Shown here: one piece after another, positions 1 to 64,000 of the stretch
Layout of the letters: each line of letters opens with the position of its first letter
Numbering within the stretch: the stretch's first letter is position 1
Source: Saccostrea cucullata
Lineage: Eukaryota
Reading direction: 5' to 3'
DNA: 64,000 nucleotides
Assembly (NCBI RefSeq): GCF_032062105.1
Contig: NW_026938566.1
Location: 124,001-188,000, forward strand
Program-made: the position numbers and the translations under genes
The notes under the pieces: model-generated
What the model saw: only the letters and a program-made list of their open reading frames with translations
What the model was told of the DNA's origin: nothing
Databases searched by the model: none

Positions 1-9242
<9,242 letters not shown>

Positions 9243-9276
9243 GGTTCAAGGCAGAAGTCCTTCTGCAGTGTCGCAC

Positions 9277-9287
9277 AATATGGCGGC
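9277..9287. promoter_or_regulatory. YY1-type motif near the ATP5F1A start
   Basis: AATATGGCGGC matches AANATGGCGGC, 35 bp upstream of the ATG, in a locally GC-richer patch. Confidence 0.4.
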
Positions 9288-9639
9288 AGAGAACGTGCGA
9301 AGCGTAACCCGTATGTAAGAAGGTCGCCCTAATTGGAGTAAGTAACGATGTAATAGGCCTACTGCATGTGACACAGAAATATTTCCCAGCAACAATAGGC
9401 TTAATATTATATTTAAAATGAATACCTCTTATAATAAAAAGAGGGTGAGATTTAATGTATAATTGGAAAATTTTTAAAAGATGGGTTTCTCGCAAAAATA
9501 AAACAAATAATTAAAAATATTAACAAAATGCATGTTTTCGGTGTCTTAAGTATTGAATAGGATATACCATTATTTATGGCATATGAACGTCCTATTATAC
9601 GTTCTATTATAGTAATTCAAAAGTAATCACCAAATTGTT

Positions 9640-9990
9640 AAAGAATTTTTGAAAATTAGGTCAGTATGAAGGTCAAGGTCAAGGGGTAAAAAATCAAAGC
9701 ATTCTCATTACAGGTGATGCACATGTCAAATATGAAAGTTATAAGGAAAGATGGCAGTTTTGAAAAGTTTTCTCAATCTTTAAGGTCAAGTTCAAAGGGT
9801 AAAAATTCATACTGTATTTAGAAAGATATGTTGTCACAGGTGATGTATAAATACATGTGAAATATGTAAGTCATATTTTTCTTATTCAAAAGTTTTGATC
9901 AAGATTACAGTTTTCGTGATAGACAAACAGACTGACAGCGTAATGAGATTTAATGTCCCTTGCTTTTACGAAAACGGGGATCGACAAAAA
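9640..9990 (-). mobile_element. Degraded HINE-like fragment, same family as 54748-55752
   Basis: Reverse complement of 9905-9990 reads ...GGGACATTAAATCTCATT...CTGTCAGTCTGTTTGTCTATCACGAAAACT, matching 54778-54836. AAGGTCAAGGTCA satellite motifs continue to about 10760. Confidence 0.65.
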
Positions 9991-10856
9991 GATTTTTTTG
10001 TGTAATTCAAATGCCCTGTTTAACACTTACGGTGAAGGTTAAATTTTCTGAAATCAAGTTGAACTCCAAGGTCAAAATCAAGAGATCAAAAAGTAAAAGG
10101 CTACTATACAGGTATATCAGTGAATGTACAATGTAGTTGTGACATATGAAAGACCAACAGCCAACTGTACAGTTCAAAAGTTATGGCTAAGCTAGGTTAA
10201 CGTTAAAAAAAGCCGCCAAATTGTAAGGTCAAGATCAAGGACCAAAATCAAGAATACCAAGGGAGATGATTTTTATCGAGGAATATTCATCTGAAATATA
10301 CTTTTGAGCCCTAGCGCCAGGGTCCTATATATTAACGGTATTTATATGTCCCTGTTAGCGCCAACTATTTTTTTTTAAAAACTTATGGTCAGGGTAAAAA
10401 AAATTCAATAAGTCAAAAACTTTAAGTTCGAGGTTAAAAGACCAAAACTGTTGGTATCCAAAGGAATGTCTTGTTACAACTAACAGTTCAAGTACACACC
10501 TGTGAAAATTCAAACATGAAAGCCCTCGTACTATAAATTGTTCAAAAGTTATGATCAAGGTTAACTTTATAAGTATTTCTCTTGGTAAGTCAAACTCTTA
10601 AGTCAAGGTCAAAATGTTTACTTTTCATTTTTCACCCTTTGACCTTGAACCTTGAAGTTTGATCCACTTAAGCAAAAACTTTAACCTTGGTAGTATCTTT
10701 TGTACAGTTCGTGCCTAGGCTTTTTCATTTCACAGATCTATATATTCATTTCAGATCTTTCTTTGAGTCAACATATTTTTAGAGCTGAAAAGAATGTAGT
10801 TTTTCACGAATATTTGAATTAAAAATTTATTTTCGAATATTCAGTCACATGTTTAA

Positions 10857-13509
10857 GGGGGATGTACAAGCCATATTGGAAAATTCTAAACAGTGTAAAA
10901 TAACCTCAAATACCAAGAATTTTATTAATACTCCACTAAACTAGCCCAAAGTTACTCAAAGTGCTAATGCATTAATTACATACTGTTAAATATTTGTAAA
11001 ATTATTTAAAAAATTAAGTTTATTTTGTTTTAATTAGGAGGAAATTAATCATGTGATATAATTTTTACCTGCTACAGCATTTACGTATGATGATAAATCA
11101 CCTCCTTGAAAATGATGTAAGTTTGATTCATTGATAATATGGCTACAACCATTTGTTTAAAGCTTTTTTCTTGTCATTATCCATAATTCTTGAAAATTTG
11201 ATTTTTCATAATGGGTGTCTTCCTGAGGCACATGTGTTTATTATCATCCGCCATTCCTCTGTCACACATATTTATTGAATAACATTGATTTTATAATAAA
11301 TGCGACCATAATAACATCAATCAAGAAATTATTAATAATCAATAGGTTATATTACTTATACTTTTATTTGTTGCATCAGGGAAATCAATCTGTTTAATGA
11401 AAAAATTATGATTTTAACCCAAGATCAGCAAATCTTGATGGAAAAACTGTTCTGTTTACAGTTCGAGTTTCCTCGATAAAATTATTTTTTGAGCACGTGG
11501 TTGGCATGTGCATATATCTGCTGTGGATATATCACGTTTATTACCATGATTATATTTAATTTTTCATGGAACAAGTCTTGATAATTTGTTGGTTTCTTCT
11601 AAATGCAGAAAAAAAGATATAAATGTCCTTAACATATGTGTTTACGGCGGGTCTTTTTTCTGTGGCGATAGAAGTTATTTTCAAATGGGGCACTGCAAGG
11701 AGGATGCTTAGCATTTAATTTGAAAATGTTAAACAATATGCGGTGCATGAAAAACAAATTGTAATTACATGTCTTACATTCGAAAATTGGTACATATGTA
11801 TATTTTGTTTAGAAGTTTCATGGCAAAAAATAGGCAGTTATAGGATTTCCTTCAGGCAAATTTCACATAAATAGCTAGATTGTTTGCAATGACCAACACA
11901 TTGTATGGAGTAATGTTTGAACACAAAAAACATCATGTCTCATTATGTTGACAATGTAAGCTCAAAACTCATTGAACATACGAAGCTTGATAAAATATAT
12001 TAAGTTGTTTCTTTGAAATTTAGAAGCAAGTACAATGTTTGCAAAGAAAGGTCCATTGCATATGCTATGTCTATCATCGCAAAAAAAGTGAGAGCCCCCC
12101 CCGTATGGAAATCCTATGTTTGTTTTTCAAAATAGTGCAAAAGATTAAAAAATTTTGCATTACTAAGTACGTGATGGAATATGTATAGCCTTATAAGACC
12201 ACTTGTTATAAAATATTTGGTTGCCCTCTCTGTATAATTGGAAAATTTTTCCAAATGGCCCAAAAATAAAACAAATAATTAAAAATATTACATCCCATTA
12301 AATGATATTTTTTTCTTTTTCTTCCGATCAACAATTATGTTTGAATTTTAAGGAATTTCTTTCTACCTATAGTAATTAGTAATCACCAAATTGTTAAAGA
12401 TTTTTTGAAAATTAGAGGACCACCAAACGTCATTTTAAAGATGGTATAAAATATCTAATTATGGTGATTTTTTTCAAATATGTAAAATTTTAATTTTGAC
12501 AATATGGGCAAATAAAATTTTCGTCACAAGTACCTGCATGACGTAAATTTTCATACTGTGACATCACAAACAAGGAACAAAACTTCAGCATATGCTATTT
12601 ATAGAACTTGTGTTTGGCTATGTTTTGATCTGAATTGTGGTTTTGTAGATATACAAATAGACTGACACTTTTTGATCACCCCTCGTACTAGTAGGTATTA
12701 AAACAAGGTCATTCATAAAGATTATATGTGTCTTATTTCTTTTGTGTTTCATAGGTGAAATTAAAATTTTGATAGATGATATACTAGTCAAGTTATCTAT
12801 GGCAAACTTACAAACTCTTAATTTTTAACTTTGATGTACAATGTATTTTTCCTTACCTGGAATGAACAGACTTTAAGTTTTTTTTTATATCAATACGTAC
12901 ACTATTTAACAACTGCCAAATTGATAATAATACTAAATAAATTACTTAAAGCAACACTAAACATGATTTCCTCTTTTAAAAGTGTTCATATGAAAATATT
13001 TTGCAACTGTAATTCTCTTCTATATATTAAAGATAGTATATGTCCCTCCATATTTTTTTTTAAAAACTTATGGTCTGGAAAAAAAATTCTGTGCTAAAAA
13101 TAAGACCAGTGCTGCTATCCATGAATTACTTTCAAGGAATGTCTTGTTACAACTCTTTTTGAAGACACACGGTGCCTTTTTGAACTTGAAATTATCATTT
13201 AAAAGTGTAAAAGTTATGATCATTTTCTCAACAAATGGTTGTAGAGAGAACATTAATGCACAGTTTGCAATATTTTTTTTCATTTTTTAAGGCCCTTTGA
13301 ATTCTGTACCTTGAAGTTCTAAAGAGCATATCAAAAGCATTTTTCTGCAAAAGTATAGATTATATATACACAACATGCATTCAGTTATGCATATTTATAT
13401 ATCTTTAACATAAGGACTTAAAATTTGATCAAAATATAACGTATTTTAGCCATTTGAAGAAATGTTTACATTTTGAATTAAAAATTTACGAATATTCAGT
13501 ACATCCCCC
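10857..13509. mobile_element. TTAA-flanked DNA transposon derivative (Kolobok-like)
   Basis: Perfect TIR GGGGGATGTAC / GTACATCCCCC, each flanked by TTAA (10853-10856, 13510-13513). No intact transposase ORF. Confidence 0.65.
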
Positions 13510-14080
13510 TTAATACCCGTATCAGTGTCATGCAATAAACTGTACAACATCCAGTCTTTGTTTGCAATGGAAAAAGGAATATTTCTCTCTAAACGAAAGC
13601 AAAGGCATTTTTCATCTCTTCTTGACCTTGGCTTTTGGATTGCATTTAAGCACAGACATAAATGTTATTTATGTAACTGATTAAAATTGAGGAACTTTAA
13701 CCTTCACAATAATGAATATAGGGGTCCTACTACTTCAAATTTAGAGTGAATAAAGAATCATATTTTGTTTTGAAGGGGAGGGGGTTGATAATAAAACTGA
13801 CTGAATTTAGTCTTAACAGATGTTCAACTTTTTTCAAACCCCCTATGCAGTTGTTATGAACAGTCCGAGGAATCATCATGTTCCCAACGTGTTACTGTAT
13901 TTTAGTCACACCAAAGTATTTCGGATTTAAACCGTTTGGTCATTTTATAATTTACTAAGCGAATTTGTTTTCCGGTAAAATATTGTATTGATTCTTTCTT
14001 AGACTTTTTGATCGATGAATCGCTAGATATGTCTCCGAATGGATAATGCTATCAATTATACATACATAACAGACAGGAAG

Positions 14081-16541
14081 ATGCAAGGTAATGCAATGTA
14101 CAGTACGTAACGTTAGAGAACTTAAACTGCCTTGTTAGGGACTAGGGAGAACTTTAGTCTCTGTGATCCGAGATTCCTCTGACTCTAACCCCCGCTTTTA
14201 TATTTTGACTTGTCCGCACAAGTCAAAATATAAAAGCGGGGGTTAGAGTCAGAGGAATCTCGGATTATAGTCTCTGTAGAGAAGTGTAAATTGCGATCAG
14301 ATGCAATGGTTATTGTGTTCCACTGTAAAAATGATATTTTGTCATGTTGGAGAGAACATGCATTTATATCATCAAAGTAGGTGGGGAGGGGGGTTACTCT
14401 TTTTGCACAGTTCCCCACTATGGGGGACATTTACACAAGTCAGTCCCCAATGAGCACTCACAGTAACTTATGGAAGATTACAGACGATTTAATTCATAAA
14501 TGAGAGGACATGATAATTGTAGGTGTCTTTTTCTGTTAAGACCTGAAATTTAATTTATTTTTTTCAGGAGGGGATATTCGCTATAACATGATGACCACCA
14601 GTAACTTATTTCGAGAAGCACAGGATGAAGAGATGGAGCATAAAGTTAAGAAAGGTTAACTTGCAGTGGTTATTTTCCTTTAAAAAATCAGGTAATAAAA
14701 AAACTGACATGAAAATTATTTATTTCTGTTTAATCATTTCTTTCAGTTGCTGAAAAGATATCAGAGAGTATGAACATAGTTGCCAATGAACCATCCTTAG
14801 CTTTTTTCCGCATTCAGGAACATGTAAGAAAATCACTCCCACAGCTCGTTGAACAAAAGGTAAACGATTTTGTTTATTTCTGACTGAAATTTAATTTAAA
14901 CATTTGTAAATAGAGGAACGCTAGAATGTTGGTGGCATCATTTAAAATGCTAATATGTTTTACGGTGCGACCGTTGGGGCGAGCGCAGTTATTTACTATC
15001 AAAAACCTTTACACAGCTTTTACTTGCACTGCCTACCCTTAGTTCCTGAAAAAAAGAAAAGAATAAAAAGAAATCACTTCTCAGGCGTCGGGATCGAGAT
15101 TCTGAACTTTTCGGAAGTTTCCGACAAAATTGGAAATACCCGAGCCGTTAAGTGACGAAAGTATGACGTCATATAAAGAGTCCTGTTGACTTAGAATGCA
15201 AACGATAGTTTTGTGGCATGGATATTTCATTAAATCGTTGTTTCTAATTTTTTTCAAGTAGGTTGTTGCTATGTTTTAGCCACCATGTTGCTTTGCACCG
15301 GAAAGGATGATTGGGAGTTTGGAATTTTTTCACGCGGTGAGATAAAAATTTCTTGGAACAATGTGCAGATTTCAACCCGAATTTCCTCCCTTCGTACACG
15401 TTAGTCTATTGAGCTCGCTGCACTCGCTATAATTCTTTAAAAAGAATTCAACTAACTCTAAACATTTTTAGCATAAAAGATATACAGATACATGCGTATA
15501 AATTTAAAACTTATTTTGGTTTTTGTCAAACTTGATTGTACAGCATGAAGTTCTGGAAACACAACAAGAGGTTCAGGGTGCAAGTTTCGACACAGAATAT
15601 GCCACACAGTAAGAATATAGAACATTTTATGTGAATATAAATTTTTTATACATTTTTTGTTGAGCTGTTTCTATTACAGCCAAGAATTATTGATCTAAAA
15701 ACTTGTTTTCCCACACAAATTGTCTTGATAAATAAAATAGACATGGTATGTAATATATATATATATAGATTTAAATTGTCCCCGACAAATTTTATCCAGA
15801 TGGTGAAGTTTGTTAATTGTTGGCGTCCAGATGAAAGAGGATCCACTGTACACAACAGTTGTACAGTTGACTTACACAACTGACTACCAATTACGTGTCA
15901 GTACTTTGTATTTTATTTTTTGTAATGCTTTTTCTTACTTTTGTATTATAGTGCTGTAAAAAGCCTTCACAAGAGCAGTGTCCACTTCCAGAACATCCAG
16001 GATTTGTTAAAGAATGCTATCTTCATGAAGCAACAAATAGATTATGAAGAAGATAGAAAGTAAGTTAAAATTCTCTTTGGTGCAAAGTGCCTAAGAACTA
16101 AAGATTTATAAAAAATATGTTTGTTAATATATGTAGGTATATCTTTTTCAAGTTGTAGCAAGTAAAACATTAAGCCTTTGGGATTCTTAAAACCTAGATT
16201 CTTGAGTTTTTCTTAGCTCACCTGAGCCGAAGGCCTCTTGTTTAATTTTATGTTGAAATAACTATACCTCCATGAACATATGAATGCTAAAAAAAAAATA
16301 CATTATGCCATAGTTAAAAATATAAACTTGTTTGTCTGAATTGTTAAAAAAAGAGAACAGTAGAACTTGTACATATATTTGTCAATGACTGACTGTAGCA
16401 GTTTTATAACATTGTGATTATCATAGACAACAGAAAAAGGCCCAGTCTAGCATGTATAAAGCCTCCCGAGATGATATCGAAGTATCAGTGTCTAGAAACT
16501 CCAGAGAAATGTCTGCCTCTAAATCAGACAACCAGTTGTAA
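14081..16541 (+). CDS. BORCS8: BLOC-1-related complex subunit 8 (MEF2BNB homolog)
   Basis: Exons 14081-14087 (ATGCAAG|gt; alternative start 14588), 14568-14654, 14747-14859, 15544-15608, 15952-16059, 16427-16541 (TAA). Translation ...[46 protein letters not shown]...[17 protein letters not shown] matches the BORCS8 core (ANxPSxAxxRxQEHVRxSLP). Missed by the ORF track. Confidence 0.93.
14166..14265. mobile_element. Perfect foldback mini-element in BORCS8 intron 1
   Basis: 48-bp perfect arms (14166-14213 / 14218-14265) with loop CCGC. TAGTCTCTGT on both flanks. Confidence 0.8.
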
Positions 16542-17542
16542 GACACAGCATGGTTGTTGTGCATGTTCCCCTTCCCACGTGTGTACAGATTTGTTAGTTG
16601 TCAATTTCACCTGGTAACTCTTCCTATTTAGTTGGCTTAGATTAATTGTAAAAGAACATGCATTTTCATTTGATTTTAAGTTTCTCATTAGGACACAAGT
16701 AAACATGGTACAATTTACTGAGAACTAATTCTGCATAAATATTCATGTTTTTAAGAAACACCTTGGAGAACTAATTTAAAATACAATGAACATTTTTTTT
16801 CATTTGACCATATTAAACTATCTCATAAGGACACACGTAAACATTGTACATGTACTATTTACCAAGAACTAACTCGGCAGATTAAACACTTATATTAAAA
16901 AGAAAACCCTTTGTCTGTTTAGAATCATTTATTTTTTGTAAAGATATTCATTCTGGTACAAATTAATCATACTAAAGATGTTTCCACACTCTTTGGAGAT
17001 AACCCCCCTCCCCAAAAGCCCCCCCCCTCTTTCTTATTCAGGCATGTGTACCTATTACTGTCCCAAACAGTATGTGGACCTAAGTAATATGGAGCAGATT
17101 TTTTGTTGTGATGGTAATGCTACATTGTTCAACATTTTAACAATTTTTTTTTCCATGGAGTGTTTTCTTCTCACCACTTATTTTTGCTTCTATGACCCAA
17201 ACCACAAATATTGTTTCAGTTCAATTTAAAATCTCTGTGAAGAATTATAGAAATCATTCTTTTTAAATTTTTCATTGATAATTTTAAAGTTTTATTTTCA
17301 AACACAAGAGTGAGACTGTGACATTGTGTAATTGCAAGAAATTTAAATAATGACTCTTACCTTGCTTAGTTTGCAGGTTTAATACTTTTTCTTTTGAACA
17401 CTCTAGGTATGTTGATACTTGTCAAACTGTTCGGTATTGTAAATTAATTTTGTAAAACAAGAGCACAGGTAAACATTAAACATTTACTGTTTCAGCATAG
17501 TTATCAAAGTTATAACATTTCATAGGTTTCCAATAGTTATCT

Positions 17543-17710
17543 GAAAAAGGCGAAGATAACAAAAGTGTTAAATCTAAATAAATTTACAAGCAATATTAAT
17601 TCATCAACAGAGCATACAGAACACAGACCCTCAGAAATTTCATAGATAGGATCAAGTGTCTAGGTGAAGAAAACATCTCCTGTTGGCCGTCCAAGCTCCC
17701 ATGAGCCCTT
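17543..17710. repeat. Old interspersed repeat, homologous to 30225-30282 and 59640-59732 (inverted)
   Basis: Shared skeleton GACCC..TAGGATCA.GTG..GAAG..CCG..CTCCC..TGAGCCCT between 17620-17708 and the reverse complement of 59640-59732. Confidence 0.5.
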
Positions 17711-18550
17711 TGTATCAATCAGTTAGTCAAAAAAATCCATAGTCAAATTAAGTATAAATTTATATAGTAAATTTTGTATGGTACTGACTGAAACATGACC
17801 CGATCTGATTTAAAGTAAAAAATTGCTTTGAGAGATGAATAAGATTAGCTGCACTACTGTATATAGGAGAGTTGTAGAATAAGTTTGGCCTATTGTGAGA
17901 TTTGAATTTAACTTCAGTTAAAAGCGAACCATTTTGTTCGAATTTGAAACTTTTATTGCTTTTTATTACCTTATAACATGCAGAAAAGGTTATTGTTCAA
18001 AATTGTATTTCATTAATCAATCACAAATATCAGACTGCTCCTCTACAGTAATTCATGTTAAAAATCTCTTAAGAAAGTTTGCCTTTACTTTTACTATTGA
18101 TGAGGTTTTACTTCCATGATTATGGAAAAAAATCCAACTTTTTAATATGCTTCATATAAAACATGTATGTTATATATATGATATCGTTTTTATCAGTCTG
18201 CGGTATTCCCTGTAATATATGTAAATATTTACATGTATTTAAACACAAATAAAAAGAAACAATAAATAAGCAAATTTGTCTTATATCTCTCATCAAAGAT
18301 GGAGAAATCATGCACATTTCTGGCAAGAATATTATTGTTGTGATGTATGTGAACTTTGTTGTGTATATCTTGGTGTATATAAACAATGTTGTTTAAAATT
18401 TATACCATAGCTTTGTTCAATGTAGCAAAATGCATGTATATTTCTTGAAATTTTCCATATTAATATATTTTTCATTCACACCTATAGTATCTTTTTTTTT
18501 TCTTCATATAAAACTCCGTAAGAATTATCAGGATTAACCTCTTAATTTAC

Positions 18551-19930
18551 TTAAGAAAAAAAAAATAAAACTGCATTTTACACCAATTTTGTGCAATTTA
18601 GGATTGTAATTTAAAGTTTTTAATTTAATCATATATAAAGAAAGACCTTGTTGTCAAATTTCCCTTTGAGGATTTTTTTTTTTTTCTTTTTTACATAGAT
18701 GATTTATTTTGACTGCCACCTACCCATTTGAAAAAAAATTATTATGATATCACACTCTACATTCAAATATTAAAACAAAGATAGTTTTAGATGTTATAGA
18801 AACTTGTTATTAAAAAAAACATCTGTATATTTATATTTGTATTGTAAAATACATGTCACTGTGCAATAAATATTTTAAATGAAAAAAGAGCAGTGTTAAC
18901 ACATTTTACTAAAAAAAAAAAATCCAGATTTATCATAACCTTAATAAAGCTTTGTCACCATGATATGTTTTAAAAAGATTGCTTGTAAATTCTTATTTGA
19001 TTAAAAAGGAAATCATTTTTATGACCCATGATTTTTTTTTAAATTTGTTTTTAGTTTTATTTTTTTTACTATCTGTGTGTACTTCACACAGCTTCTCTGA
19101 ACTTAAAAAATAATTTTTTCACTTTAGGTTTACCATTTAGCATATTAAAATTAATATCGAAATTTCATTTGAAAATAAAAGTTTTATGTACCAAAGGTTA
19201 TTTTTTTAATGCATATTATATTATGATCCTTTCAAATACTAAAGGTATATTTAATTCATATATAATCTAAAAGTTATCACAGTTTCTGTATACTATGTTC
19301 AGTAAACATCAAAGGATCAAATGTTAATTAGAAAGTCACCACGAGTCCCAAACAAGGTGTTCAGGGTATACACAGAGACCAGTAAGTAAGTGTATACCTC
19401 CAATGATTTTTTCACTTGATTGAAAGGGCTAGTAAAGGTATTTTTGAAATCTCTTAAAATCTCTGCCTTTAAGAAAAAAAAATAAAACTGCATTTTACAC
19501 CAATTTTGTGCAATTTAGGATTGTAATTTAAAGTTTTTAATTTAATCATATTAAAGAAAGACCTTGTTGTCTAATTTCCCTTTTCTTTTTTTTTTTTCTT
19601 TTTTACAGAGATGACCACAGTTTAAAAGCATAAGCTATAAATCCTGTGGATGAAGTACAAGATTTTAAAAACATTATAATCTTTCCTTTATAGAAACTTG
19701 TTATTTGTATTACATCTGTATATTTATATTTGTATTGTAAAATACATGTCACTGTGCAATAAATATTTTAAATAGATCAAGTGTAGTCCTAAATTTAATA
19801 TCTGGGTACATTCTGAAATACCTTTTTTATGCATTTTGAACAGCTTTTGACAGACTTTGACCGCATGACCTCTCATTTTTATTATTATTATTTTTTTTTA
19901 AATTTGTTTTTAGTTTTATTTTTTTGTCAG
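18551..19930. repeat. Patchy direct duplication (offset about 860-920 bp)
   Basis: Near-identical blocks 18551-18700 / 19469-19612, 18795-18880 / 19688-19773 and 19033-19067 / 19893-19925, separated by unrelated sequence. Confidence 0.85.
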
Positions 19931-19947
19931 CTATCTGTATGCATTAA

Positions 19948-20161
19948 TACGAAAGCCCACTGAGCTCATTTTGGTAGGTTAAAAAAAATAATTTTTTCGC
20001 ATTATAACGCGAAACTTTCGCGATATAACGCGTAATTTTCGCAAATAAACGTCCAGTAACTTTGCGTTTAAAGCGAAAATTATTTATTTATTAGAACTTT
20101 TCTTATTTCCGAAAAATTTATTTTTTTTAAACTACCAAAATGAGCTCAATGGGCTTTCGTA
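19948..20161. mobile_element. MITE with TACG..CGTA ends and 6-bp TSD
   Basis: TIR TACGAAAGCCCACTGAGCTCATTTTGGTAG / CTACCAAAATGAGCTCAATGGGCTTTCGTA. CATTAA on both flanks. Related orphan right ends at ~20672 and ~23453. Confidence 0.85.
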
Positions 20162-20742
20162 CATTAATAAGATATCAGAAAGTGGCATGGAATCCTCAAC
20201 TAAGAGAGGGGTTCAGTTGGCATTATTATACCTCTACTGATTTTTTCCTTTATAAAAGGGCAGTAAATGTGATTAATTTACTAGAAATCTCTGTGAATAG
20301 ACTAATCCCCGTGCGTTAGTTGAATGAGCTGGATTAGCTTCTGCTTCTGAAGCTAATTCTCCGGTTATCCGCTATCCTCTACTTTTGCATCGTTCTAATA
20401 TGTTAATGGACTTATCCCCATGCGTTAGTGCAGAAGCTAATTGCCCATCATTCGTAATCCTTTGTTTATTTTACTTTTGTATGGACATAATAAAACAGTT
20501 TAAAAGTATATCATTGAGGGAGTTAGCAAGATTTTAAAAAGGCATTATAACGCCTTTTGGAATGGAAAGGCGTAATAACGTCTTTTTTCGCGTTATTACG
20601 TCTTTTCAAAAGGCATTATAACGCCTTTTTAAAATTTTTTTCCCTCTAGATTGATCCTAATAGGCTTTCGTACTAATGTATGAATGAAGAAAAAAAATGG
20701 TTAGAAGTTGGAACCATCCACTTCACAAACACACATATACCC

Positions 20743-20745
<3 letters not shown>

Positions 20746-20809
<64 letters not shown>
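20746..20809. repeat. Poly(T) tract, 64 nt
   Basis: Uninterrupted T run, followed shortly by a C-run and (CA)n. Confidence 0.95.
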
Positions 20810-20811
<2 letters not shown>

Positions 20812-20973
20812 ATGTGAAGATTTTCAAGCAAGCCGAACTTTTTTCTCTGGTCTCTCTATCCCCCCCCCCCCCCCCACACACACACACATTTTAAGAAAGA
20901 ATACTTCGTCCCTGAAAGGCTTGGCCCATCACTGAGACCTTAGGTTAGAGGCCATTTGAAGATGACTTCATTA

Positions 20974-21483
20974 TGACGTCACAATAGTGGTTTGCTTGCG
21001 AAAGCCGTTGAAACAGACATAAAGAAACAGTAAGTAGATTTAATTCATATTGCAAATATTTTAAGAATGTTAGTACATTTGACAAATATTATTTGACGTA
21101 TGTTATGTGATATAGAAGGAAACGGACATTTATCTTGTGAATTATAACTAAATAGTTTAGAATTATTCCAATTTGCAATTTGATAACTGTAAAGCCGACG
21201 AACATTGACCCAAAGCTCACCAAAGATAAAAATCCACTATTTATAAGCCTAAAACCAACAGACCAGACGTGAAATTATAAGTAAGTAATTAAAGTTTTTA
21301 GTCAAGTAAAAGTAACATTAATTATTATCATACTTTATTGATTAAAGTGTTTTGTTTTTCCTTACGAGAACAGAGTAATTTCTAAAATATTCAGATACAT
21401 TGTTACGTCAAGCTCGATGTCTTTAGCGATGACCTATGACGTCATAATAGAGTTTTGTTTACACGAAAGTAGTGAAGATCAGA
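20974..21483 (+). promoter_or_regulatory. Two similar candidate promoter/first-exon modules with CRE palindromes
   Basis: TATGACGTCA(C/T)AATAG..GTTT..CGAAAG..TGAA..GTAAG occurs near 20972-21035 and 21436-21488. Each ends in a donor-like GTAAG upstream of the acceptor at 21537. Confidence 0.45.
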
Positions 21484-21548
21484 GTAAGCCTCTGCTGTGA
21501 ATTTTCAATCGTGTACAAGAATTCCTTTGTTCTCCAGGAACCGAAGCA

Positions 21549-24500
21549 ATGTTCGGCGATAAAAGAGAAGAACGGATAGAGAGAATTTTGACTGTGTTGG
21601 CTTGTCGATCAGCAGGTGTATCTGAAGACATGCTACCTATACCTCAAGTAAGACCAATGTTGAAAAATTTAAAAATATCTCCCCCCCCCTTTTTTCTAAA
21701 AAAAAAAAATTAAATCACCGAAAAATGAAATAAATGCCCAAAAATAATGAGTATAATCAAGGTTACTTTTTTTGAAGTTTTCTTTTAATCCACCGGAAAA
21801 TCGTAGAATAACTTGATATTTTTTTTCACTACATGTAAAGCATTTTACATTGAAAATACATCATTAATGTTATTTATAACACTTTCAAAAAAGTTATCGA
21901 TGTATTCTTTTTACAGAACTACGAGGAGATCCTGGATTTCGGTGAAGAGGCAGTCAAAGACCTAGTAAGTAGTTTACTTTTGAAATTAAAGTACAATAAT
22001 TCGTATTAGTTAAAAAAAATACCAGGACGTGATATTGTGACTTTGGCAATGAAAACCACTTTAAACTGATCCCTGCATTATAATTCCGTACGTGTTTTTT
22101 TTTCAATCAATAACAAATACATTCAAAATAGCAGGCCTATAGAACGCGGGGGGGGGGGGGGTGTCTTCCCACTCAGTTACTTTTGCTGACGTTTTAGAAT
22201 GTACATTTATGTTTTGATGCTTTTCCCTTTTAAGGTACTGTAAGATGGAACATTGACGAATTCATGCATAACTGACAAGTTTAGACTTACATTTTTTATG
22301 GTCTTTTATTTTTTTTTTTTTTTTGGGGGGGGGTTCCACTTCACTTTCCCTTTTAAAAGTTAAACCCCTTTCTGCTATTGCCACGGGCCTTTACTCCCTT
22401 AGATTTGTAAACATAACATATGCTGTTTGTTGTTATTTTTTAGAAATCCAAACAAGAAATATTGAAGTTTGATCGTAACTGGTGTGACTTAGTAGAAGAG
22501 GAGGAATTGCGACAGGTAAAATATGATTTGTTTTCTATATTATTTCTATATTTTGTTTTTAAATTATTATTGTAATATTTTACAGTTTTCAATACGTTTT
22601 CCTTTTTTTCCAATCTAGAAAAATGCGTTAACAATAATTTTCGAGAAAGAAAAAATTAGACCACAGACACAGATCTTGCAAAAAATGCTACAGGAATTGA
22701 AGGTACAGCTATTAGAAGTTATGATGCTATAACTTCAAAACTTTAGATTGAATTTTGATTATGTACAGAATTATTAGACTAGTGGTTTTTTTTTTTTTTT
22801 TAAAAACATGTTTAGTAGTTAATTTTTTATAAGTAAGACTTATTTGTTATAACTTATTTTTTTTTATTTGTTTTGAGATTTTTTGGTTAGTTCTAACTAA
22901 ATGCTTTGAGAACGATTAAATTTTTTCATGTTTTTTTCTGAATTTTAATCTGCATTCTCTCTGTGTTTTTAATGTGTTTTGACTTATTTCTTATTTGTTT
23001 TAACTTAGTTCTTATGACTAAACTTTGAATTCTTGTTATTTAAAATTTGTTATGACAAGTTTACTTCACAAAAAGTGGCGTGAAAGATGGAGACAACGTA
23101 TAGTTTCAGAAAAAAGTCCTTGAATTTATATATATTACTAACGAAAAGATAAAATAGTAGTCATGTTCTTGTCTTCAATCATTATGCAAACTGGAAGTTA
23201 CATATAAGAATTAAGTAATAGGAAATAAGTAGAAATCACAACTGTCGTTAAATTTTTGTCAATCAAAAACCACAGTTAAAATAGGACTAAACATTATTTT
23301 TTATTTAAAAAGTAAGCCAATCAACAGGTTTCAATAGGCTTCTTACATTTAGTTACCTCTAGCTACGAAACATTCACAACAAATAAGTCAAAACAAAAAA
23401 GTTATAACAAATAAGTCATAACAAGTAAGTCAATGTCCCTCCAGGGCTTCCGTACTGTTGTTTTAATGTGGTATGAAAACTAAGTAATTTGTATTTACCT
23501 CAAAAAAAAAAGAAGAAATCCATTACAATGTTCTAAGGATAAAGATATTTTATAGATACCTATAGTGTTCTTTTTGTTATTTAGAGAGAGGTGTCCAATA
23601 GAGTTCAGACAGCATTGAACAAAGAAAAACTAAAGGCAGGATGGACAGAAATACACCAAGAGATGATGGTATATTTTCTACAAGCAATATCTATTTACCT
23701 ATATAATGGTTCATTCTTTAATATATGGAAGGCTGAATTTTTGGCTTTTGGAAAACATTTGAAATACATGAAATATGTATTGTTTTGCAAACACTGATCA
23801 TATTTTTCAGGGAAAGATATCTGATAAAAGGAAAATGGATCAACAACTTGAACGAGAAAATACAAGACAGAGGTCAATTGGCTTAGAACTAAAGGTAAGT
23901 TATTGCCTAATTTTATATTTAGTCTATTTCATGTTTTGTAATTGTTAAAGAAATTAATGTAACAATGTTAAAATTAGAAAATAAGAGAGAGAGAGAGAGA
24001 GAAGGGGATACAGGAAATATGGGATTTGTTTACACAGAGTTGTTGATTTTTTTCGCACATATTTCTTGTAATATAAGTTTTTTTTTTTTTTGATTTTTAA
24101 AAAGAGTTGAATTTGATAAAATGAAATATTTTGGTACAGATAGTCTGGTCCTTGATGACTGTAAAAAGAGAAATCCAACAACTGAGAGTGGACTTAACAA
24201 GGAACATGTTGATGGGTCTGAAGGTATGTATTAAATCAAAGCTTTGTTTGAACTAAAGTCTGGATGTACTTTCCAACTATTAAATTTAATGAGATATACA
24301 AGAGAAAAAAAAACATTTACAGTAAAACTCGTTTAGTACAAACATACAGATATTGCGAATTCATTTTGTAGGTCTCAGTGACTTCATTATAACTGAGTTT
24401 TACTGTAAAAGGAGTATTAACTAAAATTTTTCAGAGATTTCTATTTTATTAATAAGATTGATATCATTTATCATTTTTTAAAAACTTAATTTGTGGTGTG

Positions 24501-27020
24501 GACTGCTTATTTTTAAATTTCCATATAACAATGTACAAATGATTAAAATATTTTTCTAGAAAGAGATGTCCATCAGACTTGAAAAAGCATTGACAAAAGA
24601 AGAACTAAAGGTGAAATGGACATCAATTCACCACGAGATGATGGTATATTTTCTTTTGTACAAGCATCATCTACTTAATTAATGGTTTATTCTTTGATGT
24701 CTTGAAGGCTGAATTCTTGGCTTTTAGAAAACACTGAAATACAGGAATGTACAATTTTGTTATGCAAATGCTGTCATATTTTTCAGGGAGTGGTATTAGA
24801 TAGAAGGAATATTCAAAAGCAAATGGATCTAGTAAGACAGAAAAAGAGGTCTATGCACTTGGAACTACTGGTGAGTTATTGCCTAATTAATATTTAAATA
24901 ATTTCTTGTTTTGTAATGTATTGAATAGATTATTGTTAAATGTAACTATGTTAAAATTAAAAAAGTTGTGTTTTTTTTTTAATATGAATTTGCTTAAACA
25001 TAATGTGTTTTTTAGGGGGGGGGAGGTAGTTCTTTGGGGGTTACTTAGAAGTTGTGTTTTTTTTTTTAATATGAATTTGCTTAAACATAATAGTGTTTTT
25101 TGTTACAGACAGTGTTGCGCATGATGGATTTAAGAAAAGAAATCGAAAAACTTAGAGAAGCAATCAGGAAGGTATGTATTTAATCACAGCTTTAAATGTA
25201 GAAATTCATGTTAATTGAACTAAAGTCTGGATGAACTTTCTGAATGTCAAATGTAATGAGATCACAAGAGGAAAAATAGGAGAGAAATTTTTTCAGTGAT
25301 TTTTTTTCTCATTATTATGATGATCAACTTTTTAAAATACTGGTAATTTCTTTGAGGTATGATCTGCTTAAAATAGGTTTATGCTCACAGCTGTTTTAAT
25401 GCAAGTGTTTTAATATCTGCATGCACATGTTCAATCAGTAATTTTTGTTTTTTTAGGAAGCTGAAGATGCTATAGTGGAAAAAAATAATGAAAAGAAATT
25501 AGACGTGATAAAATCTATTGAGAAAAATGTAAGTAATATTTTTAAAAAGTTTTATTCCAATTTTACACATCTCACTGCATTTACAAATAATATTCATGTC
25601 ATTTTGTGAAGAATTTTGATAACTTTTATTGTGTATTATGTTAAGTTAAGGCTGATTTTATGTGTTACAGGACATCTGCAATCAGGACTATCTGGATGTA
25701 CCAGAATCTGAGGAAACAGAGACTTTCATCCCAAGGAAATTGTTCCTTTTCAATGTAGAAACATTCAAAATGGATTCAAAGGTTAGAAATCTGGCTTTTT
25801 TCTTTAAAAATTCTTTTGATTATTTATATCAACTTTCAGTCTCAGGAAATCATATCATATATCATTGCAAATTTTTTTTTGATTAATTCAAAGAAATCAA
25901 AAGTTAAAACTCACACAAAATAGAAAACCCACACTTTTTTCTTGGTGATGAAAAAATAAATGGGGTTTAATCTATAAATTGTGAGTTCTCTATAAATGCA
26001 TTTGAAATAAAAATTGTTTTCACAAAATATACACATGTATTTTGTTTTCATTTCAGCATGATGATGAAGGTACACAGGAATGTAGCAGTAGTAATTCTAA
26101 GAGTGAAATGATTGAGTGCACTCCCACTGCAAATGAGGTACTTGAAATAGAAAATAATTACACCTGTATTTTGAATATTACAATTCATTCCCTTTATTAC
26201 TAATATTAATCATAGATAAGAGGTGTGTCTTCTTGACCCTGTAACAAGGTCATTCTGGTCAAAGTCAAGATGATCCTAACCCTAGCCCAGGAAAGGGTGA
26301 TCAAGTTCGTTTATTATAGAAATAAACTTAAAAGTAGAAAACAGATCACCAACACTTCGTGAGAATGCAGCAGTAAATTTATTTTGTTGACCGGTTTCGA
26401 CCTGTGATGGTCTTCATCAGAACAATTTATAGAAATGTAAAAATTTTTGTCTTAGCCATAACACTGAACTGGAGATATACTGAATTCAAGGTCTCTAACA
26501 TGGAATGTAAAATTATTGTCTTTTAACATTTTCTTCAAGAAGTAACTTTAGAGGATCATACTTGATCTGAGTTTATTGTGTCTATGATCATTGGATGCTA
26601 TTGCCTAAACATCATAAGGACAAGGCCACAGTGACATTTATGTGAAATGTGTAGGTTTCAGGTATTCTTGGATGAGCAATTGGGAGTTCATTTTTTGTTG
26701 TGACCTAGAGTTTTGACATGATGACAAGGTCAAGTGCTTCAGAGTTCAGCATTTGGGAGGAGATTTTTTAAAATGCTTTGACTTTGAATGGTCATAACTT
26801 TAAATACTTAACACAAAGATCACTCAGAACCAGATATTTTAAAGTGTCAACAATTTCCATATTTAAAGTGACTTTAGTTTCAAGAAAGTTGAATAAAATT
26901 ATTTTTTGAGAATTTTATTGATAACTTAGTTACCTTTATTTTCTTTTTCAGAGGTCCAATGAGCCAAAAAAGAAAACCCTGAAATCCAAGATCCAGAAAT
27001 TCTTCCGATTGAAGTCATAA
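21549..27020 (+). CDS. Uncharacterised ~372-aa modular, charged alpha-helical (coiled-coil-like) protein
   Basis: Fourteen coding exons, all AG/GT-bounded, phase 0 and stop-free: 21549-21647, 21917-21964, 22444-22515, 22619-22702, 23585-23668, 23811-23894, 24140-24223, 24560-24643, 24787-24870, 25109-25171, 25457-25528, 25671-25781, 26057-26137, 26952-27020 (TAA). AATAAA at ~27064. Begins MFGDKREERIERILTVLACRSAG, ends KKTLKSKIQKFFRLKS. Confidence 0.85.
24318..24407. mobile_element. Tiny pogo/Tigger-like MITE
   Basis: TACAGTAAAACTC / GAGTTTTACTGTA: TA flanks and CAGT..ACTG termini. Confidence 0.7.
26384..26425 (-). ncRNA. Minimal type I hammerhead ribozyme motif (Penelope-like element type)
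   Basis: Minus strand reads TTGTT-CTGATGA-A-GACC-atcaca-GGTC-GAAA-CCGG-TC-AACAA. All core nucleotides present, 5-bp stem I, 4-bp stem II, palindromic mini stem III, GUC cleavage triplet. Confidence 0.8.
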
Positions 27021-28133
27021 AGAGATATTGGGACATTAGCAAATGGATATCGTCTTTAACATCAATAAAATATTTAATGGAAAATGTGTCATACAAACTG
27101 TTTATCTCGCGTTTAAACCATCAATTAAATTAACGTATTAAATGAAATTTCTTGTTTTTCTTTTGATTTTTTTATGTCATAATTTCGGTTAGATGTAACA
27201 TATATCTTCAAAAATATTTAAGAAAAAAATAAAGACTGCAAGAAAAGGCCCAAGGGCCTCAACAGTTGCCTGAGTATAACAACAATTAAGAGGAGCCACA
27301 GTATGAAAGTATGAAATTTATAAACTGACAGATGAAGCTTTGATGCTCAAAAGCAAAAGAAATAGGATGATCAGGACCAATGAAATATCTAGACAAGTAT
27401 TAAAGTCATGTCAATTTAACTTCCTGTTCATTGGACATTTGATGAAAAATGTACTAGTGGGGAAGAGATTCAGTAATAATATTCATACTTTTGTATGTAT
27501 CAAATGAATGCAAAATAATTTTCAAATGCCTATTAAGACATCATCATTCCTTGAATTTATTTATATCTTCTGCATCGTAAAATTATTCAATGAATAATAT
27601 GAATTCATAATAATTTTTAAATGACTATAACGCATTTTGTATTCTACATATTTAATATATATTTTTCAAAATTATAATTTTTTTTATATGAAATGCTGAC
27701 CATAAATGCATGGATTTTTCATTTTAGAGAGAAAAACCAAAAGTATTTAATCAGTGATATCTTTAATTAAATAAAAGTATAATTTAAAACATTTCTTAAA
27801 TAAACAGTTGCTAGCTTTGTGTCATCTTTCTGTTTTTAATTGTAAGATATCTTTATAAATCGATTAAAGAGAACAAAAATTGAATTAATGTGCGCATTCA
27901 ATATGTGATTGCACACAAAAGAGAATTAAACTAAACAGATATCTTTGAATATACATGTATTGAACTATTCGGGCTTTGAACATGGGAAATAGTAAATTGG
28001 AATAGAAATAAATGTTAGAGTTCACAGTAAAATGGACTCAACAGGTGATGGAATAGACTGTTTAAAAATATTAAATAATATCAATAATTACAAGTTTTCA
28101 CGTTTTCTCACGGCCATAACTAAATAGTCTAAA

Positions 28134-31100
28134 TCACTGGTTAACTAATAAACCAAAGAAAACTATTGTCACTGTTGGAGAAATAATCATATAAAAGATG
28201 AAAAAGAGACGATCCAAAACTCGCGCCAGAGTTCGCCATTCCTGTTGCCGCTCCTCGCCGTCCATGACGTCATGGTCGGTTTCTGTCACGTGACTCCCGT
28301 CATATACAGACAGGGATTCTATATTTTCCACTTTAACGTCGTCTTTATTTTTATCCTGAAACAGAAAAGTACTTCAAGTCAAGAACTTTGAAACATACAA
28401 AAATTAATCATGAGACATACTAGATCCATCTTTGGATACCCGATGATATACTAAATAGACCGCTTAATTACAATAAAATATCCTCTTTCCTATTCCAAGA
28501 AAACAAATATTTTTAAAATCATATAATATTGAAATTAGAAGTGCATGCAAGCACATCCTGTTTCTTACTGATGCTGGCTTTTTGTCCACAATGCCAACTT
28601 TTGTTGTTGGACAGAGCACAAATCTGAGTTTTCCAAGAAACAACCTTCTGACCCATGAGGGTACCCGATTTGTCGATTCCTCTCGGAAATGTAAATATAA
28701 TACCCAGACCGCAATTGTGCAAGAGAGACACACGATAACCATACACACCGAAAAGTAGACACCTGTAAAACATAACATTTAAAGTATGTTTTTTATCTTA
28801 AAGAAAGATCAATGATTAAAATACTAGAAGTACGAACAGGTTTTATAAATCCAATGATTTTTTTTTTTTTAATTTGACCCACCTATAATTGGAAAAGTTT
28901 CCGCGGATGCTGGTAACTTATCAGAAACAAGAAGCAGAAACACAGAAAGTGACAATAAAACAGTCACTTCAAGTGAAACTTTTTCTCCAGAGTCAGCTGG
29001 AAGTATGAACCCCAAGGCGGCAAGAGCAAGCACAAGTGTGCAAGGAAATATAATTGTCAACACGTAGAATTTCGGTTTCCGCTTCATTGTCAACGTAAAC
29101 GTAATATCAGGGTAAGGTTCCGGACAACAGCCGTAGTAGGCCACGTTACGCTGGCTCAAGATGCTGACGACTGACCACTCATTGCTTTCGACAAACGAAG
29201 ATAAATCTCCTGAAAATTGAAAATAACAATGCAAGGTTTTTGGATGTTATGAATGCATTTACATGTACTGGGTCTTTAAGCTTAAAATTTGGGTTAATAA
29301 ATAAATCATGAATGTAGTGTTTCAAATGTTTTTTTAGTTTGGTTTTTATTTCATGGTTTTAACAAATTTATTACACCATTTTGCCAGTCTCGATATGCAC
29401 CTACTTCGCCATAATTTTGAAACTTGAAAAAAATTAATTTTTAAAAACAGCAATTCGTCCTTCTTATTAAAAAATACACGGTATATTAAACTCTTAAAAG
29501 AGAAGAGTGTTGGACCTGTAGATCTTTTTGCAAGAAGGTCAAGTTCCTGGCCGTGGTGAGTCCAGGACCCCAGCTTGATGGTACATTTCTGTGTGTCATA
29601 AGGGAAGTAGGTGACGTCAACAGAACACGTGATCTCCACCACTGTAGGAAAGTTGAAATACGCAGATCCGTCAGAATAAACCGAAATTCTGTAAAAGGCC
29701 CGGCCTGGCATGTCCTCACCCTTAGTAACACTGATTAGAGAAAATCAGTATTAATGCAAAGAAATAAACGATAATCATATTCTATAAACAAATGCTATAT
29801 AAAAAGTCTTAAAAAACTAAAGAACATATGAAGTTTAAGGGAGTACAACTGACGATTTTGAATCCACCGCACAATATATAAAAGTTCTATATGGATGTGT
29901 TTTAGAGTTTTAATTATTCTGAAATCAGGACCTGTCAGTTCCATACTTCATTAAAGTTTTATAAATATCCCTACCTCTCAAACAAAGTGATATCAGGAGT
30001 CCAGATTTTACTTGAGGGGACAGTTAAGGAACTAAAGCCTCCGTATGATGAAGGAGTCCAGGTAAGAGAACAGTCTTTCCAACTCTGAGGAAAAAATGAT
30101 CACTTTACTTTAGTATGATCATACTACGCCTAAAAGAATGTTAAAGTTTTGTATATGACATACAGGGATAAAGAATGGCAACCATGCTTAAATTCACTGA
30201 AACAGTACAAATCGGGAACAGAACAAACATGGACCTAAAAAACATCAGACATGGGATTAGGTGTCAGGGAGGAGATATAAACTCTAAAATCCTTGTATTG
30301 GCCAATGATCTGAGCAAAAATTCTTGCTTATTAATAAAATTATCTAAACAAAATGCTTGCTTATAAATCAAATTATCGGAATAAAAAGTTAGTTTTGGCC
30401 TGCTTAAAAGGGATTTTAAATAAAGATTTTTCTCTACTCAAAATGTTCCCCTATTGTGACCTACCACTACCTATCACGGGACCATAATTTAATCAAAATA
30501 CTAAATTTGCACTTTCAGAGAATGCTTGTACAAGAAGGTGCTGCTCATTAACCCAATGATGTTTCGTAATGCGCAGTTGAATTGTTTCATTAATTTTCGA
30601 TATGAATTCGTAAATGGAAATTAAAGTTAAAGCAATATGAGCTGCATTTTTGAAAATTTTATTTTGCTGTTAAAATGTGTTGTTATGATATTTTTGTATG
30701 TAACTTAAACCTTTATGATCAATTAAACTAAAATAAAGCAGAAAAAAAACTTCTACATACAATCCAATATACAGTTTTATATAAGAAATCTTTATTGTAC
30801 AGGACGACAATAATGCAATTTTGATTCAGTCGAAGCTCATAAATAGTTCTTGCATCGCAAACACTGTAAAAAAATAACTAGTTAAAGTCACGAAGAAAAC
30901 TAGTAAATTTACTGTCCATACAATCACTACCTTAAAAGTAGTTTTACCAGATTATGGTATATTTACTAGATAAGATTAGTAAATTTAGAATTGATATAAG
31001 TAACTTTCACTAGGTATCTAAGTATCTATACGACCCCCGCTCCACAACTCACTATCTTAACCAGTAAAATGAAAGTTTACTAATCACGACCAACGCTTTA

Positions 31101-34053
31101 CGAGGCACACTAGTTAAATTCACTAGGTTTTTCTTTCAGTGAATATGAACAAAAGAAGTTTATCAATATTATTATTTTGTGTCTTTTGAATAGTTATTTA
31201 TAATTTTGCAACAAAAAATTCTTACATCAAAGTTGCAGCTCATATTGCTTTAACAGATGACAGACGGCCGGACAAGTTGATCAGTAAAAACTAAATGATC
31301 CTTTGGCTCTGGAGAGCGAAAAGAAACAAAATATATTCCTTTTTAAAATTTATTTTATCTTCTTCCCATCCAAAACAAAGTTAAGCTACGCAGCAAATGA
31401 ATCCCTGCATACTAGGGCAAAATGTATCTAGTCTCTGTTCATGACATTAAAAAAAAAGTTTCCAGTAACGCTTTTACTATGATCAAATCTTAATAAATTG
31501 GTGGAGAATCCACATTAATGAGATCCAAACTCATATTATTTTCCATGTTGGCTATATTAATTAGATAGAAAGTCGCTCGTACATCTATATGAGGAAACTT
31601 GCTAGATTTAAAGTAAAATGTCTCCATGTTCTTTTATTGGCATAACGTTACATACAACAAGAAAAAGATACTTCACTGCTCACAAAATCGTAAGGCCCGA
31701 GTACAGGTCTTTGCAGCACTCCAACGACAAGTGGCGTCGTCTAAATACTAGTGTTTAGTGGAAAATGATCTCGAAGGAACGTTAAACAAACAAATAAACA
31801 TAGGTTTTATTTCATTTTAGATATACGGATAGATGACTGAAAAAAATTCTTTGAATTAGGATGCATGTATGTAAAGAAAGATACGCTTTAAATTACATTT
31901 CCTATTTCACTTGCTGTTGAACATGTATATTTAAATTTACCTGACGTAGCCACATCTTTAACGTCAGTGTTTGTTCTCTTTCATTCTGCAAGATGCATTT
32001 AAAAAAAAAATATTAAAACATATCATAAAAGAGTGTATCAAATAGTGACTTTAAACTGTTGTGAATATTATGTCATAATAATTAGGTCAATAAATATGAC
32101 ACCATAGTTTGATAAATTTTCTTACGGATGAATAAGTTAATTTGATGCTTCGAGTTTCATTTAGATAATTACACGCAAAGTTTACATGACCTTCATTTTA
32201 TACAATATATAATAATGACGAACCATTTGAAATTAACACCTGACAGTGATCATCAATGTTAATAATTAATTAGTCACACCAAAAATTTAACATAAATAGG
32301 CACAATACAGGTCATTTGTGCATGCACTGTTAAATAGACCTTGTCCTACTCATTGAGTAATGCTATATCAGGCTTAAAATTGACAATGCCTATCATTCCG
32401 TCAGTCAAAGCTAAGACAAATAGGCTATATGACACCAATTTCATTAAAGTCCAACACACTTTAATTGCAAAAATGCAGTAAAGATTTGAGACCATGAAAA
32501 TTTTAAAGGTATATGTTAAATTTTCTTCGAGATAACTTCGTTCTCACACGTGCAATACCATTACCAATTAAGATATTGTGAAAATGAGGAAATTTAATGC
32601 TTATTCAATGTGCAACTAAATTTTTGTAAGATTAATTTATATTAAGAATACTTTCATATTTGGGTTATCACTGAAAAAACTTCAGAGAAAGTTGAGGAGT
32701 ACAGTATCTGTTATCTCTGAATATTTCCATTTCTATTTTTTTTTTCTCTGTGATAACTCTTTGAAAGTTTAGGGAGTTTATTTCTTGATAATTCTGCAGG
32801 AATGTCAATTAGGCACGTCGATAGGTCAGCAGCTAAGGAGGCCTAATACGCATGCAAATCTCGTGCGCATCTGTCTCTGTGTCTGACGCTAAGGAGGCCA
32901 AATATGCATGTAAATCTCGTGCGGCTGCCTTTGTGTTTGACGTCAGTGTGCGAGGACTATTGAAATTGGCATGGAAGTCCTCGTGCAATTTCAATCTATA
33001 AGTCTACATTTTTAATGTCTAAGTCTACAATTTTATTTCACAATGAAATGAAAATATAAGGAATCACTGTCTAGTTATGACAGTATGCCAGGGACATCAA
33101 CAATAGTGGGAAACATGGGATAATTTTAGCATAACGGGCTTCGCCCGTTATGCAAATTATCCCATGTTTCCCACCATTGTTGATGCCCTGGCATACTCTC
33201 AAAACTAGACAGTGATTCCTTAAATAATATTTAACACTATACTCTTATTTATTACATTGAATAAGTAAAATGAGTATATAGGTATTCATTATTTTCACTT
33301 TTTATACACTATTGTCAAATCACTGAAGTTATAAGTAACCACATCTAACAATAAATCACAGATATCTGAAAGTTAATATTTACCAGGGCAATAATTTCTC
33401 GGAGGGCAATATCAAGAGTGACTGTGACGTTGTCTGCATTATGACATCGGGGTAGGATTTCACTGGTGTAGTTGGAGAAGAGGTCTTTGTAAAGAATCTG
33501 GTCTGATGTAGCCAGTGTAGTCTCTATTACAAAATAAAGAAAACCAAGGAATGATAATCTATTCCAAAATTCAATCTCCTTTTAACTAATTTTTCAAAAG
33601 TGAAAAAAATATTAAAAATTTTCGAAATCTTCGGTAGAAATAGACTAGTTAGCTGAAATTTTGCTAAGGATTTTTCATGTTGATTTCTTTTCCATCGAGA
33701 CTTTTTGTTCAACCAAAGTTTTTCATCAGAAGTACATGTACATAGGCCATTGGTTAAACATTCTTAATTCTATTTTTTCCATCATGATAAATGTATAAAA
33801 AAGTTTATCTCATAAGCCACAAAGATACTAGCATATAGATTCAAATGGAAATGAAATACATAAAGACTGGTCCTTTTTGATTGCTTTACATTATTAAAAA
33901 AAACACATGAAAATACTTTTATGATGCTAATTGCCTAAAGATACCAATGAACACTTTTTTTCGGGTTTTTATATAAAAGATAATATAATGATGTTTTAGT
34001 TTCTTACCTGTTAGAAACGAAATTAAAACCAAAGTATTCAGAAACTTATCCAT
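28134..34053 (-). CDS. Nicotinic acetylcholine receptor alpha-type subunit (alpha9/10-like), paralog A, 432 aa
   Basis: Exons 34008-34053, 33384-33523, 31941-31985, 29975-30084, 29516-29730, 28883-29209, 28569-28762, 28134-28355 (1299 nt, open). Signal peptide, Cys-loop CSVDVTYFPYDTQKC, loop C YYGCCPEPY, M2 GEKVSLEVTVLLSLSVFLLL, pre-M4 EWRTLARVLDRLFF. Confidence 0.95.
30862..31141. mobile_element. CACTG-ended MITE (EnSpm/CACTA-like)
   Basis: CACTGTAAAAAAATAACTAGT / CACTAGGTTTTTCTTTCAGTG imperfect TIRs, internal ACTAGT repeats, AA flanks. Confidence 0.6.
31665..31800 (+). mobile_element. Probable SINE 3' fragment
   Basis: Ends ...AGTGGAAAATGATCTCGAAGGAACGTTAAACAAACAAATAAAC with a simple-repeat tail. 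Similar tail at 36495-36550. Family assignment is from recall of bivalve SINEs. Confidence 0.4.
32832..32945. repeat. 56-bp tandem duplication carrying octamer and CRE motifs
   Basis: GCTAAGGAGGCC..GCATG(C/T)AAATCTCGTGCG at 32832 and 32888. ATGCAAAT at 32852-32859, TGACGTCA at 32938-32945. Confidence 0.8.
33057..33222. mobile_element. Foldback (hairpin) MITE
   Basis: ~80-bp imperfect arms TAAGGAATCACTGTCTAGTT... / ...AACTAGACAGTGATTCCTTA, loop TTC. Confidence 0.85.
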
Positions 34054-35252
34054 CTGATTCCACTTTGGGTTTTCATATAACCTTCTGTCAAATCTACGAA
34101 CTTATCAGACCATTGTCGAAAGAGAATCACGAAACATTTTTAAAATAATCGAAATAACTTCTCGGGATTTTTTCAGTCGCCATCCGAAACACTGGTTGGG
34201 ACTAAGCTACTCAACTGAGTATCAGCTTTTTAAATTCAATCCGAGTGTGACTTTTAAATTGTCCAACCCTTCATGAATTGTGAATTAGGCTGTCATTGAC
34301 TCCAATATACAGTATGCAGTGCATGTATGCTCGGCTGTAAAGTTTGAATTCAATGAATTGCATGAAGCATGTGTAATGAAGATAATATTAAGATTTTGCA
34401 AATTTTGAATTTACATTAACTCGGTAAATTTAAATTACATGATACAGTAAATTCTATTTAATATCAATATAGGTACAGAATATTCTAGTAATACGTGTGT
34501 TTTAATGAATTGTGTATTTTTTCGTCAGTGAAATTAAAAAAAATAATATCCGACGTAAATTATTTCAATAAAATAATACATTTTCAATTAAATATCTCCC
34601 AGTGCAGTGAAGTATTATATATGATTTTGACAAGAGAACAAAATCAAAACATTGTGTGTATATGCCAACAATTCAATAGATTTATCTATGGTTGGGTGAT
34701 ATTTTTGTGCTTTAACAGACAAGATATATCGCAAAGAGCCATCATTTTTTAAAGTTTATGTCATGGCTGTATAAGATGATTGAACCATGACATTAATTAA
34801 CAAACATGTCGACACATTATCTTACAGATATTGAAGGCTTTTTAAGATATCTTAATGCGATGCTTTATTATCATTTCTTTGTAGATATATTTATTGATAT
34901 TTTTATTCACTTCAGAGGAGTGAAAATATCTTCAAATACTTGTCTTCAACATTTGGTTTTGTTATATCAGAACAAACATATCTAACAATGCATATACAAA
35001 AACAAAGAACTATCGCAGGGCAATATCTCGCAAAAATAACTTAAAATATTTTTATTACACTTAAAATTTTTAACATGTTTAAAAATAACTTTCTAATAAT
35101 AACAAAAAATAATAACTTTCTAGTAAATTTCTATTAACATAAAAATGTGCATTTGTATCAAATTGTTAACAAAGAAATTTTTCTTCAATATATGACTTAT
35201 CATCAAGGGAGACATTTTGATTATGACATTTTAACTTATTAAAAATTTGACA

Positions 35253-36313
35253 TACGAGGGTTGTCCCGTAAAATCGTGGACAAAGCGTTTTTCTCGAAAA
35301 GTAATAGCGCACTGAGCTGAAAATTTCAGTAAATGTTTATTTATCATATTTAAGTGCATGATAATTTTTTTGATATAATATAGGCAAAAATAAAGATTTT
35401 ATTATGCTTGAATGTGCACGAGGTATTTCCTACGGCGCACGGTCAAAAAACCAAGGGTTTAATAAAGAATACACAAGTCTGAATTCAAAATAAAAGTTTT
35501 AAATACATAAGATTAGGATTAAATTACACTACTTCAATTCCACAATCAATTTTGTAGTCTTTTTAAAAATCTTAAGGCATTTGCTTAATTTTTGGCAGTT
35601 TCTCGAGCATTCGAAATGGGAAAGTGGTAAACACAACACACGAAAAATGGCGTTTTATGACGTTACGGCGCACCGGAGAACAGTTCAGTTTTATTTCTCT
35701 GTTGTAATGACACCTTTAGAGACTTGAAATGACCATAGAAGAAAAAAGATTATAAAAATATCACCGTATCTTAAGTATACAAATGAAATAGGAGTTTTAT
35801 ATAACACAGTTTTTTAACATGATCAAGTCCCCGGGGAGTACAAAACATACGGACAAACTCCTGATGTAATAGCAAAGGACGCTGTCACAGTAGACCGCCG
35901 ATATGAGATTTTCTATTAGTTGAATGATGGTGGGAATATTGTCCGTAACTTACTAATAAATCTTCAGAAGATCGCACGAGGATGCCAACTGGTTCTTCGG
36001 CTGTTTATGGAGACTAAAGAATGTGTATCAATGAAATTCCTAAATTTAAGTCGGACTCATCCAACTTCATTTTAAGTAAAGATAAAACGTGACGCTGTTT
36101 TAGACACTTTGACGTTATAATTCATGCGCCGTAAGGTGATACAATACATGGCATAAAATCTCATAATTTGTTTATTTATGCATATATTTATTTGAAATTT
36201 GCCAAGTATATTACTAAAATATGTACCAAATAATAGTGAAAATTTCAGAACGCTGTTATGTTTATTTTTCACACTAGACAACTTGTCCACGATTTTACGG
36301 GACAACCCTCGTA
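35253..36313. mobile_element. Tc1/mariner non-autonomous element between the nAChR paralogs
   Basis: Perfect 31-bp inverted ends including TA: TACGAGGGTTGTCCCGTAAAATCGTGGACAA / TTGTCCACGATTTTACGGGACAACCCTCGTA. Confidence 0.9.
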
Positions 36314-36559
36314 AACATGCGCGTGATATGTACTTTGTCGTCATTTTATGAATTGAACAAGATAAATGATTTAAAAAATAATGAAATGTAAGGTCATGCT
36401 TATTGGTACCTTATTTTTCTATTAAAATGATCTCAAGAGAATAAAGTAGAACAAGTTAATAGCAGTGACATATCAGTTCCGCCTCATAGCATTGGACATC
36501 TCCATATGAGTGGAAAATTCATAAGAGAAACATATAACAACGAACGAAACATTGGACAG

Positions 36560-37450
36560 TTCATATCTTAAGCACAAAATATATCATGTCCTGAAACAGG
36601 TATATCAAAATTTGAACAAAGATAGGATATATCAGGTCTTGAACATATCTAAACATAGCAACTCTTTAGCAAAAACAAACATGAATTTCTACAAAAACAG
36701 AACATCTCACATCTCCATCAAATTAGAAGATATCCTGCCTATATCCTAAACAGAATATTCCAGACCTCTATCATTAACAGAACATATTAGATTTCCATCA
36801 TCAATAGAACATATGTAATATCCATCATTAATAGAACATATCACATCTCAGGCATAAAAGGAAAATATCAGCGAGTTTCTCATAAATATAACATACCGGA
36901 TCTTAAAACAGATTTGACCTATCATATCTTAAACATGGATGAAAGATATCAGCTTTTCGAAATATATCAAATGTAGAGAAATGTAGAGCATCTGGATAAC
37001 ATATCAGCTCTTGATCAGAGAAAGATCAATTCAGATCATAAATTGATAATACTGTATTTTTTAAATCGATAGAATATGCCACATCTCTATCATAAAAATT
37101 ATATAACACACGTACGTTATAATGTTATCATAAACAGAATATACCAGATCTTCAATCTATTATAAAGGAATCTAAATTTTTAACATGAAAACATAGGACC
37201 TCATTGAAAATAGAATATAAGTTTGAAAATCTTCAACGCTTACATATTAATTATTGATAGAACATAATCAGGTCTTCATTATGATTTGTACATGCAAGAT
37301 CTTTAACAGAACATAAGATTCTTCACACAACGTTATATATATCAAATCTTCAACACTGCATAGAATATTTCAGATATCATACATAAACAGAACATATTTC
37401 AACATCAATGCAACATATATGATTTTCGACATAATAGATGGAACAATTAA
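36560..37450. repeat. Highly degenerate short-period minisatellite
   Basis: Recurrent AAACAGAACATATCAGATCTT-like motifs throughout. Confidence 0.6.
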
Positions 37451-37901
37451 AATTCCTAAAACAAAATGTTCTTATTATTTTTACAATATTTTAATAATAC
37501 TGAAGAAAATAATGATTACGATAAATAAATATATTTATCGTAATCACTATTTTCTTCAGTATTATTTTCCAAAACAATGCATACACTCGGGGTGAAACAA
37601 GGATGGTTACTGAACCGACTTAAAAGAAAACCCATGCTTCAATATCTCTATGTCGCATGCACTGATCTGTGCAGGTGATAACAACACGAGAATGGAGTTT
37701 TATGGCAGAGAATAACTAATTCTTCCCCCTTTCAGTTGGACACATTACCATCAGTAACTGTTTGTGGGCCTTGACATAACTTTGCATGAATGCAATAGCT
37801 TACACCAGAATAGTGTTTTAAAACTTTTAATGTAGCAAAATTCTAATCTTAAGGTTATGGGTAACATGGGAATATGCATTCAAAACGTCATGTGATCGTT
37901 A

Positions 37902-40900
37902 CTACTGATTTACCAAAATACCAAAGAAAACTATTGTTACTATGAGAGAAATAACCAGGTAAAAGATAAAAAACAGACGATCCAAAACGCGCGCTAAATT
38001 TCGCCATTCCTCTAGTATCTGTTCTGAGTTGGTACTTTTATTAGTTTTTGTCTCTTGACAACTACTTTCTATTGAAAAAGAATGCACACTTTCTACCTCA
38101 ACATCACATTTGTTTACACCCTGAAATAATAAAAATAAGAGATATGTCTTTAAAGAAATACATATAAAATGAACATTTATTTTAGAAAGCATGCATTTGT
38201 AACATTAAAAAGTTACAGACCTTGCTTATTACAGTTTCTGGCTTCTCCGAAGCGACTTTGGTCGTGTCACACAGCACAAATCGTAATTTTCTAAGAAAAA
38301 TATTCTTGACTGATGAAGGCAATGGGCATGTCGATTCTCCACGGAAATGTAAATACAAGACACAGACGGCAAATGTACATGAGAGACAGACGATAACCAT
38401 ACACACAGAAAAGTATATCCCTGTAAAATAAAAGTTATCGTAATATCATTATTGACCCAATAACATTATGTAATTAGAAAAGTAACACTAAAATAGTAAA
38501 ATTGAAATTTTAGGTATCAGTAAAGACCCTTCTTCGCACATGCACACACAAGCAATATCCCTCACCAATGATTGGAAAAGTTTCTGCGGATGCTGGTAAC
38601 TTATCAGAAACAAGCAGAAGAAACACAGATAGTGACAGTAAAACAGTCACTTCAAGTGAAACTTTTTCTCCAGAGTCAGCTGGAATTATAAATCCAAGGG
38701 CGGCTAAAGCAACCACAAGAGTACATGGGAATATGATTGTCAGCACATAGAACCTGGGCTTTCTCTTCATGTGAAGGTAAAACGTCACATCCGGGAAAGG
38801 TTCTGGGCAGCATCCATAGTATACCACGTGACGTTCGCTCCGGAAGCTGACAACCTCCCACTCATTGCTCTTAACAAAAGAAGACAAATCTCCTACCAAA
38901 AAAAAATTTAAATACAGTATTGTCATGTTCTTAATTTTTCATCTATCAAATTCAAAATTTAGAACATGACACTAGCCATTTGAGCAGATTTGAAAAATTG
39001 TCATAATTGTACCATCATTACAACATGCAAATATTTATTTGCATATAATATATCACTGTAAATTTCTTTTTGTTTATGGTTGCAAAAGTATAACTGGATG
39101 AAAGAGTTTCACTTAAAGTTAAATATTGATCTTTAATTAAAAAGCGTCCTTTTTAATAATAATAATAATTAAAAAAATTAAAATCAATGACAATGACAAA
39201 CCGGTAGATCTTCTGGCCACTAGATCAACCTCTTGCCCATTATAAGTCCAGGACCCTAGTGTTATGGTGCATTTTTGTGTGTCGTACGGGAAATATGTGA
39301 CATCAACTGAACACGACATCTCCACAACTGTCGGAAAGTTGAAGTAGGCTGATCCGTCGGAATACACCGTGATCCGGTAAAATCCACGACCTGGCAAATT
39401 CTCACCCTCATGCGCACTGAGAAACAAATATAACTTAGGTGAAATGGAACATAAATTTTTAGAAAAAAATCTGTTTCCTTGCACCTATTAATCCGAATTA
39501 TGCAGCCGAGTGTTATTCAGTGTACAACAATGCTCTCATTGTCCCATTATTAATTTACAAAATGAATTTAAAGCCTAGATAATTCTTACACTATAAAACA
39601 TTAAAATGCACCTCTCAAAAAGAGTGATATCCGGTGTCCAAAGTTTGCTCATGGACACCGAAAAGGAAGCGAGTCCCCCGTACGTGGCAGACGTCCAGGC
39701 CAGATAGCAGTCTTTCCAGCTCTTGGTAAAATAAAAGTCTTAGAATGATTGACAAGAACTTAGCATACAGATATTTAATTGCATTGTCTCTCTTAAGTTG
39801 GGAAAGCTTTCTTTTACAAAAAAGATTGTCAACATTCCAGTAGTAAAATTTTACAGTACATGTATTGATGCTGAAACAAAATTCGAGTTGTGTTTAAACT
39901 GTTTCCCCAATATCTTCTTTATTCAACAATCTGAGTGATTTTGTGCCAAATCAATTGCAACTTTTTTTTTTCCTTTCAAAGTTACGATCAATGCAAAAAA
40001 TTACACCTCTGAAACTTGTGACCTTGTCCTTAATAAACCCCTACTTTATAGCTACATAATCTGTACACATCCTCTACTTAGAAAGGGTCCTTTTATGAAA
40101 GATGAGCTTCCAATGTTATGGCCAGAAAAAGTTAATTTGAATACAATTTTATAAAAATTGACCAGTTGCTCTATGGAAGTAGGCAGTAGCTAGTAATATG
40201 AAGGAATAAGCAGACCTTCAAATGGTGGACCCACTCTTACCAATAAATAAATAAATCAAACATAAAAATAAATCAATTAACAAAGAGTCAAAGGAATAAA
40301 AAGAGAAAAAATGAATGTACTAGTAATCTACATTTTTCTTTTATCATTGATAAAATTATTTTATTGAATACAACATGTATACCTGACGTATCCACATCTT
40401 TAACTTCAACGTTTGTTCTCTTTCATTCTAAAAAAGTTTAAATACATAATTAAGTAAAAAGAACTTGCAAGAACTAATGATTTTCATAAATTGCAAGCAT
40501 TTGTTAATTAGATTTAAAAAAAATAGCTGTAAACTGTCAATTTAATTGACATGTCGTTATTTTTTTGGTCGCTTTGAAGTGATATACGAATATTGTTACA
40601 TTTAATCGGAATATCAAACAATGGTTATGTAAACTTCCTCTGCGATAGTAATTTCTTGTACAATTAAGAACCTTTGAGTATGTGTGGATATTTTGCTCTA
40701 TTTAGAAATCAATGTAGAACCTTGAGAATAAACAGCTGCGATTGACATCGGTTAATATTTATTTTCTGTAGGGAGCTGTGGTGAAATAATACCCATGTTC
40801 CTTCGTGCATTCTTTTTTCAAGATTTCTCATACAGAATTATCTTAAGTGCTTTAATATCTATTTTAATTTCTTCGCTGCCTTTTGAATTGGTACTGGTAT

Positions 40901-42357
40901 TCAATAAAGCAATAAAACAAAAACTAAGATTGATTTACATTTTTTTATCATTTATGTTTTAAGGTAGCAGACTATACCCCGGTATTTCAGTGACATCCTA
41001 ACGACAATTTCACGAACTTTCGATCCCTGATTTCCATGTATAAAGTAAAATACTTTCGATGATATTGGTATAAAGTATTATTATAGCCCCAACAATCTGA
41101 GAAACTATAAACTCAATTTTTCAGTGATTATATATATATAATTTTTATTTATTCACCAATTAAGGGCCCTCTGGGGGCATATACAATTAAGAAACAAACA
41201 ATATAATCATGATTATAACAATGCAAACTTCACTTGATCCTCACGTGTAAACGTTCTCAGATTTGAACTACTGATATACAGGGTAGTTCACAATGAAATA
41301 TAAGCATTACATATAATTATAATAATACAATATGAAGAAAATAAAAATAATAATAAAATACCAAGCTCCTTTATACTGCAATGACCAGGTGGATAATAGC
41401 AAACAAGTACATGTAATCATATTATTATTAATCATATAATTAAAAAAAGTATATATATTTTGTTGGCCTGGTAGCATAAGATACCAAGGGACAATGCCTA
41501 TTGAGCAGTCTGGAAAAAAAAAATGAAAAACCAGGTTGCTCGGTCTTGGACCTCAAGCAACCAAGACAGCATGTAGGATGAAAACTTAATTTGTTGGCCT
41601 GATCATAATATATTATTATCATATTTACCAGGGCAATAATGCAGGAGGGCAATATCTAAACTGACAACTCAATCTTTCAGTGATTATAACAATATAATAT
41701 TAATGATATTTACCAGGGCAATAATTTCTCGAAGGGCAACATCTAGGCTGACGGTGATATTGGTGGTATGATTGCATCTGGGCAGAATTTCTGTGGTGTA
41801 GTTGGATAACAGGCTGCTGTAGAGATTCTGCTCTGTGGCAGAAGGTTTAGTCCCTGTTGGAGAAAAAATGCAGGATAACCACTATATAACCACTGTATGA
41901 TCTGATGATGAAATAGATCATTTTTAGAAGAGGTCTATCTCTATGCAAAATCAACTACATCTGTAATATGATTTAGGTAATACCCTACTGTCTGTCAAAG
42001 AAAAGTAATTTGATTTGGCAGTAGTCAACATAGTATGGTTTCGCTATCAAATTAAAATTGTTGTAATACCATCTAAATTAAAAAAGCCTGTGATCAAAAC
42101 TATGTATTACTTTAAAGACAAGTAAAATGGGAAAAAAAGTCAATATAAGAAATAAACAAAGAAGATGACATGATGCATACAATGACAACACAATTGTTTC
42201 TTCAGCTCATTGCAATAATACCAGACAAACAACAATGGATGCAATGTTATCTACTTCCTATACTTATCTAATGAGAAGAAAATTCAAATTTATATTTTAA
42301 AGAAATCTTACCTTTCAACGTTGAAATTAAAATTAAGAAAGAAATAACTTTTTCCAT
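37902..42357 (-). CDS. Nicotinic acetylcholine receptor alpha-type subunit (alpha9/10-like), paralog B, 433 aa
   Basis: Exons 42312-42357, 41714-41853, 40383-40427, 39612-39721, 39202-39416, 38566-38892, 38221-38420, 37902-38120 (1302 nt, open). First six exon lengths identical to paralog A. Cys-loop and M2 identical to A; loop C is YYGCCPEPF. Confidence 0.95.
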
Positions 42358-43534
42358 TTGAGTCAAAAATTCTAATTTCTCTACAACTTTCTTATAAATT
42401 CCGCTGCTGTTGAAAGCGAATACCGTGAATTTTAAATATGCAAGACATTTGCAGTTATTTGTTATTGACCAACCAAGCCCTTTTCTTGTATTTGTTGCCA
42501 ATCAGCCATATTAAGGGTTAATTATCGGGTTCAGATCAATAACGTGTAAGCAATATAAATTCTGTTGGAAAATGGGTTGAAAATGTTGCCTTTGAGCCTG
42601 CAGTGTTGGGATAACATCAAGTTTATTTTTAAATTAGTTTCCTTCGGACCTTTATTTAATGAATTTAAAATACGTTTTACTAAGAAAATTGCTTATCCAC
42701 ATTGTATTTCATTGCTGGTTTTGTGTGTAAAGATGTTTTTTTTTATTTAGTCTATTTTACCTTTCTCTCTCAGCCCTATCAAGATCACATTTTTTTCTCG
42801 AGGATGGTCAAATATGTTTTTGTACACTATCAGATAAAGGAAAGATATTTGTTAATCCTGTCCTAAACCTACACATTATTTAAATGAAATATCAAGAACA
42901 TGTTCTTAAAATAATTTTAACCATATACGATCTAAGCTTGAATATTGCGGTGATATGGTCCTCCATACCATCCCTTTCTTCCGCTCCCTCACCCCTGTCT
43001 GTATAGCTGATCATACTTTTATTGTTATTATTGAGAAAAAAGAAGATGTGTTTGTGAAACACTTTGCCCCAGATGGTAACAGAATTCTAGGGTGGAACGT
43101 GGTATACACTTACCCTTGACAACGCAATAGTTATGGGCTAGGTTAAAGTTGACAACAGACAGACAAGAACAAAAACTATCTACCACCCGGATTTTTCGAT
43201 CCAGGAGCATAAAAATAAATAACAATAAATGTATAAAAACTGAAGTTATTTGTCTTTGAGACATAAAGTCTTTGTAAATAAAACATACTAAAGTAAGTGG
43301 CCTCCATATAAATACAAAAGGGTAAGGTTTCAGAGAAAATATCAAGGTATAAATGTAGTAACCTTACTTCTGATCTTTTCAAAGACCGCCCTAAAGAATC
43401 ACCAATATGGACAAAATATGGATATCAAATAGAAGATTCTTGTATTGTCCATAATATGCAACACAAAGACATTTGCTGATCAAATACATGAATGAATAGA
43501 ATAGAAAATATACAGTATATATTATATGCCATAA

Positions 43535-44435
43535 GGCCAGATAGAATTAATCTTTAGATTCTCATCCTAATTTGCTAAAATATTGGGGCGGGTGGGCGGA
43601 TTTTATTTTTTATTTTTTATAATTGTTAAATTGGAAGTATCAACAAAACATGGACTCTCGTAAACATTTTTTGTTATGTTAATGCCAATATGAATAGATT
43701 TTATTCCTTTCATATTCTTTTAAATATTTAAAGAAGCTTCTTGCTTTAAAAAATTAAATATTTATTGTTAATTAAGAAATTATCAAGTACACAAATACGG
43801 CACACGCCAATCAAAATGGGGTGGGGATACCGTTAAATTGTGTATGCATGTCAGACTTCCTCAAATACCTTTTAGTTTTACCAACCTATGTTTTCTGTAA
43901 AATATCACATACTGGAAAACCTAGGCCTGAACAGTTTTAAGATTTAACATTTTCTTAGCATTCTTTAAAGTCTGCCTACGATGTTTTATTATTTTTTTTT
44001 TCAAAGAAAAATCACACACAGTTGGAGATCGTTTAAAACTTGACCAGGTGTTATTTTCCCTGTCTATTTTTCCTTAGTTAAAATCTCTCTAATTTGCTCA
44101 AGCCATTAACATGATTAATACTATCTAGACGTGTTGATGCTATTTTTTCTTCTCTACCTTTTTTACACTGACATTTTATCTTTTCATTACATATTTAAAC
44201 TGCTTTTATTGCCGATTTTTCGCCATTCTTCACATGGCTCTTTTGCTATAAATAGCGACACGCGACTTTTAATACAGACGAGAGATAACTCTTAAACTTT
44301 GACCAAAATTCTTGCTGAATAAAAATACATGGAAAATACTTTTAACACCCAAAAATCGAAATAAAAAACACCGGGATGGGACATTTTGAGAGGGGCGGGC
44401 GGGGATGAGAATCTAAAGATTAATTTTATCTGGCC
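43535..44435. mobile_element. Non-autonomous DNA transposon with TAA TSD (Zator- or PIF/Harbinger-like)
   Basis: TIR GGCCAGATAGAATTAATCTTTAGATTCTCATCC / GGATGAGAATCTAAAGATTAATTTTATCTGGCC, TAA on both flanks, GGGCGGG subterminal motifs. Confidence 0.85.
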
Positions 44436-47400
44436 TAATATGGTGTTGATTTACAATGTCTGGATCACAATTTTTCATTTTCAGTCATGTACATACATCC
44501 TATAAAAAAACTCGAAGATTTTTTTTTATTTTAGTTTATTGTTACATGTTGTTGGAAATATTAATCTTTTATATGTATGCTATTTTGTCTGAATCAAGAA
44601 CAATTTTTTGAATTTATGGGGTTTTTTTGTTGTTGCTTAAAATATACTTTTTTGCATTCTCTCTCTCATATTGTTTGAAAGTTTTATTAAATTATTATTA
44701 ATCAAATAGATATATTCACAATATACTGTACATGTAATATCTATAAAAAGAGGTTTTCAGTCGATTATGTTGAATGTATATAAATAACCTTGGTTTACAT
44801 CAGATGGTGCACTTTTAGTTATCATTGACAAGATTAATTTAGGACCCGAAAATACTCTTTGAGTTACCAATTTACGTAAACTGTTTTTACCAGGATTGGA
44901 AGTAAAAACAGTGCATAATTTATACGAATAATGCTGCCGAAATATTACCAGATCGAATTTTTTTTATTCTTCACGTCTCCGCAGTATTTGGCAGTTTGTG
45001 TTAGATAGGTCATTTGCAAACCAGAAATCAACCAGCATCACTCATACTTTCAATAAAACAGCTATGTTTTATGCAAAGTTGATTTTGAAAAAGTGGTCAA
45101 ACAATACCGATTGCTTTTAAAATTTTTTTTATTTATTTGCACTGTTTTGCAGTTGTCGCTTTTGTCCATAACTGATTAGCAGGACCAGAATTCACCGTGT
45201 GATGAATAACCAAGACAATATACATCGACCATTTTATCATTGTTTGAAAGGCTGATCGGAGGAAATTCCAAGAGGACTTCCAAATACAAGAGGAAAGTTT
45301 GCATTGCAATTTAGATCTGTCCCTCCAAGAAGCACAAGATCTCTTCTTGTACAGCGGAGGAATTTGCCCACCACCACCACTACCCTTCAATGATGTCCTT
45401 TTATACGATTTTTGACCTCGCCTCAGATAAAGGTTTTAAAATTTGCAGATACTTGATATGAACGTTTTTAGAATATGTTTGGGGATGAAATATGATGAAT
45501 ATACTTAACCATGACATATATACCCATAATGTAAATTTAAAAAACTCAAATTTTAGCAACAAAGTTTTCTCTCTGTCTCTCTTTGGATTCATTCTAAATA
45601 CCCCATGTATAGCAATTGATTATCTTCCCTACATTTTGTTAAATGTTAAAATGTACCAGTATTTGTGCCTTGGCTAATAGAGAAGGACCATAGGCATTTA
45701 CGCGTGTCGTTCAATCCAGTTCATTACTCTGAAGAAGTATTTTTAAAAGCAAAATAAAGAATACCGGGGTATCATTGGATATAAATTTGTAAATAAAAGA
45801 CATCATAGACAGAGTACTCGTAAAATTTACTTTCCATGGCACTGGTCAATTGTAAAATTGTTTATTTTTGCAAACTCCTCCCTTAAAAAAAATTACTTAA
45901 AAGTGATAAAAAAAAAATAAACGTGTCTTTTTTCACAAATTTGAATTGTTTGTATTTATTAGCTCGATCACAATTCGTTATTTTCACTGTTTTTCATTCA
46001 TTATATGTTAAAACCATGGGGAATGAAAATCCCTTCGCTGTAAGCGTGAATTCATTACAAGCAGATTCGCTTTAAATAAATTATAATAATGTCAATCTAA
46101 CCTAAATCACATATAGCAATAATTATAAGCAATCCACGAATCCTTTTTTTCTATAGTACATACTGTGCCCCAAGTTTAATTCCGAAATGGATAGGTGACA
46201 ACTGCATTGCCATTCAATTTGTTATTTCTGTAAAAATCCCTTACACACAATGGATTATCTGGAGTTGCAATTTGATAGGACACGGGGACCCTACTGTATA
46301 TCGCTGCTGCAGGATATTGTTATTTTAAAAAATAGAATTTTTCCAGTTTAATTTGTTTATGACGATAAAAAATATTTAAATCTAAATTTTAGAAGAGGAC
46401 CATATTCCTAACTCTACCCCATACAGAACTGAAGGATTTCAATCTCTAAGCTAACACTTTACAGAGAACTGGTAGTTGTTTCTCTAAAGACAGGGAAGAG
46501 GATCTTACAACTTGTAAGTTGTTTTAATTAACATCTTCTTTTAAAAATTAATTTTATTTATATTCTGTCACCAAAAAATAAGTGATTATCAAAGTATATC
46601 AGGTATGTATACTAAGAAATGTAAATCCTATTTCTTATGAATATGCTTTTTCAATTGTGATCAAGTAGTTTTGTTTTCTTAAAAAATAATTTGATAAAAA
46701 TAAGTTTTCAGTCATTAGTATCCCCCTAAAAAATTTAGAACTTTTCAATTTAAATTCGTTGAGACTGAGAAATTGTGTAATTTTTAGAAATATTAGTATA
46801 TTTCCTTAAAGAAATTCATAGGTTTGCAAACTCGGTTTCATTCTTCTTATTACATATGCAGATTATTATTTTATTTATTGTTATTTGCCTTTTGTCTGCA
46901 AATTTTGAAAATTAATCCTTATTCATGTAATGTAAAAAAAAGTTGTTTGATTTTAAATATTTTTGTGAAAATTACAGAATCAAGAAGATCAATGACGAAA
47001 GTTATTTTTTCTTTTTACTGTAATTAAAATTAGAAGCTCTCGTATATAAATGATACTAATGCATTTGGAGAAATACGTGAAGATTTTATTTCCCTCTCGA
47101 TAGCACCCTCGACAGATTACTACGTTTATTTACATATTGGATAAAACTTATTTGAAAAAAAATATATATATACTAAGAGATAAAGATTTAACATAATAAA
47201 AAAGGCTCGGAATGAAAAACGACAACAAAGACATAACAAACAAGCTTTTTACATTATATTCCCACGTAATCTTTCTGTAACCATTCATAAAAAAGTTCAT
47301 ACTATATATTAACTCGAATCTTTTATTCCAGTATACATCGTCTGGGTAAATATAATTCATAGGCTGGCATGTTCATTTTCTGTTGAAGATTTTAATCTCG

Positions 47401-47474
47401 CTTTACATGTATTTATTTATTTATATTCTTATTCAGTACACGAGGGCATGAAATGAGATTGTAGGGAATATGTG

Positions 47475-48205
47475 AGCGAGAAAGTGTGGAGATTGAGGGG
47501 TAAGAAGTCTTGGAAGAAAGAGAGTGGGATAGTAAGGGGTGAGAAGTCATGGGAAAAAAGAGTGGGAGAATAAGGGATGAGAAGTCGTGGGAGAAAGAGA
47601 GTGGGAGAGTGAGGGATGAGAAGTCGTGGGAGAAAAGAGAGTGTGGAAAGTGAGGGGTGAAAAGTCGTTGGAGAAAGAGAGTGGGAGAGTGAGGGATGAG
47701 AAGTCGTGGGAGAAAAGAGAGTATGGAGAGTGAGGGGTGAGAAGTCATGGGAGAAAGAGAGTGAGGGATGAGGAGTCCAGGGAGAAAAGAGAGTGGGGGA
47801 GTGAGGGGTGAGAAGTCGTGGGAGAGAGAGAGTGGGAGAGTGAGGGGTGAGAAGTCGTATACGAGAATGAGAATGCATGAGGAAGAAAAAGGGAGGGGGA
47901 TAGAGAAAGAGAGAGAGAGTCGAGGGAGAAAAGGAGAGAGGAGAGGGAGGGGAGAAAGAGAGAAGGAGAGGGAGAAAGAGAATAGGGAGGGGAGAAAGAG
48001 TAAGATGGATAGTTTGAATGGAGGGAGAAAGAGAATGAGGAGTGAGAGAGTAGGGAACAGAAAGGTTTGAAGTATTAGGGATAGTGCAGGAGGGGGGAAT
48101 GGGAAGAATGAAAGAGTAGGAAAGAAAGTGGGGAAGACTGGAGAGAGAATTGGTGAGAGTAGGGAGAGTGATGGGGAGTGGTGGTGGAGAGATGGGATGT
48201 GAGAG
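47475..48205. repeat. Purine-rich ~39-41-bp minisatellite (about 10 units) plus GA-rich low-complexity tract
   Basis: Unit close to GAGAGTGGGAGAGTGAGGGATGAGAAGTCGTGGGAGAAA from 47480 to 47860, then a purine-rich (mostly G/A) tract to about 48205. Confidence 0.9.
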
Positions 48206-48412
48206 AGTCGGCGTGTGGGGTCGAGAAAAAGCAACGAAATCGACAAATACAAAAACGGACGGGGCTTGGTTGGTTGAAAGCTTTAACAAAGAGAAACCAA
48301 GATGGAAATTAAGCTACTTTCTGAATGACTCAAAGTTTCATTTTTTTACTCAATCTACTTTGCTTTATTTATTTCTTTCTTTTTAAAGGAGCTGGTTTGC
48401 ATTGTGTGTGAC

Positions 48413-51400
48413 ATGGGATGCCCAAAGAGAGTCATTGTTGGTCTTTTAACTTTTCTTGGATTCCTCATTTTCTTTGGCTTCAGGACAGTGTTTACCATGG
48501 TTATGGTCTATGTTATCAAGGAAAATGACAACACCGGAGTGTCCTTGTTTGACAAGGTGAGAATAATAGCAAATATTTTCTTGATGTACTATAAAATATC
48601 ACTGTTCATGGGTGATCAATGGTCGCGGATTTCATAAGTTGCCTTAACCCTCAAATTCATATACCCATGAACGTTAACATTAATCTTTTATATGCATATT
48701 TTACAAGCTATCATCGAAGTAATTTCCTCGTGAACGTTCCCCGCTAACATTAGGGGAGTTTCAGGGATAAACCCATTTTGGTCCATATTTTTTGGTGCTG
48801 TTAACCACGGATATTTTATAATTTTCCCAATCTCCTCAATATAGGGGATTTTTAACGTTACTCTCTTCAGTTAAGACATTTATCAAACCTGATAAACCCA
48901 TACCAGAACTAAGTCGGAATCTTTTAGATTCCACCAGAAGTTTCAAAGAAGTACAAAGCCATCCTTGTAGATATAATGAAAGTAGATGTTTAAACGTAGT
49001 CGTATACTTTTGAAGAATGGATACTTTTAATTTATAGAGAATAGAAAAAAGAATTTCCATCATTTTTTTTGTTTCCTTATCTATCACTTTTTTTTAAATT
49101 CAAGTGCACCTTGAATGGTACCTCTAATGATCTACAATTAAACTGGAGTGTATCGCTGTCCCAGTACCTCAGCACGGCCTACTTTCTGGGATACTTAATA
49201 ACGCAACTACCAGGAGGATATTTAGCTGTCCGGTTTTCCCCAACTAAGTAATGTGATTTTTATACAATTAAAAAATAAATTTCAAATTAACAAATTTTAT
49301 TAGAGGACAGTATTTCCTCCAAATAAAATATGGTCTGACTTTTTAAAAATCTAAAAATCCTAATATTTTTTTCTAGAGTGTTTGGAGGAGCCATTCTTAT
49401 AAGTTCATCCTGTTTCTTGATAATGGCATTTTTCTTGAAGTACAGTCCAATCGTTGCTTATGTTGCTAGAATTATCCAAGGACTTGCAGAGGTATATGTA
49501 ACAGATGTTTTATATTTTTTGATTCACAACGGAAATTTTCATTGTACTTTCTTGGATATACGAGCATAACTCATTTCAAAGGGCACGTGTCAACCCGCCA
49601 TGGGTGCTGTAATGTCATCCTGGGCACCGAAATCGGAACGAGCGAGAATGGTGGGACTGTCGTATTCAGGTATTCTTTTAATTCACGTAGGGAAAAGTCT
49701 CTTCAAAGTTTCATTTCAAAAACATTTGATGTATACTGGTATATATGAAAATTTTTATGTGATGATATACAGAGCTACCCTCTAAAGTTTAATTAACACT
49801 TTAAAACATTTAATTTAAACACACTTTATCGAAAGCAAACGTGAAGAATTCGGAAATATAGGTTTTGATTTGTTTCTAAAATTTTACAAATAAATCTATC
49901 AAAACATTTTAGATACTAAAAGAATTGCACTATTTTACATCATTTTATTTCTAGAATTGTAAGAAAAGAATGGCTTATGATAACCAGTATACATGTATAT
50001 AATTGAAGGTATTTACCTGAGCGCATCACTGGGATCTGCTATAGCGGGAAGTACCACATGTTACGTCAGCTGGAACGCTGCACTCTTCATCTATGGTATA
50101 AATCTGAATCTGATGGTGGATTTGCAGACAATTTCATTGATATTTCAAACAAAATAAGAGTTCATAATTTCAAAAAATAAAATACCAAATGATAGACATC
50201 TTTCAAAAAAAAAATACAGACATGCAAAATACAACAGGCATAAAATATTTGAAAAAAAGTATAAATACATGTATGTCCTGTGAATGATAAAACGTCTGAA
50301 TAATAGATTTTAATATTCAGTCATTAACTAAAACATTAAAGTACTTTTTATTATGCAGGAGGTATGGGCATTCTTTGGTCGTTTGTTTGGTTTTGCATGG
50401 TATATGACAGTCCACTGATGCATCCATCATTGAGTGAAAAGGAGAGGGACATATTTGAGAAAGAAGGTTCCAACATCTTAAAGTCTTCCTCAGATCTTGT
50501 AAGAATTCATATTATGATGAACATTGATTTTAACAAAAAATGCGAAATAAAATCTGTTTTTAAAAACCAATGTACTTTATATTTATAAAGGCTAAAAGTG
50601 TTCCTTGGCGGCGGTTATTGACGTCACTTCCTGTCTGGGCATTGTACCTGGCCAATTTCACCAGATCCTGGGTTTTCGCTATGATCATTTTTGAAATTCC
50701 TCAATATTTTACGGATGCATTTGCTCTTAATGTGTCAACGGTAAAATTAAAATTACATAGTAGTACTGAAAGCCTTAATAATGCACATCTGTAAGGTAAA
50801 TGGTTCATAAACAAAATTAAAGGTACCTTTGTGTTAAAAAAAATATGCATTTTTTTCTTCTCCCAGATTGGATTCTTGACTTGTTTCCCGCCAATTCTAA
50901 TGACTGTGTCTGTAGTATTTGGAGGAATCTTCGTAGACAAACTAGTGAAAACTGAAAAAGTTTCAGTAACTGCTGGGCGTAAATTATCTCTTTGTATAGG
51001 TATTTGATTTAATTATCTGAGGTGTCTAAAACTTGATTCTTTTCATCCACACAACAAATAAATAATATATTGATTATATTTCTATATATTTTCAAGGTTT
51101 TGGATCAGAGTCCTTGTGCATTTTAGCTCTTGGTTTTGCTAGAGATTACAGCACAGCCGCTGTTCTTATAGTAGTTGCAGAGGGACTGGCAGGACTGTCT
51201 ATTGCAAGTATGTTCATTTATTAACTCATTTTACATTTAACCCATTCAAACATTTTACTATTTAGTAATATTCTTATTATAGGTTTTAAAGTCAATCCCG
51301 TTGACTTAGCCCCTCAATATGCCAGTGTTTTGACGGGAATAGTGAGGTCTGGGGTTCTAGGGGCTGCCATCGGTACTGCAATTGCTGGGGCTCTCAGAGA

Positions 51401-52010
51401 GAAGGTGAATTATTACTTTTTGAACTTTATTTTTCAAGAGAAAATTTATTAACAATGTTTAGTGTAATACTGAAGAGCAGTCTTAGTAAAAAGTCCCTTT
51501 CCTTGACAAAAGCATTTCATTGATACCGGGTTAGGCCTGTTACTTTTTCCAATCTTCTTAAGCGAGAATCAAAGAGACCAAGGTGGGTCATTTTTAGATA
51601 TGAAACACAATCACCTATTCTTCTTTCATATTTTTCTATCTGCAATTTTGTAGCAGTCAAACCCATAGTGGATTTGTTAGTTAATTTAATTTGTACATCT
51701 TTGTATTAATTGATAAATGGATTTTTTTGCCCTCTAGAATGCAGAGTCTTGGTACAGAATCTTCTTCATCACCGGATCAGTACATTTATTTGCTGTTATA
51801 TTCTACTCTGTGTTTGGGTCAGGACAACAGCAAGGGTGGGCTCAGACAGAATATACTATGTTAGATATACCAAAGGGTGATTCAGTGTACGGGTCCACTG
51901 TCATATCACTCGAGAAAACCAAAGACAACCTAGCAGAGATCGAGAAATCTAATACTGAGGAAAATCATAATGGCATTATTCCCAACGAAGATATTCCAGA
52001 CAAGAAATAG
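48413..52010 (+). CDS. SLC17 family anion transporter, divergent vesicular glutamate transporter-like, paralog 1, 501 aa
   Basis: Exons 48413-48556, 49105-49247, 49377-49491, 49582-49669, 50009-50095, 50359-50498, 50591-50740, 50867-50999, 51097-51207, 51283-51404, 51738-52010 (1506 nt, open). Motifs FGFR, GYLITQLPGG, RIIQGLAEG, WAPKSER, VPWRRLLTSLPVWA, ANFTRSW, VNPVDLAPQYA. Confidence 0.93.
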
Positions 52011-52319
52011 GTTGTTATTCAGTGCACTAATAAAATATGAATAAAATACATTTTTTTCTAATTCAATGTTTTAAATGCTTGTGATTATAATTTGTTTTCC
52101 TGTGAACTTGTCAAACAAGAACTTTTCATGTGCTTATATTTGCATACACACTGCTTTCTCCCACTATGAACATGCAGTCATCAACTGCGTTCATAGGACT
52201 ATAGACGCAACTTCTTCTGCTATGAATGCAACTGCTACATCTCACTCGTGTAGTACAAGTTTTACTACACTTATATGAAGTGTTGAGAAGTATATATATG
52301 AAATCTTTTGCTAAAGGAA

Positions 52320-53386
52320 TACGAGGGTTGATCCAAAAGTTCGTGGAATTTCTTTCTACAATTTTATCTTGATCTTATGAAAGCAAACAACAGGCATATT
52401 TATAATACAGAGTCATGATGCAACAATATTGGAAATTTTCACCACTTTCCAATCACCAATAATGTCACCCGAGCTTTCTGAAAATGGATTGTTGTGAAAC
52501 ACGGGAGAGACTTCGACGTTACGTCAAGTTAAATTTATCGCGTCGTTATAGTAGCATCTCACCTTAATATCAAAATTCGAATATGTAATTCTACAAAATG
52601 CTGACCTTTTTAAAAAAAATATTTTTCTTAAGAAAAGCCTGGTTATCCTTTCACACCAACTTGCTCTGTATCTTCATTTTTCACTCAATTTCAAAATACT
52701 CCCATCTTTCCACATGATGTTCCAATTTCAGTAGCAATGTCAAGAACAGTACGTCAGTCGACAACGTCCATTAACGCTTTTAATATGAGTAAGTGGTATA
52801 AACACTTAAAACAGTGCCTCCGAAAAGCGGTCACACCTTTAATCAACATTCATGGAAGTTCTTTTTTTTAAATTTCATATGCCACTGAAAAACAGTAACT
52901 AAATGCGTTTTTCCTAAACCAATGTCAGTAATATACGTGTTTACGATATTGTTATCCCAGGATTTTCACAAAACATATGAATTGACCGAAATTTGACGTT
53001 GTCTAACAACTCAAAGATGAACAATGAATCATCAACTAATAAACTTAATATCCAGTAAAATCAGTAAAACTTTTACACAAAGGTTTATAAAAAGTCAAGT
53101 AATCGTAATAATATTTTTGTTTTATTTACCACATAGGTCGGTTTTATTCTCACTTCACATATTAAGAATTAAAATGATCAATTAACGCGTTAATGTTTCC
53201 CCCGCATTTCCAAACAACTGTTTCTATGGCAACTGCTATGGAGTTACTATAATAAATATTTAAAATGCTCTTTTATTCAAAATATTCAACAAGTGTCTAT
53301 ATTCTCATTTAAAACTTTCAACAAATTTCACTTAAAAATAAATAAAATATGAAGAAATTCCACGTTCTTGTGGAACAACACTCGTA
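52320..53386 (-). mobile_element. Decayed mariner-type element
   Basis: Imperfect TIRs TACGAGGGTTGATCCAAAAGTTCGTGGAATTTCTT / AAGAAATTCCACGTTCTTGTGGAACAACACTCGTA. Minus-strand remnant VTVFQWHMKF near 52871-52899 resembles the mariner N-terminal HTH. Confidence 0.75.
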
Positions 53387-54047
53387 AATATAAGTTTTTA
53401 ATAATATTCTTTGAAAAAAAGAAATTCAGAATATTTAAAATTGCTGATTTATATCTTTAAAAATTTAATTTTGGTCAATGTATTTAATTGTAAAATAAAA
53501 CTTTTTAAGAATTGTAGAGAAATGCCATATTTTTATTTTTTCGTATCATATTTTTGCATATTTGTACAAAGAACGGTAACTCTTCACACTTGGGTAATAA
53601 TATTCAGAAAAAGAAAATTTCTTTAACTAGTATAGCTATTTCAAGAATGATTTCAGCTCTGAAAAATAAATAAAAAAACTAAAAAAATCACAGAAAAGCA
53701 TTCTGGAGTAATAATCATTATTAAAGCATTATCATTTTTCATCATAGTGTTTTAAATCATTGATTTTTGTCAGAGGGTTTCAATAACGTTGATCGTTGAT
53801 GTCACAGCTGCATAAAAACAAAAAGTAAGAGAATGTGATGACGGCACGGCTTCTATCCAGATAATTGTATTTGAGAGGCAAATACTTTATAAATTGTTTG
53901 TGATTTATTAGAGAAAAGGAGCATTCATTGATCAGGTGTACAGATTTTAAAGCCGTATGTTTTTCCTTTCTGAAGACAAGAAGCTGCGTCCTTATGTAAG
54001 TCAGGATTTCCTCTGATATTCATGAAAAAAATCAAATTATGCAAATA

Positions 54048-54208
54048 TAAGTAATAAACAATGATTATTCAGTGAACATGGCATTATGAATAGCAATAGC
54101 TCTGCTGGCATATTTTCCATGATGCGCTAGCGCGCATTATGGAATATGCCAGCAGAGCAATTGCTATTCATAACGCCATGTTCACTGAATAACGTTGTTT
54201 ATTTCTTA
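54048..54208. mobile_element. Foldback (hairpin) MITE
   Basis: ~78-bp imperfect arms TAAGTAATAAACAATGATTATTCAGTGAACATGGC... / ...GCCATGTTCACTGAATAACGTTGTTTATTTCTTA. Confidence 0.85.
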
Positions 54209-54747
54209 AATGCTTCCAAAGTAATTTTTTTTAAAGATAAATATTCATTGCTACAAGTATCTCTTAAATTTATAAAATAAAGTTATTTCAATCTGAAGAT
54301 GGATACATTACATCAAGAAAGCGCTATTAAAATGGGATATGAAAACTGCCATTTTGTTCTTTTCTTGTTAATTTTTTAAGCCCTTATTTTCATTAAAGAG
54401 CCTTAAGTTGACAGCATAAATGTTGTGCCTTGTTATATGTAAAATGTTCAATCTGTATTCAATATTGTCTTTTTAAAAGTTCAGTTTTTTTAATGTTCTG
54501 TTCTCATCGTAATCAAATTTACTATTGTGTAGTATTACTGTTGTTCATTTCTTTTGTTCCACTATTTTTCTTTGAATTAATAAAATATTCAATTACTTTC
54601 TTATGAATTAGTTACAAAAATTCTAAAGAAGAAAATTAGAACAATATACTGATTGCCTTATCACCCGTGCTCCCTCACCTTATCATTGCATTCTTCCTTC
54701 ACTGGCCATAGGGTAAATCAAGTGTGCTAGTGGGCAGTGCAATAGTC

Positions 54748-55752
54748 TTTATTGTCCCCCGCTTTCGCGAAAGCGAGGGGACATTAAATCTCATTCGTCT
54801 GTCCGTCTGTCTGTCTGTCTGTCCGTCACAAAAACTTTAACCTTGCCCATAACTTTTGATTTAGTGGAGCTATGATTTTCATATTTCATATGTTTATTCC
54901 TTGTGATAAGACCTTTCTTTGGGTACCACCAAATTTGACCTTTTGACCTTGACCTTGAAGTTTGACCAACTTTTACTAAAAAATTTCAAACTTTTACTTT
55001 GGCCATAACTTTTGAATGGTAGGTACTAGGACTTTTATATTTCACAAATTTATTTTTTGGGACAAGACCTTTCATTGGATACCAACAACTTTGACCTTTT
55101 GACCTTGACCTTGGAAATTTACGTACTTATGAAAAAACTATAACCGTGACCATAATTTTTGAACGGTAAGGGCTGTGGCTTTTATACTTCACATATGTTA
55201 TTCCTGTAAGAAGACCTTTCATTGGATACCAAGAACTTTAACCTTTTGACCTTGACCTTGGAGTTTTAACTACTTTTTAAAAATTATAACCTTGGTCACA
55301 ACTTTTGAACGGTAGATACAAGGACTTTTATATTTCACATATGTATTCTTTGTGGCAAGACCTAACTTTGACCTTTTGACCTTGACCTTGGAGATTTACG
55401 TACTTCTGAAAAAACTTTAACCTTGACCATAACTTTTAAACGGTAAGGGCTAGGGCTTTCGTACTTCACGTATGTAATTTTTGTGAGAAGACCTTTCATT
55501 GAATACCAAGAACTTTGACCCTTTGACCTTGACCTTGGAGTTTTAACTACTTTTTAAAAACTTTAACCTTGGTCACAACTTTTAAACAGTAGAAACTAGG
55601 ACTTTCATATTTTAAATATATGTATTCTTTGTGGCAAGACCTTTCATGGGATACCAATAACTTTGACCTTTTGACCTTGACCCTAAAAAATAATATCTCG
55701 CCCACAAAGACACCGAAAGCGGGGGACCACAATTCTTTGAATTTGCTTGTTT
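54748..55752. mobile_element. Complete HINE/pearl-like element with six ~147-bp internal repeats
   Basis: 14-bp IR GTCCCCCGCTTTCG (54754-54767) / CGAAAGCGGGGGAC (55714-55727). (GTCT/GTCC)n microsatellite. TTT(G/A)ACC..TGACCTTGACC anchors at 54934, 55090, 55237, 55367, 55514 and 55662. Confidence 0.88.
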
Positions 55753-56850
55753 ACTTCCTTTTTACTATGTTTCATGAATTCTCAATATATGGAACAAACA
55801 TACAAGTATGAACATTGGCAAAGTGGTGTGGTCGTAGTCATAAATGGAAACAATATTTTCATTATTTTGTTAACAATATACTAGTAGATATGCAATAAAC
55901 ATTGTTACATGAATGACAATTTCAAACCTTCAGAGAAGCCTTACAGGTGTGCAGCTTCACTCCCTTTCAACTGCAAGTTTCTTATTGTACTCGTACAAAC
56001 AATATAACCATCGGAAATTGTGCAGTGATCTGACGTCAGCAGAAAAATCTTGGATACAAATAAAAGGACCCTTGTTATAAAGTTGACTGTAAATATTGAA
56101 GATAATTTTAGATTAATTTTTTTTCTTTGTTTATATAGAATACAAGATATTGAGTTGTTTCTTGGTAACTTTTCTGAATAACTTACGGAAATGGTCGGTT
56201 TTTCATTTTTTTTTAATATATAGCTTCATAATGACCAATGTCCTAATTCAACCATACTTTCTAAGTTTCTGGAACTTGTGTCTAATCCCTTTGATATATT
56301 GTCAATAAAATATGTTTAAAATAAAAAAAATAACATTTCTATATCTAAAAAGATCGAAACGTGCAATCTATTATGATAAAAAACCCGCGGATGCGAACAT
56401 TTTACGTTAGTGAATGGATTTGTGTTTTCTATTAATAAAATATTATAAATAATGGCCAAAAGATAAACTAATGACAAAGAGTTTATAACATTTTTCATAA
56501 CAGATTAGGAATGTATAGTGATAAAAAAATTAATGAGGTGGGAAATATTCATAGTCTTACTCCCATTCATGATAAAAAAAAAACACGACTTAAGGGGTGA
56601 ATTTGACATTAATTAACGCTGTTGGCAAAGTGGAGTTATGAAGTGGTGCTTAGGATGCAAAACTACACGTGATTCAATTTCAAGTGTTTCAAGTAAGGAT
56701 ATTCAATTTAATAATCAGGAATATGTTTTCACCTTGATCAGTCTAGTTAAAATAATTTTCGCATTCACTACCCCTTCTTTGTGATAAAGGGATTGGGACA
56801 CTTTTAATTTTAATTTGATTTTCAGTTACTTGTCCTTGGGATTCTATATA

Positions 56851-57020
56851 TACAGACTAAAAACCTAGATTTTTTTCACTCATCTCTTAATCATAAGCAT
56901 CTTTTAAAATTGTTTGTCGAAGTTCAGATTTCGTAATAAAGTACTGTACAGACTCGGAACCTAAATTCTGTCACTCATCTCTGAATCATAAGCATCTTTC
57001 GATATTAATTGTCGAAGTAC
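56851..57020. repeat. Diverged 96-bp tandem duplication
   Basis: TACAGACT..AACCTA..TCACTCATCTCT.AATCATAAGCATCTTT..TTGTCGAAGT at 56851 and 56947. Confidence 0.8.
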
Positions 57021-60000
57021 TTAACTGTATTAACCGGTCATCGGCACTCACAATTATTAATGTTTCTCGTAAACAAATAAAAGCCGAGGTTTTACCTTTG
57101 GCTTATAAAATATTGCATTTATTTATCAGTATATATACAGATCTCAATTAGAGCTTATAAAAAACTTGTGAACATTCATAAAAGAAAATTGAAATTGCAA
57201 AAAAATTCCTTGATACGCTTATGAATTTTTTTTTTTATCAAAGTGCAATTTGAGACTAAAAAAAAAAAATTGCAAAATTATAGCAAAATTATAGCAAAGA
57301 AATCACAAGATTATCGAATATGAGTCAAACGTTTTTGAAATTTGTGCATAAATATCAAATTTTTGAATATGAATATCATCTTTTCGAAAACAAATCTCAA
57401 AATTTTGTTCATGAATTACAAAATCACAAATATGGATAACAATTATTATATATAAATAAATCAGATTGTTTCAGAAATAAAAAGAAAACAAAATTTTAAA
57501 AACGAATAAACGTATGTATAGCAAATCTGAAATATATGTATTACTCAGCTTTTGTGTAATTTTGCAAATTTTACACGCCATAGTAAGTCAGACAGAAAAC
57601 AAGTTTAAAAGAGCCCAACCGTTTAATTGGATACTTTGAAGTGCAAAAAGTAACATGGGAGTGGGTTAAGTAACGGTTGGCAACATTACTTGTACAACTG
57701 TGTAACACATATGACGAAGTTCTACATTTTCACTTCAAGCCATACATATTTTAATCACAAATACTCTCCTCAGAACAAAGAACTGATTCATATACCGTAC
57801 ACGTTCCGCTTTTGTTCGTTTAATTGAACTTCTGGACAACAGGGTGTGCTCTGCAGCGGGCGGAAGGGCCCCACTTCCTCAGAGAGTCAATGATAAAGTG
57901 CTGAAAATAATAAATAATATATATAATATATAATGTACTAAATGTTAGATCTATATGTAGACATCAGAATGAACTAAAAATTATTTATAGTCATAATTTT
58001 CAAATTTCCTTCAAAATCAACGAGAGAATTTTTGTAATACATATATTAAAACTGAAAGTACATCAAATACCTTAAAACATATTCTATTAAGTTTGAGCGC
58101 CGTATCGGGTTGTGCATAAAAAATATATATGCATTGAAACTTAAATTAAAATTGAATTTGAAGTACGCAAATGTAAATCACAATTTGAAAAACATACTTT
58201 TTGGTATGTTTTAATGACTTCCAACTGAATACTAGTAATATGAAATTTTACGTAATTATTATATCTACACAAGGTTTTGTAGATGAAATATAAGGAGACA
58301 ACATGTAACGAACAGTATATAATAATTACGTAAAATAAAAAAAAGTTTTATGTTCCTATCCCCTGTGGTTTCAATTGTCATTTTCTAGAACATGGACACA
58401 GATGTATTAAATGCGTGCGACATTTGACCCGAATTGATCGCCGTTTGACACTGCAAGCGGCGAGCAAACAGGAATTACATAACTTACTCAATATCAATAA
58501 GCTGTTGTATGTTGAGGCTATGTAGAAAGAGAATTCAGTGCATTGATAAACATAATTTAAACTTGCTTTTATGTACTTTTATTTTTCATTTATTGTTATG
58601 AGATTATTTTAAAAAATTGAACGGTTGAACTTAAAGTACGATTGTTTAGTCCAGGAATGTTTTTATTTTACTGTTTATCTGCAGATGTGTAAAATTCTAC
58701 GTCATAATTTGACACACTTTGTGAAAATCATGTGAAAATTTTTATGTGGGAATAGTAATTTTCTAAACAAATAATTAATTTCCTTAAATTTAGGTATTAA
58801 GTTGCTTTTTCCAAATCTTTTTAATTTCAAAAACAAAATAATTATTTCTAAATGTATTCATTATTTTCTGTTTTTAAAATGTACAAAATACAGGTAAATC
58901 TAAACATCTATTGTTATTTGCAAGTGAATAACATTGAGAAGTTAAAAATGTTAACTAAGACAATAATTTGACACAGAGTAATTTAGTAATCTATATTATT
59001 TCCCTCCTAACACCCAAATTAAGAAAACAGAAATTATTTCTAAAGGTGAATTCATTTTTTTTTTCATATTTAGCATCATGTAACATTTCAAATGTTAACT
59101 AAGAATAAAAAAAAAAGTAATTCGGTAAATATTTGGATATTGTATCTGACTTTAGACGATAAGAACAAACTATTAACAACTAATTTGATTGATAAACGCA
59201 CAGGCATTTTTCTTTTGATAAAATAATAAATCCCCCTTATTATTAGGTAGGGGGTATATTTTTTTTATTAAAAGAAAAATAAGTAACGTCAGGTGCCTTT
59301 GGACAAGCAATATGAGGCTTTTCCATTGTCAACTTTTTATTTTAAAATATTTTTCCACTGCCATCTGAATATATAATGTTAACATCTCCCAACTAACTCG
59401 AGGATAAAGAACATATCCTGAGTTCGATTATTAAACCAAGACAGGCTACTGATAGACAAGTTAAAGTAAAAGGAATTACAAAAACCTCGATTAAAGTCAG
59501 TATTTCATAAACTCTACTGTCGCTATAATAATCTTGTCCGCAAATACCTATAGCATTTGTTGGTATTTTGACTGTCGAGTTCCATGCAAGTTGTTAGACC
59601 TTCGTTTTTATACTAAAATTCTGTCTACCTGATTTATACACAGGGCTCACACGGGAGGGAACCGGTTTAGAGGGGTATACTTACTTCTTCATTCACCTGA
59701 TCCTACCTAGCTCTTGAATGGGGGTCCGCGTTTTATAGCATCATAATAATTGCTCTATTGTCCATTGCTCTATTTATTTAGACATCTGTTTCAGCGGTGA
59801 GTGTAAAGCTACATGCACACGGCACGGACACTTTCATTCGAATTCATTTAATAACAATACTTATACTAATGACAAACAGCCAGGGATTACGTTGATATCG
59901 AGCTACGTTTTAGAAGTATGTATATTCTTTGTTAATAATGTTAATTATAAATTAAGGCAACAGTTATTTTTGTATTTCATACTGAATTTTTGTTATACTC

Positions 60001-60410
60001 AATGAAAATAAAGAAATGTACATGTTATCAGATAAATTTACTTACGCGAAGTTTTATTTGGAATCTGTCGATGGCAGTCTCAAAGCTATACATGTAAGTG
60101 GTTTCTGCCCTAAATAACTTCAGCATTAGACCTTATATAGAAAAAAGACACTTTAAACTGTATAATTGCTCTCGATCAAACGTAGTCTCACTTGCAATAC
60201 AATGTGCACTAAGATAATGATGATCTCAATCAATGAAGACATTGATTTAAGATATGTCTTAATTAGGCTAACAACGAGAGAAACTAGTATTTAATGTGTA
60301 CTATAAAAGAATTATATATTTTGTGGCCTTTATCTACAATGTGAAATGCTTATAATTCGTACAAACTAAGTATATGTAACGTCCTATCGAATTTTTTCAC
60401 TCACATTTAA

Positions 60411-60802
60411 GGGACTCCGACCCTCAGCCAGGAAGGACAACTCTTTAATTTATAATTTAATTCAAAAAGTCTTTAAATTTGCTTGAAAATTAAATTTTTT
60501 CATGCAACAATTTTCATTATATGCCTCTCAATGTGCTTCAAGTTCTTTGCAAAGCTCCATAAATCACTTCTAATTTCATATCATGTTAATAACCATTGGT
60601 ATCTAAAAATGCTTTTTCGGGATAAAAATTTCTACTTTTAATTAGACCTTTCTGAGAAGTTCAAAGAACCTTGAAGCACATTGAGAGGCATATAATGAAA
60701 ATTGTTGCATGAAAAGATTTAATTTTCAAGCTTCATTTAAAGACTTTTTGAATTAAATTATAAATTAAGGAGTTGTCCTTCCTGGCTGAGGGTTGGAGTC
60801 CC
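60411..60802. mobile_element. TTAA-flanked MITE with ~140-bp TIRs (Kolobok-like)
   Basis: TTAA-GGGACTCCGACCCTCAGCCAGGAAGGACAACTC... / ...GAGTTGTCCTTCCTGGCTGAGGGTTGGAGTCCC-TTAA. Confidence 0.9.
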
Positions 60803-60929
60803 TTAAATGCTAACAATTGCCGATGGAGGACTGAAAATTAAAGGGCCTGGTGAGGACATTACATCAGAGTTGGAAAAGCTGAGTAGCAATTTGGAAGGCT
60901 CAGAAAAGACTTACCGGTACACAATGTAC

Positions 60930-61080
60930 ATGTACTCGGCACCTAAGCCTTTGAGCACTGAGGGATCTTTTTTTTTGTGCTAACACCCACTGCGCGACTG
61001 AGACCTCGATTTATACGGTCTCATCCGAAGGACAGCAGTCTACACGTTCTGCAATGGGATTTGAACCCGAGGGATCAACT
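60930..61080 (-). mobile_element. Probable tRNA-derived SINE 5' fragment
   Basis: Minus-strand B-box TCGGGTTCAAATCCC (61056-61070), followed by CCTTCGGATGAGACCGTATAAATCGAGGTCTC, a core resembling molluscan SINEs (recalled, not searched). Confidence 0.55.
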
Positions 61081-61291
61081 CCTGAAATACTCTGCAAATT
61101 GCTCATTCAAGAGCAAAAGCTTCCAATCTTCACGCTTACAAACCAAATAAAATACCACTGTTTACTTCATTTTCCAATCACTCATTATAATCTGATAAAT
61201 GTCTTATAATGTATATACCATGTCTTACTTGGAGCAGATTTTCCAGACTTGAAATCGATTCTTTCTTCGAAGCTTAGGGTGATCTTCCATA

Positions 61292-63376
61292 ATGGGATGT
61301 CCCAAAAGGGCCATTGTCGTACTGTTGTCCTTTCTGGGTTTCCTGATTCTCTTTGGCTTCAGAACGGTGATCACCATAGTAATGGTCTACGTCATCAAAG
61401 ACAATGACAATGATAGGGTTGGTCTGTTTAAGGAGGTGAGTTTTTAAAATAAGATTTCCAATTTACCTTCTTAACGGTGAGAGAGTGTTTTCTTCTAGCT
61501 CATGTATCTTTTCTTGTTGGACTATGATGTCTCGCGTGAATCATCATGCTGAAAGGACAAAATACATACTTACAGGTGTTTCTCTTTCTTTTTTTTTTAT
61601 TTTAAAGGTCATTTCAAAACTTATAATATATTTTAGTGCACCATAAATGGTACAGCGTATGACCTTCAGTTAGACTGGAGTGTGGCCACTTCTCAGTACT
61701 TTAACACGGCCTATTTTGTGGGTTACGTTATCACTCAACTGCCAGGGGGATTTCTGGCTGTCCGATTCTCCCCAACAAAGTAAGTCGGCTTCAGTACTAT
61801 TTTTCATCCAAGATTTTGTATGTATAAATGTCTTACTCATAAACATGAATATAGGGTTAATTTTTCAAAAAACAATTTGGAACTTGAAATAGATCCAAAG
61901 TATCACTATGTTACAGAAATATTATGATGCTATTGCCTTCATTAATTGATTCATTCAGTCAAAGAAAGACTAAGTGAACAATATATCATGGTTCCAGTTG
62001 AAAAGGAATTGTTGATTGTTCCTTATCTTCACCTTTTTTATCTTCAAAATCATGTTTTACCATTATATCAACTGCATTTTAAACTTTAAAAATACTGTTC
62101 GTTATCTCCATATGTTTCACCCTAAATAAAGGACAGTAGCAATTTGGACGGTAACTGCAATGATGACAGAAATGTTAAACTATTTTACGCAAGGAAAATG
62201 ACATCCCTGGTGTCATTTCATTTGGGAGTCACATTAAAAGGCTATAATATCGCTTTACATTATGCTTATATTATACAACAATAAATCTCGAAACATTACA
62301 AATTGACTATCGGATCTTTTATTAATGACTAAAATTATAGTTATGTAAGTAGCTGCCATGGCTTTTTCATGTTACCCGATTCCAACCTAGATGTAGAAAC
62401 CCTAATACATGTACATATGGTTAAATGTTTTCAACTGGAAAATACCAGAGATAAAATTCATAAAAAGACTTGCTTTGAAATGATATTTTATATATTTCTG
62501 TTTTCAGGTTGTTCGGAGGAGCAATAATGATCAGTGGATCGTGTTTTGTGGTGCTAGCATTTATCATGAAGTATAGTCCAATTATAGTTTTTGTGATCAG
62601 ATTTATACAAGGACTTGCAGAGGTATTTTTTGTTTAATATATACTTGTATGCAGGGTTATTTTTCGCCTTGTTTCATTTTCGCCCTTTCACCCTAGCAAA
62701 CATTAAAGCCCCATTTTAAATTCGCCCTGTTACAGTTCTGTTTAAGAAATAATACCTACTTTGTTCTTTATTTGCGCTTTTTTTTTTTAAATTCACCTAT
62801 GTGTGTGATTAGGTTGAATGGCTATAAGTAAAACGGGAGATAATTTTCCTATTTAAAGTATACTTTAAATATATATTATAAAACAGTGTATACAGATTTA
62901 GATGTGTATGCCTATGAGAAAATATACATTGTTTAATACACTTCTGATGTTCACTGCATTGTATATTTCAAGGGTGTAAGTCAGCCCGCTATGAGTTCCG
63001 TGGTTTCCGCTTGGGCCCCAAAGTCAGAACGAACTAGGATAGTCGGAATCTCATTCTCAGGTTACTACTCGTGGGGGAAAAAAATATAAAGGGACAAAAT
63101 AACAATTTCTTTAAAAAAAAATATAAAGATAATAAAAAATATTTCGTGTACAATTACTATTCATTTTAAAATAAAATGAAGTGAAAATAAGGTTTAAGAA
63201 TTATTTGAAGAATTGATCATTTAATTTCGATTTATTGTTCAGAAAATTCATATTTAGAAAAGATATAATTCTTTTTTTTTTTTTTACAGGAATTTACCTA
63301 AGTACCTCACTGGCCTCTGTCATTGCTGGGGCCACCACTTGTTACGTCAGCTGGCATGCAGGGCTCTTCATCTACG
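61292..63376 (+). CDS. SLC17 VGLUT-like transporter, paralog 2 (first five exons; continues beyond the window)
   Basis: Exons 61292-61435, 61637-61779, 62508-62622, 62973-63060, 63290-63376, the same lengths as in paralog 1. MGCPKR, FGFR, GYVITQLPGG, RFIQGLAEG, WAPKSER. In-frame stop just upstream of the ATG. Confidence 0.92.
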
Positions 63377-63656
63377 GTAAAATTGTTGAAAAATTATGAA
63401 CATTTGCAACAACTTGTAATGTGATACACACTGAACGTTACATTACTTAATGTTATGCCAAATTGTCACCATTAAATATGTTGCTTTATTTCAGGTTTAT
63501 TTGTTCATCTGAAAAAAGTGTTGAAGGTACTAAGGGTCATCTTACTGACCAGTGTCATTATGTATATAAATTTTAGTCTATGTTAGTCGACTATATACAA
63601 ACATGGGACAATACCCATTATTCCTTATATCAGTAACTCCTTATATTTGTATTTGA

Positions 63657-63858
63657 TACTGAATACAGGGTTATTTTCGTCCCGTTTTATTTTCGCCCTT
63701 TCACACTTGCAGACTATTTTGCCCCGTTTTAAATTCGCCCTGTCAAAGTTTTATTTTTAAAAGTACTTATATTGTATTATATGAATTCGCCCCGTTTTTG
63801 AGGCTAGGGCGAAAGGGGCGAAAATAAAACGGGGGCGAAAATTTCCCTGTGTACAGTA
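63657..63858. mobile_element. TA-flanked MITE; older copy of the same family at 62642-62860
   Basis: TACTGAATACAGGG / CCCTGTGTACAGTA ends and internal TTTTCGCCC / GGGCGAAAA repeats. 62652-62730 aligns with 63667-63745. Confidence 0.8.
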
Positions 63859-64000
63859 ATTAAAATGTAAAAATATTTAAACCCAAAATGCTACCTAATA
63901 GTTATGAAATATCAAGACGTTAATTGTTAATTTCCATAGTCCCAGCCGTGAGAAATTGACAAGCATAATATGTACTTGAATTTCACTCGGCGAAATTAAT

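Follow-up and report, generated by a model that had tools for sequence, protein, structure and literature searches.

LOC134250673 of the oyster Saccostrea cucullata belongs to an oyster protein family with conserved ends and a variable middle, in which an N-terminal module that matches the contact residues of the SLIP1-binding motif (SBM) and a basic C-terminal tail flank modules of about 28 residues that are reshuffled among paralogs and differ as whole units between isoforms. Since the SBM match occurs in a protein whose exons are duplicated and omitted in frame, our preferred reading, which we hold tentatively and give not quite an even chance, is a length-adjustable tether: an SBM-headed dock on MIF4G-domain factors, an exon-modular helical rod, and a basic tail that would attach to membrane, with the reach set by the number of exons. 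The gene is real, previously annotated, and unstudied.

The 14 coding exons were located on the + strand between positions 21549 and 27020 of the window (the whole 64-kb stretch of DNA analyzed), and the spliced frame encodes 372 amino acids (aa) with a single terminal stop, exactly as first modeled (Table 1). Each of the 13 introns is GT-AG and in phase 0, stops are present in 26 of the 28 alternative exon frames, and a CAG acceptor (21535-21537) ends 11 nt before the ATG. The spliced model is letter-identical to RefSeq XP_062589014.1 (isoform X1 of LOC134250673), and the gene is therefore neither hidden nor an orphan, as the original prediction had called it; it carries a RefSeq annotation, and many oyster paralogs were found. 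Approximately half of animal introns are phase 0, and at that assumed rate the chance of 13 phase-0 introns out of 13 is about 1e-4. When introns 4 to 10 are counted as one ancestral event, leaving seven events, the chance at the same rate is about 0.008, and the phase-0 pattern is therefore still nonrandom. The six 84-nt exons (4 to 9) are present with the lengths predicted but are not independent of one another, since exons 5 to 7 and 8 to 10 are the two copies of one tandem duplication that included the introns. Two TGACGTCA palindromes lie upstream of the gene; with 8 occurrences in the window against 0.43 expected, the motif was not accepted as a gene-specific CRE signal.

Table 1. Features of the LOC134250673 locus, in window coordinates.
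Feature	Position	Strand	Remarks
Probable non-coding upstream exon	20960..21029	+	Start approximate; consensus donor at 21030
Coding exon 1, 99 nt, residues 1-33	21549..21647	+	Helix common only to the S. cucullata rod-bearing subfamily
Exon 2, 48 nt, N-module first half	21917..21964	+	LDFG motif at 21932-21943
Exon 3, 72 nt, N-module second half	22444..22515	+	SBM match at 22477-22506 (N61, W62, D64, V66, E67, E70)
Exon 4, 84 nt, first rod module	22619..22702	+	
Inverted-repeat-bounded insertion in intron 4, MITE-like	22834..23420	.	40-nt arms, 85% complementary
Tandem duplication of three-exon block with introns, period ~975 bp	23585..25456	+	75% over 419 nt, E 1e-70
Exon 5, 84 nt, rod module A	23585..23668	+	Missing in isoform X2
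Exon 6, 84 nt, rod module B	23811..23894	+	Missing in isoform X2
Exon 7, 84 nt, rod module C	24140..24223	+	
Exon 8, 84 nt, exon 5 duplicate	24560..24643	+	Identity 65/84 nt, 16/28 aa
Exon 9, 84 nt, exon 6 duplicate	24787..24870	+	Identity 53/84 nt, 9/28 aa
Exon 10, 63 nt, exon 7 duplicate minus 21 nt in frame	25109..25171	+	Exon alignment; flanking introns homologous, local z 13
Exon 11, 72 nt	25457..25528	+	Predicted helix ends here
Exon 12, 111 nt, acidic stretch and family motif	25671..25781	+	F-x-P-R-x-L-F-x-F-x-[IV]-x-x-F-K at 25725-25769
Exon 13, 81 nt, acidic/Ser linker	26057..26137	+	Low confidence in AlphaFold
Exon 14, 69 nt with TAA, basic amphipathic C-terminal helix	26952..27020	+	Family-conserved
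AATAAA	27064..27069	+	44 nt past stop codon

The duplication extends through the introns: the pairs 5/8, 6/9, and 7/10 are homologous with local z values of 24, 13, and 13, compared to 3 or less for the remaining intron pairs. Isoform X2, one of two protein isoforms found for this gene, is the model minus exons 5 and 6 exactly, and one S. cucullata paralog has four isoforms, which differ by 28, 53, and 53 aa. Two S. cucullata genes are thus annotated with isoforms that differ by whole modules, and the Crassostrea gigas family record is itself labelled isoform X4. Among paralogs, the ~28-aa modules are reordered and multiplied. In-frame skipping and duplication, both of which had been proposed, are accordingly on record, the former in the annotation and the latter across paralogs along with reordering. 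The proposal that any internal exon can be skipped went too far, as skipping is seen within the rod exons only. The locus is a clear natural example of phase-0 cassette exons varying both among paralogs and among isoforms.

Family searches yielded 42 proteins, and all 31 that carry a species name are from oysters. In 25 of the 42, the two end motifs are found together with a middle of 29 to 393 aa between them, and a rod is missing from many members. No paralog was found elsewhere in the window (42 queries, 0 matches outside the locus), and when metagenomes were scanned with the C. gigas relative, 595 pattern matches and 0 confirmed relatives resulted. Pfam reported no family above cut-off for the window protein or 38 relatives, and nothing at E<=0.001 was found in the PDB, whether by sequence search with the whole protein and two family profiles or by Foldseek. 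The best Z in a wide VIA-align search with the P0016 model was 2.3, and ESM Atlas searches with P0001 and P0009 gave no usable feature match, only generic long-helix structures. Searches of the main text of open-access papers turned up nothing on the family and no mention of LOC105337229. The automatic RefSeq names of the paralogs (golgin, trichohyalin, ELKS, and tropomyosin) vary from paralog to paralog, and none of these identities was accepted, given the Pfam and PDB sequence results. Together with the single helix predicted by AlphaFold, the Pfam result agrees with the earlier description of a lineage-restricted helical-repeat protein. That description did not include the conserved terminal motifs that define the family, chiefly the SBM match in exon 3.

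In the SLIP1-SLBP crystal structure, the SBM contacts are N93, W94, G95, D96, V98, E99, and E102, and the SBM helix of SLBP spans residues 94 to 105 (PMC3763545). The corresponding residues of the window protein are N61, W62, C63, D64, V66, E67, and E70, so that six of the seven contacts are identical and the seventh is a small residue; the Trp and the +4 Val of the hydrophobic pocket (W62 and V66), the acidic residues at +2, +5, and +8 (D64, E67, and E70), and the Asn or Ser at -1 with a small residue at +1 (N61 and C63) are all present. Taking the upstream core and the W as anchors, we counted, across 47 distinct copies in the family, S or N at -1 in 45, D or E at +2 in 41, V at +4 in 46, E at +5 in 45, and E at +8 in 46, while of the non-contact positions, +3 was variable and +6 was E in 28. 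These copies are of single origin and not independent, the homolog search profile contained the motif and so was biased toward matches that retain it, and W-less copies (one in P0021) were left out of the counts. At +1, 17 of the 47 copies have Val or Ile, bulkier than the described Gly or Ala, whereas C63 of the window protein is small. The W, +4, +5, and +8 positions were all satisfied in 43 of 47 copies compared to 0 of 60 other tryptophans in the family, with a chance from composition of 0.0014 per W, and an alignment that predated the SBM comparison already showed little or no variation at W44, V48, E49, and E52.

When exon 3 alone was compared to 177,635 PDB sequences, the top match was chain C of 4JHK, the SLIP1-SLBP complex (8 of 13 residues identical, E 0.59); control exons gave chance matches of similar strength (E 0.45 and E 1.2), and 4JHK was not retrieved with two whole paralogs as queries. 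In the minimal member P0016, AlphaFold predicts a confident helix that starts at the SBM W (residues 44 to 55, pLDDT ~88), and in the window protein it places the SBM match inside the long helix. Some members carry up to four SBM copies. The SBM match is the last third of a 32-residue N-module in which L-23, D-22, F-21, G-20, K-10, I-7, L-6, and F-4 are equally conserved at fixed spacing, and the N-module may therefore be a larger, different binding element with an SBM-like terminal helix. The exon-2 LDFG was found in 46 of the 48 family copies with enough upstream sequence. No match to the SLBP RNA-binding domain (PF15247) was reported by Pfam for the window protein or 38 relatives, and membership in the SLBP family was rejected.

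The canonical eIF4E-binding motif is Y-x4-L-hydrophobic; the exon-12 motif fits its spacing in 24 of 24 distinct copies but has Phe rather than Tyr in 23 of them, and this assignment was dropped. The PAM2 consensus has Leu and Ala upstream of F-x-P, and these residues were present in 0 of the 42 proteins, so that the PAM2 assignment was dropped as well. The core of the motif fits the cyclin-docking pattern R-x-L-F and could be a candidate for such a site. The tail that follows has a net charge of +6 to +8 and a hydrophobic moment of 0.55 to 0.97 in the 14 proteins matching the tail pattern, and two members have Cys clusters ahead of it.

The known SBM binders MIF4GD/SLIP1, CTIF, and PAIP1 are all metazoan (PMC3763545; bioRxiv 10.64898/2026.07.31.742013; bioRxiv 10.1101/2024.09.11.612445). 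If the protein is a tether, its SBM would dock one of these MIF4G-domain translation factors, the tail would, judging by composition alone, attach to membrane, and the predicted rod, with one phase-0 exon per module, would separate the two. Gain or skipping of exons would then alter the reach with both ends intact, at ~4.2 nm per 28-aa exon if helical, and the protein would serve in placing or sequestering mRNA-translation complexes. Members with two to four SBM copies could occupy both SLIP1 dimer sites. A 53-aa double module would measure 7.95 nm if helical, near the tubulin dimer repeat, a resemblance without support. We think it somewhat unlikely, though a real prospect, that the whole family is a large, fast-evolving set of SBM adaptors that captures the SLIP1/CTIF/PAIP1 branch, with one to four heads, a membrane tail, and a helical ruler set in ~4-nm steps by splicing and shuffling, which would fix the membrane distance of translation complexes. 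A point against a passive spacer is that the rod has a conserved patch of its own at every exon end, which such a spacer would not need.

The rod itself bears on the alternatives. AlphaFold predicts one continuous helix over residues 49 to 280 (232 residues), 35% hydrophobic with almost no Pro or Gly, which would suit an ordinary fibrous coiled coil of the golgin or trichohyalin kind suggested by the RefSeq names; the phase-0 cassettes would then be what rod growth normally leaves behind, and the head motif would be unrelated to the SBM and resemble it by coincidence. Module lengths of 25, 28, and 29 could fit heptads with stutters, and a 3.5-residue period was favored in 17 of 52 family modules. 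However, a period of 4.0 was favored in the other 35, and in the window protein it had a power of 8.7, compared to 6.8 for a secondary peak at 3.48 and 7.1 for the shuffled 95th percentile. The top period was 3.89 to 4.07 in 8 of 11 rods and 3.53 in 1 of 11, with a weaker 3.5 peak present. The hydrophobic residues gather at the module ends, leaving the middle polar, the net charge of the 11 rods is +10 to +29, and the many rodless members retain both end motifs. The four heptads originally seen in each module thus give way to a period nearer 4.0 with a conserved patch at the exon ends, a canonical heptad coiled coil with a dominant 3.5-residue period was rejected, and we consider the fibrous reading unlikely. 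A homodimer prediction for residues 34 to 290, run without an alignment, scored 0.00 and returned no verdict on self-association. WH2, IQ, and AKAP readings of the patch were set aside informally, on spacing. Alternatively, the function could reside in the rod, as a single helix along which EF-hand proteins (centrin or calmodulin) dock at tandem sites, as in Sfi1, and splicing would determine how many sites there are. The rod is basic with one conserved patch per module, and W-x-x-I-x-x-x-M in exons 5 and 8 fits the centrin 1-4-8 triad (PMC8622359); 10 of 16 rod proteins have such sites, 18 in total, and P0025 has one different match. Yet the 1-4-8 pattern is generic for amphipathic helices, W occupies that column in only 11 of 52 modules, the Sfi1 repeat has the reverse orientation and a different consensus (PMC8622359), and rodless members exist, leaving this reading very unlikely.

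The variation in modules could also lack regulated use, an account compatible with the SBM reading, in which exons were duplicated in tandem under relaxed constraint and skipping reflects splicing noise between near-identical splice sites or a gene-prediction artifact. Between the duplicated exons, dN is close to dS (0.38 versus 0.36, over 33 synonymous sites only), the gene itself has just two protein isoforms on record, and in isoforms X3 and X4 of the paralog the skip runs between tandem units that resemble one another. Against this, conservation of the exon-end patch is strong (positions 23, 26, and 27 in 52, 49, and 52 of 52 modules), the whole-module isoform differences recur in a second S. 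cucullata gene, and the C. gigas record is itself an X4 isoform; we judge the account quite improbable. Only a slight chance is given to a hypervariable gamete-recognition or immune protein resembling oyster bindin, its repeat number set by splicing and recombination. The host group and the devices of diversification are the same (PMC5712786), and 50 of 168 nt differ between the exon pairs 5/8 and 6/9, compared to 15 of 133 nt for the intron pair 5/8 (Fisher p 1e-4; 0.007 with gaps counted). That contrast hangs on one intron, however, because identity is only 76% and 72% for the intron pairs 6/9 and 7/10; moreover, Pfam reports no lectin or other domain, no long hydrophobic N-terminal stretch is visible by eye, and the end motifs look cytoplasmic.

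The cellular SBM proteins named in the cited SBM papers are SLBP, DDX19, and eIF3g only (PMC3763545; bioRxiv 10.64898/2026.07.31.742013; bioRxiv 10.1101/2024.09.11.612445). If the tether reading is true, the multigene oyster family would add lineage-specific SBM proteins to these three and a new level at which translation is controlled in a group used in aquaculture, with the SBM kept, sometimes in tandem, and the middle remodeled as exons are duplicated and skipped. Should the SBM reading fail, what stands is a tidy, ordinary case of symmetric-exon repeat growth in an uncharacterized oyster family.

Each module of the titin PEVK region is one short symmetric exon. The PEVK modules are 26 to 28 residues long, and alternative splicing sets their number (PMC7691732); to that extent the oyster modules are alike, being of similar length and varying in number by isoform; titin PEVK, however, is proline-rich and disordered, whereas the oyster modules are 0.5% proline and predicted to be helical, and the two are not homologous. 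Oyster sperm bindin is likewise an oyster gene in which repeat number varies by duplication and alternative splicing, but its repeats are F-lectins in an acrosomal protein (PMC5712786), whereas the LOC134250673 protein has none by Pfam, and membership was rejected. Sfi1-centrin filaments share a long helix, tandem sites at similar spacing, and some W at the 1-4-8 triad (PMC8622359), but the oyster motif has the opposite orientation, most modules have no W, and no sequence similarity was found; in the module table, the Sfi1 consensus AX7LLX3F/LX2W was absent and the forward W-x-x-I-x-x-x-M/L occurred in a minority of repeats. The exon-2 LDFG fits the four-residue G3BP-binding consensus hydrophobic-x-F-G (PMC8605023), which is weak evidence, and unlike a free G3BP motif it is fixed 23 residues from the W, suggesting that it is part of one module. 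Closest are SLBP, DDX19/DBP5, and eIF3g, with which the oyster proteins share a W-centered acidic segment, predicted to be helical, with the same contact residues, near the N terminus and probably outside folded domains. Unlike those proteins, the oyster family has no RNA-binding, helicase, or RRM domain by Pfam, and its candidate motif ends a longer conserved module, can be present up to four times, and is linked to a rod of exon modules and a basic tail. If they do act as adaptors, such oyster proteins would be analogous to SARS-CoV-2 NSP3 in its capture of PAIP1.

The exon chain of the studied gene was rebuilt from splice signals in the region from 20500 to 28000 and consisted of 14 exons of 99, 48, 72, 84, 84, 84, 84, 84, 84, 63, 72, 111, 81, and 69 nt. 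All 13 introns (103 to 882 nt) were GT-AG and phase 0, the spliced frame encoded 372 aa and ended in TAA, and 26 of the 28 alternative exon frames contained stops. Approximately half of introns are phase 0; at this rate, the chance of 13 phase-0 introns out of 13 is approximately 1e-4, or approximately 0.008 with introns 4 to 10 counted as a single ancestral event. The RefSeq match was found with exon 5 extended into its intron as the query, which returned one protein among two candidates. The original prediction, a 14-exon, all-phase-0, 372-aa model with six 84-nt exons, was exact, matching letter for letter XP_062589014.1, the uncharacterized LOC134250673 isoform X1 of Saccostrea cucullata. 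Because of this identity to an annotated protein, the gene is not hidden, as had been proposed; it is real, annotated, and uncharacterized.

Features of the window, with positions in nucleotides
Feature	Position	Strand	Remark
ATP synthase alpha/beta-family exons (PF00006, PF02874)	526-894, 7599-7910	minus	Pfam; 5' of the studied gene, opposite strand
Two distinct tandem arrays, each of ~147-bp period	3430-4573, 54988-55682		7.9 and 4.8 copies
Inverted repeat, 35 nt, 41-nt spacer	20528-20638		~900 nt 5' of ATG
Two TGACGTCA copies	20974, 21437		Similar flanks
MITE-like element, 40-nt inverted arms	22834-23420		Intron 4, just 5' of exons 5 and 6, skipped in isoform X2
Matching segments	23582-23981, 24557-24964		
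TAA stop codon	27018-27020		
AATAAA	27064		After stop codon
Cys-loop ligand-gated ion channels, two genes in tandem (PF02931, PF02932)	28464-29744, 37902-39484	minus	Pfam; the first converges on the 3' end of the studied gene
Purine-rich 39-bp minisatellite and GA-rich tract	47479-48000		Causes long spurious minus-strand ORFs
ORF with hydrophobic stretch	48329-48637	plus	Resembles MFS/SLC17-type transporter first exon, by eye

Both Cys-loop genes encode the vicinal cysteines typical of nicotinic receptor alpha subunits, and the ORF piece with the hydrophobic stretch gave no Pfam match. TGACGTCA occurred eight times in the whole window versus 0.43 expected and probably belongs to a repeat common in oysters.

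The two matching segments agreed at 75% (E 1e-70), and the homologous intron pairs 5/8, 6/9, and 7/10 gave local z values of 24, 13, and 13, with every other pair at 3 or below. Exons 5 to 7 and 8 to 10 are therefore a single tandem duplication of approximately 975 bp, in which exon 10 corresponds to exon 7 with 21 nt lost. Between the duplicated exons, 50 of 168 nt differed, versus 15 of the 133 nt that could be aligned in intron 5/8 (p 1e-4, or 0.007 counting gap events), with dN 0.38 versus dS 0.36 over only 33 synonymous sites. This suggests rapid exon change, a case limited to one intron because introns 6/9 and 7/10 are only 76% and 72% identical. The annotated isoform X2 (XP_062589016.1, 316 aa) is the model without exons 5 and 6 and, with all subsets of up to three exons compared, fit no other subset. 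RefSeq isoforms of this kind are usually based on RNA-seq.

Searched with a first profile, 1.84 billion representatives yielded 29 proteins at E<=0.001; a second profile search, in which only 7,992 candidates of 81 to 875 aa were scored, gave 23. The resulting family comprised 42 proteins, 11 unlabelled and 31 species labelled (25 from S. cucullata, part of which may be haplotigs, 5 from S. echinata, and 1 from Crassostrea gigas, LOC105337229 X4), and no paper on it was found in open-access main text. A Pfam scan of the window protein and relatives gave no family above its cut-off. The rod module order was D-A-B-C-A-B-C' in the window gene and D-C-A-A-A-C in family member P0005, and member P0004 had a partial A module followed by three full A modules in succession. 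Members P0007 and P0037 differed by a single 28-aa block, and the four annotated isoforms of a more distant paralog differed by 28, 53, and 53 aa. Across 16 proteins, modules were most often spaced by 28 (35 times), followed by 25 (9 times), 29 (8 times), and 32 (8 times). The proposal that any internal exon can be skipped or duplicated in frame thus stood for the rod exons, in annotated isoforms and across paralogs. Three S. echinata members (P0009, P0030, and P0042) lie on contigs of equal size, 29,015,514, two with neighbouring LOC numbers, suggesting that they form a tandem cluster. A rodless subfamily (P0018, P0021, P0030, P0032, P0036, and P0042) has a different middle motif, repeated in some members, with an S-P-R start followed by a basic helix. 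Since this subfamily has its own middle motif, the middle region appears to have been rebuilt independently in separate subfamilies.

The family hallmarks are the N-module (exons 2 and 3), the exon-12 motif F-x-P-R-x-L-F-x-F, and a basic amphipathic tail. N-module and exon-12 motif occurred together in 25 of the 42 proteins, 29 to 393 aa apart, and the N-module was present in two to four copies, spaced 41 to 76 aa, in 15 proteins. We took the N-module to resemble the N terminus of eIF3g, a likeness that was compared with the literature. In these sources, eIF3g residues 11 to 17 bind MIF4GD (bioRxiv 10.1101/2024.09.11.612445); the SBM is defined, with SLBP contacts N93, W94, G95, D96, V98, E99, and E102, and binding is lost in DBP5 W6A (PMC3763545); PAIP1 and CTIF, metazoan from sponges onward, also bind the SBM, and viral use of this groove is noted (bioRxiv 10.64898/2026.07.31.742013); and SLIP1 is confidently found only in metazoans (bioRxiv 10.64898/2026.10.14.759114). 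Oysters would be expected to possess SBM-binding partners.

At the contact positions the window protein has N61, W62, C63, D64, V66, E67, and E70. Positions -1, +2, +4, +5, and +8 were kept in 45, 41, 46, 45, and 46 of 47 distinct copies (39 of the 42 proteins), +3 was variable, +6 was E in 28, and +1 was V or I in 17; the pattern fit none of 60 other family tryptophans. A PDB search with exon 3 alone ranked 4JHK chain C first (8 of 13 identical, E 0.59), control exons giving chance matches at E 0.45 and 1.2. 4JHK was not recovered when two full-length paralogs served as PDB sequence queries, and no PDB match was found with whole-protein or profile queries or by fold. Because the 23 residues upstream of the match are equally conserved, the functional unit may be larger than the SBM. 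Exon-2 LDFG fit the G3BP-binding consensus (PMC8605023) in 46 of 48 copies, weak evidence for a candidate G3BP motif. Motif comparison ruled out the exon-12 motif as PAM2 or a canonical eIF4E site. Tails of the 14 proteins caught by a tail pattern had net charges of +6 to +8 and hydrophobic moments of 0.55 to 0.97; the pattern missed the window protein, whose windows at 359 to 360 scored 0.67 to 0.68 versus a median of 0.30. Two S. echinata members have Cys clusters at the tail.

AlphaFold, with five sequences, predicted a single helix at 49 to 280 of the window protein (pLDDT mostly 70 to 91, pTM 0.24). From 94 end-anchored module words, 52 with spacing of 25, 28, or 29 were kept and 42 dropped; these have a polar middle and a conserved end patch, position 23 being hydrophobic in all 52, position 26 E in 49, and position 27 L or M in 52. 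A matrix trained on 44 words of eight more distant proteins ranked the junctions after exons 4, 8, 5, and 9 first to fourth among the 359 windows scored in the window protein, with the junctions following exons 7 and 6 seventh and eighth, a partly circular result in that the training words were chosen by a pattern that also fits the studied gene. The remaining seven junctions scored -21 to -28. The junction specific to X2 (exon 4 to 7) scored 17.4. Since most of the end-patch information precedes the junction, rod exons can follow one another in any order with the patch intact. Members P0014 (residues ~215 to 250) and P0026 have helices with hydrophobic pairs at every fourth position, which we take to resemble AKAP or DPY30-binding helices.

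We tentatively favor an adaptor in which a translation factor of the MIF4G type would dock on a putative SBM head, the tail would hold a membrane, and the exon-cassette rod would set the distance between them. If the rod is helical, each exon would add approximately 4.2 nm, and the skip in X2 would remove 8.4 nm; SBM binding, localization, and regulated skipping are what we infer here. Because SLIP1 is described as a dimer with two SBM sites (PMC3763545), members with several N-module copies, and hence several SBM copies, could bind bivalently.

A plain coiled coil is an unlikely account of the protein. The reading of each 84-nt exon as four heptads held poorly: the strongest hydrophobic period was 3.89 to 4.07 in 8 of 11 rods, and 4.0 exceeded 3.5 in 35 of the 52 module words. 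Period power in the window protein was 8.7 at 4.0 and 6.8 at 3.48 (shuffled 95th percentile, 7.1), and only X2 stayed under its shuffled bound. Unregulated duplication or splicing noise is somewhat less probable again. An Sfi1-like EF-hand scaffold (PMC8622359) is more doubtful still. Least probable is a bindin-like variable protein (PMC5712786).

Titin PEVK has one module per exon. The studied gene shares its exon logic with titin PEVK (PMC7691732), but its protein is not a family member; its head motif is like those of SLBP, DDX19, and eIF3g, but it belongs to none of these families. The exon architecture on its own is a recurring, fairly ordinary theme, and the new element, as judged from sequence, is an oyster family combining an SBM match with a putatively exon-tuned rod.

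Follow-up and report, generated by a model that had tools for sequence, protein, structure and literature searches.

Hammerhead ribozymes in Penelope-like elements

Single intronic hammerheads are known from amniotes, where the ultraconserved motifs HH9 and HH10 of Rfam are canonical in architecture and conserved across species. In metazoan Penelope-like elements (PLEs), minimal type I hammerheads (min-HHRs) are found in the pLTRs (Cervera & de la Pena 2014, PMC4209133; Lunse, Weinberg & Breaker, RNA Biol 14:1499, via PMC6765202). As listed in the pertinent passages of PMC4209133, their hallmarks are an extra base between positions 9 and 10.1, a G10.1-C11.1 pair, a palindromic 15.2-16.2 segment and a helix I of 4-5 bp. 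Such motifs number about 2,000 in Schistosoma, 4,000 in coelacanth and 9,000 in Xenopus, and most are single copies, described in the same passages as "probably related to truncated PLEs" (PMC4209133). As far as that account goes, a single motif shows no cleavage and dimers show low cleavage (PMC4209133).

Regarding insertion, the account of PAc from Anolis in PMC11167929 describes AT-rich cleavage with a preference for ATT. The RT start sites of PAc are located 111-118 nt into the ORF and the hammerhead cut site at +26, so that synthesis starts downstream of the hammerhead, and uncleaved RNA is the dominant insertion substrate (PMC11167929). The PAc hammerhead cleaved once the element's protein was added, and no RNA-seq reads ended at its cut site (PMC11167929). 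Penelope copies of the rotifer Adineta vaga are described with 8-, 9- and 10-bp target-site duplications (TSDs) and as solo pLTRs (PMC3846280, in its section on these copies). Penelope repeats are also stated to be expanded in Saccostrea transcriptomes (PMC6201952, in the relevant passage).

Genomic context of the motif

The window, i.e., the whole 64-kb stretch of Saccostrea cucullata DNA that was analyzed, contains one minimal hammerhead motif, located on the minus strand inside the last intron of a gene that is convergent to an nAChR gene (Table 1).

Table 1. Features of the hammerhead locus (window coordinates; motif parts are read on the minus strand).
Feature	Position	Strand	Basis or remark
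Last intron of host gene, 814 nt, GT-AG	26138..26951	+	Spliced X1 contig and exon mapping
Last coding exon of host gene, stop 27018-27020	26952..27020	+	Exon mapping
Last coding exon region of nAChR alpha-10-like gene, stop 28134-28136	28134..28373	-	Spliced X1 record 6
103-nt insert, putative 5'-truncated 3' end (pLTR) of a Penelope-like element	26324..26426	-	Edges of 10-bp repeat and X1 record 4
Target-site-like duplication, copy 1, 10 bp	26314..26323	+	Identical to 26427-26436
Target-site-like duplication, copy 2, 10 bp	26427..26436	+	10/10 match
60-nt 3' tail after stem I, first letters AAUAAA (26383-26378)	26324..26383	-	Common to X1 record 4
Minimal type I hammerhead motif	26384..26425	-	Letters as read and structure-aware descriptor
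Stem I, 5 bp: 5' UUGUU / 3' AACAA	26425-26421 / 26388-26384	-	
Core CUGAUGA, then extra A	26420-26414, 26413	-	
Stem II, 4 bp: GACC, 6-nt loop, GGUC	26412-26409, 26408-26403, 26402-26399	-	
GAAA	26398-26395	-	
Self-complementary hexamer ACCGGU in the place of stem III	26390..26395	-	Predicted dimer interface
GUC cleavage site, C17 and cut	26389; 26389/26388	-	Predicted cut

The initial annotation had placed the motif antisense in the last intron of an orphan gene. The position is borne out by a splice joint in run X1, the intron being absent from one X1 contig and from the proteins P0058/P0059. The gene called an orphan there is annotated, if uncharacterized: one host exon is a 100% match to two isoforms of the "uncharacterized protein LOC134250673" of Saccostrea cucullata, whose exons map along 21549-27017 with the same last intron. 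Pfam gave one sub-threshold match on the host protein, likely a coiled-coil. The host gene also harbors a duplicated exon pair, at 23586-23896 and 24560-24870 on the plus strand (57% and about 30% identical in protein), and isoform X2 of LOC134250673 and one X1 contig lack the first of these pairs.

Run X1 is listed as "DNA?" and is here taken as RNA-derived because its contigs over 20000-30000 skip 10 introns, namely nine GT-AG introns of the host gene and one minus-strand nAChR intron. These contigs are uninformative on strand, ends and level, and gaps in their cover of the intron and the nAChR 3' region are not counted as evidence.

The best named match of the convergent nAChR gene is an alpha-10-like subunit from Mercenaria (62%). 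The motif is antisense to the host gene and sense to any nAChR read-through, 1709 nt past the nAChR stop on the same strand, in agreement with the distance of about 1.7 kb first given. Two tandem nAChR genes can be found on the minus strand (28134-33581 and 37902-41868), about 9.7 kb apart, with exons 74-85% identical. Over 435 nt, the X1 contig of the nAChR has 23 letter differences and six gaps relative to the window and may come from a divergent allele, a paralogue or a related species.

Architecture and specificity of the hammerhead motif

Letter by letter on the minus strand, the fold initially described (stems, core, GAAA, palindrome and GUC) can be read as stated. The catalytic core positions C3-U4-G5-A6-N7-G8-A9, G12-A13-A14-A15.1 and U16.1-H17 are all present, without substitution. 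Helix I, with 5 bp, closes the motif within the 4-6 bp of the PLE type, helix II has 4 bp with G10.1-C11.1, the A at 26413 is the PLE-type extra base between 9 and 10.1, and ACCGGU provides the minimal palindromic helix III. All the PLE min-hammerhead hallmarks given in the pertinent part of PMC4209133 are thus present, and on all testable sequence features the motif belongs with this class. The word "intact" is apt for the consensus motif but not for a catalytically competent monomer, as judged from the predicted folds discussed below.

A structure-aware type I descriptor finds one match on both strands of the window; its yield from 200 dinucleotide-shuffled versions (12.8 Mb, searched on both strands) is three loose matches and no strict one. 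The loose core-only pattern is at chance level, with 17 matches against 12.1 ± 8.2 expected, so the signal is carried by the stems. Among prokaryotic control loci with the core only, which are chance matches of the loose pattern (114 of 120 loci were re-matched by script), none of the 114 has both a stem II of at least 4 bp and a stem I of at least 3 bp. The isolated hammerhead fold is not unusually stable (z = -0.59). Scanning with Rfam hammerhead models, suggested early on as a check, leaves the motif undetected: no match reaches the gathering score over the 64-kb window, and none of the 12 matches obtained for 25400-27400 at E ≤ 10 is a hammerhead. The case shows that Rfam is blind to the PLE min-hammerhead class.

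The motif is solitary within the window, as had been noted: blastn, a search for its 3' tail with three mismatches and a covariance model all leave a second copy absent, the next best window match of the model scoring 10.3 bits (E 0.69). The score of 53 bits for the motif itself is circular, because the training set was gathered with the window's own core, and the model is used only for the absence of a second copy. The reported lack of an RT ORF also stands, tblastn with 12 proteins from PLE loci giving nothing in the window at E ≤ 1.

A 103-nt insert with defined edges

The motif is framed by a 10-bp direct repeat, the sole one of at least 9 bp to do so. Between the two repeats, the insert opens a single base ahead of stem I and closes 65 nt beyond C17. 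When an insert-length segment was slid across the window with a tolerance of ±5 nt, a 10-bp framing repeat was found at 10 of 5786 other positions, eight of which lie in a GA-rich array at 47.5-48 kb. Among the matches listed, X1 record 4 (1070 nt) matches 26326-26427 alone, with 12 differing letters and no gaps (88% identical), and its 751 nt upstream and 217 nt downstream are unlike the window. These homology limits agree with the edges set by the 10-bp repeat within 1-2 nt, which identifies the segment as a discrete, mobile insert belonging to a repeated family. As expected of a repeat with defined ends, one second copy with other flanks has the same edges, and the duplication, identical at 10/10 bp, is target-site-like and within the 8-10 bp reported for short TSDs. 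The perfect duplication and the intact core suggest a young insertion, although the sole other copy seen is 88% identical.

The junction of duplication and insert makes an AATAAA at 26321-26326 on the host's sense strand in the last intron, which may be a matter of chance, as another is found near 26892. Other repeats in the window comprise two 147-bp satellite families (3430-4573, 54832-55684 and 9573-10772, the second family being also present in decayed form near 9.6-10.8 kb) and MITE-like elements with terminal inverted repeats (35253-36313, 52320-53386, 43531-44439, 60404-60809, 19948-20161 and 33054-33225), the first two of which have similar ends in common. The idea that the insert is part of a 147-bp satellite or a MITE remnant is unsupported: neither the intron sequence with the insert removed nor two satellite profiles, used as nhmmer queries, show similarity at this intron.

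Metagenome loci with the same core

The exact core pattern can be found in 22 metagenome loci and has no match in the viral contigs and prokaryotic genomes searched. Pfam matches to RVT_1 and/or GIY-YIG are present in five of these loci, in a scan that took 30 of the 55 listed ORFs and left out opposite-strand and many short ORFs; L003 has both domains above cut-off in a single 959-aa frame. By tblastn among the loci, 14 of the 22 have RT/EN-ORF homology, three share accessory ORFs only and five have none, with 13 loci coming from two assemblies with related prefixes and the RT/EN linkage holding in three of six source groups. A telomerase-like RT plus GIY-YIG ORF, the mark of a PLE family, did not turn up in the tblastn search of the window, and the 14 loci with such sequence are without the window's 3' tail. 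This tail is absent from all 22 loci, and essentially only the ribozyme core is held in common; they are therefore look-alike families and not the parent of the window family.

Stem I was left free by the search pattern and could be aligned for covariation in the window and 13 of the 22 loci. All five pairs change on both sides, and 81% of cells are paired. The covariation score is reached by none of 500 shuffles and lies above all slid controls, and partner swaps reach 1/20000, while measures that count pairs or pair types are not significant (146/500 and 105/500). At least 3 bp can pair in seven of 11 distinct stem types, the other four falling under 3 bp. Between related copies, the 3' homology ends 68-88 nt after C17 in five of 14 pairwise comparisons with sequence to spare (65 nt in the window insert); in the remaining comparisons it continued into ORFs or met contig ends. 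In the TSD search around the 22 metagenome motifs, none proved to be framed by a 10-bp repeat as tightly as the window motif, and four loci have candidate repeats of 9-10 bp.

Some of these loci, namely L003 (430-1236, 2469, 2596-3387 and 2826-5702, plus strand), L012 (51, 38-1273, 886-3702 and 4162-5079, plus strand), L016, L017, L022 and L008, form a hammerhead-bearing PLE group. In this group, an upstream ORF overlaps the RT-GIY-YIG ORF in another frame, and a further ORF, coding for C2H2 zinc fingers (Pfam zf-C2H2, E 6e-8 to 2e-6), is located between the endonuclease stop and the hammerhead. The layout is seen in two independent assembly groups, and the literature search met no description of it. 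In L022, tandem hammerheads (2419-2466 and 2537-2584, plus strand) are located 118 nt apart, the upstream one being substituted in stem II and in the palindrome; such a partial-tandem layout would permit a dimer in cis.

Origin of the insert

The insert is, with high probability, a heavily 5'-truncated solo end of a Penelope-like pLTR with its target-site duplication, in an AT-rich intron site and likely now doing nothing. The PLE origin of the window family, the insertion mechanism, the inactivity and the neutrality are points that we infer. That the motif might be a recent Penelope remnant had already been proposed, and this proposal has gained ground through the target-site-like duplication of 10 bp, the matching edges of the second copy, the occurrence of the same core beside RT/GIY-YIG ORFs and a 3' end that follows the cut site at 65 nt. 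Compared with a full active PLE, in which an ORF lies between tandem pLTRs, there is here a single 103-nt piece; the lack of an RT/EN ORF in the window is what a stub would show.

Mechanistically, a PLE GIY-YIG endonuclease would have made staggered nicks 10 nt apart in the AT-rich intron. The RT start would lie downstream of the hammerhead cut, at a distance of about 65 nt, and synthesis from there would have crossed the cut site, which implies an uncleaved template. It would have come to a halt a single base beyond the 5' strand of stem I, and the 10-bp duplication would be the product of repair. The copy would then persist antisense to the host pre-mRNA, and a minus-strand transcript would still be without a second copy for stem III. 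Because the host pre-mRNA carries only the complement of the ribozyme, the insert should be harmless.

The same mechanism and inactivity could apply to a different parent, i.e., a truncated non-autonomous hammerhead repeat, either a non-LTR retrozyme or a SINE-like pLTR derivative, for whose mobility PLE proteins would have acted in trans. We regard this parentage as unlikely, although the window family is tied to no RT and solo copies of such repeats are common, with 42-44% overlapping introns in Xenopus (bioRxiv 10.64898/2026.07.22.740005, in the part on solo copies). Retrozymes are also known from mussels, with TSDs of more than 4 bp, but the animal retrozymes described in the pertinent part of the same source consist of tandemly repeated units about 220-390 bp long, and those of corals carry canonical rather than minimal hammerheads (PMC7229834). 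A retrozyme is built of tandem units a few hundred bp long that all carry a type I hammerhead; the locus has neither a tandem repeat nor a second motif, and X1 record 4, with its long flanks unlike the window, holds one piece among the matches listed, although the parent could still be a retrozyme.

Can the motif cut?

The initial annotation had also suggested that the ribozyme could cut nAChR read-through transcripts entering the convergent gene. Pol II often continues beyond a poly(A) site; past that of the nAChR gene it would transcribe the motif, and a monomer assisted by protein, or a dimer formed in trans with family RNA, would limit antisense transcription into the host gene. Such a working or co-opted cutter is very improbable. 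Orientation and distance fit, the catalytic core is free of substitutions and another family copy is present in the RNA-derived run X1, but this copy differs at stem I position 26385, and a young insertion explains the intact core and the perfect duplication equally well. The stretch from the nAChR stop to the motif contains nine AAUAAA/AUUAAA hexamers, which speak against read-through; several would be expected by chance in DNA of 30% GC, and given the habit of Pol II just mentioned, nascent transcription over the motif is possible. Since the motif is intronic, any read-through RNA that reached it would have passed the last exon of the host gene beforehand.

The predicted folds, whose energies omit tertiary contacts, proteins and co-transcriptional folding, weigh further against cutting. 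Stem III of the monomer would have at most one A-U pair, with a predicted population of about 5e-8, and stem I is predicted to form to 16-33% when the insert is folded and to 0-10% when four wider contexts are. In the predicted MFE structure of the insert, the 3' tail pairs back on the 3' half of the ribozyme (GAAAC-CGGUC segment) and would sequester the cut site. The active double-hammerhead dimer, predicted at -18.7 kcal/mol and thus only 2 kcal/mol above the dimer MFE of -20.7, is more favorable to the idea, but there is no cis partner in 64 kb, and single PLE min-hammerheads are inactive and even dimers weak in the account of PMC4209133. With a near-absent monomer fold, a stem I formed at 0-33%, no partner in the window and the poly(A) hexamers upstream, the suggested cutting of read-through RNA is left without support.

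A conditional form of the idea can also be considered. Solo PLE hammerheads might act as conditional cutters, the read-through RNA pairing in trans with family transcripts through the palindrome and swapped stem I strands, or being chaperoned by the PLE protein, and being cut at 26389/26388, for which we see only a slim chance. If true, expression of the transposon family would render read-through and antisense transcripts with such dispersed stubs open to cleavage, and only if solo copies were cleavable in trans would the insert bear on the role of PLE hammerheads. Among the papers listed in the literature search, none deals with solo PLE hammerheads as read-through cutters or with this Saccostrea repeat family.

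Finally, that the motif arose by chance in AT-rich intron DNA has next to no probability: the silence of the Rfam models, the loose core pattern at chance level and the unremarkable fold could be cited for it, but the shuffles without strict matches and the core-only controls without both stems count against it, and the second copy and flanking duplication rule it out.

Comparison with known systems

Like the amniote HH9 and HH10, the window motif is a single intronic hammerhead; unlike them, it is minimal, antisense to its host, located in a transposon-like insert with a perfect duplication and without any Rfam match. With animal non-LTR retrozymes, as described in the corresponding parts of PMC7229834 and bioRxiv 10.64898/2026.07.22.740005, it has in common a non-coding nature, a type I hammerhead and an occurrence as dispersed solo copies, including in introns, whereas theirs are tandem units of a few hundred bp and the window has one piece of 103 nt, whose motif is minimal.

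The likeness to PLE min-HHRs is closer: type I topology, a 5-bp helix I, an extra base before helix II, G10.1-C11.1, a palindromic stand-in for helix III and solo occurrence. Helix II has 4 bp in the window versus 7-8 bp in the Schistosoma families, and the 6-nt palindromic variant of helix III resembles the forms of Drosophila, rotifers and shrimp.

In comparison with solo or 5'-truncated PLE pLTRs, as far as they are described in the relevant sections of PMC3846280 and PMC11167929, the window piece is unlike in its length of only 103 nt and in having no inverted pLTR, tandem partner or ORF. It is alike in a TSD within the 8-10 bp range, an uncleaved template as implied by its extent, an AT-rich target that starts with ATT on the element strand and a 3' end a few tens of nt past the hammerhead. 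As the truncated PLE end that it very probably is, the insert would be an ordinary stub of little consequence. It is nevertheless a tidy specimen, a near-minimal insertion running from the 5' edge of the ribozyme across the cut site, in accordance with the in vitro finding, in the part of PMC11167929 on insertion substrates, that a PLE RT copies uncleaved RNA.
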